From Epithemia pelagica (Eukaryota; Protista; Bacillariophyta): a stretch of DNA of 64,000 bases. The notes under the pieces are model-generated. The model worked only from the letters and a program-made list of their open reading frames with translations. It was not told the DNA's origin and ran no database searches. Numbering within the stretch: position 1 is the first letter of the stretch; the number at the start of each line of letters is the position of its first letter. Location of the stretch: positions 3,348,001 to 3,412,000 of the forward strand of contig OX337234.1 in NCBI GenBank assembly GCA_946965045.2. Direction: 5' to 3'. This document shows, piece after piece, positions 1 through 64,000 of this stretch. The position numbers and the translations under genes were made by a program.

Positions 1-2
1 TT

Positions 3-1940
3 TGGATACATCCCGAACTTCAGGAGTTCAGTGGGATGGATCTCACGCCACTATTTGGCAAAACCGAATCGGGAGAATTGTACATTGAAGGGTGGTACAG
101 ATGTCCTATGGGACAAAGCCCGTTTCCATTTAACACTGTCCAACAGACAAGGCGACTGAAACGCGTCATGATGGGGGATGCGGCTGACGAAGAAAACGTG
201 TTTCGATGGGCAGGTGTACGAGTGAATCTACCAGGATCAATTGACTACCAGCCGGGAATCCCGTGGATAGCTAAGTATCGTTCGACAGGCGAATTAGCTG
301 CGGACGCACATGATTATGTGGACGATTTACGAGGCACTGGACCCACGGCCGAGGACGCTTGGCAAGTAAGTTCCAGAATTGCAAAGACGGCCTCTTTTCA
401 TGGCGTGCAAGACGCCGCACGCAAACGAAGGGAGCAAACTCAGAGCCCTGGGGCTTGGGCAGGTGTGGTCTGTGGAACGGAACCTCGACGTCCCTACAAA
501 ACCATCACACAAGAAAAATAGGAGAAAACTAAGAAAGAAGTAAGCCGACTCCGAGATGAGCTAGATGCATTAGAGGACGCTTCGCCCAAGAACACTATGA
601 ACAGCAAGACACTGGAGCAAGTTGCTGGGTTTCTCAATCATGTCGGTCGTGCATTCCCAGTCATTAGGATCTATCTAAACGGACTCTATGCGACGTTAAA
701 CAGCTGGAGGCCTGACAGAGATGATGAGGGTTGGAAAATTGGCTCGGATACTCTTCACCTCCAAGACCCATTAGGGTTGGGAACACCAAAGCGAGTTCGC
801 ATGGTTCCTCGTATGCGGTTCGATGTTGTGGCCCTGGAGGAGTTAACAAAAGCAGAAGCGCCGCCACGCCGCATGTTGCGACCGGATAAACAAGGAGCAG
901 TCGTGAGATACTTCTTCGGCGACGCATCGGGTGCTGGTTTTGGGATGTCTGGATGGACGCCAGGAGACCAAGAAGTCGAGGTTGATTTTGGCGCGTGGGA
1001 TCAAAAGGCCATGAGCGGATCCTCGTCAAACTTCAGAGAATTGGCCAACATTGTCATGAAAGTAGAGCAAATGGACCAGGAGGGCCGATTAAATTCCCTG
1101 ACCGAAGTATTCATTTTCACGGACAACATGCATGCCGAGTCCGCCTTCTACCGCGGGACAGCTAAATCACCCGAAGTCCTCAAGCTGATGTTTCGCCTTC
1201 ATAGAGTACTGATGAAGGGAGAGGCCTTCATACACGTAGTATGGGTGGCCGGAAAGAGGATGATCACGCAAGGGACAGACGGGTTGTCGCGTTCCGACTT
1301 GACAAGCGGCGTCATGAGGGGAGAGAAGATGCTCGACTTCGTCCCCTTGCATCTCACAGCAGATCAACGCCAACCACGTGTGCTTTCGTCTTTGCTTCGG
1401 CAATTGGTCGACGATACAGATGAAATCCACGTCTTGAAAATGAGCGATTGGTTTTCAAAACCAATGGACAGCGATGGAATCTTCGTGTGGATCCCACCTC
1501 CGTGTATTGCCGATGTTGCTGTGTTCACCATGGCAGAGGCGTGGCATATACGGCCGTGGAATACGCATGTATTCATTGCACCCTCGTTGATGAGCGGTCG
1601 TTGGCGGCGGATGCTATCCAAGGCATCTGACATGTTCTGTGTGCTACCTTTTGAGAATGCAATTTGGCCAAAAGATTTGGAACACGAACCGCTAACGATT
1701 GCCTTCACTTTTCCTCTGTTAAACAGAAATCCTTGGCGAGTTAGATTCACGGAGCTTCTCCGTAATGACCGAGATGTGTTGCGTCAGATGCACCGGAAAT
1801 CTTTCGCACACGCGAGGGATTATCTGCGCAAATTATGGGTATGCGCGAGGGCATTGGAAACCCTGCCTGGGGGCGTATCACGCTCAGTGTTATGTAGTCC
1901 CGGGAGACCAGGACCCATTTCCTCGAGACCTCAAGCCTAG
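3..1940 (+). pseudogene. Reverse transcriptase / RNase H / DNA adenine-methyltransferase-like ORF of the DIRS element, interrupted by one in-frame TAG
   Basis: ORFs 36..521 and 597..1940 are in the same frame, separated only by TAG 519-521, and no other stop lies between them. RT motifs RCPMGQSP and HDYVDDLR. RNase H motifs FGDASGAGFG, NFRELANI, IFTDNMHA and QGTDGLSR. C-terminal FVWIPPP...VFIAPSLMSGRW resembles the DIRS MT domain. Confidence 0.85.
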
Positions 1941-3306
1941 ACAATTCGAAATGGACGGGCAAGGGAATCTAGTCGAAGAAGAAGAAGGCTGGGAAACAAC
2001 AGCTGAAGAGAAACGAGTGTTGGATGAGTGGTTCTGTCATGCGCGACCAGGCGATCATTTGATAACTCCGTTCCAGTGTGAACTCTGCCATTTTCGGAAC
2101 GTATTCAAAAGGGATCCTAATATGTCCAGCGAAGAAGATAAGTGGGCTTTAAAATGCATTATTCGGGCCAACTTAGACGCTTTTTGGGCTCGCCGATCCA
2201 GCACCGTTCAAGGAAATACTCGAGAAATGGCGAGATCTATGGGCATTCTGAGATCCTTGAGAATCTCTTCGCCAACTTCTATCCATCGCCGAGGGCCTTA
2301 TCCCATCGAAGACGTGATGGGGATGATACCGGCCATGATCTCATTGCAGAGATCCTTGGACAAGGGCCGAAATTCGAAGACCATCCAATGGGACACGATG
2401 AGAGGAGTGCGATCGACATTTTCAAACTTCATTCACACCACCATCTCTGGAACACGAGGGGCTGTATTGAGTGACGGTCGTCGGTCGACACGAATCACTG
2501 AGAGTGTCGCCAATTCGTTGTGGTTCAAACGATTCATGGATGGATGCCATGAGCGAATGGGTGATGTGAAAATCCAAGATGCAGCGATGTCCATTGAGTT
2601 GCTTTTGGAATTGGAAAAGTTGTTGGATATACAGTTTCAGCAATTAAAAGAAGGCAAGGTTGATCAGTCTCTGTTTGAGGTTGTCACATTGGGAGCATCG
2701 CTCACTTTGGGTTTCTCAAGCGCGTTGCGAGGAGAAGAACTCGCTCACATTCGGTTGATGGAGACGATTGCTTTCACGAAACAGGGACTCAAGCATCCGA
2801 GAAACCCTCACATTCTGTTGGCTTTGGAAGGTCGATTCAAAGGTTTGATCGCGCGTCAAAAACACAAGATACCACTTGTCTTGACGACGCGATCTGGAAT
2901 CCCAAATAAGAAATGGTTGCTTCGGTTGTTCCATGCTTATGAACGATCGGGAGCTCGATATGGGCCGCTTCTTCGGGCGTCTCCTCGGAGTGAAAGAGCA
3001 GTGTCAATCCAACAATTGGACCTGTGGCTCCACGAAGTGTTAATTGAGTGTCAGAAACAACATCCAGAGTTGCTGGGCAATGACTTGGAATCCTTGGCGA
3101 CTTACAGTTTTCGACGATCTCTCAGAAGAGGCTCGACGACTCAGGCCAGGAATCAAAAGATACCAAAAGATGTGGTGGTACTCAACAACCGGTGGCGATC
3201 TGAGGAGCAAGCACGAGCACGGGTGGCCCAGTCTGACATGATCGACCTGTACACAGATGTCGTCGCAGCCCTATCAACATTGTTACAATATTCGGAAGCG
3301 CTATAA
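1765..3306 (+). CDS. Tyrosine recombinase (YR) of the DIRS-like element, 513 aa
   Basis: Motifs SALRGEEL (R), RSLRRGSTT (box II), NNRWRS (W) and DLYT (catalytic Y). Overlaps the RNase H ORF by 176 nt. Cys/His-rich N-terminus. Confidence 0.88.
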   Translation: MTEMCCVRCTGNLSHTRGIICANYGYARGHWKPCLGAYHAQCYVVPGDQDPFPRDLKPRQFEMDGQGNLVEEEEGWETTAEEKRVLDEWFCHARPGDHLITPFQCELCHFRNVFKRDPNMSSEEDKWALKCIIRANLDAFWARRSSTVQGNTREMARSMGILRSLRISSPTSIHRRGPYPIEDVMGMIPAMISLQRSLDKGRNSKTIQWDTMRGVRSTFSNFIHTTISGTRGAVLSDGRRSTRITESVANSLWFKRFMDGCHERMGDVKIQDAAMSIELLLELEKLLDIQFQQLKEGKVDQSLFEVVTLGASLTLGFSSALRGEELAHIRLMETIAFTKQGLKHPRNPHILLALEGRFKGLIARQKHKIPLVLTTRSGIPNKKWLLRLFHAYERSGARYGPLLRASPRSERAVSIQQLDLWLHEVLIECQKQHPELLGNDLESLATYSFRRSLRRGSTTQARNQKIPKDVVVLNNRWRSEEQARARVAQSDMIDLYTDVVAALSTLLQYSEAL

Positions 3307-4035
3307 CAGGGTGTGCCAGATTCACACCAAATTTTCAAGAGATGATACGGAGGGGGAGAGGATTGCACCTCAGTGCAATCAGTCGTTTGCGAACCCACTG
3401 ACGGAAGAAGATGGGGTTCGGAGTTATTGGGGTTCTGATCCATTCCCACCTTGGCCGGGGGAATTGGGTCGGACGGCTTTAGCGGAGGTTCGCCCCGCGT
3501 GCCGACTCGGGATTAACATCTTGAGGACTTCCGGCTTCGGGACTCGTACGATTCTTCAGGGGGTAAGAGCGGGACTCGCTTTGACAGCGGCAGTCCCGCG
3601 TCGATTTTGGTATCCAACCACACCTTGATGTGATTTGACACCGCTCCACTGGGAAGGAGTTCCCCTTACCATAAGACGACATAATCTAGAGGATTATGTC
3701 TGCTACTACCCAGCGTCATTCTACGACTCTTCGCCACGTTCGGTCATGTGTCACGAGAAAGAGAACAGTTTGTCTGAAGGGAAAGAAAGTGCCGAAGTGG
3801 ATACGGATATAACACTCTTCTCGAGTGTAGCGGCGTTCTCGTGTCGTTGCTGAATGGAACCGAATTGAAGAGATTTTCCTTTGGAACACAGAGTTTTGCC
3901 ACCAAGGTAGGGGGCTCGCCCCTCTTTATACATGCCATTTTGCGCAACAGACTCTTGGTTCGATTGTCCACGTTCGAAAGCTGCTGTACGGAAACGTTGA
4001 TAAAGAAAAAACAGACAAAGGTTGGAGAAGAAGAA

Positions 4036-6321
4036 ATGAGAGACACAATGACTCGCCATCGTGGTACTGGATCTGTTATGCCAACGCCTATATTTGGCAC
4101 ACCCTCGCTTCAACAACAACCCTCCAATAAACGAAAACGACACTCCAAGTCCATGCATTGGTTGGATCGATTGCAATATGGGTTGGTTGCGCTCTATGCT
4201 CTTTTATTGGTTGGATTCTTGTCGTGGGGCTTCACCACCTTGACCACTACTTCCACGACGGACCAGCCACCATCGTCATCAGCATCACTTCAGCAGCACC
4301 ACAAATCATTGTGGTCTGTTCGAACCAACCATGATCCAGCCACTCCAGCAACGACAACCACCACCACCAGCAAGTGTGCTCAAGAGTATCATCGTGTCAC
4401 ACATTCGTTAGTATCTCAGACGGGTTTGACAGTCGACGATTTGGAACGATCCAAATTGTACAAGGGAATTCATCAAAATCGTTGGATGCACAATTTAATT
4501 CCCAAATTACTCCATCGGCAAGAGCCCCTATCCGTTGTGGTCTTGGGAGGATCCATTACCTTGGGACATGGGGTCCATCCCGAAACCCTACGGTATTCGA
4601 ATCAATTGCAAACCTGGCTCAATCAGTACTATCCAGTCGTACACCAGAACGAAAACCACCGCACTGCAACAACAACAACCAAACGCCGCACCGGGCATCG
4701 CGTACGGAATTTAGGGTCTCATGGTGCCGACATGTGTGCCATGGCCAAACGATTGAATCTAATATTACCACTCCATGAGGATGATCCTGACGCATCACCA
4801 CCGGATTTGTTTGTCTTGGAGTTTGCGGTCAATGATTATCAAGGTCAAGATTATGAAACCCATTTGGATCACAAGGCATCCATATTTTTTGACGGGTTTC
4901 AATCCTTGGCCTTTTGTGCCGAAGTGGTCGTTCATCGACTCTTGACGGATCATCCGCAGGCGACGGTCTTGTTTTTGGAATTCCAAACGGCCATTGTCAC
5001 GCGCAAAACGGCTCAATTCCTCCATGTCGGTGTCGCCCAACATTATGGCATTCCCGTGCTGTCCTATTCCGAAGCCCTCTTTCCCCAACTGTACAACTTG
5101 TGGAACCAATTACGACCCTTCCAGTACTCGATACCCACGAAACATAGCAGCAGCACGAATCTACGGTCGACCACAACGACAGGAGACACAAACCTTCCCA
5201 CCAGTATCGTTCAGCCCTATCCTCATGGATGTACCACTACCTGTCCTCGGGAAACCATCAATCCGCAATTTCGTGCCGGGGGATGCAAGTCCTTGTGTGT
5301 CTTTGCCCAGCGATCGGGCTATCTTCACAATTGCAGTCACGAACAACCGTCCACAGTGTCATCATCATCATCAACATCACCACACCAACCATCAGGACAC
5401 AATGACAAGCATTTTCAATCCTTGATCTTTCAGCCCTGTTATATTCCCTTTTTTGCGCATGATGCCGTCCATCCTTCGGCTGTAGGACATGTCATTGCGA
5501 CGCACATCTTGGCCGATTGGATTGCCGAAGCGGCCGAGACGGCCTGTTCCAATCCTTCTTCTTCTGTGGCAACAACAACAACGACAATGAGCGAACTGAT
5601 CCCCTCCAAAAGTAATGTACCGGCGATGGTTTCTAGCAACAATGGACGAAAAATCCCACCGGATATCCCCTGGTATAGTGGATGGCTCGTGGCTGGTCCC
5701 ACTTATCACGATCAATTGTTGGAACAGTCCAATTTTGACTTGGTGCAAGATACCTATTTTATTTTTGGAAATCATCATCCCTTGATCTCTCACAATCATA
5801 GCAGTGGCTTTGCCTTGACATCGGCCAGCATGGCGGATCGCATGGGATGGAAGGCCATCAATCCCATGGGCGGAGAATACGTCACGTTTGACATTCGCCT
5901 CCCACAACAACCACACCCTGGCGGATATCAAGTCTTTTTGTCGGTCGTGAGATCCTATGCCAATGTTGGAACCTTTACCGTCCGAGTGACAAACAAGGAC
6001 GAGACCAATCAGACAATTTCCATTTCCTCTCCCCAAACGCATGATTTGTTGTGGAAACCACATATTTCCATTCCCTTTGATTTTCAAGTGACCGATTGCG
6101 TGCACAACGAGAGCAAAAACAAGAAAACGAAGAAGAAGACAGATGGTTCCACGGGAAACCCTCCCCTCGGCGTACATGAACAACAAACATCCCTTATACT
6201 GTTGCCGTCTTGTTTGGGAAACTGTCAAGTGACAGTCTGGACCAATCCGCAAGTTACAGATCGTCCTGGTCGGAATCAAGTCAAGATTGTGTCACTCTCG
6301 GCTCGCAAATGTGCCGTGTAG
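4036..6321 (+). CDS. SGNH/GDSL-family hydrolase (esterase-like), type II membrane protein, ~761 aa
   Basis: Blocks VVLGGSITLGHG, NLGSHG, EFAVND and DAVHPS. Hydrophobic anchor LQYGLVALYALLLVGFLSWGF. Start placed at the first ATG (4036) of ORF 3841..6321. Confidence 0.8.
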   Translation: MRDTMTRHRGTGSVMPTPIFGTPSLQQQPSNKRKRHSKSMHWLDRLQYGLVALYALLLVGFLSWGFTTLTTTSTTDQPPSSSASLQQHHKSLWSVRTNHDPATPATTTTTTSKCAQEYHRVTHSLVSQTGLTVDDLERSKLYKGIHQNRWMHNLIPKLLHRQEPLSVVVLGGSITLGHGVHPETLRYSNQLQTWLNQYYPVVHQNENHRTATTTTKRRTGHRVRNLGSHGADMCAMAKRLNLILPLHEDDPDASPPDLFVLEFAVNDYQGQDYETHLDHKASIFFDGFQSLAFCAEVVVHRLLTDHPQATVLFLEFQTAIVTRKTAQFLHVGVAQHYGIPVLSYSEALFPQLYNLWNQLRPFQYSIPTKHSSSTNLRSTTTTGDTNLPTSIVQPYPHGCTTTCPRETINPQFRAGGCKSLCVFAQRSGYLHNCSHEQPSTVSSSSSTSPHQPSGHNDKHFQSLIFQPCYIPFFAHDAVHPSAVGHVIATHILADWIAEAAETACSNPSSSVATTTTTMSELIPSKSNVPAMVSSNNGRKIPPDIPWYSGWLVAGPTYHDQLLEQSNFDLVQDTYFIFGNHHPLISHNHSSGFALTSASMADRMGWKAINPMGGEYVTFDIRLPQQPHPGGYQVFLSVVRSYANVGTFTVRVTNKDETNQTISISSPQTHDLLWKPHISIPFDFQVTDCVHNESKNKKTKKKTDGSTGNPPLGVHEQQTSLILLPSCLGNCQVTVWTNPQVTDRPGRNQVKIVSLSARKCAV

Positions 6322-7001
6322 TAGCAAGCATGCATGTCTGAAGTCCTCCGCGACATCGAACACTTCTTTCTTTCTTACCATGAGTCATTGGTATGAATGG
6401 ATTCCATTGTGAAAATGACACTGGTCCCCAAACGCAAGGACGTGGTCTACCGGTAGCTAGGCGCAAAACAGAAACCCGTGGTCGTCACTGCTTGGTGGAC
6501 GTTCCCCGGAGAGAGCGTCAACGAGAACTTTTTTGGCAAATTCCAACATGGAACAAGATGGATCCGTCCTCCTTCATTGATCGAATATAGCTCGATGGTT
6601 ATCCGTCAGGAGAAAGGAGTCCTAGATTCCACGTTGAAGCCTCTACTCCTACAATACGATGCACGAACGATCACGGGACTGGATTACCCCCCAACGGAAC
6701 ACGAACTGAAGTATACGAACTCAGAAGAACTCCGCGATCCAATTTGGGCGATTGTATTCATTTACTATTGCCGTGCCATATTCAACGTCTTTCATTCATG
6801 TGCCGTGTGCAGTGCGCGCTCTGATATAACAGCCCCCTTTCCCCCAAAGGAACTTCTCCAAGTTTCGTCCTCCATTCGGAAGAAAGGCGTTCGCGTTCGC
6901 ATTTGCTGTGCATTTTTTGTGTTCGCTTTTTCTCGCTGTGCAATGAGGCCAGAACTGTTTCGGCTCATAAAACACAAACCAACAACAACACACTCACAAT
7001 C

Positions 7002-7926
7002 ATGAAGGTTATCGCAATCAACAAGGCTAGCGGCGTTTTGCTATTGGCGGTGGTGCTTTTGCTCCGAGGAACCAAGACCGGTGCTCGTTTGCTTCGTTCC
7101 TCAGGAGACGAGATCCATAACAACAATGACTCTATCGAAAGTCCCCCGCGTAGAATGATCACCAGCGAAACCTCCCCCGACGAAGAGCATGTAGACAGTA
7201 CTAACTCCTATGACCCCTACAACAACACCAACGGACAACAAAACAACACCGATCACCAACAAAACACTACCACGGTAATACCGACAGTCGTTTCCAGCGC
7301 CCCTTCGGTATGTGACCAACAGTATTGTGATCCCTGTCCTCCTCTTGGTACCTTCTCTCACTTTAATTCTTGATTTTGGCAACCCATAGTGTGGATGTCA
7401 GGGTCGACAAGATCCGGTGCCCTTTTATGTTCGTGGTGAGAACGATACCACCTTTCTCCAAGCACGTCTCATGGATCCTCCCAATATCATAGGGGCGACT
7501 TGCATGTTGGCCCGTGCTCCCGAGACAGATTACCAACGCATCCAAATGGCCAAAGCCTGTAAACATTCGGAAAAGTGTTGGATCGGCGCCATTGCCACTC
7601 AAGCCTATGGCAGCACCATGGTTTGCAATACCCAATACAGTGGCGCATTCAATCAAACGGAATGTGAGCGCGTTCGAAGTTTGTTTCGCAATTTGGGCCA
7701 TACCAACCTCCCGGACGTGAACCATGCTCCGATTCCCTTTGCCTTTTGGGCTAACAACGAGCCCAACAACTATCAGAGCAATGATCAATTTCGTCTGGTG
7801 ATATCTGCCTTTGTCTCACCAAACTCTGGTGGATTGTTGTTTGCGGAACATGGGGATGAGACAAACCGTCACAAGCCCTTGTTTCAATGCTGCAATGATG
7901 ATATCGAGGAAACTTGTCCCTTTTAG
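7002..7926 (+). CDS. Secreted Cys-rich protein with C-type-lectin-like domain (copy A), 2 exons, 280 aa
   Basis: Exons 7002-7307 and 7390-7926. Intron GTATGT...CATAG in phase 0, conserved in copy B. Signal-peptide-like N-terminus. Motifs CWIG, FWANNEPNN and FQCC. Confidence 0.75.
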
Positions 7927-9189
7927 AAAGAGGGGAGATCTACGATGAACAGACTGACCACCATGATGATGATGACACTTTTAGATGAATATTTTTTGGA
8001 GGGCGTTGCAGGATCTTTACTCATATTCTCCTGTAACAACCAAAAACATTTTTTGCAAGAAAAACAAAGACTTCGTTGTTCATTTAATTGTAGGACCAAA
8101 CTGTCTGTAAAGTGTGTGAGTGAAGAATCTGAGAATTTCTTCCAAGGTCTCTATCAAAGTTGTGTAAGTTGTGCGCATCTCAGGCAAACTATCTTATACC
8201 TTTGGGACTTGGGGGTATGACTTGGAACGCATTGTCAATAGCAGTGTCCATTTACATTCCATGCTTGCCAGAGCTGTGTGCCAGCAAGTCAATCTTCAGA
8301 TCGAGACTTGCGTTGTTGCAACGTCGAATTGACGGAAAGCCGTCCTTCTTGAATTCATCATCAAAAATATGTGCACCTTTTTGACATTTTCGTCCCAACG
8401 CCGGTGGACCCTATCTTAAAGGCTACAGTAGTGTTGCCGCTCTTCGAACCCAGTATTGCATAGCACTGTGTATGTTTCCGAGAAAGAGGGAGATCGCGAG
8501 TTGCGGTCGAACTTCTATTAAACCGCCTTGATACTATCAAGACCGGTCGATGCAACCAAAATAAATAAACCTTCTACATGAGTGCATTTCGGATGGTTCT
8601 GGCGCATGTAAACCCTGAAAACTGAAATAAACCCTGATTCTGCGCCCGCTGCAATATCGAGAGAATGGAGGTCTTTTTAAAAAATTAGGGTGAGTCGACC
8701 GACGCGCCCAACCCCAAAATCGGCAGAGGTACAGACTTTCCACGTGGAAGTCTTTGAGGCGCACGATTAACCACGGGACTTCACTACAACACCTCACGTA
8801 ACACAAACCTAACTACGAACCATGGAGAACTCACATTTTGCAGCGAGCAAGAGCATTCCCCCAAACAATGTCAGATTCGGAAGCAAAGAAAAATGTCAAC
8901 AGTCCACATCAAACCCTTCTCATAAACCACAAAACCGACCAACCAACTAACAACAAACACAACACAAAACCACAATAATGAAGGTTATCGCAATCTACAA
9001 GGCTAGCGGCGTTATGCTTTGTGCCATGGCACTTTTCGTTGGCGGAGCCAAGACCAGTGCGCGGTTGCTTCGTTCCTCAGCCGACGAGACCTACAACAAC
9101 AACGGCAATGACTCTATCGAAAGTCCCCCGCGTCGAGTGACCACCAATGAAACCTTCCCCGACGAAGGACAAGCAGACAGTGGTAACTC

Positions 9190-9276
9190 CTACAATCCCT
9201 ACAACAACACCAACGGACAACAAAACAATACCGTGTACAACCCCTACAACAACACCAACGGACAACAAAACAATAC
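9190..9276 (+). repeat. 45-bp tandem duplication in exon 1 of copy B (YNPYNNTNGQQNNT twice)
   Basis: The segment occurs once in copy A and twice in copy B. Confidence 0.85.
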
Positions 9277-9533
9277 TAATCACGAACAAAACACAACCAC
9301 AGACAAAGAACCGACAGTCGTTCCCAGCGCACCCTCGGTAGGTGACCAACAGTATTGTGAACCCAGTCCTCGTTTTCGATCCTTTTCTCACTTTTTTTCT
9401 TACTTGCTTTTGTTGTCTCCATATACAGTGTGGATGTCTGGGTCGACAAGATCCGGTGCCCTTTTATGTTCGTGGTTTGAATGATATCACCTTTCTGGAA
9501 GCTCGTCTCATGGATCCTCCCAACGTCACAGGA

Positions 9534-9538
9534 GCGAC
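9534..9538. repeat. Target site duplication GCGAC (left; right copy 19318-19322)
   Basis: GCGAC flanks both ends. Paralog A has a single GCGAC at 7495-7499. Confidence 0.93.
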
Positions 9539-10270
9539 ACTTAATGTAAACAGATATCTAGGTGTTGGTAAAGACACGTGTTAGATATAGGTGAGGTAGT
9601 CAATATAGCTCGGGTAGCCGACCTACTGCGGTGAAACGACGATGGGGCCCTCACCTTCGAATCAGCAACTAGGTCGACTCTCTTTCACAAACAGTTTGGT
9701 TACAAACTTTTGGTTTATAAAAAGAGTGAGCTTATTCTAAGATGAAAAGTGATTTTGGAGCAGGTTTGATCTCCTCGATCCTCTAGGTATGGAACTTGTT
9801 CTATTTGTTCCATAGAGCAGTTCTTTTTGTTCTGTGCACTAGTGGGAGATCTCACCTCTCCTATTGTATCTTGTTTTGGATCTTTACTCGATGGACTTAC
9901 CTTTGACACTCTTCAGGTGGCCGGATGGCCTGCCTGAGATCCATTTGTTTTCTCAATATTGAGAGGAAGATTCGGTATCCGGTGGCTCGCCCGACATGCA
10001 AATATATACGGCTGTATAGTGGGCTCGCGGTCTGGCAAGTTTTTATGTAAATAATATAGTAGGGCGTAAGTCACGTAAAGTTCCTTAGTTTTGGCAAGCA
10101 GCGCGATCAGTACTCTAAAGCAGCTGCTCGATGCGTTGAGGTTCAATTGACGTGCGTTGAGGTGCAACGCCTGCTTCTGATCGGCATGTGGCACGTCTGA
10201 CCGCACGTCACGCATATAGCTAGAGGAAATAGTCTAATGTCTAGAGAGTTGAGAGCGGTATTCTATAACT
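9539..10270 (-). repeat. 3' LTR (732 bp)
   Basis: Direct repeat of 18586-19317. Four substitutions found by eye (near 9604, 10026, 10096, 10224). Confidence 0.97.
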
Positions 10271-10279
10271 CTCCCTCTC
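10271..10279 (-). promoter_or_regulatory. Polypurine tract GAGAGGGAG
   Basis: Purine run immediately upstream of the 3' LTR on the element strand. Confidence 0.85.
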
Positions 10280-10322
10280 ATGGAGTGATTGATGGAGAAT
10301 CACGACGTGGTATGATGTCAGT

Positions 10323-13300
10323 TTACCAACCTTGATTTAATTTGCGGCAGCGCTCAAAGAGCTCTCGATTTTGGCACTTGGTGAGATAGTCTGCCTTTTG
10401 ATCATTGGTGCCTACCATACTGACCTTTACTCCTCCGGGATGATCACCGACATGTTCCCAGAAGAAATGTAGGTAAGTATTAAAATGTTTTGTCCGGGGT
10501 GTAAGGCGTTGCTTGGTAGCTAGGTGGAAGGCTCCACTGTTGTCTTCAAAGACTTCAGAGAATATAGTTGGCTTTTCAAATGGGAGTTCTAGGTTCTCTA
10601 GAAGCTCTTCAATGACTCGTCTTGTTGCAATAACACTACGCATTGCTTGAGATAAAGCATGATATTCCGCTTGAAGTGTGCTTAGAGCTACTGAAGATTG
10701 AAGTTGCGATCTCCAAATTAGAGGACATCCACAGAAGGTTAGGATGTATCCCGTTCGTGACTTGGCACTAACCGGGTTATCCTGTGGTTCACGACCATGG
10801 AGTCCCGCAAAATCAGCGTCTACATAACAATCTAGCTTGAAGTCTTTAGTTGGAGTGAAGATTGTACCTTTGTCCTTGGTTCTTGATAGATAACGAACAA
10901 TGGTCTTGATGGCTGTTGCATGTGACTTTTTAGGTGCTGAACTGAATCTAGCGACTTGACTAACTGCGAAGGCTATATCAGGTCTGGTATTCGTGGATAA
11001 ATAGAGTAGCATTCCGACTATGGAGCTATAATGCCAGCTTTCTTTCATGGGCTCACCATCGGGATCGCTGCCGAGACCTAGCTGAGTCGCTGGGGTCCAA
11101 TTCGGATTGCAGTCGTGTAGTCCCGTGGCATTTATTATCTTGGCAATTAACCCCTTCTGGGTCATAGTAATAGACTTATTCTCATTTTGAATAAAGTTGA
11201 TGCCCAAATAGTCGGTGAAATTGCCTTCTTTCTTGAGTGATAGGCCTTTCTTCTGTAGTCGTTCGATTAATTCATCAATAAGTTTCATATCAGGGGCACA
11301 AACGCCACAGTCGTCAACCCATAGAAAAATGATGATGTTGGACTTATAAAGAAGACATTCGTCATGCTTACTTGATTTGAAACCGTCTTCCTTAAGCGCT
11401 TGTACTAGATGGATATACCACAATCTAGGTGCAGAAGACAGGCCATATAGACTTTTGATGAGTCTTAGGCAGGTCGTTCCGGGTTTACTAGATCGAAATC
11501 CTCTAGGTAGATGGATCCATACAGGTTCATCTAAGGTAGCCTGTACAAATGCGTTGTTGAAATCGATACACGCAAGTTCCCAACCCAAGATTAAACTAAG
11601 GGTGAGCACAATACGGATAGTACTCCAGTGAACCACTGGACTATAGTTCTCTTGTTCCGTTTCTTGTAGGTCTCCTCTAACACAATATCGAGCCTTATGC
11701 TTGATAATATCTCCGTCTGGAGATCGCTTGCGTTTGAATACCCATGTCCCAGGTAAAATTCGTGTATTAGCCTGGGATTGAGGGACTTCTTCCCAAGTTC
11801 CTTTCTCCTCTAGTTTGGTTATTTCCTTGCTAGCTGCCGCTTTCCATTTCTCTATGTCTGTATCTCGCATAGCCTCATCGTAAGAGAGGGTGTCGGGATC
11901 AGAGAGAGAAGCTTTGTGAACTGTTAAAAGGTCACTAGGCTCATGAGATGGTGGCATTAGAGAAGGGAGGTTTGCTAGATTGCCTTCTTCAACTAAGCGG
12001 GTAGGTCGTTTAATAGTCCTAGCAGATCTCCTAGTTGGAAGGATCGTCGGTTGGACTGCACGTGGAGGCGGTCGCGGTGGTAATCTAGCTGGAGAAGGAG
12101 AAGGGTTGTGAAGAAGGGACTCCCTCTGAGACGGCGACTCCTGGGGTGACAGATGGGGAGAAGGCGAACGAGGGGTACTCGGAGCTGTAGATTCAACTCC
12201 TGATGATACGGACACCTGTCTTTGAGGTGTCTGGTTAGTTGTCTCCCTCTGAGGAGGTGACTCCAACGATGTGGTCAATGGAGTGGGAGTGGGATCCTCA
12301 CTGGGAGTTGGTAAAGAAGCGGAGAGTGGCACTGGGAGTGGACGTGTGTTAGGTGTAGATGATGACGTCAACGGAAGATATGGTTGGCGAGTAGCAATTT
12401 GTTGTGCGACATCTGATTGACGTCGAAGATACGTATTTTGGGTAGCTTCATCAATACTAGTAGGGGAGTCTAGATCGTCCGTTTCGGATGAATCATCAGT
12501 GATATATTGATATGCAGAATCTCCAAACAGGCGATACCAAGGTTCGGATGCAAAGTCCGGAAGCTGGTCGACAGACATGGCAATAGTGCTGAACCAATCG
12601 TCGAACACTACATGGAACTGGGGCGTAATATAGCCAGTTTGAGGATTTAAGACTAATGGAACAGTACTGGCATGTTGCGTACTTATCCCCTTAAGTTGGC
12701 AGCGAATAGATTTGGGCTTCCAGCGGGGTAGTTTCTTCCCGTCTGCAATAGTTTTGTGCAGAACATAGACTGGACAGCCCCACACGTGGAGATCATGAAA
12801 TTTTCGTTGTTCCCATCGGACACGTGTGAAAACATCATGGGGGCTTATACCAGTCTCAGTATTGGGTACATGGTTGTGTAAGAAAACGGCATGTGAAACG
12901 GCCATGGGCCAGAGCGCCGGATCGGCCAATTCTGGCCACTGTATGGCAGAGTGTAACATCATGGTGCGTGCAATCGACATAATTGTTTGTATTGCCCTTT
13001 CAGCTATTCCGGCATGATGATGTGCCCCGACTCCTGCGAACCGCGAAATTTGAGCAAAGTTCTCAAGCGATTGGGAGTAGGATTTTGAGGTGAAAGCAGC
13101 TCCGTTGTCCGTTAGGTATTTGAGAGGAACTACACCCACTTCTCTACAAAATAGCTCAAAGGATCCTTTAACACTAAGCGTTTCATGAGTGTTAAGGTGT
13201 GATTGAAATCCTATCCATGTATACCCCGAGGCGTGATCGACAAAGATCGCGCCGCCCACATAAAGGTTGTCAACTTTTGACTTCCCCCGAGAGTCAAATC

Positions 13301-14276
13301 TTCGTCCTTTTGTGGAGCACACAAAATGATCTACAGAGATGCATTGTCCAGGATGGAGGTTGCCATCTTTGGTGACTCCTCGTCGATCCTTGACAATGGT
13401 TGTTGTCGAACCGGGTTCGGTGCGACGACGTTGTTTCCCAAATTGGCATGCTGCGCATAATGGTAAGTCTTGCAAAAGAGATGCAGCTTGTGAGTGTAAG
13501 CGACGAGTCTTTTCTGTTGTTGCAAGGATACCAGTGCGCATCAAGAACTGTACCTTGCGAAAGTTAAGATGTCCAAGTCTGTAATGCCATTTGAGTAATT
13601 CCTTTTGAGGAGCGGTAAGATTTTCATTGTGTTGTGATACTTCGTTCACTGTTGTGTTGAGAGCTACCGAGCCAGTCATCATGTTCTGCTTGTCGTACCC
13701 AAACGACATGGGCAGATTGTTGCTGGGATTCACCATGACGGTGACTTCTCGGCGGGATTCATCTCCTGGAATACCGGTTAAGGTAAGTGTGTAACCGTCT
13801 TGAATTATTTTCTCACCGAAGTATGTTTGAAGTAACGATTGCGTCGACAAAAGTCTAACCGATGTTTTTGGTACTAAGAACGCAGGGAGTTTGAGCGATC
13901 GGGGCATACCATTGGTGTCCAGGATCGTCCAAACAACTGTTCCACGGGCAGTAGCTTTCATCCGGTTGGCGATGCCCTTTACTTGAAGACTTGGCAAAGA
14001 GCGAATCGGTCCCACAAAATCTTTCTCGTCGTTGGTAATGCAGACACTGGCCCCAGAGTCCCAGATAATTGGGTAAGAGGCGTGTGAAGGCATAGAAGAG
14101 CGAAGTTTCGATGGATCCTGGAGTGCTGCTCTCAAGGCTTGTTGGGTGATATGTTCCCAAGGATGATGGTTCAACTCGGTGGTTGAGTGGTGGCAACGTG
14201 GTGGTTCCTGCAAGAGCATGGCCATTCCCATGCATTTGTTCTGGTTGAGTGGCGATGCAGGGTAGAAGTTGGGTAC
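10323..14276 (-). CDS. pol: Pol polyprotein (protease, integrase, RT, RNase H), in frame with gag
   Basis: PR IIWDSGAS. IN HYRLGH...CAAC, with D-D-E in SVDHF / TDNG / IAER. RT IDFNNAF and LWVDD. RH YVDADFAG, EDNSG and ADYLTK. The frame is open from 14276 and the first ATG is at 14231. Confidence 0.95.
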   Translation of the reverse strand, partial: VPNFYPASPLNQNKCMGMAMLLQEPPRCHHSTTELNHHPWEHITQQALRAALQDPSKLRSSMPSHASYPIIWDSGASVCITNDEKDFVGPIRSLPSLQVKGIANRMKATARGTVVWTILDTNGMPRSLKLPAFLVPKTSVRLLSTQSLLQTYFGEKIIQDGYTLTLTGIPGDESRREVTVMVNPSNNLPMSFGYDKQNMMTGSVALNTTVNEVSQHNENLTAPQKELLKWHYRLGHLNFRKVQFLMRTGILATTEKTRRLHSQAASLLQDLPLCAACQFGKQRRRTEPGSTTTIVKDRRGVTKDGNLHPGQCISVDHFVCSTKGRRFDSRGKSKVDNLYVGGAIFVDHASGYTWIGFQSHLNTHETLSVKGSFELFCREVGVVPLKYLTDNGAAFTSKSYSQSLENFAQISRFAGVGAHHHAGIAERAIQTIMSIARTMMLHSAIQWPELADPALWPMAVSHAVFLHNHVPNTETGISPHDVFTRVRWEQRKFHDLHVWGCPVYVLHKTIADGKKLPRWKPKSIRCQLKGISTQHASTVPLVLNPQTGYITPQFHVVFDDWFSTIAMSVDQLPDFASEPWYRLFGDSAYQYITDDSSETDDLDSPTSIDEATQNTYLRRQSDVAQQIATRQPYLPLTSSSTPNTRPLPVPLSASLPTPSEDPTPTPLTTSLESPPQRETTNQTPQRQVSVSSGVESTAPSTPRSPSPHLSPQESPSQRESLLHNPSPSPARLPPRPPPRAVQPTILPTRRSARTIKRPTRLVEEGNLANLPSLMPPSHEPSDLLTVHKASLSDPDTLSYDEAMRDTDIEKWKAAASKEITKLEEKGTWEEVPQSQANTRILPGTWVFKRKRSPDGDIIKHKARYCVRGDLQETEQENYSPVVHWSTIRIVLTLSLILGWELACIDFNNAFVQATLDEPVWIHLPRGFRSSKPGTTCLRLIKSLYGLSSAPRLWYIHLVQALKEDGFKSSKHDECLLYKSNIIIFLWVDDCGVCAPDMKLIDELIERLQKKGLSLKKEGNFTDYLGINFIQNENKSITMTQKGLIAKIINATGLHDCNPNWTPATQLGLGSDPDGEPMKESWHYSSIVGMLLYLSTNTRPDIAFAVSQVARFSSAPKKSHATAIKTIVRYLSRTKDKGTIFTPTKDFKLDCYVDADFAGLHGREPQDNPVSAKSRTGYILTFCGCPLIWRSQLQSSVALSTLQAEYHALSQAMRSVIATRRVIEELLENLELPFEKPTIFSEVFEDNSGAFHLATKQRLTPRTKHFNTYLHFFWEHVGDHPGGVKVSMVGTNDQKADYLTKCQNRELFERCRKLNQGW

Positions 14277-17200
14277 TTAAGGAAACGGTACGTTGCTTAA
14301 ATTGCAGCAAAAGTTGCTGCTGTTTCTAGTATTCGATCTCTGACGGGTGTTGCCTGTCAGGTTGATAGTTGGTTCGGCGGAGGTCGACGGCTGGAAGCAA
14401 GAGGTGCTGCGCCGGTTTTTGCAGCGGTGACTCGTCGGCATCCTGCGGCGGTTGGTCGGTGGTGTGGAGGTCATGGCGCTCGGCGGTCGGTTGGGTACAC
14501 GGCGGCGCTTGCGGTTGTGCCGGCTTGATCCGGAGTAAACGTGCCTGTTGTTCGTCGTGTTCCTGTTTCTCCCTCGCAGCGGAGTGACATGGCCTCGGAA
14601 ACCCAGAGGGCCACCCGTCTCGGTGGATGCTGACAATCCCAACAATCTGCAAACCAACACAACAATCAACCTCAAAGCGGAGAAACAAAATCCAACAATC
14701 AAACTTGGAGGTGGAAGAGATCGTGGCTTTGAGTGGAGTGGATTGCGGGTGTGGATGCGAGCGAGTCGGTACTTGAATCGGTTGACATGGTAGTTGGGGT
14801 GGTGTCCGAACCATGGTGAGTCAGGATAGCGAGAAGAAACGCGCCAAATGACCACCAAAACAACAATCCAACATGAGAGCCAAGTGATGATGGCAGGCAT
14901 GAAGGATGGATGAGTCACGTATGAGAGCAGTAAGAACCATAGACCTGTATATAAGTCGTAGATTCCTGTTAGAAAATGACTTAGACCGATGTAAATTGTA
15001 GTCTTTCCTTCATTGTAATAGGTGTCAGCTCCCGTAGAGGGTGAGGCGGTAGGGTAGAGCCACTGGATCACAGGTAGGACAAGGACAAGGTGGGCGAGTG
15101 CAACTAAGAAAAGGTGCAGCCACGCAGAAGTTTCTGCCGTAGGTACCTCGTCCGACTCGCGCGCCAGCCGATCATCAAAATCGCGACGGACCGGCGAAGG
15201 GGTCACGTGTCCAAACCTGAATGGGGTGTAGTGGACTTCTACGCATTTCCCTACCAGAGAATCCTCATCAGATGATACTGTTTCTTCCATAGTGTCAATT
15301 GGGACGTTTTGTCGGTCCTGGGGACCTCCCTCCGATTCATTATTCTTGATCCAGAAATTTTGGGTCTCATTTTTAGAACAATCGTCGACCCATGCCATGT
15401 TGGCAAAGTATTTGGTGAGCGGCACAGTTTTTGCTGAGTCGCCACCACTGCTTGCTGTGTCTGCATCGGTAGGTACGTACTTCTCCCCAAGAGTGTTGTT
15501 GGGTGTAAACGAAGTAGAAGACAAACTGTCCGCACTACTCTCACGATGTGTTCGGAGTTGTGCTGATGCAGGTGTAAAGCGATGGCTAATGGACGACGTG
15601 TCCATCGGTTGAATATTGAAGCAAGGCATCATCGGTCCAGGAGGAATGGGGGACATGCCTGGAAAAGAGTGTTCCGGTCGAGGGTGATTTGGGATCAAAG
15701 TCCCATCGACGTAGTATCCCATTGCCCATTCTTCTTCCTTGACACGCTGATATGCTTCAGCGACGGTAAGTTTTGGTTCACGCCATGCATTGGCAAAGAC
15801 TGTTTTTGCTGCACGTTCGTATCTCATTCCATCACGTTTTGCCTGTTCTGCTTCGAGAACGAATTGTTCAGACGGGTAACGAGCGATTGGCTGCTGCATG
15901 GTGAGTTTTCGTCGCGGAGGCAGTTGCGGTGGAGGAGACGGAGCTTGGTGTGCCAGCGCAAAGGGTGCTGATGGCCGTGGCGGAAGCGGTGGCTGTGGAA
16001 GAATTGGTGAGATGGCAGGGAGTTTCTTTTCAAGGCTAGGTGGTCGTCCCTGCTGCAGCATTTTGAGAGGGGCATTCATATCATCGACGGACAGATCCAT
16101 GCTGGCTTCTTGCGTACGGTAAGTGTCATTATTTGCCATGCTGGTGTCTTTTGTGTCTTGATCCATGCTTTCATAGCTCTCATTGACTGCTGCTGCTGCC
16201 TGGATTTCTTTGTCGTACAAACCTTCGAGGAAACGTTGGGTTTCCAAATCGGAGAATTTGACAGCTTCAGAATCGAGGGCAGACAGAGATGGTCCCAGTT
16301 CCTCCCACTTGTTGAAATACTTTGGCTCGTTTCCAAAGTCAGGTTCAATGGGAGTTGAGGTAGGTTCCGTGGTATTGATTGTGCTTGTTGTGTTGCAAGA
16401 AGAAGAGTCTTGCATGTCGCTTGTGGTTGTCTCACTGTCTTGTTCTTCTTGTTCCAATGCTGCTGAGGTAATGCGATCAGGCGTTACCAGGTTCAAGGTA
16501 TTGGATGAGAAGAGGGACGAGGAGGTTGATGACCCATCGTCCATTTCTTCTTCGGTGTCAACGGTTTGGGTCAAATTGACCACAAGATTGTACGCACAAA
16601 GGTCGTACTCGTCGTCCGTCTCGGAGCAATCCACATCAGTTTTAGCGTCGTCCATGTTGGGAGGACACTTCACACAAACACAATTTGCTTCAAAATCGTC
16701 GTGGTCGAAGAGCCAAGAGTGCTCTTTGTTGACCATTTCGTAAGTATTCGCATCATCAAGGCCGTTTTTCTCGATGTATGCTGCCCATGCTGCCGGTTCC
16801 ATTTCTAACTTGTTTGCTTGATGCTGTTTGGAACTCGACTTGTTGGATTTGAAACCAACAATATGCTCACTGGTTTTGTGAGTTGGATTCCAGTTGGTGC
16901 ATTTTCCGCACCAGTACATGGGCTTTCCGTCCACCATCCGCATTTCTGGTTCCCCTTCTTTGGGAGGGATGCGGCGCCAGTTGTTATCGCTGGAAGAGGT
17001 ACGTTTCGTGAAGTTGTTGTTGTTTTTGTTTTTGTTGTTGTTCTTCCCCTTCTCACGAACGTATGTCTTCTTGTTCCCGGGTGTGTTCATTTGCTGAACA
17101 AGAGCGTTGGCTTGAATGGACTTGGTCTGTTTTCCTTTCTTGGAAACTGTGGCATTGTTAGCACCATACGATGTTGGTGGTGCCTTGGAATCCCGGTGAG

Positions 17201-18167
17201 TGCTCTTTGCGCTCCATTCCCCGCGCTTTACACTAACCCAATATTTGCTGTTTGCCTCTTCGATCACGTGCGTATAGAGCAGCTTGTTTGTGGTCATGTA
17301 TTGATCCGCTGCTGCACGGTCGAGAAACCGAATGTGATCGACACTGTCCTGGACAGACTTGTTCAGGAGCAGGAGAGAAAACTTCGGAGTCGGCGGCCAT
17401 TCTGCTTTCAAAATGTTTGTGAGCAGGCTCGCCGTGAGGGTGTGGTCGTAAAGACCAGCGGCGGTAAGAGATCGGGCCTTTGCGGCGAAATCGGTGGTAA
17501 GTGCAGTGATGTCATGGCCGGCGTAGTTGTGCGGGTCCAATGAACGCATCTCACTTTTTACGATTTCCCAATGTTCGATTGAGTCGTCCGTAATAATGCG
17601 GACGATGATCATGAACAGCTCCGGAAAGGATGCAACGTCGCGGGATTGGTCCTCCACTTCCCGTCGAAATGTCTTATCCAATGAGTCAAGTAAGTAGTCT
17701 TGCGCCGCGGCATCGTTGTTGGCGTCATACTTATCATACTTGCTCACCTGTTGTTTCATTGCTTCGTGAACCTTTGTGTGAGTGAACCGTGGGTGTTCGG
17801 TAACGATGTTGAGCATGGAGGACTTACTGAGTGGATCGAGTAAGTACATAATCGTATCCATGCCATGTTTCGTGAAATGGCGGACTAATTCATCTTGGAG
17901 TCTTGAAAAATCGCCTTTCTTCTTATCGAACTTTTCTACAGGGCCAGTCACCCGATCAAGGTACCGCTTGTCGGTAAAGGTACGTAGCTGGAGACTGCGG
18001 ACTGGATGGTCCTTGGCTTTGTCGTCTAACCCTTTCCAATCTGGTTTGGGTTTACCGCCAGTCCAGGGGACGTACGTGTCCTTGCTGGATTGAACGAGGC
18101 CGCCCATTCTGGGACGGTCGGGCATAAAGACATCAGTGTCTTGTTGGGGAGAGTCTTCACCTGACAT
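14277..18167 (-). CDS. gag: Gag with long C-terminal extension including hydrophobic segments, 1296 aa
   Basis: Gag-like N-terminal ~460 aa ending in the Zn-knuckle variant WCGKCTNWNPTHKTSEH. It is followed by acidic, Ser/Thr-rich and Pro-rich tracts, hydrophobic segments and an Arg-rich tail. Confidence 0.85.
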   Translation of the reverse strand: MSGEDSPQQDTDVFMPDRPRMGGLVQSSKDTYVPWTGGKPKPDWKGLDDKAKDHPVRSLQLRTFTDKRYLDRVTGPVEKFDKKKGDFSRLQDELVRHFTKHGMDTIMYLLDPLSKSSMLNIVTEHPRFTHTKVHEAMKQQVSKYDKYDANNDAAAQDYLLDSLDKTFRREVEDQSRDVASFPELFMIIVRIITDDSIEHWEIVKSEMRSLDPHNYAGHDITALTTDFAAKARSLTAAGLYDHTLTASLLTNILKAEWPPTPKFSLLLLNKSVQDSVDHIRFLDRAAADQYMTTNKLLYTHVIEEANSKYWVSVKRGEWSAKSTHRDSKAPPTSYGANNATVSKKGKQTKSIQANALVQQMNTPGNKKTYVREKGKNNNKNKNNNNFTKRTSSSDNNWRRIPPKEGEPEMRMVDGKPMYWCGKCTNWNPTHKTSEHIVGFKSNKSSSKQHQANKLEMEPAAWAAYIEKNGLDDANTYEMVNKEHSWLFDHDDFEANCVCVKCPPNMDDAKTDVDCSETDDEYDLCAYNLVVNLTQTVDTEEEMDDGSSTSSSLFSSNTLNLVTPDRITSAALEQEEQDSETTTSDMQDSSSCNTTSTINTTEPTSTPIEPDFGNEPKYFNKWEELGPSLSALDSEAVKFSDLETQRFLEGLYDKEIQAAAAVNESYESMDQDTKDTSMANNDTYRTQEASMDLSVDDMNAPLKMLQQGRPPSLEKKLPAISPILPQPPLPPRPSAPFALAHQAPSPPPQLPPRRKLTMQQPIARYPSEQFVLEAEQAKRDGMRYERAAKTVFANAWREPKLTVAEAYQRVKEEEWAMGYYVDGTLIPNHPRPEHSFPGMSPIPPGPMMPCFNIQPMDTSSISHRFTPASAQLRTHRESSADSLSSTSFTPNNTLGEKYVPTDADTASSGGDSAKTVPLTKYFANMAWVDDCSKNETQNFWIKNNESEGGPQDRQNVPIDTMEETVSSDEDSLVGKCVEVHYTPFRFGHVTPSPVRRDFDDRLARESDEVPTAETSAWLHLFLVALAHLVLVLPVIQWLYPTASPSTGADTYYNEGKTTIYIGLSHFLTGIYDLYTGLWFLLLSYVTHPSFMPAIITWLSCWIVVLVVIWRVSSRYPDSPWFGHHPNYHVNRFKYRLARIHTRNPLHSKPRSLPPPSLIVGFCFSALRLIVVLVCRLLGLSASTETGGPLGFRGHVTPLRGRNRNTTNNRHVYSGSSRHNRKRRRVPNRPPSAMTSTPPTNRRRMPTSHRCKNRRSTSCFQPSTSAEPTINLTGNTRQRSNTRNSSNFCCNLSNVPFP

Positions 18168-18573
18168 GGTGTTGGAAGCAACAATCAGCCGCTTTTGGGA
18201 AGAACGAGACGCGTCGGTTTGCTGAGCAGAGCCAGGGAGAGGTGCGGTCTGTTGCTGGGGTTCTTGCTGGATGTCTGCAAGATCAGGTGGTACACTGAGT
18301 GGAGGCTCAGTGGGGTCAGTCCGATTCAGGTCAGGAGTAGTGTCAGACTCGTCGACACTCTCTGCTGTTACGAGTTCGAAACTGCCAGCGCCACTAGAGG
18401 TAGGAGAGTCTTGGTCTTCCTCCGTTGTGGCTACGGGGTGGATGCCTTGCTAGGGATGTCCACTCCTTGCGCGCGTATAGATGCCGTAGTAAGAGGTGAA
18501 CCTTATAGAGTTCTCCCTCTTGGTAATATAATAGTCGATCGATCAGGAAACGTCTGGTTTACCAGCCTTATTT

Positions 18574-18585
18574 GGGCTCATAACC
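18574..18585 (-). promoter_or_regulatory. Primer binding site GGTTATGAGCCC, complementary to the anticodon arm of initiator tRNA-Met
   Basis: Directly abuts the 5' LTR. The plus strand reads GGGCTCATAACC, containing the CAT anticodon. Same type as the Ty5 and Drosophila copia half-tRNA PBS. Confidence 0.88.
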
Positions 18586-19317
18586 ACTTAATGTAAACAG
18601 ATATCTAGGTGTTGGTAAAGACACGTGTTAGATATAGGTGAGGTAGTCAAAATAGCTCGGGTAGCCGACCTACTGCGGTGAAACGACGATGGGGCCCTCA
18701 CCTTCGAATCAGCAACTAGGTCGACTCTCTTTCACAAACAGTTTGGTTACAAACTTTTGGTTTATAAAAAGAGTGAGCTTATTCTAAGATGAAAAGTGAT
18801 TTTGGAGCAGGTTTGATCTCCTCGATCCTCTAGGTATGGAACTTGTTCTATTTGTTCCATAGAGCAGTTCTTTTTGTTCTGTGCACTAGTGGGAGATCTC
18901 ACCTCTCCTATTGTATCTTGTTTTGGATCTTTACTCGATGGACTTACCTTTGACACTCTTCAGGTGGCCGGATGGCCTGCCTGAGATCCATTTGTTTTCT
19001 CAATATTGAGAGGAAGATTCGGTATCCGGTGGCTCGCCCGACATGCAAATATATACGGCTGTATAGTGGGCTTGCGGTCTGGCAAGTTTTTATGTAAATA
19101 ATATAGTAGGGCGTAAGTCACGTAAAGTTCCTTAGTTTTGGCGAGCAGCGCGATCAGTACTCTAAAGCAGCTGCTCGATGCGTTGAGGTTCAATTGACGT
19201 GCGTTGAGGTGCAACGCCTGCTTCTGATCGGCATGTGGCACGTCTGACCGCACGTCACGCATATAGCTAGCGGAAATAGTCTAATGTCTAGAGAGTTGAG
19301 AGCGGTATTCTATAACT
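18586..19317 (-). repeat. 5' LTR (732 bp)
   Basis: Direct repeat of 9539-10270. Immediately followed on the minus strand by the PBS. Confidence 0.97.
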
Positions 19318-19322
19318 GCGAC
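19318..19322. repeat. Target site duplication GCGAC (right)
   Basis: Matches 9534-9538. Confidence 0.93.
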
Positions 19323-20400
19323 TTGTATGTTGGCTCGTGCTCCCGAGACAGATTACCAACGCATCCAAATGGCCAAAGCCTGTAAACATTCGGAAAAGTG
19401 TTGGATCGGCGCCGTTGCCACTCAAGCCTATGGCAGCACCATGGTTTGCAATACCCAATACAGTGGCGCATTCAATCAAACGGAATGTGAGCGCGTTCGA
19501 AGTTTGTTTCGCAGTTTGGGCCATACCTACCTCCCGGACGTGAACCATGCTCCGATTCCCTTTGCCTTTTGGGCCAACAACGAGCCAAACAATTACCAGA
19601 ACAATGATGACTTTCGCCTGGTTATATCTGCCTTTGTCTCACCAAACTTTGGTGGATTGTTGTTTGCGGAACATGGGGATGAGACAAACCGTCACAAGCC
19701 CTTGTTTCAATGCTGCAATGATGATATTGAGGAAAGTTGTCCGTTTTAGAAACAAACAGGGGAAAGAAACAATGACCACCACAACAGCCCTTTGGATGAG
19801 TTTGGTTCTGTAGTGTTCATAACCATTTCGAACGTTTTCATAAACATCTGTTGATCATTTTCTTCTTGTTGTCCAATTCGGTCAAAGTCTCGGCATCCCA
19901 ATACTCCATCTACGGTACAGACGCCGTGTTCGCTTCCTATAACAGCGAGCCCTCAACGTCACTCACAACTACCCGTTGTAGAGGGCGGATCGCCTGCTCA
20001 TTCCCGGAATCCAATTCCTTGGTTCCTTACCAGTCCAATTTGCCGCAACAGAAAGGAGGTGTGTTGGTCGAATTCAGGATTCTCCATTGTTGGATGCCTC
20101 CGCATACCGTTTCGACGTCACCAACAGCAAAACAACTCAAGTTTGTCAAGCCTTTGAGACGAGAGAGGACGCCAATATAACAAATAGGGTATCTATGGTA
20201 TTGTGCAATTCGGTCGTTTCATGCAACAAGGAGGAGGAGGACGACTAGATGATCAAAGAATCACGGCGATTCCGGAGAACAAAACAGAAAAAAGTTGGTG
20301 GCGGAGACGACAAAAATCCACAAACATTGACGTTCCAAAAAAGTCTTGCCACGACAACGACGACGACGACGACGACGACAACGAACAAGTTTGGATACCG

Positions 20401-20418
20401 CTCTCTCTCTCTCTCTCT
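20401..20418. repeat. (CT)9 microsatellite, next to a (GAC)n tract at about 20354-20390
   Basis: Directly visible. Confidence 0.9.
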
Positions 20419-23400
20419 AGAACTGATGGACAAACTCATGATCTGTGCCAACCAAGAAAGTGACATTCTGTACTGACCAGAAGAGCCGAGTTTGTTCATG
20501 GGTCGTTGTGTGGCTGGTGGCCTTCCCCATTTCATGGCTCATTATGGTTCATCTGTGGATTTTGGATTTGTCTCGGAACTCGGAAGCACCGGTTGTCCTC
20601 CGGTCGCATTTGTATGGGCTATAATCTTTGATGGGGAGTAGTGAGTAGTGTAAATTATGGGCTTAGCACTTAGCAACTCACTTACCACAGAACACAGAAC
20701 ATTCGCCATTAATTCCCCTCCATATTGGTGAGGCGGCCAGACATATCCCCAACCCTATCTTTTTTTAATATCGCCCGCCACTGCTCCAGGTAGCTCTAAG
20801 TATCTCTAATTGCCAACACCGTTTCATACAGGTCGGCTTGCGTCCAGTGGTTTCTGAATGCTCATAAATTTGGGCAACCCTCTTGTTCTCGTCTGTCACA
20901 AAACCCAAAACCGAGGCAAATGCTTGACCATGACGTGAGGCAAGAACCATGGACGGATCATGCTGGGCTGAATTGCATTTAACTTCTCACTACTGCTGCT
21001 TGTTTCAAATCTTGTCGTCTCCTTTTGTTAGGATTCTCACCGAAAACTAGGTGGCGAAACCTACAACTCATCGAATGATGCTAGTATTTTATGGCATCCG
21101 ATGACATTTTCCTAAAAGTGAGAAAAGAATGTCGGCATGCTCGCGAAACTATAAATTTGGCCACGGCATGCTCGCAGTGCACGCGTTATCGGCGACCGCT
21201 CGGATATTAACTATGGCCCAACACGTGCGCGCCCAAAACTATCAAGTGCGCGCCTCTACTATCCGAGTACGCGCATCCACGATTCGACCTAACGGTCTAT
21301 GTAATCAAAGCACGAATCACGATCACGCGAGACCATATCTCTGTTCCCACAAATCCAAGAATGCAAACAGCAACGCGCCCAGGACAAGACTTATACCACG
21401 ACAAAGCAAGAGCTGTTGCATCCCATACGTGTTATCCATCACCCTATACATTCAATATACACCAATGCCGGTCTACTCCAACCAGTGAGGACCTATCACA
21501 CCAGATCCATGGCCGTATACAAGAGCCAGGACTTCGGCACCATCAACCACCTTAGTTAGTAATCGTCTCACAATCATTAATATCACCATTTTAACACTCA
21601 TCTTAAGACTAACCTCTTATCAGTGGACCGACTGCCCCCACCCACGGCGGACTTCGACTTGCAACTCTTCTCTGACCCGTGGAGGATTGTTGTATCGGTT
21701 GGTGATTCGATTGTCGGCTCAGCGAGCCTTTTACCTATCCTACCTATCTGTCTAACCCCTGTTGAATCGAGAGAAGTTTATCACCTTTTCTTTCTTCTTA
21801 CTCATCACTGCTGCAATCCTTCCTTTTGTTCTTGCATGATCCTTTGGATTTGTCTCATGTTGTACGAGTAGACTGGGTATAAGCTGCTTGTGGTCAAGTG
21901 GAATATCCTTCCCTTTCCCCTTCTTGTAATTCTTTTGTCGTTTGATTGTTGGCTGGTTGGTTACTTTCATGTTTCCTGTAGGATAGATGATTCACTATTC
22001 ATAGTATCATTGTCAATCATTTCTCAACGACCGCAAATTTTGTTGTTTTTGCTTCAAGTAGATGGATGGCTCCATCTTGCTCTTGCCACTTGCCACACCC
22101 TACTTTCCAATTATCAGCTCCTAGAGCTAGAGTCAAACAGCGAATGATTCAATTTGTAGCTGTACAAGCGTGTAAGAGCTGCTCTGTCGTGTGTTCATGG
22201 TGAAACTGAGGGTCATTGACGTGCTCAAAACAGAAAACTGATGTACTACACGAATACAGAAGGCACTAAACTCTATGGATGGCTAGCACTTGAGTTCTAT
22301 TTCTAGTTAATAAAGAAAAGGAGGTCTATAGTCTGTGGATAAATGCAATGGAAGTTATGGGTATCATTTCGACAGAAATGAACAATGGCAAGTAATGAGC
22401 TGCTGAGCCAGAGACACAGCAGATGAGCAGACTCTCGTCCCATGAGCAGAGCAAGCAAAAGTGACAAGTGTGAGTGAGCATGAGCAATGTAATTGTCATG
22501 GCAATCCTCAATGGATCAAGCTCACCTGGAATGTCATTGATACGATGTGCTTTGGCAAGAGAAAAGGATTGTGTGCTTGTCCGGTATTATGAATTATGAA
22601 ACAACCAATCGTCATCCACGCAGGGCCGCTTGCTGGCAGTTGGAGAGCTGGCAAAGCCACCCCATTCGAGAGCAAGCTTTCCCTAGCACGTGTCCACGAA
22701 ACGCGACCGAGTTTGGTCTGGCCGCCTCACCAATATGGAGGGGAAATAATGGCGAATGAAAACAGAAGAGACCTAACCCGTTATTGTAACATTCGGAACG
22801 CGATCATTGATCATGTATGAAATCAGTCACGATGGGACATTTGTAAACTACAGCCCGCATCTGGATCAATGCATTCTCCTTGCTACACCGGAATAGACCG
22901 ACCTGACTGTACGAAGGATTTGGTACTTTTTCGCCTATTGTGGGAGTGCTCGCTCTTCCGGAGAACAAACGCCCCATGCAGGAATTTCGATGCGCGATCG
23001 GCGTGTTCTGCTGTCTTGTCTGTGTCTCTCTTGTCCGGTGAAAGTCTAAGGCAATACAGAAAAAATCAACGGTAACATCCTTCACGACAATCTCATTGAT
23101 TTTCCAAAGAAAATAAAGCATTTCTCAACGAGCACCTCCGTTGTGCCCAGATTCGTTTCGATACAGACAGGCGAAAGAAGAGTAACGAAAAAGAGGAGAG
23201 GACGAACGATAAGGGGGACGACAAGAAGAAGAGGAGGACGAGGACGAGAAGAAGAAGATTCGGGGGAGAGGGAGGAGACGAGGACAACGACTTGGCACTT
23301 TTGGCGTATCTTTGTGTTGAGGCAACCTGAACGGTGCTTAAATTCTTGACTTGTTTGTTGCTAGATAGTTTTGGACATTCTTGCCTGTTCCTGTTCCTCA

Positions 23401-23498
23401 TGCCATTGTCGTTGTCCTCGTCGGAAGAAACCAATGAGGAACATTTGTTGACACAACAACCGCCACCCCGTGTCGTTACTTCCTCTTTACCAGCAGCC

Positions 23499-26400
23499 AT
23501 GGAGGACCAAAGTGTTTCGTCGTCCACATTTATAGACAGTCTTTCGGATTTGGGCTTTTCGGGAGCGTTGGACGATGATACCGAAACAGAATATCCAGAA
23601 CAAGAAGAAGAAGAAGACACGAGGAACAACAGCCCCAACAACCAGAACGATGGCGATCCAAACACTCACAAACCAGATGAGAATGACGACGACAATGGAT
23701 CGGTCGATAGTATGGAGGACCGTCAAGAACAAACAGAGGAGGCCAAAAAGAGGGCACGGTCTCGACACTTGTGGGGTGTCTTGGCGCCCACCACCATGGC
23801 CTTGGGGACCATGTTGACCAAGGTCAGTCACGACAATGGACTCGTCGATGAAGACGATGTGATTGCAGCCGCCGTCCTGCTCAAGGAATCCACGACCTCG
23901 ACCGTGACATCGACCACCACGACTGGCGCGGCAGGAGGCAATGCCACGGCAGCCACTACCACGGCAACCTCGGCTCAGTAAGTACCGACGAGGAGAACGT
24001 AGCATCGAACGAGTTGTGGTTGTTGTTGTGTGTTTGTCTCATGCACATTTGTTTACGGTACAACTACATAATTTGTTTGGACTCTCTCTCGTGTTTAGAA
24101 TGCAAGCAGCACTTCAACAAATGGCCGTGGCGGCCGCCAACAATGCAGCCGGTTCCGCTGCCACTGGTACGTATCGGCAGGAAGGTGCCTTGCCTTGGAA
24201 ATCAATGTATACACAGTCATTGCTCTCATGGCCTAGGTTTGTTGTTTCATCTTGAGAACAGCCAGTACGGCCTCTTCGGCCGCAGCGGCGGCCGCTGCTG
24301 CGACTACTACAACTACCGTTGCCACCAGTACGGCCGTTCCCGTGACGGCGACGGCAACTGTTGTGGCGGCAGCGGCCGTGGCGGGCAATTATTTATGGGT
24401 CGAACCGTCCCTGGCAACCTATTATTGTCCCAATGTGACGAATCCGATTGAAAAACGAGCGACCATGACGTTGAATTTTATCCGCAACCAGGAGCAAGAG
24501 GATACGAGTCTCGTCCAGTTTCAACCCTTGACCTTGGATCAAGGAGCTCAATTGGAAACAGTGTTTAACGACACGTACAATGATTTGTTGGGATTTTGTG
24601 GCAAACCGTTGGATCGTGTCATTACCAATGTCTCGGTGGACTGTGACGATGACCAAGGGTCTTGTTGTTCCGTTCTGGAACAGACACTGTTGTACGGGGA
24701 CGTTTTGCAATGCAATTTGACCGCCTTTTTCTGGTGCGATGGATGTGAAGGATTGTTTGATGGATTAGTAGAAGGATTGGACGACGAGGAACATGAAGGC
24801 TTGGTCGGAGCCACCCTGGTGGGGGACGAGACCAACAATAACGTGCAACCCAGCAGCGGCACCACGGCGACTACGACTAGTACTACGGCTACGGTGGACG
24901 CTTTGTCGACCGGAATCACCCCGGCAGAACCCATGGAGTACTCGGTTCCAACCACAACTAGTAGTACGACGGCGGCTGCGTTGGAATCCTTGGAATACTA
25001 CGACAGCACACTGCCAATGACAACAACGGCGGAGGGAGACGAGGACCCACAAACAACAAATGCCAATGTATTTTCGTTCCATGACAAGTCCTCGGACCAG
25101 GAAGTCAACCATGATCCTTCTGGAACTGTCCTTCCACCAGAAGCAATCACTAATCCATCAAAGTCCACTTCAGCATCATCATCAGCAGCATCGCTGGTTT
25201 CCACCAAGACCGGAATAGGGGACGACCCAGACGAAGTGAGCAATGTCTTTTCGTCGTCCTTTCCTTTTCAACCATCGGAACCGGAAACATACAATGTTGC
25301 TAGTTTTTCGTTTACAAGAGAATCTTCATTGTCGGGGGACTCTGTCGACGATCCAATGAGTCAGGGATCCACCAATGGGGAAGTCGTAATGTTGGTTGGT
25401 ATCTCGGGAATGACGGTCGTGGATGGTGCGGCGATTCCCATTTATCCTACACGGAATTTCCGTCTCGTGGAGAATCCTCTCAAGGCTGGAAAAGCCTCCC
25501 GGACTGAGTCCGTCTCCGATGCCAATGTGTTTGGTAAGCATGAGGGTGAGCCGTTTTCTTCTGAGACGGGGAACTATAACGCCAATGCCAATATGTTTGG
25601 CAAGCATGACGAGGGTATGACGTTTTCTTTTGAGACGGGCAACGACAGGTACAGACGTCGAGCTTTGAACGAATTACCCGAAAATTGCTCTGAAGAGTCG
25701 TCCTCTGGCTTTTGGACGTGTTTGCAGACAGCTACTTGTGCCGAAATTGGGCTTTGTGTCACTATAGCTCGAGTTGATGCCCTTTACGAATTTGAACGGA
25801 TGCTAACGCCCATCACAAATGCAAATGCGGGAGATGAGGACGTGGTCATTGAACCCACTGAGAAAGACGATGCCAACACAGATTTCCTGGAAGCAGAACC
25901 CTTTACCGAACCAGTTTCTGAAACGATTACATTGGTTCCACCGATTACGTTGGCTCCAACAGTATCTGTAGCACCGAGCCTCCAGTCTTCTTTCCTGCCA
26001 TCGCTGTCGCCTAGCATGGCGCCATCGGGCTCACCATCAGAGGGTCCCACTTCTGTCCCAAGCACAACGCCATCACAATCACCCTCCCTCTCTCCTAGCA
26101 GCCAGCCAAGCTTTGTTCCGAGCGAAACTCCCTCAGAACGACCGTCGCTGTCTCTAACCGAAACACCAAGTTCTGCCCCCTCTTCCATTCCAACAGCGAT
26201 GCCCTCTTCAAAGCCTTCGGACAAACCCTCTGTTTCTCCAAGTTTCGTTCCGACCGATATGCCTTCTGTTATGCCATCCGTTGAACCGTCGAATGAGCCA
26301 TCGCTGTTGCCGTCGTCATTGCCGACGGCCGGTCCGAGTAAATCGCCGTCCGACATTCCAAGCTCAAGTCCTTCGAGTTTACCTTCGACTTCTCCGGTTG

Positions 26401-28910
26401 CTACACCAAGTGATTCGCCTTCTGGAGATCCTTCCGCGTATCCCTCATCCACACCCAGTGTACATCCTTCTGATCGACCATCACTACAACCTTCGCCCTC
26501 GCCCACGGATGTCCCGTCAACCCTACCTAGTCCGAATCCCAGCACAAATCCTAGTGATCTAACGAGCACTCGACCAAGCAGCATACCAAGCCCAGGGCCC
26601 TCTATGGTACCAAGCACAGATCCCTCTCCATCTCCAAGCATGGTACCTAGCCAAAGACCAAGTCCGTTCCCCTCATTATTGCCTAGCTCAGAACCATCTT
26701 TGAGCCCGTCCACCGAACCTAGTGAAGTTCCAAGTAACTCTCCAAGCATCTCTCCGAGTGACTTACCAAGCGATGTGCCCTCTCTTTCACCCACAAGCAG
26801 ACCCTCTGATCTTCCTTCATTGTTACCGTCAACTGAGCCGAGTTCTTCGCCAAGTTATCTGCCCTCATTGGAACCCAGTGGATTTCCCTCGAGTGTCCCG
26901 AGCAGCCAACCATCATTTACTCCAACCGATAAACCGAGTTCATATCCCTCGTCGACACCCTCGATGGCACCTTCTTCGATCCCAAGCATTTCTCCTAGTT
27001 CATTCCCGAGCTCAGTTCCTACAGAAGGACCAAGCGATTTACCAAGTCCATCCCCCAGTCATTCACCTACCTCCATACCCAGCAGCTCACCAACCAATAT
27101 TCCAAGTACATCTCCATCCGCTAGTCCCTCTTCGAATCCAAGCAGTATTCCCAGTTTCACCCCCAGTGACTTACCTAGTAGCAGCCCAAGCCTTAACCCA
27201 AGTCATGTTCCCTCCGAGGCACCTTCGACTCATCCAAGCGTCCGGTTAGACGAAATCCCCTCGCCAGAACCTCAACCAAGTAATGCACCAAGCCCACATC
27301 CGACGTCATTTCCAACAGTGAGACCATCAGATCATCCAACCGCAGAGCCAAGCCTATCTCCGACTGATGAACCTTCCTCAGAGCCCTCTGAGCAACCGAG
27401 TGACTCAAGCTCGGCACCCAGTTTGAAACCAAGTTTTTTACCGACATTGTCGCCATTGGCGTCTCCAACCCTTAAGCCCAGCACATATCCGTCTTCACCG
27501 CCCAGTGATTCACCTTCACAAGAACCTTCTTTTGACCCTAGTTACTCACCATCCGATAGCCCAAGCGCAGATCCAAGTCGTAGTCCATCTCATTCACCAA
27601 GCGATGAGCCGAGCTCAGTTCCTAGTGTGATACCGTCTTCAGAACCCAGTGGATTACCCTCTTCCATGCCAAGCATGATACCATCGTCGGAACCGAGTGC
27701 TTTTCCATCGGGGCAACCGAGTTTCGTACCGTCATCAGAACCTAGTGGTTTTCCTTCTTTTTTACCAAGTATGGTCCCCTCGGTGCAACCGAGCTCGTTA
27801 CCAAGTTTGGTACCGTCGTCAGAACCAAGCCTAGAACCGTCTTCTATACCAACCGTACCCCCTTCTGAAGAGCCAAGCAATTATCCGAGTTACGTTCCAT
27901 CGGGGCTCCCATCAGTAAATCCAAGTTTCGCTCCGAGCTTAGAACCATCAGTGGAGCCTTCATTAGATCCAAGTGAACCACCGTCGTTGGAACCCTCCCT
28001 ACATCCTTCGAGTTTTCCTTCAGAGAATCCATCCGCAACCCCGAGTTCTGTTCCGACGGCTTATCCTACTGAAAGTCCCTCTACGTTTCCCACTTTCAAA
28101 CCGAGCGATGAGCCCTCTGAATTTCCCAGCTCGCCTCCTTCAATCAATCCCAGTACACCCCCTTCCGAGATGCCGTCAATTGCTCCGGCCGAAATGCCAT
28201 CTTTTCAACCTTCACGATCTCCCTCTTCTGAACCGTCAGCTTTCCCATCCACATCATTTCCCAGCGACAGTCCCAGCTCACAACCAAGTGTACAACCCTC
28301 TTCTGAACCATCAGCTTTTCCATCGACATCGTTTCCCAGCGACAATCCAAGTACTCAACCCAGTACTCAGCCCTCTTCTGAACCATCAGCTTTTCCATCG
28401 ACATCGTTTCCCAGCGACAATCCAAGCACACAACCCAGTACACAACCCTCTTCTGAACCATCAGCTTTCCCAACGTCTTCTCCGACTGCAACAAATCCAG
28501 AAATTGAGTTCTTTGAGTTTTTCAATGCAGACGAAAATATTTCTTTTATATTGGATTCAGGGAAGGTCTATGGATGCAACGAACTGTACAGAAGGATGAT
28601 TGGAAATGAATGGTTTATCGTTCCGAAAATTACTTATCCCGACAAGGTTAGTCGGGTGTACTATTTAGGGGGATTTTCGAGCGTACTAGATGCATCGGCA
28701 TCGGAACGATCCTTCGCTAATGAGACGGTCAGCGAAAAACCTTTCGGTGTCTCCGTTATCATTTATCCGGACCCGGAAACTATATTATATCTTGCTCTGG
28801 AAGTTGACGTGTTCTCGAAGGACGATACAGACAATGCAGCTAGTACCTACAGAGTCAGCTTCGGACTCGATGTGTGCGAAGAGTCGCCCTTTCTTGTTGT
28901 ACCAATATAG
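23499..28910 (+). CDS. Membrane-anchored Pro/Ser-rich (PSxx repeat) mucin-like protein 1, 3 exons, ~1731 aa
   Basis: Exons 23499-23977, 24099-24166 and 24262-28910. GT-AG introns give a continuous frame (5196 nt). Hydrophobic Ala/Val segment, Cys-rich domain, about 850 aa of PSxx repeats, and a ~140-aa unknown C-terminal domain. Confidence 0.8.
28221..28475 (+). repeat. 75-bp coding tandem repeat (PSSEPSAFPSTSFPSDxPSxQPSxQ), 3 full copies plus a partial
   Basis: Units start at 28221, 28296, 28371 and 28446. Confidence 0.9.
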
Positions 28911-29781
28911 AAAACGATGTGCGATAAACTTGGTTTGGTCACTTTTCTTCCTGTCTATGATGGGCATGAGCAAGCAGAAATGAAGCTTCAGAAATGAATT
29001 TGTCAATTGTGTTGCCGGCTCGTTTCGATGGAAGCTGTACAGAGGATAAAGTGCACACGAAGTCATAACGAGTACTGAACACCCTTACAACATCCATGCT
29101 TTCCCGACTATTTCGGAGAAGGAATTGTTACAGACGAGACAAGTGTACTCTAATCTCTAATATCTTTTGTCAGATTGATGAGATGTCTCTGGGATCTCTC
29201 ACAACGATAAATTTATCACCAAACGGCGACTCAACGTCCTATTGCATCTTTTCACTCTCCTCGTTTGCCTCGCAGCTATCTTGAGTGAAAGAGATGCTTG
29301 AGGGATACTTCCATAAGATAGTCCATCAATTCCATTTCGTGTCGAACAATACTATGTGGTAGATGAAAAGTAACCTTTCTCTCTCCTCTTTCCTGTGTGG
29401 GGAACGGTGCCGTTTGAAGAAAAGAATGTATCCCTAGCCCGTCTGTTAAGATTTTGTCCTCTTTCAAAGTCTCGAACCAGTGAAAGTGTAGCGTAAATCA
29501 GTCTCATTATGCATATGCGTGTTGGTAGATGTGCAGAACATGGAATATCAAGTCTGAACTTGTGAAGAAGGGCAGTTATTGGCTTCTCTGAGACTTTTCC
29601 CCCGGATCCACGTGAAATCGAGACCAGGACAGGCTGTACGCGGCCGATAAAGAAAGCGACATCTGACGTACAAGAAATACCCATCCATGCGCCCAGTTAC
29701 TTTCTGATTGTAAATTTCCCTACAAAGTCGATGAGATTCTATGCCGAAATCCGATGATCGACCGACCACACTGCAGTGTAT

Positions 29782-32700
29782 CTAGACGCAGTCGTCTTCA
29801 CTGAATTGGAACGATGTAACATCGTGAAAATCTGTAGCGCCTCCTGTTCCTGCTGAGAAACCAATATACACCTGGTCACCATCAAATATACTGGAAAGGT
29901 CAACAGTTTCCGTCAGGACATGGTGTTTTTCAAGTCCTTGAGGATCGAGGTATACAGTCAATGTCTGATTGGAGCAATACGTGATCCACACTCGACCTGG
30001 TACGGCGCATTCACAGCTCCACGGTTGAAACTCGCTTGGGGTTCGAAACTTGCTTGGCACTTCTGTTATCTCAGTCAAACTACCATTGCCATATGCCACA
30101 ACAACATGGATACGATTTTCCCCCTCGTCCAGTGTGTCTTCATTAAACCCTGAACATGAAAGAAGGCACATTATGAGAGCAGTCGTAAACATGCATGAAT
30201 CCCAGCCTACCTGCCAACTTACACGAATCAAGTTCAACGAAAAAACCTGGCTTCACATCAGCATTCGTACCATCATAAATGCCAAGGTCTCCACCCTTTC
30301 CTCCCAGTGCCAATTCATTACGAGAGTCTTGGTGAATCACAAAGGCCATTCCGTCTCCTTTCAAGGTGCTATCACCATAGATGCGGTATCCAAACGACGC
30401 TGTAAATGTCTTGTTACTGTTACTGCTTGCAAAAGTATATTCCTGATAAGCGGCCGCTTTGGAGTTTTGCGCTCCATTCGCTGGAAGTCGAATAAAACAC
30501 TTGTTGGACCAACCAGGGACTTGCGAGAAGTCCGCGTTAGTAGACAAAACAAAAGGAGAGTTGTTGCAGTCAAAGCTATTCACAAAGGTACCACTGTTGC
30601 AAAGCTCAATGTTAGAGCACTGTCCCGTGTTTTCATCGCATATATCGGCGGTACAGTTGTCATCATCGTTACAATCACAGCTAAATGATGGGGATACGGA
30701 CGGTGTAGAAGAGGGGTTCAACGAAACCGATGGTATGGTCGAAGGCGAACCGGATGGCGTTGTAGAGGGAAATGTGGAGGGGATTGGCGAGGGAACAGCA
30801 GAAGGCATGATGGATAAACTCGGCGAGGTAGAAGGAGCACCACTTGGAACCAACGATGGCAGGACACTTGGTGCAGACGTCTCACTGGGTGAACCAGAAG
30901 GAAGTTGTGAAGGTGCCTGGCTCGGAGATGACGAGGGATTCGCACTCGGTGTACCGGACGGCTCGACTGAGGGTGATTCACTAGGAAGCGAAGAAGGAAA
31001 GGAGCTTGGTTCTTGACTTGGTTCCAACGACGGTATCGCACTCGGTGAACTGGATGGAGCATCAGATGGTGATTCACTGGGAAGAGTAGAAGGAAAGGAG
31101 CTTGGTTCTTGGCTTGGTTCCAAAGACGGTGTCGCACTCGGTGAACCGGAGGGAGCATCAGACGGTGATTCACTGGGAAGCGAAGAAGGAGAGGAGCTTG
31201 GTTCTTGACTTGGGCCCAACGAAGGTGAATCACTCGGTAAGCTTGTCGGGTCGTATGATGGGTAGGCACTTGGATCCGCCGAAGGTAGTGAACTAGGCTC
31301 GCTGCTTGGTTCTCCTGAGGGTGCGCTGCTTGGATATAGACTTGGTTCGTGGCTCGGTTCGACGGAAGGAATTGACGAAGGAAAAGCACTTGGAATGGCG
31401 CTGGGAATAAACGAAGGGCTCGGAGAAGGTTCTTTACTGGGATCAGTGGAAGGTAATACACTGGGAAACGCTGTGGGTCTTTCGGTGGGAAGGGAAGTAG
31501 GAGTAGTGCTTGGTATAAAAGAAGGGAGGAGTGATGGGCTTTCACTCGCAAGGGAAGTCGGCCGTTCACTTGGTAGAGCCGTTTCGCTCGGAACGGAGCT
31601 TGGATTTGGAGTAATGGCTGTTGGTGGAACCTGAGTTGGCTCAAGGCTTGGATGCATGGAGCGTAGTCGACTCGGATGATCACTGGGTAAGTTGCTTGGT
31701 GTTTCAGATGGCAGAGTACTCGGGTGAGATGAAGGATACGAACTCGGGGATACAGAGGGAATCTGTGAAGGAACATGCGATGGACTTAAAGTTGGGAAGT
31801 CTGACGGATTATTCGATGGTCCCGAAGACGGCTCCAGAGAGGGAGAGTTACTGGGAGTCGTACTTGGTGAAGAAGAAGGGCTACTGCTGGGCATATATGT
31901 TGGTCTCGTTGACGGTAAAATGGAAGGTAAATTCGAAGGTGAGTCACTTGGATTCGAAGACGGCTTTTCACTCGGCAAATTTGAAGGCGACATGGAGGGG
32001 AAGAAAGATGGAAGGTTGGTTGGATGGAATGAAGGAGATGGACTTGGATGATCTGAAGGAGGTGAACTGGGATTTGAGCTTGGGTCCGAAGACGGGTATG
32101 TTGTCGGAGAATCCGAGGGATGAATGCTCGGCGATGCGCTTGGGATTTCTGACCTGGAGGCACTGGGACCTGAGCTAGGTTTGTCACTCGGTTGAAAACT
32201 TGGAAGTGTGCTCGGATTGTTTGATGCCAAGGCACTCGGACTGTGGCTTTGAGTCGGAGTCATTGTATCGTTGACGCTCGGGCTACTGCTCGGTCTTGAT
32301 GATGGAAGATTGCTAGGAAGATGATCACTTGGCTCCTGAGATGGAACGAATGAAGGAATAGACGAAGGGGACGAAGAAGGATCCCCGGTTGGTGTTGCAG
32401 TCGGCTCAGAGCTAGGGAGGGGACTTGGTGGGACGCTAGGGTCTGGTGACGGTTGTACCGATGGAAGCTCTGACGGTAGCGTACTCGGACTCAAGCTTGG
32501 GAGTAACGAAGGTCTTTCAGATGGTATCACGGACGGCTCGTGGCTGGGCGAATGGCTGGGTAGTGAACTTGGATGATCCGTTGGGATTGAGCTCGGGGAC
32601 TGGCTGGGAGGGTGAGAAGGCGTTGCGGACGGAAGGGAGCTTGGATCTTTGGACGGCATATCACTTGGAGCAAAGGAAGGATGGTCGGATGGCCTTGTGG

Positions 32701-35700
32701 TTGGAAGCGACGATGGCCATCCACTGGGAGAATCACTCGGTTGGGACGAAGGGTAGTCGCTGGGGTTTCCAGAAGGTGAAGAACTTGGTAGAGCGCTCGG
32801 AATCATGGACGGATCATTGCTAGGCAATGTGGAGGGATGGATCGAGGGACTCCTGGTCGGGTTTGTGGAGGGAGCATGGGTGGGCCGGTTGGTCGGTGAT
32901 AGTGTGGGATGGCCCGTTGGCTTGATCGACGGAGACTGACTCGGACTTTGCGAGGGAGCAATGGAGAGGCCTTCCAGAAGAGTGAAAAGTTCAAACAAGA
33001 GGTCCTCCTCCAAAGACGACCCAGCATTGGTAGGACCCGATCCCTCGTCGTAGGAAACCACCATGCGTGCCAGTTGCATACACTGAACATTCGTTTGACA
33101 CAGTCGAAGCTCAAATTCGGTCAAAAAGTCAAAGGTTACTCCTTCCTCCTTCGCAGTGTCGGTAAGGCGTCGCATCGTCTGGTACAATAGCCCCTGGACG
33201 GCTTTACTATTATCGCTCCTTTGGGTCATCCATGGTGGCTGCAGCTGTGCTGCTTGTGTCGAACGCAGGTCCCGATGATGGGAGTGTAAAAACACGTTGT
33301 TGGGGATGGATTTGGAAGTTTCGTCCTCACCTGGAATGTAAAAGACATTGGTGGACTGGTCCTGTGAATCTATGGAGTCGGTCTTGCCTTGATTTACATC
33401 GATCGGTACAGACACCTTGGAGGAGGAGGAGGAGGAGGAGGAGGAGGAGTCGTAGGGATCACTTTGGGAGTACGAAAACACATTGGGCAAGGATGAGGAG
33501 ACCGCCGTTACCGGCGATTTATTCGGGTCGCCTAGGGTGGTGGTGGTCGTCGTCGTCGTCAGGGGATTGGTTGCCAAAGTCTCGGCCGCACCAGCCGTGG
33601 CACCAATACTATCCGTCTGGTTGGAACTATTGCCTCGTCGTTCAAAGACCCGGTCACATCCATCGCACCACACGACTGTCGACACTTGACATTGCAAGAC
33701 GGGGCCTTCAAAATAGGTGGTCGTGTCGACCCATTCGCAACAGGTGGACTCATTGTGACAGGTCAATGTGACACTGGTCATGAGACGGGACAAGTCTCCT
33801 TCGCATCCACCAAATACATCATTGTAGGTGGAAGCAAACAATTCTTCAAACAAGAGCGCTTGTTCCACCGTCAAGGGCTGCAACTGATTGGTTTCGGCCG
33901 ACGATGTCGGGGGAATAAAGTCCAAGGTGACGGTACTATTGTGTTGAATGGCCTCGACGATGTTGGAACAATTGTAAATGGGTTCATTGATGGGTTCTGG
34001 TACCAAGGGTGTCGTAACGGGCGTCGTGGGGGTCGAGGTTTGGGTGGCCGCAACCGCGGCGGCTACCACGGATGCCACGGCCACGGCCGAAACCACTCCC
34101 ACTGCACCGGCTGCGGCCGAAGCACTTCCCGCTTCGCCACCCGATCCACCACCGAAACCTCCACCTCCGGCAGCCGCAGCCGCATTGGTCGAGGCCATGG
34201 TGCCTGTCGTTGTACGATGCCAAAACCAAACACACAAACCACCCAGAAACACAAAAGCACACACACACAAACCACACGAAAGGATTCCACAAGTAGGAGA
34301 GTGAGTCGTCCGGTTCTCCACCACACACCACATAGGGTTCTTGGCACACTATACTTCCACGTACCGGAAGCACAGGATCCAGCGGCATTGTTGGCCGCTG
34401 CCACGGCCATTTGATGCAAGACCAGTTGCATTCTAATTGCAAAAAAGAACACAGCCCAAACGAAAAACACCCACAGATACACAGGAAACGTCCAAGAACA
34501 AACACACGCACAAAAGAAACAGTTGGTGGTGGTGAGTCAACAAAACGAGAGAGCACCGTAAACAAGCCATATTTCAATACAAACAGCAGGAAGATCCAAC
34601 ACAACTCTGCTCTCCGTGCACACACGAGGCACTTTCGTGGTTGGCACGACACACACAAAACACACACACACTCGACCACACGAAACAAACAAACGTGACG
34701 TACTGTGTCGAAGTCGTGGCCGTGGTGGTAGCCGTTGTTGTAGTGGTCGTGGCCGCGGCGGCAACAGTCGTTTCGGCGGCCGCCGCGGTCGTCGTCGTCG
34801 TGGCCGCGGCAGCACTCGTGGTGGTTTCATGAAGAACGAGGGCCGCCGCCACGGCATCGTCTTCATCGACCAAGGAACTGGTAGCGGCCGTATTGCTCAT
34901 GCGCGCCAAGGCATTGCCCACAAAGACACCGACGGGGACGACCAAGGCCATGGCATGACCATACTTGTGTCTGTCGCGTTCCAGTCGTTGATCGTGACGT
35001 CTCGTCATGCTATCGACCGAATCCTCATCGTCCTCGTCATTACTGCAGTCGTCGTCGCTGTCGTTGTCGTCGTCACTTTGTTGTTGGTTCTTCTTGTTCT
35101 TCTTCTTCGTTTTCGTTTTCTGTTTGGGGTTGGTCGAGTCCAAGGCAGCGGCAAAGCCACCGACAGGACCACCACCACGATTGGACTCTTCCCCAGCATC
35201 CTTGTCGTCCTTGTCGTTGTCATCATCATCGTCCAGATGCCCCAAGAGAGACGAAGAATCCTGTTGGGGCAGCCGTGGTTCTTGGGTGGTTGCTGTCAAA
35301 GACGAAGAAGTAGTAGTAGTCCTCACTGCACGATTCGGTTCGGGTTCCTCCTCCTCGAGAATGGGAGAAACGGCAGTTCGTGGAGGAGGAGGGCGATGAG
35401 CATGCTTGTTCTTATTGTTGTTGGTGGCGGTATCTCCACGACGAGACTGGGTGTTTGCCCTTCTCCTCCTTCTCCTTGTTGCGGTTGTGGTTGTGGGTAT
35501 TGTTGTTGTGGTTTCTGCTGCTAGAGTGGTGGTACAAGAGGAGGAGCTCCGGGCCGCATCGAGGCTTGCATGTTGTTCTTGTTGGTGTTGTTGTTGGTGG
35601 TGGTGTTGTGGAACCACCGGAAGGGCGGATGCTGCGACCGATTCATTCGAATGCGACTGCGGGGGTCGTTGTCGTGTGGAAGAAGGAGGAGAAGAAGAAG

Positions 35701-35872
35701 ATGATGATGATGATGACGACGCATCGCCATCATCCCCAACACCACCATTGGTGGGAGGTATTCTTGTTCTGTGGCTGTTGCTTCTCCTTCTTGTCGTCGT
35801 CGTCGTCGTCGTGGTGTGGACCGACGGCGGCTGGTGCGTGTAATGATTGTCCTCCTTGTTGTGTTTCTTCAT
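29782..35872 (-). CDS. Membrane-anchored Pro/Ser-rich mucin-like protein 2 with C-terminal legume (L-type) lectin domain, 4 exons, ~1861 aa
   Basis: Exons 35872-34704, 34432-34365, 34203-30223 and 30149-29782 (5586 nt, frame continuous). Lectin motifs GDGMAFVIHQD, VELDSWFN...NRIHV and YIGFSAGTGG. CNDDDNCTADIC module before the lectin domain. Confidence 0.85.
30940..31230 (-). repeat. 96-bp (32-aa) coding tandem repeat, three copies (PSLxPSQEPSSxPSxLPSESPS...); boundaries approximate
   Basis: Visible in the translation of ORF 30143..34333. Confidence 0.8.
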
Positions 35873-36551
35873 TGTTGTCAACCGAGATTCCTGGCACCAC
35901 CCGTTCTACATTCCATTCTTCTATTCGATTCTAATAGTTCTTGTGGAGCCTTTTTGCTTTGAGTTTCCAATGGTTTGTTCTCTCTCTCTTTTGGTTCTCT
36001 GTGTTCTCTCTCTTTTGGTTCTGTTTCACAGGAGTGGTGCTTCTCTGTGAGTTGGTTCGTGCGTGGTTGTGGTTGTGGTTGTGGTGCTCGTTGTGAATGA
36101 ATGGTCTCATTCATCTCTCCAGAGAGGTGCGCTCTCTCATCACTCTCCATACATCCGTAATTTCACCGGTCGGACGAGGAGGCGAAACACACACACACAA
36201 GATCTCTCTCTCTCGCGTTTGTTGGGGGGTTAGTTGGGGGCTGGTTTGAAGGCCATTGTGGAAAACGCGGGATTGATAAGGAATATGGACTGGAACGTCA
36301 CAAGGGGCTTTGTTCGAAAGTTGTTCCGGTGGTTCGGATCGAGGACAATTCACGCGGGCCCATTCCCTGGAGTCTCGCTGAGACATGGATGCCACGTCAT
36401 CCGGTACTCAAGCACTCTCGATCTTTCACGTTGATGGTATTGTTATTAATTACTATTTACATATATAACTTATGGACGCTCGAGAGTGTTGCATCCAACG
36501 GCTTGGAGTCTGAAGTCTGAAGCCGCAGTTCGACAACGGCACTCGAATACC

Positions 36552-38661
36552 ATGGTTGGCACGGAGAAGAAACATCGCGATCTCATGCTCCCACCCCCCG
36601 ACGAGACGTATGTGGGATCATCCTCAGCATCATCTTCGAGTAGTAGTAGTGACCACGATGATGGAGCCAGGAAGGCCGTGGAAATGACATGCTTGGGCGA
36701 CAAGGACGACGACCAGGACGATACTCATTTGTGGAATCCTCCTCCCAGTGCTCCCACGGCCCTGCAAGAGGACGATTTGGAAGAAGAAACAGTGCAAGGG
36801 AGTCGGACTCTGTATCGTCATTCGTTGGAAGACGACGACGACGACGATGACGATGAATGGGACGATGATGAGGGAGGATTTGCCATGTCCCCACCGACCA
36901 ATCATGGCTCCCGATTGTATCATCCGCTCGGTTCCCGAACCGGACGCACGACTTGTACGACGCGCATTTGGCAAGCCTTGTCGATTGTCGTGCTGAGTTT
37001 GACGGTCGCCGTCTGGTATCGTTTCGTGGGCGGCCCCAATTCCTATCCCCCGGCGTGGATGTCGTCCTCGTCGGGTTCGACCAGTCATTATGTTGCCACG
37101 ACCAAACCGTCGACCCACCACCACTATGCCTTTACGGCCGACGAAATTCGGCGCATGCAACAACACTTGACCCCGCACCCCTTGTACCTCGACAACACGA
37201 CGGGCAGTGTGACACGCCATCAATTGTTGCATTTGCATCACATGAAAACGGGAGGCACCTGTACGTATTGTCGTAGTGGTAGCATTCTGGACGACGAGAC
37301 TCTCACCAGTGCCTTTTTTTCGTTCTTTGGTGTTTTTATTTTCGTTGCTCCACTATACATATATCTTTGGTTCTTCCTTGTCGTTGTTTGGCTCCACTCC
37401 AAAATCCAACTCCACCACCGCCAACCATATGACACACTTGTCGTCGTCGTCGTCGTCGTTGCATGATAAACCATATCATTTCCATTCACACACCCAAACA
37501 AACATATAAACAGCCTTGGATGCCTTGATTCGTTGTGGCGTCAAACGATGGGAATCGCTGCATCATGCAACGACGGCAACGAGAATTCCCTATACCAGTT
37601 TGCACGAATGTGGACCGCAACGCTATAAAGAGTGCAAAGAGGGAACGGACCAACAGTGTCATGCCCAAATGCAACGGGCCAGTGTGGCCAGTTTTTGTGC
37701 TCCGTTGCGCGATTTGTCCGCCTTTGATTGGACGACAACAATGTCCAGTCCTCCGAAGGAGACGCCGAGCCATGGTTCGACGACCACGACAACGACTGCC
37801 ACACCCACAACGACGACGACCCTTCCGAATCCTTCCTGGCATGCGGTTACCGTGTTGCGCGATCCGGTCGACCGGGTCTGGTCCATGTATCGCTTCAAGA
37901 CCAAATTTTGTTATGCCTGTCTGAGTTTGGCGGAGGTGTACGCCGTGATTGCCAATGGGACATACCAAAATCATTTTGTGAAAACCATGGGTCCCAACTA
38001 CGCACCGCCCTATGCCCATCATTGTGCCAGTCAATTGCAAAATCACATGACGCGCAATCTGTTGGTTCGGACACCCACCTTGCCGGGAAGTACTCCCACG
38101 GCCAATTGGACCATGGAGGACTACGATGCCCTCTTGTGGAGCAACACCACAACCACCACGACAGCAATGACGACGAATTGGACGCCCGACCAACTAAAAG
38201 CGGCCCGGTCCGCCTTGGTCCAACAAGCAGTGGAGGATTTGCACTCCGTCTTTACCATTGTCGGTTTGACGGAAGAGTTGCCCCTGACGCGGCGTATGGT
38301 CGGTCACGTCTTTCCCTGGTTGGCCCAAACATTGAACGTGGGAAGTGACGGCAAGAACCACAACACTAGTACCAAACCGCCACAACAATGTGTCTTGCCG
38401 CACGCCAATGCCTCTCCCCGCAACAATCGGTGTGGACCCGATGGCATTTCTCATTGGGACTTGCCCCCTCATCCTTCGGCGGCCGATGCCGCCTTGATTC
38501 GACAGTACAATGCCTTGGACATGCAAGTCTATCAAGCCGCCCAACGACAATTTGCCTTGCAACAAGTCGCCCTCGGATGGCAACAGGCACAGCCGCAGCC
38601 GTCCTCGGGCCAGCATCCACCACAAGTACAACATGCACAACCACCGGGCCACCAACCGTAA
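36552..38661 (+). CDS. Golgi-type carbohydrate sulfotransferase, 2 exons, ~618 aa
   Basis: Exons 36552-37260 and 37514-38661. 5'PSB HHMKTGGT|S spans the intron. 3'PB VTVLRDPVDRVWSMY. Also VGLTEE and NALDMQVY. N-terminal TM segment. Confidence 0.87.
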
Positions 38662-39264
38662 CAATCAAAAGACTCTCATCCACTGTGGTGGTCCCGACCA
38701 CCAACGCCAAATACATACATACACAGTCACAGAGATGGCACCCTCCATTGGAGGGGATTCACACGTTACAAGGATTCGGCACACACGTGTTCCACAATGA
38801 AATGTCGAGGGGAGATATTCCAGCAGTATAGTTAGAAAACATGGATGGACAATGATGGGTTCCATGGTTTGTACAGTTATATACATATATACATACACCA
38901 AGAATAAAGTGTCATGGATTCAGACCGTTGCAGATCCAATAAACTAGGTTTAGTTAGTTCATTGTCGATATGCACCCACCCAACACCGCGAACAATTGTC
39001 GGCGCGGATCCAACAAGGGCGATGGAACCTACCTACACTGGACCCGGAACTGATGCTAGCTGCTCTCTCGTCTTTTCGGTGAAGACGAATTGTCATTGAG
39101 TGTATGGTTTATCGGGTCGTTCCAGTCCTGGCTGTTGGATCCTATACATCATGACGCTGGGGAAGAGTGGGGACGCGGTCCCTTGTTGGTCAAAGCATTT
39201 CAACGTTGGAAAGATGTGATTCCCGTTTCTTCCATTTCCATGATCATGGTGGTCGCAGGAACAC

Positions 39265-39512
39265 CAAGAAACAGAATCTTGAACCTTCCATGGACTCTTC
39301 TTTTGCTTCCTCCTCGTTTGCCTCTTCAAGAAACAGAATCTTGAACCTTCCATGGACTCTTCTTTTGCTTCCTCCTCGTTTGCCTCTTCAAGAAACAGAA
39401 TCTTGAACCTTCCATGGACTCTTCTTTTGCTTCCTCCTCGTTTGCCTCTTCAAGAAACAGAATCTTGAACCTTCCATGGACTCTTCTTTTGCTTCCTCCT
39501 CGTTTGCCTCTT
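39265..39512 (+). repeat. Four perfect tandem copies of a 62-bp unit containing the ATG of the downstream gene
   Basis: Units start at 39265, 39327, 39389 and 39451. Confidence 0.95.
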
Positions 39513-41117
39513 CTTCTATGACCTCATCCTCCTTTTCAGACGAGGATTCGTCGTCCACCAATATGTCAGACTCTGGATGGTTGCAAAATTTGACAAGCTG
39601 CCAAGAACGATTTCAGGTCCTGCTACAGCAACGAATGTGGGTGGAGAGTGTGGATCGACAAGTTCTGGATGCCATTCATCGCTTTCAGGAACAGTTGGAT
39701 CGATTTTGAGCCCTTCTTGAGAACTCCACCAGCGCAGCAAGGGCGTCCACGACAACAGCAACTACTGCTACGCCTACGGGTGAGGTCGGATCAAGGCAAG
39801 CCATCAGCAATACCAGGAGCACAAGGTCTTGCAAATCAACAGCCACTACCGCCTATGCAATCGACTCCAATGGAGTTATCCAACTCGGAACACTCACAAC
39901 AAGAACAACAAGAGTTGGAAAAGCACTTTTGTTACATTCGTTGGGACGCCTTTGACCACTTTCGGCAGTCTCCCACTCAAGAATACCTGCAGGCAGTGTT
40001 GATTCCCTTTGACTGTACTCAGAACATTGTCCATCTCTTCCATACGCATGACAGTATTGAAGACATGGAGGATCACGATTGTTGGTTCTATGATGGCTTT
40101 TTCTTTGACCTCTGTTGTACGTGTTGGGAGCCCCTCGTGTCGTCGACCGACCAGGCGGAACGCGACCGTCTCCGTTCTCTCTTGTTGCGATACTGTCACG
40201 TCTTTGTGGTCAGTCCCATCCAAGTTCTGGCCGAGACACGATTTCAAGTGCTTCGGGATTGTATGTACGCCTTGAAGAATAACAAACTGGTTTTGAATGA
40301 AAATGTGAGAATGGTCATGGATGTTTCGGGATGCGATCCGACCTTTGAAACCGTTCAAGACATTTTGCGCCAATCTAAAGATTATAGTTCGGAACGGAAT
40401 GAGCTGATTGGGTATTTACGGGAATTCTTTTCCGAGCATGTCCCGTACAAATTGATTCGAGTTCAGGATCTCCTCAAGGCCAAGGACTGGAATACCGTCC
40501 AGACGATTCCATTGGATTTCAAACACTTTGATCGGTCCAAAGTCCTCATGATTTCCCATCGGTGGCCGGAAGAGGATTGCCCCGATCCGGACCAGAAAAA
40601 GCTCCGAATGATTCAAAATTATCTCCATGAAAAGTGCCAGAATCTAGAGTATGAGCATGTCTTTGTGGATTTCAAGTGCATTCAGCATTACATTGCCAAT
40701 GACAAGGACGGCTTACTCCTCGAGATGAACAACCTTTACAAGGTTTGCAATTGCTTTTGCATTATGGACGAATTGTATTTTCAAAGAGCATGGTGCTTGT
40801 TTGAACTTTGTGTCAACTTGTTTTATCACGAATCGGCTAAATCGCCCATTCTTGTTCATAAGTCGCACTATCGAGTGAAGCAGGAACCGGTCTGGGAACG
40901 ACTCCAAAAGATGATGCGCACCCGGGGAGTTGGGTATCGATCGACTCTGGAGGACCATTTTGAAATTGGAGGCAAGATGTACCCCTTGCCTTGCAATGCA
41001 GATGAATTGAATCATCAATTGAAGGAACTCATTCGATCTTCCAAGGTGACCAAGCCAAAAGACATTGCTCGCATTCTCTACTTGTTTGACGTTTTGATAC
41101 AAAAGAAGCGGCCATGA
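39476..41117 (+). CDS. HET-like (heterokaryon incompatibility/TIR-related) domain protein; 5' part not in frame with the main ORF
   Basis: Main ORF 39648..41117 has LMISHRW, VFVDFKCIQH, EMNNLY and YFQRAWCLFE. The upstream ORF 39476..39709 is in another frame, so an intron, frameshift or nonsense change is unresolved. Confidence 0.65.
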
Positions 41118-41873
41118 CGGCATTGTGGTTGCTGATATTCCGTTCTTTGGTTGGAATCATCACACTCCAACAACCAACAAATGTTGTTCTCTTGTTGCAT
41201 CATCCATCGAGAGAACACAGACACTTGCGCGCCAGTTGTCTGTGGTTGTCTGTGTATATCTCTCTCGTCTTTGGTGGTGGGTGCGTTTCATGTTCCCCTC
41301 GTGCGGCAGCCCCAGTAGTAGAGGGCGATATACAGTCTATTCTATATGACAGGGGATGCACTGGGCAAACAATCCGGATTCCTTGCCACTCGTTCTGCCA
41401 AACTTCATCATTCTGGCATGTGACACTTTGGACATCTGAGAGTGCACCTTGGAGAGAATGGAAGAGCCACCGAAACACCGGACTATGCGGCATGGTATAG
41501 AATACAATCCATACTACAATACTGCATTGGTTCTGCTTGGTTCGATCGTGATAGCATTCGATACTGGTGACTACTATAATGCATGGTTTCTGCGTGGGTT
41601 CGATCGTGACAGCGTGGTGCGGGCGATGGTACAATCCCTAGGTAGTAGTGCGCCGTTTGTCGCTGCTTTCGTTCATTTGTCAATTTTGGTCCCATCCTCG
41701 CCTTGGGTTCCCGGAGGACTCTTGGTGGCATTCTTTGGTGTTTGTCAGCAGTAAGAGGAACCACCAAGAAGAAGAGGATGAGTTGGATTGCAATTTGCAA
41801 AATGTGAGAGCGGTAATAGATATAATTTTGTGTTGGCAGCAGTAGGACACACGTTATCGCCAGCCATGCCGAT
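40919..41873 (+). repeat. Diverged direct repeat, copy 1 (~955 bp): HET 3' end plus downstream sequence
   Basis: Collinear with 44200-45134, from CACCCGGGGAGTTGG to CAGCCATGCC. Confidence 0.9.
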
Positions 41874-42542
41874 CAATCTACATCTCTCAGTAACTGTCAA
41901 ATCAGTTTGCCGACGTTGTATTCGCGACTCACGTTTTCTCACTCCCACGTAACTTCTAACTTCGCATTGACGATTGACGACACTAAGATGGACGACGAAT
42001 TGACAAGTGGGCGACCGGAGATTGTGTGTGTACCAACATTCGTCGGATCCAGCACTACCCACAAATGCAGCGCGAGGTAATTACCAGTCTAATTGCGTGG
42101 GAAAATCCGAGGTGTTGGTGGTTTGTGCTTGGTTTCATTGTATTTACGAGTTCTCCCTCGCTCTCCTCTACCTTGTGGCATTGTTGCTTTTGATGATGAA
42201 AAGGACCTGCGTTCTCTTTGGTAGCGATTCACCCCTGTATCTGGTTTTACCTTGTTCTACCGAGTTTTGAAGAGCGCTTTATACCCTGCTGAAGTAGGAA
42301 GAATCGAAAGTTCTCGAAACCCTCAAGATCAACCCTCGGGCCATTGGCTCGACGAACGTACAAGTCGCACGCGAAATTGCAAATGATCTTTGAGCCAGAG
42401 ACACACAAGCAACGTTTTCGGTGTTCTTTCATCTTTCCGTACTAGCCGCGCCTGAGGGACCTATTGACTGATGTTCCAAGATATCCAAATTCCACAATCA
42501 TGAGTCACGGGTTTTTCAAGTCAAGCATTATGAACATGGGCG

Positions 42543-43577
42543 TTAGGCACTGCTCTTCGTCTTCTTCAACTTGCCGCCTCCAAGAGCATCCTCAACAATT
42601 TTTTTCTGGGACAGCAAAATACCCACGAGTTGTTCTGCAACTGATTTAACGGAAGCCGCGAGAAACGCTCTGCTAATATCAAACGCATGTGACCGAACCG
42701 CGAGACGGTTCGAACCATCGTTCGGTTCCGGATCCAGTCGAACAAACACCCATCCACTATAGGTTGTTGCCACACCGTATATAGGGAAATCTACGGGTAG
42801 GGGTCGTTTCCTCATTGCCTCGCTCGCTGCGGTAAGTTGAGCCAAGTTTTGATAGACGCCTTTATCGAGATCATCCTTCTTCCCTTCCGTAATACATAAT
42901 ATGTTGAACTGTTGAAATTTCGCCACCCAGTCTACTGGCCCCTTTCCTTTGGAACCTTCAATTTGCTCTTCGCAGGCAAGCTTGACACCAGCATGCTTGG
43001 CCGACAAAGCAAGAATGGGGGAGATGAATTCACGTTTGGTATTTTCGCAACCACTTTCGATCGGATCGTACAACTCGTATTTCAGCTTGAGGTCAGCGAT
43101 TGCATGGGTCAAGTGAACGTCGTCATCTGGAATGTGAACTGCAGCTGGAAAAGTCTCAAGCTTTGAGTCAAATTTCAAGTCATCTCCAGCAGCGATTCCG
43201 GCGTACAGCAGCGCCTCTGCCTTTGAAAATTCCGAGAATCCAATTTGAGTGGCCTTGACATACGCCAACATTGGGCTCGCGTGAATGAGCAAATAGTCAT
43301 CCGACAGTCGTACTTTTCCGTCCTTATCTTCATACAGATCAAATTCGACTCCTTCCAAATTCCACGGCCCAGAGATTTGTCTGAAGATGAAGTCTCTGGT
43401 CAAGCCGACCCGAATCACAGAGAATGCCATCTGCTTCCGTCCATACTTGACCGTGATGCTGACAGTGTGGCTGCCTTTCAACAACTCACGCTCTGCTTTC
43501 GTGAAAACTACACCGCCCTCAGTCGTATCCTGAAGCTTCTGTGAAATAGCAGCAATTAAGGTCGGTGCTGCTGCCAT
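42543..43577 (-). CDS. Crinkler-like protein with PD-(D/E)xK restriction-endonuclease-fold C-terminal domain, 344 aa
   Basis: Motifs ENTKREFISPIL, GKGPVDW, ITEGKKDD, GVYQNLAQL and IYGVATTYSGWVF. Small N-terminal domain. Intronless. Start set at ATG 43577. Confidence 0.7.
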   Translation of the reverse strand: MAAAPTLIAAISQKLQDTTEGGVVFTKAERELLKGSHTVSITVKYGRKQMAFSVIRVGLTRDFIFRQISGPWNLEGVEFDLYEDKDGKVRLSDDYLLIHASPMLAYVKATQIGFSEFSKAEALLYAGIAAGDDLKFDSKLETFPAAVHIPDDDVHLTHAIADLKLKYELYDPIESGCENTKREFISPILALSAKHAGVKLACEEQIEGSKGKGPVDWVAKFQQFNILCITEGKKDDLDKGVYQNLAQLTAASEAMRKRPLPVDFPIYGVATTYSGWVFVRLDPEPNDGSNRLAVRSHAFDISRAFLAASVKSVAEQLVGILLSQKKIVEDALGGGKLKKTKSSA

Positions 43578-43806
43578 GTTGAGATTAATTGCTTCGCCGC
43601 TTGTTCTTTCATGCGATGTCGTTGGGGGTGAGCATCTTCTACTGCAACTTCCGGTAACTACACGTGAGTCGCATATTCTGACCCAATACCCAACGGACGA
43701 AATTAAAAACAACGTCTACAAAGGATCGATATTAATACAAAGTACGTATTTTGATACCATACTCGTAGAATATGGTTTTCCATTCTCTAGTATGGAACAA
43801 GCGGGA

Positions 43807-44046
43807 ATGTCGTTTGTATATCGTTTGATGTCGTTTGATGTCGTTTCGGGCTCGCGCGGAAACATGGTTTGTATCAAATTCCAGCGGTTTACTTTCGGTT
43901 AATGGGCCTACCGCCAATGATTGACTCATCACCGTGTTTTCTCTCTTGAAGATTTCCAACTGATGGAGAGTATCGATTCTTTTGGCGCGATGAAAACATC
44001 CGACATCAAACGACATCAAACGACATCAAACGACATCAAACGACAT
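43807..44046. repeat. Inverted arrays of the 10-mer CGACATCAAA (left 43807-43846, right 44001-44046)
   Basis: Left arm is TTTGATGTCG-type repeats and right arm is four CGACATCAAA copies plus a partial, with a ~155-bp spacer. Confidence 0.9.
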
Positions 44047-44199
44047 CTACCAAATCCTCAAACATCCGTGACTCTGGATGTTTGCCTCATATCGAAAGAA
44101 GTATCTGTGATAATGAAGAAAGATAACCGGATGTTATATCGTGACGATACTCTGAGTAGTAGAAAGATTACCTACGAAATGCTACTGTGACTGTGGGCA

Positions 44200-45134
44200 C
44201 ACCCGGGGAGTTGGATATCGAACGACTCTGGAGGACCATTTTGAAATTGGAGGCAAGATGTACCCCTTGCCTTGCAATCCAGACGAATTGAATCATCAAT
44301 TGAAGGAACTGATTCGATCCTCCAAGGTGACCAAACCAAAAGATATTGCTCGCATTCTCTACTTATTTGACGTTTTGATTCAGAAGAAGCGGCCATGACA
44401 GCATTGATTGCTGATATTCCGTTGGTTTGGTTGGAATCATCACAAACTCCGGGTCCAACAACCCACAAACGTTGTTCTCGTGTTGCATCATTCATCGGGA
44501 AAACGCCGACACCTGCACGCCAGTTGAGGTGCTGGTTTCCAGCTGGCTGTGGTTGTCCTGTGTGCATCCCTCTCGCCGTCTTTCGTGGTGGCTGCATTTC
44601 ATGTTCCCCTTGTGCGGCAGCCCGAGTCTAGTCGAGGACGATACACCATCTATTAAATGACAAGGAATGCACAGGGCAAACATTCCGAATTCGATATAAC
44701 TCGTTCTACCAAGCTCCCTGTTTGGCAGGGCCCTATGGACATATGTTTGTACGAGAATGCCCTGTGGAGAGAATGGAAGAGGTAACGAAACACCGAGCTA
44801 TGCGACAAGAAATAGAATACAATCCATACTACAATACTACATTGGTTCTGCTTGGTTCGATAGTGATTGCATTCGGTTCGATCGTGACTGCGTCGTGCGG
44901 GCGGTAGCAAACCTAATAGGTAGTAGTGCGCTGATTGTAGCCCCGGCTGCTCTCCCGTTGGTCGATTTTGGTCCCATCCTCCTCGTGGAGTTCCGGTGGA
45001 CTCTTGTTGGCATTCTTTGGTGGTTGTCAGAAAAAGAGGATGAGTGGGGTTGCAATTTGCAAAATGTGAGAGCGGTAGATTATTTTGTGTCGGCAGCAGA
45101 AGGACACACGCTATCGCCAGCCATGCCATGCCGA
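44200..45134 (+). repeat. Diverged direct repeat, copy 2 (~935 bp)
   Basis: Begins with a headless copy of the HET C-terminus (...FDVLIQKKRP*). Has a 37-bp deletion relative to copy 1. Confidence 0.9.
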
Positions 45135-45353
45135 TTATTCGCGAGCATGGCGATCTCTTGGTTTTTAAACTCGTGTGACAGTTTAAGGTGGCTGGCGTAC
45201 CAAATCTGGCAGGGCCTGGGAGCGGTCATTATTATTTTTTCCTCGATGGGCTTCTTCGTTGGGGCGGAACACGCAACGACCATGACGGATGACGGCAGCT
45301 ACAGACCGTGTAGGTATCAAGAAGAGTGTATCAAAAGATTGTTGCTGCGGTAG
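44722..45353 (+). pseudogene. Frameshifted relic of a multi-pass membrane protein ORF
   Basis: ORFs 44722..44907 and 44757..45353 would join if the 37-bp segment present in copy 1 were restored. Several hydrophobic stretches. Confidence 0.4.
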
Positions 45354-45474
45354 AACGAGACCAGCGCATCTGCTCTCTGGTTGTGAAAGAGAAGAAGCGA
45401 ACCAGAACAAAGTGACTGTGGAATAGTGGCGTAACGAAGAAAACAGTTTATACCGCCACCGTAATAACAACAGG

Positions 45475-47754
45475 ATGACACAACGACACACTTCTTGTCG
45501 TCGTGCCACCAGCAGCAGATATCGACCACCATCCTGTGACATTGGCGGTTCGAGAAGGAGTAGGCATGCCAACCGATTGGCACTGGTGGTCCTGGTCGGA
45601 ACAGCTCTCGTGGTGTGGCAGTGCCATCAGCTCTGGTCCCTGTCGACCCTGGTACTGTTCTCATCACCCACTGCAGGTTTGTCGTCTGGGTTGTCGTCAT
45701 GGTCGTTTTTGTTGGACGCCGAGAATACCACTACTCCCAAAATGGATGCAACACCACAGTCACCACCGCGACTACGACACAGAGAAGAACAAGGAGAAGT
45801 AGTACGGAACTCAATCAACCCAAAGAACCACGACGACGAATTAAAGGTTCCGCCCTTGTCGTCCAGAAAGGGGCGCTCCTCTGTTTCTGCTTCTTCTTCT
45901 TCTACTCGTCTCCCCAACGACGACAAGGACACGATTCACGCCACAACACTGCCCGTGGCACACTGCTTTTATCGGGAGTATCCCATTCCTCCCCCTGCTT
46001 CCAAGACAACAACGTCGTCCGAATTTTTGCCCCTCTTGGCCGAAGTCTTTGCCTCGCCGGATCGTACAAACGTCTTGTTGGTGGCGGAAAGTCATGAAAA
46101 TTGTCATGCTCACGATCGATACAATTCCCTTCACTTGTTTAGTCGTTACATTCCTGCGGCGGCAGCGGCTGCCTTTGTGCATGCCACCTGGAACACCAAG
46201 CAACACGTGGACTGTGTCTTTGAAGTGGATGGATCACGAACCCCGTCCTGGCCCTTGCGATCCAAGGATCCCACGTGGTGGCGGACGCGTCGCATGCCCT
46301 ACATTTTGATCACCTGTCCCATTCCTCGTCATTTGCAATCCATGGTGCCTCGTCCGGGTGCAACGCAGACTCAATTCTTTGTCTCGTTACATCCACACAT
46401 TCGTCAGGATGCCTCCCAACAGGAGGAGGAGAATGCCGCAAAACAACAAACACAAGAACCATACACCACCAGAACAACGACCAAGCATTTTACAAGAACA
46501 ATCCTGCAAGATCCTGTATTGATTCGGACCAACCAAACAACAACAACAACAACGAATCATCCTGATGATGGTGGGACCCTGCCTCGCATTGCGCACATTC
46601 CCATTTGTTCCCATGCCTGGCCGACGACGGATACTTGGAATAATAGCAAAAGTGACATCAATACGACATTACTAGCACTCCGAAACCAGTCATGGACATT
46701 GAATCAATCACTCCGTCCGAATGGCCACGACAACAACAAGAAGCAAAAGAATGACCAACTCACTCCCCCGACTACTCGTGGTCGACCCAAATACCGTGTT
46801 TCGCTCATGACTCGCGTCTCGTTGTTGTACAATCGGAGCGAGGATGGACAACCCTTGTTTATTCATCCCTTGGATATTGTGGCCTGGTTGGAATATCATG
46901 TCCGTCTGTCCCTCATGGACCATGTCTATCTCTACGATGACACGACCATCCATAATGCCACGACGAATCGTTGGATTCGACACTTGTGTCAACCCTATAT
47001 CGAAGCGGGACTGCTCACCTATATTCACTATCCCAAGAGTGACGTGACGTGCAACGTGGGGAAACGCCACTTTTTTACGGCCCAACACATTGCCTTGAAT
47101 GCCGCCCTGAGACGGTACGAATCCGAAACGGAATGGATGGGACATTGGGATGTCGATGAATTTCTCGTCTTGCCGACCCACCACCAGACTCTGGTCGCAA
47201 ATCGTACTACTACTACTACTACTACTACTACGAATACTTCTGTTGAGACAGCACTGTGGGAGGAATGGTTTGGATCCAACCGATACGATGAAATTTTGTT
47301 CCCTCGATATTCGTTTGGTCCCTGCAACAACAACCACAACCACAGTGGCAGCAAGGAAGCCGACCATGAGAATCCTCCTGCGTTCGCCTTGAGTATGGAT
47401 ACCAAATCCTTGTGCTATCTGCCAGGTCAAGTCCAAAATACCAAGGGTTTGTTTCGGACCCAATCGGTCCATTACGTCTTTGTCCATCATGCCTGGTCGC
47501 TTCAAGAGGACACGAGTCGTCGTGCCTCGTCTTCCCGGAGGATTGCCACGCACCGCGTCAATACCACCCAGACCGGAGTTTTGATGGCTCATTTGCGAGA
47601 CGGAACCGCCGCCGGCACTTACTTTCCGGAACCCTCCGACGCCTATTTTCCAAATGCCGTTCGAACTGAATTGAAGAAACACATGAGGGAGCGGTTTGTC
47701 AACCATATCACCACATGGAATCGGCTAGTGCACTGGACACCCACCACAACCTAG
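45475..47754 (+). CDS. Glycosyltransferase family 92 (DUF23)-like type II membrane protein, 759 aa
   Basis: N-terminal TM, IVAWLEYHVRL..DHVYLYDD, Q..ALN..LRRY, and EWMGHWDVDEFL (DxD motif). Confidence 0.82.
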   Translation: MTQRHTSCRRATSSRYRPPSCDIGGSRRSRHANRLALVVLVGTALVVWQCHQLWSLSTLVLFSSPTAGLSSGLSSWSFLLDAENTTTPKMDATPQSPPRLRHREEQGEVVRNSINPKNHDDELKVPPLSSRKGRSSVSASSSSTRLPNDDKDTIHATTLPVAHCFYREYPIPPPASKTTTSSEFLPLLAEVFASPDRTNVLLVAESHENCHAHDRYNSLHLFSRYIPAAAAAAFVHATWNTKQHVDCVFEVDGSRTPSWPLRSKDPTWWRTRRMPYILITCPIPRHLQSMVPRPGATQTQFFVSLHPHIRQDASQQEEENAAKQQTQEPYTTRTTTKHFTRTILQDPVLIRTNQTTTTTTNHPDDGGTLPRIAHIPICSHAWPTTDTWNNSKSDINTTLLALRNQSWTLNQSLRPNGHDNNKKQKNDQLTPPTTRGRPKYRVSLMTRVSLLYNRSEDGQPLFIHPLDIVAWLEYHVRLSLMDHVYLYDDTTIHNATTNRWIRHLCQPYIEAGLLTYIHYPKSDVTCNVGKRHFFTAQHIALNAALRRYESETEWMGHWDVDEFLVLPTHHQTLVANRTTTTTTTTTNTSVETALWEEWFGSNRYDEILFPRYSFGPCNNNHNHSGSKEADHENPPAFALSMDTKSLCYLPGQVQNTKGLFRTQSVHYVFVHHAWSLQEDTSRRASSSRRIATHRVNTTQTGVLMAHLRDGTAAGTYFPEPSDAYFPNAVRTELKKHMRERFVNHITTWNRLVHWTPTTT

Positions 47755-48014
47755 TATCATCGGGAGGAGTACGACCATTGCTGACCCGCACGAACCGTTT
47801 CCGCCCGTGTCTCTCCAAACAACGCAACACAATACAGGATTGACTGACTGATTGACTGACTGGACTGCGTGGTCTCTGCTGCGACAAGGGAACATGACAG
47901 GAACAGTTGCGGTAATGGCACACAGACAACGTTTTTTTGTGGAACGAGTCTTCTCCTCGAAACAGAGACAGGCAAGACGGGATTTCTCTCTCGATCTCTG
48001 CCACAACCTATCTA

Positions 48015-48104
48015 TACGCATATGTTGTATGGTTCTCGGAGAAAAAACCGACTGGGAATGGAACATGTCAAACAAACACTCCAAAACAGAACGAGGAGAA
48101 GAGG
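48015..48104 (+). repeat. ~90-bp inverted repeat, left arm
   Basis: Reverse complement of 49221-49310 with about a dozen mismatches by eye. Shares the exact core CAAACAAACACTCCAAAACAGAAC. Confidence 0.85.
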
Positions 48105-48333
48105 TGAGTGGAAACCACATGGTTTGGAATATGACATGGATCTAGAATGACGAAGCCGACCCAACGGCGACCATATATCTCTGGGCTGCCACCAAAATGT
48201 CCTTTCGGTACTATAGCTAGCAATAGTTGTGGGACCAACAGTAGATTTAGTGTTTGTGCTTTTCAATCATCTTTCTCCTCAAAACCCGAGTACTTTATGC
48301 TGCTTCATCCTTTTGTGTAACAGATTCGGCACT

Positions 48334-49158
48334 ATGAGTGATTTGCAGGTAAGGTTAGACGAATTTGATCGTGCTCTTATCCGTGGGATGGAGTCGTTGA
48401 TTGAGGAGTATCCTGAATTCTTCAAAGAAATTGCCAAAGCGTTTCCGTCGACGGGTCATGGCAAGATCGTGGAATATGCTCTCAAAGCAAAATATACCGA
48501 GCTGAAACAAAACCTCAATCCCGAGAATGCGAGTTTGAGGATTGACATTACGATATTCGCAATGACTGGAATGGAGCTAGCTACGTACAGTATTGACTAC
48601 AAGATGCTCCTCATCTTTTTCTTTGCCGGAGCGGATCCCGAGAAACGTGTGTTTGACGGCTACGTGCATACCCCCGCTTCTTTTTATGAAATAGAAGATC
48701 CCATCACCTTTCCTTCTGTTCGAGCCGTATATGACCAAGAAGAACAAGATGACTACGAAGGAGAAACGACCACTGGATTTGAATTCCTGCAACTGATTTA
48801 CCAAGATTCGATTGTAAGGCCTGGTAAGGACGCACAGAAACTAGTGGCGTCTCTCTGGTTACTCGAGAAGCTGCACACGGGCCAAGTGGCACTGGATGCT
48901 GACACGGTTCGCAAGGCCCGCCGTTACATTCATCTGATTCATCCGAGTTTTGACTGGGATACCGAATATGTGGCCAAACGAAAAGTGTTGGAGGATTCCC
49001 TTGTTCAACTAGAGGCATCTCACAAAGAACTTCCGGACTCTGTATTCCGGCATGTTGCTGGCTTTGCGCAGCCCATGAAGGATCATTTGTTGCGTACCAT
49101 TCGTGCCGCTCTGGAAGAGGCCGTGGACATGATTGAATCAGAGGAGGAAACCGAGTAA
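48334..49158 (+). CDS. Hypothetical acidic protein, 274 aa (paralog 1)
   Basis: Open frame conserved with the 49465-50316 copy, e.g. the identical run YKMLLIFFFAGADPEKRVFDGY. Confidence 0.75.
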   Translation: MSDLQVRLDEFDRALIRGMESLIEEYPEFFKEIAKAFPSTGHGKIVEYALKAKYTELKQNLNPENASLRIDITIFAMTGMELATYSIDYKMLLIFFFAGADPEKRVFDGYVHTPASFYEIEDPITFPSVRAVYDQEEQDDYEGETTTGFEFLQLIYQDSIVRPGKDAQKLVASLWLLEKLHTGQVALDADTVRKARRYIHLIHPSFDWDTEYVAKRKVLEDSLVQLEASHKELPDSVFRHVAGFAQPMKDHLLRTIRAALEEAVDMIESEEETE

Positions 49159-49220
49159 TTTCAATCCTATGATCAGTGTGAATGCGCGGCCCAGAATAGT
49201 ATGGACTTGATCACTTGTAC

Positions 49221-49310
49221 GTTCTTCTCCCTGTTCTGTTTTGGAGTGTTTGTTTGCCACGTTCCATCCCCAGGCGCTTTTTCCTACGAGAACCATAATA
49301 CATACGCGTA
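49221..49310 (-). repeat. ~90-bp inverted repeat, right arm
   Basis: Pairs with 48015-48104. Confidence 0.85.
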
Positions 49311-49464
49311 AGAAACCCTCTCAACGAACAGTCATGACATTAGTTTGAAATTATTAGAGTACCTCTCGTTACACTGGAATGATACGATGGGTAATAGATA
49401 CGGTGAAGCCGACATAAATCATACTACTCTTGACCGCGCATTAACGCATATCGTAGGATTGAAA

Positions 49465-50316
49465 TTACTCCGTTTCCTCCTCTGTTTCAATTATGTCCAC
49501 GGCCTCTTGAAGAGCGGCGCGAATGGTACGCAACAAATGATCCTTCATGGGCTGCGCAAAGCCAGCCACATGTCGGACTACAGCACCTGGAAGTTCTTTG
49601 TGAGACGCCTCTAGTTGAACCAGGGAATCCTCCAACTCGTTTCGTTTGGCCACATATTCGGTATCCCAGTCAAAACTCGGATGGACCAAATGAATGTGAT
49701 CACGGGCTAGGTGAGCCGTGTCCTCATCCAGTGCGACTTGGCCCTTGTGTAGCTTGTCCAGTAACCAGAGCGACGCCGCTAGTTTCTGTGCGTCCACACC
49801 CGGCTCTCCATCGGAATCCTCAATCGAATCTTGGTAAATCAGTTTCAGGAATTCAAATCCAGTGGTCGTTTCCCCTTCGTAGTCTTCTTCTTGTTGTTCT
49901 TGGTCGTAGACGGCTCGAACCAAAGGAAAGGTAATGGGATCCTCGTAGCCATGAAACGAAGCCTGGGTCTGCATATAGCCGTCAAACACTCGTTTCTCGG
50001 GATCCGCTCCGGCAAAGAAAAAAATGAGCAGCATTTTGTAATCGATAGTGTGTGTAGCTAGCTCCATTCCCGTCATGGCGAAACTAATATTTTCAATCAT
50101 CAAACTCGCATTCTTGGGATTCAGGCTTTGTTTCAGCTCGGTATACTTGGATTCGCGAGCATATTGCACAATCTTGTCATCCAGTTTGGTCGACGAAAAC
50201 GCAGTGGCAAATTCATCAAAGAAACTAGGATTCTCCGCCATCATCGAAATCATCCCACGGATAAGAGCACCATCTGTGTATTCCTGATTGTCTTCGTCTC
50301 CCTGCATATCATTCAT
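49465..50316 (-). CDS. Hypothetical acidic protein, 283 aa (paralog 2, convergent)
   Basis: Inverted paralog of 48334-49158. Upstream regions are also homologous (about 48190-48330 vs 50320-50480). Confidence 0.75.
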   Translation of the reverse strand: MNDMQGDEDNQEYTDGALIRGMISMMAENPSFFDEFATAFSSTKLDDKIVQYARESKYTELKQSLNPKNASLMIENISFAMTGMELATHTIDYKMLLIFFFAGADPEKRVFDGYMQTQASFHGYEDPITFPLVRAVYDQEQQEEDYEGETTTGFEFLKLIYQDSIEDSDGEPGVDAQKLAASLWLLDKLHKGQVALDEDTAHLARDHIHLVHPSFDWDTEYVAKRNELEDSLVQLEASHKELPGAVVRHVAGFAQPMKDHLLRTIRAALQEAVDIIETEEETE

Positions 50317-50784
50317 GGTGTTGAATCTGTTCCACAAGAGGATGATTGTGACAATCAAGGAGCAGCCTAGCGTACCCTGTTGGCTGGGGTTTTGAGGAGA
50401 AACACTAGATAAAGCAAAAATACTCGGTCCCACAACTATTGCTACCAAGAGTAGCTATTGTACCGAAAGGATAGATATCTATTGGTGGGGCGTTGGTGGG
50501 GTAGTTGGACTTGTCACTCCTTCAAAATGAACTCTCAGGCGTTTTAATCGGTAATTTGCACGCGAGGAATTTATGTGTTCTTTGTATATGATAAACATGC
50601 AGTTTTAAAGCGACCTACATGAGAACTCAAATCGCCGGGGATTGATTTGAAACGCGAAGCCGCACCACCCAAAGATCCTTTCGATTTCGCGTGGTTCAAT
50701 CTTTTGCACTCTCCGTGTTTGGAGGAAATGCTGTGTTCGATTCTCGATTCGAGTCTCTCTTCTTCTTCGGTCCGTGCTGTAAAG

Positions 50785-50785
<1 letters not shown>

Positions 50786-50819
<34 letters not shown>
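50786..50819. repeat. (CT)17 microsatellite upstream of the giant gene
   Basis: Directly visible. Confidence 0.95.
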
Positions 50820-50823
<4 letters not shown>

Positions 50824-50966
50824 GTCCCTCTCATCATCATCTGTTTCTCTGGCCCAGAACAAAAGAGCGTTTCCAAGCCGGTCTCTGTTTTGATTTGGCA
50901 TAGTGAGAGACAATTCCACTCCTCTGTTGTTGCTCTTTGTGAATCCGTTGGAATTGAATCCCAACC

Positions 50967-53900
50967 ATGGAAGAGGACGACGACAATACTGAATCCTCGT
51001 CGCCACCACCACCACCACCACCACCACTGTCTCTACCAGAGACCAAGGACCTCGGAGATCCGCAGGAGAAGGAAAAAGAGCACCAGCCGCCACCACCACC
51101 ACCCGGCGAGGATTCTCCTCCTCCTCCTCTTCCACCACCTCCACCAGCCTCGGGTTCCTCGACACCAGCACCAGCAGAAGCAGCTCGGCAAAAAGACAAG
51201 GAAGACGACGAACCAGATGCAGCAACTGTCACACTCTTGACCACACCCAAAAATGAGGCCGAAAGAGAATCTTCTTCTTTGTTTACTCCAACGGACGCGT
51301 CGTTGCGCATGTTTCCCAGTGCCACCACCGAAGCCTTTTTATTAGAGGCATCCTCGTCATCTCCACCAGCAACCACTCTTGCCGAAGGAACCACGGAAGC
51401 AATGACTCCTGCCCAAGCACCACTCGGCACCAGCACCATGGCACCGTCCCCATGGTTGTATGCAGGAGGGGACGGACGCTTGCGATTTCTGGAACACTTG
51501 CAACACCAAGAACAAGAACCTTCGTTTTCCACGTATACATCGAATGAACACGACGACGACGACGAGAATCCGAATGAATCCTTGGAATCCGTTCGACACG
51601 AAACTAAAGAGGAACCAGAACCACAACAACAACAACAAGAAGAACAACAACAAGAACCACCACAACAACACCCAATGGAACCCGAAACATTAGACAGCAA
51701 TGACAAGGAGGAGGAGGACAGCATGCAGCCTCCTTCTCCTCCCGAGCATTCGAGCGACGATAATAGTGGAGACTCTACTCCAAAGGAGGATACTACTCAT
51801 GACGAACACAACGACAACGACGACAAGGACAAGGACATGGCACCAAACGACGACGAACCGTCTCGGCCCATCAACCACCAGGAGTCTCCTCCCTTGCCAA
51901 ACTTGTGGGTGGCCACCTCACCGGTACCCTCACCCGTCCTTGTGGCCCGTCGTTGTCCCACCACAACAACCACAACCACACCGGAATTATTGGATGGGAC
52001 CCAACCCATGTCGCCACCAGCACCATCATCCCTGTCAACGTCTGCTGTGCCAGTCCTGGTCCAGGAAGAAGACGAGGAGGAGAACACAAATGGAGAGGCA
52101 GTACCGACCCAACAACCACAACAACAAGAAACGATGGCTATGGAGCCACCCGGTTCAACGGAATCGGTTCCACCACCACCACAAGCACAAACTCGAGAGG
52201 AAGAGCCTCGCACTACGACTAGTGCTACCGACAGTATTTGCACCGTTTTGGAAGAACGATTGCAACAACAAGTCGAACCAATTCAAGAGAAGGACGACCA
52301 CAAGGCCAACATGTCCGACGACGAGGAGGCACTTGTGGGTGGTGATCCAAACGAAAACAAAAACGAAACAGACAACAACAAGAACCAGGATGACAAGGAT
52401 GGACTCGACCATGATCCTACCATGGAGGAACCAAAACCAATACGAAAAGAAGAAGAAGAAGAGGCCGATCCATTCTCATCCTCATCATCACCCCAGATGG
52501 AATTCGCAGACAACAACGACAACAGCCAAAACCCAGACGGCAACGACCAGCCGCAGCAGGGGGACCATTCCAAGGACAAGAAACGCACCGAACGAGACGA
52601 CGCATCCTCCGTATTGCTAGAACCATCACCCATACGAATCAGCAACTTGGATACTCCTCCTCCTCCTCCACGTCAGAACCACGAAAACGACGACAAGGGG
52701 GATGATCCGGAGAACCAACAGGACGTGGACGACCAGAAAAAGGAGGACGACGACAACGACAAGAGTGTAGTCATTCCAGAGAAACCCCTCGTATTGGATG
52801 ACTCGCGGCGGCATATGGTCGATGTGGGTGAGAACGTGCACGACACCATTGTGAATCCCCCCATGGAAAACAACGACAGCAACGACGACGACGATGACCA
52901 GTCTCTCAATGGCAAACAAGGTACAAACAAGGAGGAGGTTGACAACCAAGAAGTCGACACGCCATTCTTGGAACAGGAGGAGGATGAGAACGACGACGAC
53001 GACAAGAAGAACCACCCATTATTCGAGGAACCGGTCGCAACTGCCGTCCTGGATCCAAACGAGGAGACAAAACAGGTCGATGGTTTGGACACTGAAGTGG
53101 AAGAAAAGAGCGGCAACGAGATAAAAGAGGACGAGACGAAAGTCCAAGCTGAGAACCAAACGGACATACCAACAGTACCAGAAGCAGGTGAGGTTGGTGT
53201 CGACGTGGCTGCTTCCATGGAGGACGAGGAGATTGAAGAAAGAGAGACAAAGGCAGCACGAATAGAGGGTGGCGACAACACTGAGGATACAATGGCCATG
53301 GCAATCGATACTGTCATCGTGGTGGATGAAGCTCCGGGCGAGGACCCAAATCCGAACCAGACAGTTCCGGTTGGAAACGAAACCAACAATCGGCAAGAAA
53401 TGGAGGCAATGATGGAAGAAGAGGGTCCACACCAATCCGAGGAAATCATGGGCATTGTCCTAGAAGACCAAGTCCTCGTTACAAACAGTGATCAAATGCT
53501 TGTCGATACAACCATGGAACAGCCGGAGGACAGGGACCAAATCAATGTTTCCGCTCTCACTGCTCACGACAACGACGACAATCACCACCAGGACACCATT
53601 GTCGTTGATTCGACCATGGACGAGGTACTAATCGCACCGACGACTGTCGACGCCCCCATGGATGTTTCACCTGTCAATGCCCAAAATCAGGTCATCCCAC
53701 CGAAGACCACCGACACCCCCATGGATGTTTTACCTGGCAATACCCAGGATCAGGTCGTTGTTCCTGTGACGGACGACAACAACCAAGCCGAATCACCAGT
53801 TTTACCAAACACTATATCGCCACCTGCTCCTCCAAAAGGAACCGAGCGAGAAAGGCCGGTCTCTCGGCCACAGCAATCCTTACCCAAAGAGGAGGATCAG

Positions 53901-56900
53901 ATTCAAGATCAATTCCTGATGGCGAACAGGACTATTGAATTTATTCCGCAACAACCTGTTGTCACCACTACCTCGACGAAACGTTTGGCAAACAGAAGAA
54001 CCAGTGATGATGCGAATAACGTTCACCCTGTGCCACTCGGGACAACAAGCGAAAGGAATTCCCGACCCAGTGCTTTACCCACACACATTCATACGATAGC
54101 GCACAGAGACGACCATTCATCCTTTACGAGTGAACTGCCTCCGCCACCTCCACCCTCGGACGACCTGGAAAATAGTTTACGGAGTGGCAGTCTTCCGCCA
54201 CCCCCTCCACCTTCGGACGATCTGGAAAGTAGCATTCGAAGTGGCAGTCTTACGAACAGCCTACGAAGTGGTAGTCTTGCTCCACCACCGCCGCCGCCCT
54301 CGGACGACCTGGAAAATAGCATTCGAAGTGGCAGTCTTACGAATAGTATACGAAGTGGAAGTCTTGCTCCACCACCTCCGCCACCTTCGGATGATCTGGA
54401 AAATAGTATGCGGAGTGGCAGTCTTGCTCCTCCACCACCGCCCTCGGAAGACCTTGAAAGCAGCATAAGGAGCGGCAGTGTTGCTCCGCCACCTCCTCCG
54501 TCAGACGATATGGAAAACAGCGTAGGGAGTGGAAATGTTGCTCCTCGCCCTCCACCCGCGCATGAAATGGGAACTAGCCTACACGTAAACATTCTTCCTG
54601 CACCCACACGATCCTCGGGTGCTCTGAATACTGGGAGAGCTTACAAGCAACAACCAATGTCTTTTACCTCAGCATCAGTGAACCCGGCACGAGAACCAGC
54701 AGAACAGCCTATGCAGGTTAACACTTCAACGTCAAAGCCGCCCACCTCCTCCGAACAACCGCCATCCATTGCAGCATCGTTTTCTCCAACGGAGGTTGAC
54801 CACAAATCTGTGCCAACAGAGGATCCGCCACTTCCAAAAGTTCGTCCAGTGTCAGTTTCCGCTCCGTCTCTCGGTTCGCCGCCGCCACAATGGAACACAA
54901 CAGGCAACATGGGCAAGGACGAAGCCGTCAGAGCAAAACTGGTAAACGAGCCAGAAACTAAGAATCCCTTAGATGCCTTGTCAATGCAACCATCAGTGGA
55001 CAAAGCCCACAAGGTGCATGTGAAACATGCCACTGTTGCGGGTGAACCATGCATTGAATCTGTTCAGGACAATGAGGTCAATCTGATGGAGATGGATGAT
55101 GAGGCGGACATACAGGTCGTAGCATCCCATTTGGATGCTACTGCAAACCGTCTTGATTCAATGGACAAAGATGGTGAGGATGATGGTTATGAACCTTTAT
55201 CTGCTGCAGACGTTCTAGGGAAACGACGAAGAATACGAGCAGTCGCTACGTCCACAACGGACGACTTTGTGCACCAGGAATCCATCCCGGGTGACCCCCA
55301 ACTTACGTTACCCTCCTCGACACGAAAACAACAGCAAGACGATCTTCATCTTCAGCAGGAAATATCGCTCAATGATACGCGAGTGCTAGAATCGGAAGCA
55401 ACCGTCTCCGATTCCCCGGCACTCGTTGTAGAGGAAGAGGAACACAAACAGTCCTCAGCAACAATGGAAACACTCAATAGCGGATCCTCGGCAGAACCAT
55501 ACAATCAGACAGGTCATGAGGATACGGGCGGAACAAAATTTTCAGCTGACAGCGCGGGCACGAACGAGATGAGGGAAAGACAACGTGTTTGGGGAAAGGT
55601 CGACTCAGAGAAACCCGAGCGTGGTGACAATTCGCAACCAATGGTGGTAAGGATTGCACATGGTCTTGTTAAGGACGATGACCAGACAAGACAAATCGCC
55701 GCTTCGCCTTTCGAAAAGGAGCTCCAAGCGGAAACTTCCTCTTCTCCGTCAGCGACAGATGTGTTTCAGCCAAGAATGGCTTTTGGACAATCTACGTTGT
55801 CACAACTGTCAAAGGCACAAACCAACGATGACGAGATGGTACATATGCATACTGCAGCATCAACTCTCATGACAGCTCAAGCAATACAAGCACCCAGTTC
55901 CCACACTGTTGTTTCTCAGAAGGATATTTTGCAAGGGCATCATGGGAAATCCTCATCTCAAGTACAGCGGTCGGATAACCTTTTATCAGCGCCAAAAGTA
56001 GCCATGGCACGCACTCAACAAGACGAGAATACAAATAACAAGGGCCGAGCGGAACACCTTCAGAAAGCAGCAGTAAATGATCAACCTAGAATACCTTCAA
56101 CGAAGACAAACAGCGCGCAAACAGTGAGACTGGTTGACTCAGAATCACGTCAGGAGTTTTTCGATGCCATGCCGCTACCCGAAACCTTCGACCAGGTCCA
56201 AAACACACAAACTATCTCTCAACGTTCGTCCTCGCAAGAACGTCTGGAAAATACACGGCGAGCACTTGAGGCAAAGAAGTATGGAAGCCATACTGATGAT
56301 ACCATAAATGGTGGTGGTAGTGGCGGCGGCGATGACGTTGTGTGGTGGGATCCAATGGAGGACAGTTTCAAAGATACACGCGGATACCAGTCAGATACAA
56401 GTTCGTACTATAGTGTCGAAAACAATGACGTTGACCAGGGTCAAGACAAGCCCGAAAGCACGGAACCTTGGGTACCTCCTCCACCGCCTCCACCGCCACC
56501 ACCGCCTCCTCCTCTGGACTCAAAGTTTGAATCAATGGTACCTCCACCTCCCCCGTCACCACCACCTCCTCCCCCTCCACTATTAGAGGATCCACCATTA
56601 GAGGATGTAGCAGATGATATTTTCGCGCCGCTGAATTATGCAGAAATTGAATCGAGGTTTTATTCCAGTCATGTGAGTGGACAGACCAATACGCAACAAG
56701 AGAGTTCAACTGAATTCCACGTCCCTCTGACTCCAGACACTGACCAAAGGAACATGTCGAACGCTCCTGATCATCAGCAAGCGACTGCAAATGCAGGAGA
56801 TGGTGGTTTGGGACTATTCGTCGGAGCTTTCTTGCGGGGAGTTGAATTCATGCTGGGTGGAGGTACAACTTCGTCTCCCAGACGAACCTCCGCGACAGGA

Positions 56901-59900
56901 ACTGCGGGGGGAGATTCTAATCATGAAACAAACCCTCGGAGAGCTGAGACGAAAGAGGCAGAGGAAGTAGATTCTGATGATCTACTCGATCGTAGTCGCA
57001 TTGTTCATACTTCCGAAACAAATACTATCGAGAAACTTTACTCAGATGACGAGGATGAAGATGACGCAAACAGCTTACTAATGGGTTTGAATCCTCTTGG
57101 ACTCGGAAACGATGCTGACGAAAACCTCCAATCTGGTAACAGACATGGAGACCGCTATTCGGAATCAGCATCCTATCACCTCTCGTTCGGTGATTCAAAA
57201 CACCGGAAAAGCCCCCAGAAAGACGATGATTCCTCTGAAGACATCTACTTCGATGACAGCGACGATGAAACCAACAAAGAAGACGAGGCAGAGCAAAGCC
57301 AGACCACGGAGAATGGGGACCAGCAATCAACGTCAAATGACTCACAGATCGCATCGATTGTAGATAGTCCAGTAGCAAATCAAGAGCGACAAAAGGCACA
57401 AAATCATCACCACCTGCAACCTTCAACAGACTTCGTTGATATAAGCATAGATGATGACATAGAAAAGGAAGCACAACAAGATAATGCGATCGGAGGAGAT
57501 AAAAGGAAGATCGAGAGGTCCAATCCACTGACATCACCCCAAGCTGGAGAAACTCGCATTTCTGAACAAGGTAATGTTCAACATTCGTTGGTTCCAGACC
57601 CTCTTCTTTTGGAAAAAGAGATTGATCACGGCACGTCTGGGATGCAACCATGGGAAATCGAGTCATCCAGCGTCAGTGACCATCCGCTTGAAACACATGA
57701 ATTACTGTCGAAGACTCAAGGGGGACATGACGTTATCGTCGATAAACCGTACATGATGATGCGGCACCGACGACGAAGAATCTGGCGAAACCGAGCGTGT
57801 GGCCTTCTTTTTGTAGTTTCCTGTGTTCTCTTGGTTGCTCTGATTCAACGCTTCAGTGACCGCTGGGATGGTTTTCCGAGAATTGGACCACTGCGCTCGT
57901 TTTCGAATAGCAAAAATGAAGCCAGTGACGTCCACTCAAGCTCTGGGATATCATCACTTCGAGCACAGGGAAACTCATTCTCAAAAGTCATGGACAATCA
58001 ACCTGACTTCTCAGGAAAACCTACTGCAACCTCGGACGGTACTAATGCTTTGTGTTCTCAAACGTACCTGAGAGGAAACTGTCGTGGGTCACGCTTTCCC
58101 TCTCCATCCATGGATGCTATTAACAGTGGTGTTCCACTTCTGAACTGTGCAGAAATCATTTTGGATTCTACAGTACGAACACCTTCTCCAGATTCCAGTG
58201 CGAAAAGTCAACATATTCGGTTGTCTTACAGTTCATCCAGTCGCCTGTGCATGTTGGTACGAACGGAAGGTCAAAACCAGTGGATTCCAATTGCGCGGTC
58301 TTACGAAGGAAATGCATGGGAGCCTTATTCATCGAAACGAACAAATAAATCTACCAGCATAAAGTGTGATGACCTTCAGGCTGAATGTACGGTCAGCTTA
58401 CCTTCGCAGAACCACTCAACCTTTTTCATTGCACTGGTTGCTCGATCGGTGGAGTCTTCGTCACGTAACCGATATGCACGGTTTCTTGAACAAACTACGT
58501 TTGGAACAAGAAGGAGTGACATCGATTCAATCTTGTCCTCTGAATCCAATACTCCTTCAACGGAGATATCGTCCATGGCAAGATGGGTGGAACACCAGAT
58601 GTCCCCATCTATCGTACCTCCATCGTTGCATCGAGTCTTCTGGCGTCGGCACGCAGTGACGCGATATGAACGTTCGTCACCCATAGGTCTAGTGACGCAT
58701 CCATGCCAGAAATATGCTGCTTATCGGAGATTCGCTTTCACTGAGGAACACCGCGGAAGTATGCTGGATATTTCCACGATTGCCGTTGGAGGGCAAACGA
58801 AAAAGGTGCTTTCTATTAATGATGCCGTCTTGTCTGTCGTTGACGGTCCAATCAAACTGATCGACGAATATGGAACGGGCACCGTGGTATTTCACGATGG
58901 GAGGTGAGTCACGGAAGCAAATCATATCAGAGAAAGATCGATATTCCTAATTGCTTCTTTCAACACCTGAATTAATGCTTTCTGCTTGCAGATACGAGTT
59001 CTGTCAAAGTCCAAAAGCTTTCGTCGGTGGTGACATTTTCTTGAAACACCCCAAAGACAGCTCATGTTCACATCTTGTCCAGTTCGGCTCTTTCCCCGGC
59101 AATCCACCAGTTATGTTTACTGAGGATCTCATTGTTTCACCAGCATCAAAGGTTAACCTACCAGAAACATCTGTTCAGGACATTGATGTAGATTATTTCG
59201 CTTCTCGAGATCCGCCTTCTCAACGTCTTTTGCTCGTTGAGTCACTAAACGATGATGTTTGCGAGGAATATGCATTTGGAGGACGTGTGGATCTTGTCGT
59301 TGGTTTCTACAAATCGGAATATTGGATACATGATTCACGAGTTGTTTTACAGGACAATACGCTTGGGAATCCTTTGCCTGACGGAGGACGAGATATTGTA
59401 GAATCCACCGCCGCCGTCGACCCGAAGTATGGGGCACGCTGTTCCAATGTTCGGAGATCATGGCAAAACGAGCATACTTGCTTTCTCAGTTCAAAAGCAT
59501 GCGTGCAAAATTCTGAGTCAGGTTCAGGAGGATCAGTAGTCTGTGGTAGCCATGGGGAAGTGGCCAATGATCTAAGCCTTGGTGGCGAAGCCCTCCGAGG
59601 TGCATTTGATATCCATCAGAGCTCTTCTGTTGGTGATGCTCAAACGGTTTGGACGGTTCTCGCATTGAATTCAGCAGATCAATTGCGCCAACGCATGGCA
59701 TGGGCATTGAGCCAAATATTTGTCAGTACCAATCTCATAAATGTTTTGTGATGTTCCATTCCAACTTTGCTAATATTCTTTCCATTTCCCAAACCACAGA
59801 TTGTTAATGATGGCTCCAACAAAGACGCTGAAGCGGAATCTTTTGTTGCATTTTATGATATCTTCGTTCGCAACGCCTTTGGAAACTACCGCACCGTGAT

Positions 59901-62900
59901 CAAGGAGTCTATCTATAGCCCATTGATGGGAAGCATGTTGGCGTTTTTAAATTCCCCGTCGTTGGAGTTCAGAAGGCGTGAAACGTACGAAGTGCTAGGT
60001 TATCCTGATGAGGTTCGTGTTTGTTATTACTATGACTTGCATGACTGTCTCGTCTGACAGCAATCTCTCACACCCGAATATTTTTGTAACGTTTTCGGCA
60101 GTCACTTGCCAACGCAATGGTAAAGTTGTTCACAATAGGGAAGTATCAACTAGGTCATGACGGTGAACATATTCCGGACGAAAATGGACTTCCAATTCAG
60201 GCGTATTCCATTGATGACATCAAAGAGTATGCGCGCGTTTGGACAGGCTTCAGAACAAGTAAGATTCGCGGAAATATTGGAAATGCTGTAGAAAACACAA
60301 TTGACCCCATGTATATTGACGCGACAGAAAGAGACGTCTTTCCCAAATTGGGGTTGGACCAATCGTATGTTGGCGATGGCTACCCACTTTGTGCAGATCA
60401 ACCACAACACCAGTTTTTGAAACGCGGAGCAAAGTATATTTTATTGGGCTCGAGCCCATCGCCGGAAATGCAAAGTGATCCTTCCTCTTGGGAAAACAGT
60501 ACTGAAGCCGTCCGTTTTGTCGCAGATCCAGAAGGGGAGTTGAATTCTGTTCTTTGTGGTCGGGAGAGAACCTCTAATTTATGCTGGTATCCGCCAGTGG
60601 TAACTCTGCAGGACAATTTAAGATGCTTTGGGCTTGAATGTGATGTTGATACTGTCAGAGTCGTCCAAGTTGAAGGCGGAATTTTTTACGAGTATGTTCC
60701 CGTTCCGTGCGTGTACCACACGTTTTTTAAGGACGCTCAAATAATTGGTAAGAAATCGATGTCGGCTGAGCACAAGGGTTCACAAATGTGCGGCAATCCG
60801 AAAACAGCGACTGCCGCAGCCGCTTGCTGTTATGACGGAGAGAATGCATATGCATATGACACGTTCTGGGGCGAGCGAGTGAGAGGTGCTGAAGCTGCTC
60901 GCCGTTGTTCCTTGAAAAAAGAGAGATTATGTAATAGTAGACTACGAATTCAGAACTGTCAGGGGACCTCATGTGACGGACATCAGTACTACTGGATGTC
61001 ACCAGACTCGGTGTGTACACTCAAGGCCAAATTCAACAGAAATGAGATGGTTGCCGTTGTGCACGAGCTCGGTCCTGAAGAAGTGCAGCGAGAAATGGAG
61101 TTTGCTGAGCAGGATAGCAAGACCTTTTTCCGTGTACAATACTTAAGCGGTGGCAACAAAGTTAAGGATCTAATAAGAGACTGTGATGCAAACGCTGGGT
61201 GCTCACGATCGACCGATGGATATTGTATGTGCGAGGTTGCAGTCTCTACTCAACTCGTTTTTGGTTCAATTCCAACGAGAGAAGAAGTTCTTTCTATCCT
61301 CACTGTTGGTTCGCACTACCCAGACACGCTTGATGATCTGTATACGAGAACTACAGTTGGTTCCGTCACTGTGTACACGAAAAACGGGATTGTGACAGAT
61401 GAAACTATATTCGAAGTCTTGGACGACTATGGCGTTGTTCACTTGAGAAAGAATGTGCTTTCGGTTGTAAGCGTTGGTACTACGGGCATTTCCTTCCGCA
61501 ATCCTGTGCAGTTTATGTCCTTTTCTGAACCAACTCGCCGTGACGCAGAAAACGAGGTTGATGCTGCAATTGATCATCTTTTCTACCATCCCAATACAGC
61601 TGTCTTCCTTGCAATCCGCCTGGCTCAAAGGTTCGGTATCAGTAATCCATCCCCGCGATACACCAAGGCGATAGCCGATGCATTTCGAGAAGGTACCTAT
61701 GTGCACACGAGTGGAAACGACAGAGTTGTCTTTGGAAATGCATCTTACGGCGACCTTGCAGCTTCAGTTGCCGCTACTGTTCTGGATCGGGAAGCTCGAA
61801 GTGTGTTGCTGGATATGGATCCGTTTCATGGAAGTCTGAAAGAGCCTTTGTTGAAACTTATTGGACTGATGCGCAACCTTGAATTTAAACCCACTCCTGA
61901 ATTTCCGTTCGTTCGCTTTTTGAAAGATATGCAAGATTCCATTGGTCAGATGGTGTACCAAGCACCTGACGTTTATTCCTATTTTGACCCAGAATTTCGT
62001 CCTAATGGTGACATAGCCAATGCTGGTTTGGTTTCACCAGAAGCACAAGTTCTTTCAAACTTCAACATCGTTGGGTTGATGGATGGTTTCTTAGCAATGG
62101 TCAAATATGGTCTTGACCGTTGCTTTGATGGTTTTGGTGAATCGTCAATCTGGAAGGGAAAGAACCGATGCCAATCCAGGCTGCCGGGCGAATATTCAGA
62201 AGCTTCGAGTTATCCTCACTTTGTCCCCTCTGATGCAAGTTCGCCATCAAGTGTTGTCGATGAGCTGTCAACACTCATGACAAGCGGTCGACTTAATCAA
62301 CATCACCGAAGCTTAATTGAACAGGCCGTAGCTCAGGAACCAGATCGAATGATTGGAATCATCAAGGCGGAGCAACTTATGGCATCAATCCCTGAATTTC
62401 ATAGCACAGGGACTGTCACAACTAGTTCCGAAAGGACCCAGGACGCGCCAGAAAGTGTGTCGAAGTCCAGCAAACCCTACAAAGCATTGGTAGTTTTGAT
62501 GCTGGCAGGGGGTTGTGACTCCTTTAACCTTCTTGTTCCGAAGAGGTGTCCTGGGACAAATGACGGAGGTGTCTCTGTCCTGGACCAGTACGTTTCGGAA
62601 CGGGGTGTAATTGGACTCGATGACATTGAACGTAAACTTGAAATCGAGGCCAAAAACCAGAACCAGCCTTGCGACACCTTTGCTGTTCATCCACAGTTGC
62701 CTGTCGTCCAAGAACTCTACAAGTCCGGAGATTTGAGCTTCTTTGTCAACGCCGGAATGATCGACCGGCCGTCCAATAGTGACACTTGGAGGGTGGCAAC
62801 GTCTACAAAGCTGTTTGACAACCACGCGATGCAAAGAGCAGCTCAACTCCTGGACCCCTATAGCCTCGAAACGCCAAGTGGGGTCCTGACCCGGATTGCG

Positions 62901-63767
62901 AATGCGTTGAAAAACACACGCTACGGACTGAATCCCCAAACCTTTTCCCTGAACAAACCTTTTCTTGCAGTCAAAACAAACAGCAGCACGCATGAACTGA
63001 ACCCAATTATAATCCATGAAGATGGTCCGCAAGCTTTTAACAACAAGCCAAAAGGGGAACAATTTGATCCCCTTGACAACATCAAGAAGCTCAATGAATT
63101 GAGCTTTGGACAAAGCAACTTGTTCGGTAATTTGTGGTCCCGGGCCCTTTTGCGCGCACTGTCAGACAACGACTTTTGGAGTAGAGCACTGGATGGCGTT
63201 GAATTGGAAGTTTCTTGTGGATCAAAAGCGCTAAACATGGCTGTGAAATTGATGGAAACCCGACAGGATCGTGGAAAGGACCGCGACATGTTTTTTGTTG
63301 AAATGGGTGGTTGGGACAATGAATTCGGCACAAAGGCTGGTCTGGATGAGGGTTTTGAACAGTTGAATGATGACATCACCTGTTTCGTGGAAAACGTGAA
63401 GCAAAAAGGTCTCTGGAAAAATGTAACCTTATTGGTGGTTTCGGAATTTGGACGAACGCTTGTACCGACTAGTAATACTTCGTTGAAAACCGGGAATGGT
63501 TGGGCTGGCCACTACTTTGCCATTGGTGGAGGGGTGCAAGGTGGTGTTCTCCATGGACAATATCCCTCCGATTTGACGAAGTCCAGTATGTTGCAGGCGG
63601 GAGATGGACGTATCATACCTACGCTTTCGTGGGAGTCCATTTGGTTCGCCATGATGGAATGGATGGGTGTGAGCATACAAGAAGACTTACATGCCCTGCT
63701 ACCAAATGCTCGTGGAACTGAAACGAAACTGCTTCGCAAAGACGAAGTTTTTGAACAAAATCTGTAA
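50967..63767 (+). CDS. Giant membrane-anchored DUF1800-DUF1501 fusion protein, 4 exons, ~4181 aa
   Basis: Exons 50967-58903, 58992-59721, 59800-60012 and 60102-63767 join in frame (12,546 nt). DUF1800-like motifs ARFLEQTTFG, LRQRMAWALSQIF, NAFGNYR, PDE, HPNT and KEPLLK. DUF1501-like motifs LAGGCDSFN, GGWD, SEFGRTL and GGGVQGG. TM segment GLLFVVSCVLLVALIQ. Confidence 0.8.
54135..54560 (+). repeat. Coding repeat of about seven PPPPPSDDLENSxRSGS units
   Basis: Visible in both DNA and translation. Confidence 0.9.
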
Positions 63768-64000
63768 ATGCAGAAGCGCTACATACACGCCGTACAATAA
63801 ATAATGTATAGTACACGACATTTGTTTCCTCTTGTGGTATCGTGCCCTTGACGCAGCACCTAGAAAGATGCGATGATGTGGCTTCATTGGCTGCAGATCC
63901 CATTGCGTTGAATCAAGTTCGAGGGAGGAGCTAATCGGAGTAATTTTCCACATCTGGGTAGTATTGGTTGAACCCCCGGACCCGGGCCGGAACAAGACCA

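Follow-up and report, generated by a model that had tools for sequence, protein, structure and literature searches.

Why does a Ty1/copia retrotransposon begin with AG and end with GT, when TG...CA is typical of this superfamily, with known exceptions? The element that raises this question occupies the minus strand at 9539-19317 (9779 bp) of the window, i.e., the whole 64,000-nucleotide stretch of DNA analyzed here. We consider it probable that this is a young copy, broken by a nonsense codon, of a multi-copy Ty1/copia family within a clade with A..T ends (consensus AGT...ACT), in which each end attaches to the host DNA through a T, likely by an adapted integrase. The relevant features are as follows.

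7390..7926, plus strand: uninterrupted paralogous host exon with the empty site (GCGAC at 7495-7499)
9534..9538, plus strand: target-site duplication GCGAC, left
9539..10270, minus strand: 3' LTR, 732 bp, with 4 differences from the 5' LTR; the break point of other insertions is 9539
10271..10279, minus strand: polypurine tract (PPT) GAGAGGGAG, adjoining the 3' LTR
10323..14276, minus strand: pol, in copia order (protease, GAG-pre-integrase, rve integrase, SH3-like, RVT_2, RNase H region)
14277..14279, minus strand: in-frame TAA splitting gag-pol in the window copy (CAA in the X1-X3 contigs, Q in P0075)
14280..18167, minus strand: gag-like frame containing a Cys/His knuckle-like motif; 1296 aa when read from the first Met
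18574..18585, minus strand: primer-binding site (PBS) GGTTATGAGCCC, adjoining the 5' LTR, putatively of the half-tRNA (initiator Met anticodon arm) type
18586..19317, minus strand: 5' LTR, 732 bp, starting AGTTATAG and ending CATTAAGT
19318..19322, plus strand: target-site duplication GCGAC, right; junction found in run X3

The boundaries and the GCGAC duplication had been described in an earlier note on this DNA, and they are borne out by the homology between the LTRs (9538-10270 versus 18585-19317, with the 4 mismatches at 9604, 10026, 10096, and 10224), by a PBS and a PPT that adjoin the LTRs, and by a single GCGAC in the paralogous host gene, which aligns to both flanks. The insertion lies in a coding exon of the second tandem host copy (about 9427-9538 and 19318-19750), and the 5-bp length of the duplication is established at this one insertion. 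On the element strand, AGTTATAG opens both LTRs and CATTAAGT closes both, with termini AGTTA...TAAGT. The Ty1/copia hallmarks of two direct LTRs, a PBS, a PPT, and a target duplication within 4-6 bp are all present; TG...CA is absent, and AG...GT stands in its place. With AGT...AGT termini, each end meets the host DNA through a 3'-T, as the earlier note had stated.

The base C9538/C18585 is ambiguous inside the window copy, 4-bp duplications are found in some CoDi families (PMC8147415, in its available part), and the junctions are known from assembled contigs rather than raw reads. These points favor a one-off mutation, an assembly error, or a mis-set boundary with a 4-bp duplication and an AAGTG end, the last of which the earlier note had kept as an alternative. 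Independent junctions speak against all of these. A contig from run X4 (a biofilm metagenome from another study) leaves the LTR exactly before 9539 into another flank, which ends in T; in run X3, two contigs make the same exit and a contig starts exactly at 9539. Runs X1 and X3 list no alternative letters for the LTR ends, and the window copy's own 5' junction (10270, then the GCGAC flank) was found in X3. The three further junctions at 9539, from two studies, are without that C and thus rule out the AAGTG end. With further insertions and a whole clade sharing the end type (see below), the copy is no one-off either; the non-canonical AG...GT termini are real, and explanations by error or accident are largely refuted and scarcely credible. 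In addition, depth in runs X1 and X2 was about 580-690 for the element and 120-230 for host pieces, a rough sign of several copies.

The element had also been called intact, which it is not, as the TAA breaks the frame between gag and protease, where the contigs of runs X1-X3 have CAA and P0075, a near-identical protein, has Q. An autonomous element would have an uninterrupted gag-pol; that of the window copy is interrupted, and other sampled copies read through. Programmed read-through at the TAA was rejected on account of the CAA in those copies. Because rare variants are dropped from contigs, the TAA may be either a private mutation or a consensus error of the window. The window copy is 21 nt shorter than the X1-X3 contigs at 12141, in frame, within the integrase-RT spacer, and the run contigs carry GGTTGCTGAGCCC at the PBS instead of GGTTATGAGCCC. 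The gag-like frame, which was without a Pfam match, includes a long additional region with three hydrophobic segments, for which an atlas search gave no usable match.

In pol, matches to Pol_BBD (71-150; weak, E 0.096), gag_pre-integrs (211-282), rve (308-407), and RVT_2 (828-1063, E 2e-41) accompany the Ty1/copia order of protease, integrase, RVT_2-type RT, and RNase H. The integrase catalytic residues are D316, D390, and E426 (pol numbering), with a spacing of 36. A structure model (pLDDT 82), whose top Foldseek matches are RSV, MMTV, and PFV intasome chains (E about 2e-7), identifies the predicted protein as a DDE enzyme of the retroviral fold. A single-sequence search of the PDB with the integrase returned chance matches only, and a profile search matched retroviral and Ty integrases weakly (E 0.1-0.6), leaving the D-35-E register loosely fixed.

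The host of the element is likely a diatom. Every organism-named close homologue among the 120 matches listed is from Fragilaria crotonensis, and the window carries a DUF1800-DUF1501 frame, which we take to be typical of diatoms. No named CoDi reference sequence appeared among the 120 matches listed, in either of two homologue listings, and the second listing offered no outgroup with which to root the trees. According to the available parts of the two main sources, to which the comparison is limited, the diatom Ty1/copia elements known as CoDi (Maumus 2009, PMC2806351; Filloramo 2021, PMC8147415) share with the element the PR-IN-RT-RH order, young LTR pairs, a 5-bp duplication, and at most one stop separating gag from pol, and their LTRs of 153-844 bp encompass its 732 bp. 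In contrast, the element is longer than CoDi (5182-8062 bp), and whereas the reported CoDi ends (TGCA, TATA, TGTA, TACA, TGAG, TGAT, TGGA, and TTCG; PMC8147415) are all T-first, the element is A-first and T-last.

Whether the ends are a trait of the family was assessed in 82 metagenome loci with a pol match, several of them near-copies. The PPT and PBS were chosen by motif; one of two PPT-like matches was picked in 7 loci, and additional PBS-like matches were set aside in 5. The bases following the PPT were AGT in 32 loci, AAT in 4, and TG in 8 (38 unreadable), and those ahead of the PBS were ACT in 20, ATT in 4, AGT in 4, and CA in 3 (51 unreadable). Both ends could be read in 27 loci, of which 24 were A..T, 3 were TG..CA, and none was mixed. 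The claim of a family-wide trait therefore holds more broadly than it was made, with a whole integrase clade showing A..T ends (24/24 readable). Most of the A..T group is AGT...ACT; the AG..GT form of the window is in the minority (4/28 loci whose PBS-side end is A-n-T). In L006, L014, and L049, LTR-LTR homology stops exactly at ACT and host flank follows. With the window included, positions 1 and 3 pair in 25/25 cases and position 2 in 18/25; compared with TGT...ACA relatives, the flip is confined to the outermost pair, position 3 (T/A) never varies, and position 2 is relaxed. The three TG..CA loci are distant relatives with the same PBS/PPT register as the A..T loci, and the identical 9-mer PPT GAGAGGGAG stands directly ahead of TG in TG..CA relatives. 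We rejected the terminal T as part of the PBS, given that TG..CA relatives carry A at that position; the central bases of the PBS differ widely among relatives. Viral contigs yielded no relatives, and two pattern matches there, without a pol match, are unrelated.

In an integrase tree of 31 A..T and 7 TG..CA rows (5 near-copies removed), end type changes once (SH-aLRT 98; shuffled mean 6.6). The RT tree needs two changes, with L054 among the TG..CA rows, and one origin is not rejected (p-AU 0.395). Both trees are unrooted, so that the direction from TG..CA to A..T rests on the near-universality of TG..CA. Seven of the 339 alignment columns separate the two groups. Three picks from the sequence comparison, around the end-binding loop and helix, are candidate protein-side determinants: H421 (versus Q in TG..CA relatives, and Q in 4/35 A..T rows), M433 (versus V/T; the HIV K159 position as counted from the catalytic Glu), and F318 (versus Y). 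Given a single transition, any clade marker would co-segregate with end type. In the available part of PMC3185514, HIV Q148, Y143, and K159 cross-link to terminal bases. N422A of the window was rejected as the cause of its GT end, since L036, L043, L051, and L054 end in AGT with N.

How would such ends be made and joined? GGTTATGAGCCC presumably matches tRNA-iMet, and we assume the tRNA register in which the PBS starts at the first G; no host tRNA was found within the window. A half-tRNA primer and the PPT would adjoin the LTRs, which implies blunt cDNA from reverse transcription without 3' processing, like Ty1, and at each end the integrase would attach the 3'-T to the target without trimming, the two joining sites being staggered by 5 bp. 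Hemiviruses (copia, Ty5, Osser, and 1731; PMC1181622, in part) have a half-tRNA-type PBS directly adjoining the LTR, a type that the PBS motif of the element would fit, and their half-tRNA priming begins at nucleotide 40. Alternatively, a shorter primer or a shifted PPT cut could make the cDNA longer than the integrated element, with the integrase trimming after T at a changed cut site. The AGT/AnT errantiviruses are discussed as processing enzymes, with the details described there as unclear (PMC3601003, PMC5408687); however, relatives of both end types, TG..CA and A..T, share one register in which the PBS and PPT adjoin the LTR, and with a PBS that begins at the first G, priming from nucleotide 40 leaves nothing extra to trim. 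We regard trimming as very improbable.

We infer from the sequences that the end specificity of the integrase is probably altered. The earlier note had said as much, and in doing so overstated the case. At a blunt end, Ty1 integrase reportedly asks for no more than an A:T pair, on either strand (work cited in PMC8487063, itself seen in part), such that the ends might flip with hardly any change in the protein, or none. Blunt-cDNA copia enzymes might thus be permissive, the outer pair having drifted in two steps and been inherited with specificity unchanged. Plant copia elements with TG..CT, TG..GT, and TG..TT ends indicate, in the sources available, that a 3'-T can be joined, and the catalytic-helix residues differ only modestly between the groups. 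Yet the two ends are separate LTR positions and 0/27 loci are mixed, the A..T state is kept across integrases only about 45-65% identical, and Ty1, which performs no end processing, has CA as its minimal requirement at physiological metal (PMC8487063, same part). Drift under a permissive enzyme is therefore unlikely in our judgment, and we retain altered specificity as the likely reading.

Non-canonical ends have precedents, all taken here from the available parts of the sources. The insect Ty3/gypsy errantiviruses (Zam clade) have termini AGTTAYRK...TAAYT, or AGT/AnT with n usually A or C (PMC3601003, PMC5408687), almost the same as AGTTA...TAAGT, and AGT/AnT also occurs in the element's clade. 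This close precedent makes the earlier wording that joined ends are almost always CA too strong. Errantiviruses belong to another superfamily, with RT-RH-IN order, often env, and a palindromic target preference, whereas in the element integrase precedes RT and the gypsy order is absent; the copia domain order and RT family suggest that the likeness is convergent. Plant non-TGCA copia, like the element, includes a joined 3'-T (TGCT, TGGT, TGTT) or a first A (AACA) (LTR_retriever preprint 10.1101/137141, PMC9804982, PMC5659011); two plant copia surveys call the first T invariable. These have one end or inner positions changed, are mostly non-palindromic, and are scattered over the tree; in the element's clade, unlike these, both outermost bases are swapped together and still paired across a deep clade.

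AGT/AnT ends in insect errantiviruses and non-TG/CA ends in plant and diatom copia are already known. An A..T copia clade was found neither in the literature searched nor in Tables S10 and S11 of Filloramo 2021 (model diatoms), and papers on AG..CT-type strings among the matches listed were all unrelated by title. In their available parts, a Symbiodinium copia paper (PMC5776459) states no termini, an introner paper (PMC12130899) has nothing on such ends, and a 2025 diatom TE preprint does not mention "canonical" or "motif." The fuller proposal is that a deep, widespread, undescribed diatom copia lineage re-tuned its integrase once to 3'-T ends (AGT...AnT), convergent with the errantivirus code and largely invisible to TG..CA-bound annotation, with specificity set by residues 421, 433, and 318; we advance it tentatively, as slightly easier to doubt than to accept.

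Few features of LTR elements and retroviruses are as strongly conserved as the terminal CA. Sister copia groups that share their PBS and PPT but differ by a flipped terminal pair offer a natural test of how integrase reads its ends, and the same test bears on whether errantiviruses and A..T copia reached one solution via the same residues. The earlier note was right that finders bound to a TG..CA motif would miss the family; pipelines that require TG..CA or a few T-first motifs would count too few of the young full-length elements of diatom genomes.

Comparison of the two LTRs revealed that positions 9538-10270 are homologous to 18585-19317 with 4 mismatches, and GCGAC stands on both sides of the element (9534-9538 and 19318-19322). 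A duplication of 5 bp places the element as follows:

9539-19317 (9779 bp), minus strand: Ty1/copia LTR-retrotransposon

The LTRs are then 732 bp long and 0.55% divergent, the ends are AGTTATAG...CATTAAGT, and the primer-binding site (PBS) and polypurine tract (PPT) directly adjoin the LTRs without a spacer. An empty site lies at 7495-7499 in the host gene's tandem paralog, which matches both flanks. The earlier note had fixed the boundaries by these same features, and we confirm them, except that the paralog alone has no power over 5 versus 4 bp, because the empty site is identical under either reading. The tandem pair consists of small host genes (6988-7926, and 8964-9538 plus 19318-19750); the retrotransposon sits within the second copy's coding exon and breaks it, and the frame of that copy is otherwise open.

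All or part of the stretch was found in six public runs (three of organism A from one study, and three biofilm metagenomes from another), with contigs as the evidence in all six. In X4, a biofilm metagenome from a different study than run X3, a contig departs from the LTR exactly before 9539 and continues into 214 letters of unrelated sequence, the last of them T, and X3 contains two further loose ends before 9539 plus one contig starting at 9539. Since insertions elsewhere break before 9539, the element's 3' end is AAGT, with no further G, which rules out the alternative that the note had allowed, i.e., a 4-bp duplication with an AAGTG end. X3 also contains the 5' junction of the window's copy, and no other 5' junction occurs among the run rows listed; a 32-letter record in run X1 fits to 10271, one base further, and is uninterpretable. 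In addition, element contigs in X1 and X2 have depths of ~580-690 versus 120-230 for host pieces, a rough sign that the element is present in several copies.

Using an alignment of 26 pol proteins as the query, we retrieved 84 loci, 78 from metagenomes and 6 from a genome collection; 82 of the 84 have a pol match. Two PPT-like matches were present in 7 loci, where one was chosen, and extra PBS-like matches in 5 loci were left aside. The bases after the PPT (44 loci) were AGT in 32, AAT in 4, and TG in 8, and those before the PBS (31 loci) were ACT in 20, ATT in 4, AGT in 4, and CA in 3. Both ends were readable in 27 loci, and in this sample, which includes several near-copies and comes from a survey with 78/84 loci from metagenomes, 24 have A..T ends, 3 have TG..CA ends, and none is mixed. 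The non-canonical ends are no one-off. The TG..CA loci share PPT and PBS with the A..T loci, in one common register, which provides an internal control for the boundaries. In three related loci (L006, L014, and L049), LTR-LTR homology ends at ACT, with host DNA beyond. With the window included (n = 25), the two ends pair at positions 1 and 3 in all 25, at position 2 in 18, at position 4 in 20, and at position 5 in 16.

Quick, unrooted tree searches placed one change of end type on the integrase tree (66 rows, support 94), and again when 5 near-copies and the unlabelled rows were removed (31 versus 7 rows, support 98, shuffled mean 6.6). The RT tree needs two changes because one A..T-ended locus, L054, lies among TG..CA rows; a single origin is not rejected on that tree (p-AU 0.395). 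L054 (1-6403) has its integrase among A..T rows and its RT among TG..CA rows, and is possibly a recombinant or a basal lineage.

Contrary to the note, the window's copy is not intact. The frame at 10323-18449 is interrupted once, by a TAA at 14277-14279 that lies upstream of the protease; contigs of X1-X3 have CAA there, and P0075, a near-identical protein, has Q. Compared with run contigs, the copy also lacks 21 nt of the IN-RT spacer. Pfam confirmed the copia domain order, the integrase structure model (pLDDT 82) resembles retroviral intasome chains, and the organism-named homologues among the 120 matches listed are all Fragilaria crotonensis proteins, which makes a diatom host likely. After the gag knuckle and before the protease lie ~900 additional residues (about 14280-16550, minus strand) that match nothing in Pfam or the atlas and finish with three predicted membrane segments; hydrophobic segments occur in the corresponding region of 4 of the 6 homologues that could be parsed. 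The PBS, which we take to match the initiator tRNA, reads GGTTATGAGCCC at 18574-18585 in the window's copy versus GGTTGCTGAGCCC in run contigs and in related loci L037 and L076. In relatives its central bases are highly variable, with GGT(T/C) and GCCCAA kept, and the window's PBS may have been overwritten via copying of the tRNA primer.

Elsewhere in the window, a 2059-bp element (20700-22758) with 43-nt terminal inverted repeats (98%) and a flanking 9-bp near-duplication, AACACAGAA / AAAACAGAA, has no frame of 150 aa and presumably resembles a non-autonomous Mutator-type element. An inverted duplication of ~900 bp (48367-50274, 79-92% alike) holds a convergent pair of frames (313 and 329 aa), neither of which matches Pfam. 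The two large frames at 24237-28910 and 30143-34348 are convergent too; both have PT repeats, and one of them has a legume-lectin-like domain. A single 1225-aa frame with DUF1800 and DUF1501 lies at 60090-63767.

Integration of the A..T ends into host DNA produced a 5-bp duplication, and relative to TGT...ACA relatives the outermost pair alone is flipped. Half-tRNA priming, described in part of PMC1181622 as beginning at nucleotide 40, would together with the adjoining PPT yield blunt cDNA. According to passages of PMC8487063, Ty1 cDNA ends need no 3' processing; if the element's cDNA is joined in the same way, its integrase would join a 3'-T at each end. The chief alternative is a permissive integrase for which an A:T pair at the end is enough, and the same passages report Ty1 specificity as just such a requirement. 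Given that the ends are separate positions and that we encountered no mixed element, the flip is most likely due to selection, exerted by the integrase, for T at both ends, and we consider it probable that the integrase is adapted to T ends. Seven of 339 integrase columns separate A..T from TG..CA rows, including F318 (Y in 8/8 TG rows) and M433 (M in 34/35 A..T rows; TG rows have V or T). Enrichment is seen for H421 (28/35 A..T rows, versus Q in 8/8 TG rows). At pol 422 (about 13011-13013, minus strand), which precedes the catalytic helix, the window's family and the homologous proteins P0001 and P0002 have Ala, and all 42 remaining labelled rows have the conserved Asn. By spacing from the catalytic Glu, in a loose register, 433 would correspond to HIV K159 and 422 to HIV Q148; both HIV residues cross-link to terminal bases (PMC3185514, in part). 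With a single transition, all these residues remain candidates.

In the portions of the CoDi literature covered, 23 of 26 families have TG/CA (Maumus 2009, PMC2806351), and the three exceptional ones have TATA, TGTA, TACA, or TTCG (Filloramo 2021, PMC8147415). Tables S10 and S11 of the latter contain no motif starting with A, and a search of a third table for AG-type motifs gave none. In several CoDi5 rows of Table S11, one of the two duplication copies has additional 'tat' or 'ata' letters, and these elements may extend past the annotated TG..CA boundary. Among non-TGCA plant copia, the first T is invariant in sections of two surveys (10.1101/137141; PMC9804982), with AACA as one exception in a section of PMC5659011. 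In the literature outside subscription journals and Repbase reports, we came across no account of a copia clade with A..T ends. Insect errantiviruses, per excerpts of PMC3601003 and PMC5408687, have ends (AGTTA...TAAYT) that are nearly those of the window's element, but they belong to the gypsy superfamily; judged by their letters, the two kinds of ends are convergent. We regard the flipped terminal base pair, shared across this clade of diatom-type copia elements, as real.

Follow-up and report, generated by a model that had tools for sequence, protein, structure and literature searches.

A conserved hydrophobic block between Gag and protease in a lineage of Ty1/copia retrotransposons

Between the end of Gag and the protease, the Ty1/copia element described here encodes a block of hydrophobic helices followed by a basic tail, and this block is standard for the wider lineage rather than a quirk of one copy. 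The element lies in the window, by which we mean the whole stretch of 64,000 nucleotides that was analysed. The usual picture of a copia polyprotein is Gag-PR-IN-RT-RH with only a short linker behind the knuckle, and a selected, lineage-wide membrane block would add a sixth, so far unannotated component to mobile elements that are probably abundant in diatoms. We tentatively interpret the block as a membrane anchor, and weigh this below against other explanations.

The element and its Gag-Pol frame

The window element is a young LTR retrotransposon of 9.8 kb on the minus strand (Table 1). It has the two LTRs with target duplication, the PR-IN-RT order with an RVT_2-type reverse transcriptase, and the PBS and PPT of the Ty1/copia group (Pseudoviridae). 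Pfam matches in Pol run in the order Pol_BBD (weak, E 0.096), gag_pre-integrs, rve, SH3_retrovirus and RVT_2 (E 2.4e-41), while RNase H, without a Pfam match, is assigned by position. On the sense strand the LTR ends read AG...GT, not TG...CA, and the PBS is presumably similar to the site at which Drosophila copia uses an initiator-Met half-tRNA; the window itself has no host tRNA. The end of pol and the 3' LTR are 52 nt apart, which is too little space for another ORF. Among the matches listed, only four RT relatives carry a species name (57-61% identity); they belong to two pennate diatoms, Fragilaria crotonensis and Mayamaea pseudoterrestris, and the host is likely a pennate diatom.

The CoDi copia elements of diatoms (PMC2806351, PMC2774666) share the PR-IN-RT order and the near-identical LTRs, and have at most a single stop separating gag from pol. 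TG...CA ends are found in 23 of 26 CoDi families and are lacking in three, as in the window element, so that AG...GT is not exclusionary, whereas at 9.8 kb the window element is longer than the largest CoDi element (8,062 bp). No Chromo family was found at the integrase C-terminus among Pfam matches up to E 1; the chromodomain published for CoDi clade A is called "putative" and may be divergent.

Table 1. Features of the window element (positions in the window; KD, Kyte-Doolittle hydropathy)
Feature	Position	Strand	Basis or remark
Target duplication GCGAC, 5 bp	9534..9538; second copy 19318-19322	+	single at paralogous empty site near 7495
5' LTR	18586..19317	-	732 nt; 4 mismatches to 3' LTR over 733 aligned nt; edge fixed by target duplication
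PBS	18574..18585	-	abuts 5' LTR; from sequence
Gag capsid and basic region, aa 1-417	16917..18167	-	29-56% identity to copia polyprotein Gag regions; no Pfam match
Cys/His knuckle W-C-x2-C-x2-W-x3-H-x4-H, aa 418-436	16860..16916	-	alignment of relatives
N-L-x-P-x-A-W motif past knuckle, aa 452-463	16779..16814	-	N and W at least 90% conserved (alignment A1)
Acidic, Ser/Thr- and Pro-rich spacer, aa 464-1010	15138..16778	-	subfamily-specific; predicted mostly disordered
Helical island within spacer, aa 765-836	15660..15875	-	conserved; matches no known family
Hydrophobic helix 1 (predicted TM1), aa 1016-1034	15066..15122	-	KD 19-mer mean 2.39; helix in AlphaFold model
Loop of ~55 aa, two amphipathic helices including GLWFLLLSYV (14916-14945)	14904..15065	-	KD 1.21; model helices aa 1045-63, 1068-85
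Hydrophobic helix 2 (predicted TM2), aa 1089-1107	14847..14903	-	KD 2.45; H-P-S-x-x-P-A-x-x-x-W motif
Third helix, R-L-I-V motif, aa 1155-1177	14637..14705	-	KD 2.47 (aa 1155-1173, nt 14649-14705); holds Arg/Lys
Arg-rich tail, aa 1196-1262	14382..14582	-	charge counts
In-frame TAA after codon 1296	14277..14279	-	private to window copy
Pol: PR (DSGA), gag-pre-integrase, integrase, RT, RNase H	10323..14276	-	same frame as Gag; Pfam
Polypurine tract	10271..10281	-	adjoins 3' LTR; from sequence
3' LTR	9539..10270	-	pairwise LTR alignment

An open frame of 1296 aa runs on the minus strand from the ATG at 18167 to the TAA, and pol continues in the frame of Gag past this one stop. All four sister proteins that span the junction (P0002, P0014, P0021, P0022) have Gln there, and position 14279 is G in the covering contigs of two runs, X1 and X3. 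Because the sister proteins and these contigs read Gln at the TAA, the family has one Gag-Pol frame and the stop is private to this copy; the same Gln rules out programmed readthrough. Given its private stop, the window copy would yield no more than Gag and the anchor. The first-pass annotation was thus right that the frame stays open well beyond the knuckle, but what it took for an extension of Gag in front of pol is a module inside a single Gag-Pol.

The zinc knuckle that it placed at about aa 420-440 is present, but is not a canonical CCHC: its C, C, W, H and H are invariant across 96 aligned relatives, and the window's subfamily has no CCHC at all. Sireviruses, whose env-like ORF is located after pol, are likewise copia elements with a long region past the first knuckle. 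They differ in that their Gag tails carry duplicated CCHC arrays (PMC2774666), while the window's subfamily has none and the window element has no ORF space behind pol. The N-L-x-P-x-A-W motif past the knuckle, which Ty1 protease sites with N at P1' resemble (PMC6952103), is a putative protease site that would close Gag.

Hydropathy, structure and constraint of the block

Four hydrophobic stretches had originally been picked out. Three are strong (Table 1), while the fourth, GLWFLLLSYV, reaches a KD of just 1.2-1.4 in the window copy and 0.69-1.13 in sister families, and is better read as a portion of an amphipathic helix. No stretch elsewhere in the 1296 aa exceeds 1.2. In four sister families helix 1 reaches 2.07-2.86 and the third helix 1.51-1.68; helix 2 reaches 1.54-1.92 in sister families, with its H-P-S-x-x-P-A-x-x-x-W motif conserved. 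The third helix is likely to lie on the membrane surface rather than to span it. In the 60 aa past it there are 12 K/R versus 1 D/E in the window copy and 13-18 K/R in the sister families, and the acidic/Ser-Thr, Pro-rich and Arg-rich tracts are as first described. We use the term "transmembrane" on the basis of hydropathy, charge asymmetry and AlphaFold helices. The model of a typical member has helix, helix, helix and basic helix (pLDDT 82) and that of the window protein has the same helices (pLDDT 56-74), although pTM is low in both (0.32 and 0.23, respectively) and their packing is not modelled reliably.

The block is open and conserved both among sister copies and across four related families. 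A segment with KD of at least 1.6 is found in the linker between knuckle and PR in 99 of 105 related polyproteins, against 3/105 for Gag and 0/54 for the IN-RT linker as controls, which places the segments beyond chance. Helix 1 reaches this value in 92 of these 99 linkers; helix 2 is marginal in typical members, with a median of 1.2 and a value of at least 1.6 in 21/99. The loop between the two has a median length of 32 aa (maximum 70), and the 40 aa behind helix 2 are net positive in 97/99, with a median of +8. The block is present in 23 of 25 metagenomic frames, and not every member needs it, since the remaining two, L065 and L066, have linkers of 78-83 aa that lack it.

Six pairs of relatives outside the window's subfamily gave dN/dS values for the block of 0.08, 0.14, 0.23, 0.35 and 0.42, with one pair saturated, so in these relatives the block is under purifying selection. 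Across 22 loci T is over-represented at the second codon position (0.42) and not at the third (0.28 versus 0.26-0.27), which indicates that the constraint acts on the protein. A U-rich RNA signal or intron behind the hydrophobic codons is excluded by these third positions, and a gene overlapping aa 1011-1180 by the stops, 3-13 per frame, that interrupt all five other frames.

Sequence identity across the linkers is low overall (median 24%), and alignments of the window-subfamily block with the typical module score no better than reversed controls. The presumed kinship of the two is based on position, layout and nesting in the tree; direct sequence homology is not significant. Pfam found no family common to two members among the window frame and 41 module sequences, a PDB sequence search with the module profile gave a best E of 0.2, and a wide PDB fold search, which barely covered the helical island, gave generic helices with a best Z of 7.1 (none of at least 8). 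Neither of the low-pTM models matched the viral fold library at E <0.001, and no fusion-protein fold was seen there. There was no usable match to the typical module in the ESM Atlas, and none in viral contigs or in a metagenome scan with P0007 as query. Among the matches listed, the module is seen almost only in these elements.

Whether the block was already a documented part of CoDi Gag had been left undecided. It is standard for the lineage, but the literature searched, mainly open-access papers, nowhere reports copia elements with a TM block placed between Gag and PR. The word "transmembrane" is absent from the main texts of Maumus et al. 2009 (PMC2806351) and Llorens et al. 2009 (PMC2774666).

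A possible membrane hairpin and its alternatives

Our preferred reading, which we hold as a serious but tentative possibility, is that the block forms a two-helix hairpin with both ends cytosolic, anchoring Gag-Pol to an ER-type membrane until the protease frees it. Helix 1 would enter the membrane and helix 2 return, or the pair may dip in as a re-entrant hairpin; we infer a two-way crossing because the flanking parts, Gag ahead of the block and PR-IN-RT behind it, both have to be on the cytosolic side. The basic tail would be compatible with the positive-inside rule. Cuts at the conserved Asn motif past the knuckle and near the start of the protease would then free capsid and enzymes. Several points weigh against this arrangement. 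Three crossings would place Pol in the lumen, and the third strong segment has for that reason to be assumed to lie on the surface. Helix 2 is marginal in typical members, L065 and L066 do without the block, and a tether behind NC would lie within the closed capsid unless it were cut off or borne by few subunits. Small hydrophobic polyprotein units that tie capsid or replicase precursors to an ER-type membrane and are excised by the viral protease include the flavivirus anchored capsid, picornavirus 2B/3A and potyvirus 6K2. This likeness is one of function only, the PDB sequence search and the viral fold library having given no match to the block.

With co-translational insertion, genomic RNA under translation would stay at the membrane and particles would begin to assemble there, in parallel with the SRP targeting of Ty1, which works without a TM helix. 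According to Doh et al. 2014 (PMC3945221), Ty1 Gag has neither a signal sequence nor a TM domain, yet SRP directs it to the ER and it passes through the lumen; the earlier premise that copia Gag is normally soluble was to that extent too strong. In this fellow copia-family element the translating RNA and Gag meet the ER membrane, where assembly foci nucleate, which is a precedent for assembly nucleated at the ER; the difference is that the present elements encode hydrophobic helices of their own and that both flanks would be cytosolic. With the block, the questions of where LTR elements assemble and by what means they get to the nucleus become open to experiment, and natural controls exist in L065 and L066, which have no block, and in the subfamily that does not carry the YPxxL motif described below.

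Of 104 linkers, 75 contain YPxxL (against a mean of 6.4 and a maximum of 12 after shuffling), 74 the longer YPxxLR and 58 H-x-x-YPxxL (0.26 after shuffling); the motif mostly lies 52-65 aa past helix 2. Its Y, P and L are the sole invariant columns of alignment A1, their codons varying synonymously, and the conserved stretch around them reads S-x-R-D-H-x-L-H-R-x-Y-P-x-x-L-R. The module could be a released accessory membrane protein that recruits ALIX/ESCRT through YPxxL, so as to wrap particles in membrane, carry them through the nuclear envelope or export them from the cell. We consider this unlikely, although the enrichment and invariance of the motif speak for it, as does its position between NC and PR, which is the one that HIV p6 occupies. 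The two-residue spacing is also that of YPAKL in L1 ORF1p, where ALIX co-IP is lost upon changing the Tyr (PMC5478143), and of the late domain YPETL in HERV-K p15 (PMC3874623). In contrast to these YPXnL late domains, the motif here is embedded behind a membrane block in a conserved stretch longer than a late domain requires, which could bind RNA or another partner, and it is absent from the window's subfamily (P0001, P0022, P0027, P0043, P0044, P0045). Moreover, an anchor behind NC has the wrong orientation for retrovirus-like budding.

Slightly more doubtful again is the fuller proposal that a large algal copia lineage encodes its own membrane-trafficking unit, in which a protease-released hairpin and a late-domain-like YPxxL recruit ESCRT to wrap particles, or to pass the nuclear envelope or reach another cell. 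The window's subfamily would then be derived, having given up the motif in favour of a long spacer and a novel helical domain. If true, this would be a way for Ty1/copia to form membrane-associated particles without Env, which has never been described, and it would bear on horizontal transfer in plankton.

Improbable to about the same degree as ALIX recruitment is that the block regulates dosage or timing. Pol would be limited or delayed by capture at the membrane, by stalling at the basic tract or by host membrane proteases, giving more Gag than Pol from one frame, or protease activation would await assembly. Gag and PR share a frame in 26 of the 31 loci that have both, so that no stop or frameshift sets the Gag:Pol ratio, and the block and basic tract sit exactly between Gag and Pol. 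Among 20 frames with PR in which no knuckle was parsed, none showed a stop immediately ahead of the block. However, other single-frame copia elements set this ratio by splicing, and the motifs are near invariant, although little conservation of sequence would suffice for a degron or stall.

The first-pass annotation had suggested a membrane-tethering or envelope-like module. Conservation, recurrence and purifying selection agree with the first half of that suggestion, but an envelope-like or FAST-like fusogen for cell-to-cell transfer is very unlikely. The block looks accessory, being missing from 2/25 frames, but silica-walled unicells bring membranes together mainly at sex. A retroviral-type Env would be a separate ORF after pol with a large Cys-bearing ectodomain, furin site and fusion peptide; here the block precedes PR within a single frame, its ~55-aa loop in the window copy has no Cys and no RxxR, and the low-pTM models gave no fold match in the viral and PDB searches. 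The closer comparison is with the sORF2/FAST-like proteins of the Drosophila MDG1-group (Ty3/gypsy), in which an LTR element without Env likewise codes for a TM helix, behind which come a basic patch and an amphipathic helix (PMC11952523). Those are separate, single-pass ORFs of 63-107 aa, often myristoylated, whereas the window block has two or three hydrophobic helices within a copia polyprotein, with ~1000 aa ahead of helix 1 and no N-terminal myristoylation Gly (no MGxxxS/T start); membership of this group is therefore rejected.

Least probable of all is a neutral or captured stretch, open merely because anything ahead of Pol must be stop-free: low linker identity and an indel-rich spacer would suit it, and it stays plausible only for much of that spacer, but for the hydrophobic block it is largely refuted by dN/dS well below 1, by recurrence in the linkers and by the T bias at codon position 2. 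Motifs invariant across deep branches also speak against it, and the profile search gave no clear host source among the 150 listed of 183 matches.

The acidic spacer and its helical island

The spacer of ~550 residues ahead of the block is special to the window's subfamily, where it would extend the tether. It is rich in indels and on the tree has originated at least twice. Identity to three sister families is 12-28% over aa 451-700, and in the window protein model pLDDT is below 50 across most of aa 836-1018. A PSAP occurs at aa 732; it was discarded as a late domain, since sister families do not retain it. A search with the helical island found matches only in its own subfamily. Over aa 751-850, which include the island, identity to the three sister families is 42-56%, and the island is modelled as two helices with pLDDT 77-85.

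Distribution and conservation of the hydrophobic block

The Gag-Pol protein of the window copy contains three strong 19-residue hydrophobic segments by Kyte-Doolittle (KD) mean, at residues 1016 (helix 1, 2.39), 1089 (helix 2, 2.45) and 1155 (helix 3, 2.47); GLWFLLLSYV, listed among the hydrophobic stretches in the first-pass annotation, peaks at only 1.2–1.4. The block of helices and basic tail is a trait of the whole lineage and not an oddity of this copy. From 681 matches in a reverse transcriptase (RT) search we examined the best 120 together with five further proteins, and both the zinc knuckle and the protease (PR) motif could be parsed in 105 of these 125, the other 20 being truncated or outside the pattern. 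In this sample, which is skewed toward close RT relatives so that the edge of the block-bearing lineage lies beyond it, the knuckle-to-protease linker holds at least one window of KD at least 1.6 in 99 of 105 polyproteins and two or more in 53. Of the six below threshold one is a parsing error (protein P0123) and the remaining five peak at 1.42–1.60. As controls, the Gag part attains 1.6 in 3 of 105 and the integrase (IN)-RT linker in 0 of 54. The median linker length is 332 residues, with the first helix approximately 55 residues downstream of the knuckle.

Metagenomic sequences gave a similar picture, as 75 loci provided 25 frames with knuckle and protease, 23 of which (two of them identical) contain the block. 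The other two, loci L065 (2721-5573) and L066 (506-2203), have linkers of 78–83 residues that keep the flanking motifs without a membrane block. A quick tree does not place the two as sisters, and they are natural deletion controls.

The module is real and under selection. Ninety-six short linkers can be aligned, at a median identity of 24%, over one fixed series of N-L-x-D-P-S-A-W, helix 1, A-P-x-x-W (helix 2), an Arg-rich stretch and S-x-R-x-H-x-L-H-x-x-Y-P-x-x-L-R. The Y, P and L of the YPxxL motif are invariant across 41 chosen members, and 75 of 104 linkers carry the motif, compared with 6.4 on average after shuffling. A dN/dS check, of the kind suggested by the first-pass annotation, was made on six locus pairs of relatives, where the block gave 0.08, 0.14, 0.23 (based on 7 changes), 0.35, 0.42 and one undefined value, the higher ones coming from almost saturated pairs. 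Codon position 2 of the block is enriched in T, position 1 less so and position 3 not.

A module profile matched 183 of 1.84 billion representative sequences. Among the 150 matches listed, 106 are flanked by Gag, protease or linker sequence, another 36 are not long enough to classify, and the flanks of the last 8 are long and unexplained. Judged by eye, these eight comprise five fragments of such elements, frameshifted or incomplete, two chimeric-looking sequences and one of low complexity. The module had no match in Pfam, PDB sequences or fold libraries, and AlphaFold modeled a typical example as a string of six helices (pLDDT 82, pTM 0.32). A predicted protein of 965 residues, P0268, carries the basic and YPxxL portion alone ahead of unrelated sequence, possibly through exon capture or as a gene-calling chimera.

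Our literature search found no description of this module between knuckle and protease. Neither "transmembrane" nor "envelope" occurs in the accessible portions of the main text of Maumus 2009 (PMC2806351) or of PMC8147415, nor "transmembrane" in those of Llorens 2009 (PMC2774666), and the module is apparently undescribed so far.

The window element and its subfamily

The pol region has copia domain order and an RVT_2 reverse transcriptase (Pfam); all membership tests run agree that the element is Ty1/copia, and it is probably one of the CoDi elements. Named RT relatives among the best 120 of 681 matches are only four proteins, from Fragilaria crotonensis and Mayamaea pseudoterrestris, at 57–61% identity, which makes a pennate diatom the likely host. 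The two LTRs differ by 4 mismatches in 733 aligned bases, and a 5-bp duplication lies on both sides of the element, the same word being single at a paralogous empty site near 7495. The insertion target is one copy of a ~2-kb tandem duplication (6971-7929; 8949-9538 plus 19318-19752) of 83–96% identity. Despite the young insertion and clean target duplication, the sense-strand LTRs (18586-19317 and 9539-10270) end in AG...GT rather than TG...CA, so the integrase would need to tolerate non-canonical ends. The polypurine tract (PPT) core AGAGGGAG has nine matches in the window against 1.9 expected, four of them within the element (10271, 12120, 12243 and 18513). In relatives (loci L001-L074) similar purine runs encode Q-R-E between IN and RT and R-E-G between Gag and PR; such internal PPT-like runs could possibly act as plus-strand priming sites.

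The first frame of the window copy runs for 1296 codons, from 18167 down to a TAA at 14277-14279, directly past which pol continues in the frame of Gag. The window's cluster has 19 members; among the 15 listed, four besides the window cover this junction, and all four have Gln instead of the stop. One of these four, P0022, is a complete Gag-Pol of 2621 residues. Base 14279 is G in the covering contigs of sequencing runs X1 and X3 (X4 and X5 have no coverage there). These runs may come from the source of the window itself, so they give the base carried by most copies and are not independent. Because sister proteins and these contigs lack the stop, the TAA is private to the window copy, and what was first described as a Gag extension ahead of pol is a linker within a single polyprotein. 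Another minus-strand frame stays free of stops for 164 codons (14326-14820), overlapping both helix 3 and the Arg-rich tail. A second family in X1, at higher depth, matches the DNA only at 14027-14081, 14313-14350, 14626-14671 and 15204-15256, one of these patches being helix 3.

Complete linkers in the window subfamily (the window copy, P0022, P0027, P0043, P0044 and P0045) are 936–1151 residues long. The block is kept across sister families at ~24–40% identity and with motifs in common; KD ranges are 2.07–2.86, 1.54–2.45 and 1.51–2.47 for helices 1, 2 and 3. The subfamily lacks YPxxL and an upstream CCHC. Its long acidic spacer before the block is mostly weakly conserved, except for an island at residues 765-836 with 42–56% identity and pLDDT 77–85 (AlphaFold), a search with which, restricted to proteins of 169–2000 residues, recovered its own subfamily only (2 of 53 candidates).

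When a subfamily-block profile was run on 100 other linkers and on the same sequences reversed, the true orientation had no advantage (48 higher, 50 lower), and profile-profile comparison with the typical module gave a probability of 0.3%, yet paired the two P-x-x-W helices. Sequence alone thus fails to connect the two. A quick PR-IN tree, built from 81 of the 131 eligible rows, places the subfamily within module-bearing elements, adjoining P0046, P0047, P0048 and P0049 (support 87). A second branch likewise has long spacers ahead of the block. From position, layout and tree nesting we infer that the blocks are homologous.

Possible roles of the block

In LTR elements capsid and enzymes are both cytosolic. 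As these lie before and after the block, it must either make an even number of membrane crossings or loop into the membrane and back. With helices placed by a heuristic, helix 1 has KD at least 1.6 in 92 of 99 linkers and helix 2 in 21 of 99 (median 1.2), the loop between them is short, and the 40 residues past helix 2 are net positive in 97 of 99. A robust first helix, marginal second helix, short loop and positive tail fit a hairpin followed by a basic tail on the cytosolic side.

We tentatively favor, at somewhat less than an even chance, a role for the block as a membrane tether of the Gag-Pol precursor. It would enter the membrane during translation, the tethered precursor would nucleate particle assembly at an ER-type membrane, and the element protease would cut the tether away. 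Ty1 offers a functional precedent for ER-nucleated assembly, its Gag being targeted by SRP to the ER, where assembly foci nucleate (PMC3945221, accessible portion). An Asn motif behind the knuckle resembles Ty1 protease sites as described in part of PMC6952103, and by analogy cleavage may occur there.

Recruitment of ESCRT by YPxxL is rather unlikely: such spacing is functional in L1 ORF1p (PMC5478143) and HERV-K (PMC3874623), in the portions available, but the motif is missing from the window subfamily. We consider a dosage or timing device improbable to the same degree. A fusogenic role is very doubtful. The block shares a TM-basic-amphipathic layout with FAST-like proteins, and was rejected as a FAST member on features set out in the accessible part of PMC11952523. 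Nor does it qualify as an Env; TM segments by themselves do not define an env gene (PMC5408684, in part). The module, shared by the whole lineage, is more probably an anchor inside the cell's own polyprotein traffic than the envelope-like unit considered in the first-pass annotation. Least probable of all is that the block is neutral sequence.

Other features of the window

Features located in the window, with coordinates and strand
Feature	Position	Strand	Remark
LTR retrotransposon	9539-19317	minus	carries hydrophobic block
Two overlapping ORFs	597-3306	plus	447 + 513 aa
Inverted repeats, 43 nt	20700-20742 + 22716-22758		98% complementary, 1973 nt apart
Convergent long ORFs	24465-28910, 30143-34333	plus, minus	Pro-Ser-rich repeats, mucin-/adhesin-like
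Inverted duplicate gene pair	48334-49158, 49465-50316	plus, minus	DNA identity 84%
Large ORF	60117-63767	plus	unites DUF1800 + DUF1501 domains

The overlapping ORF pair had no Pfam match at E 0.01; by eye, the two ORFs look like genes for RT/RNase H and a tyrosine recombinase, such as DIRS/Ngaro-type elements carry. The inverted repeats mark a candidate non-autonomous DNA transposon.
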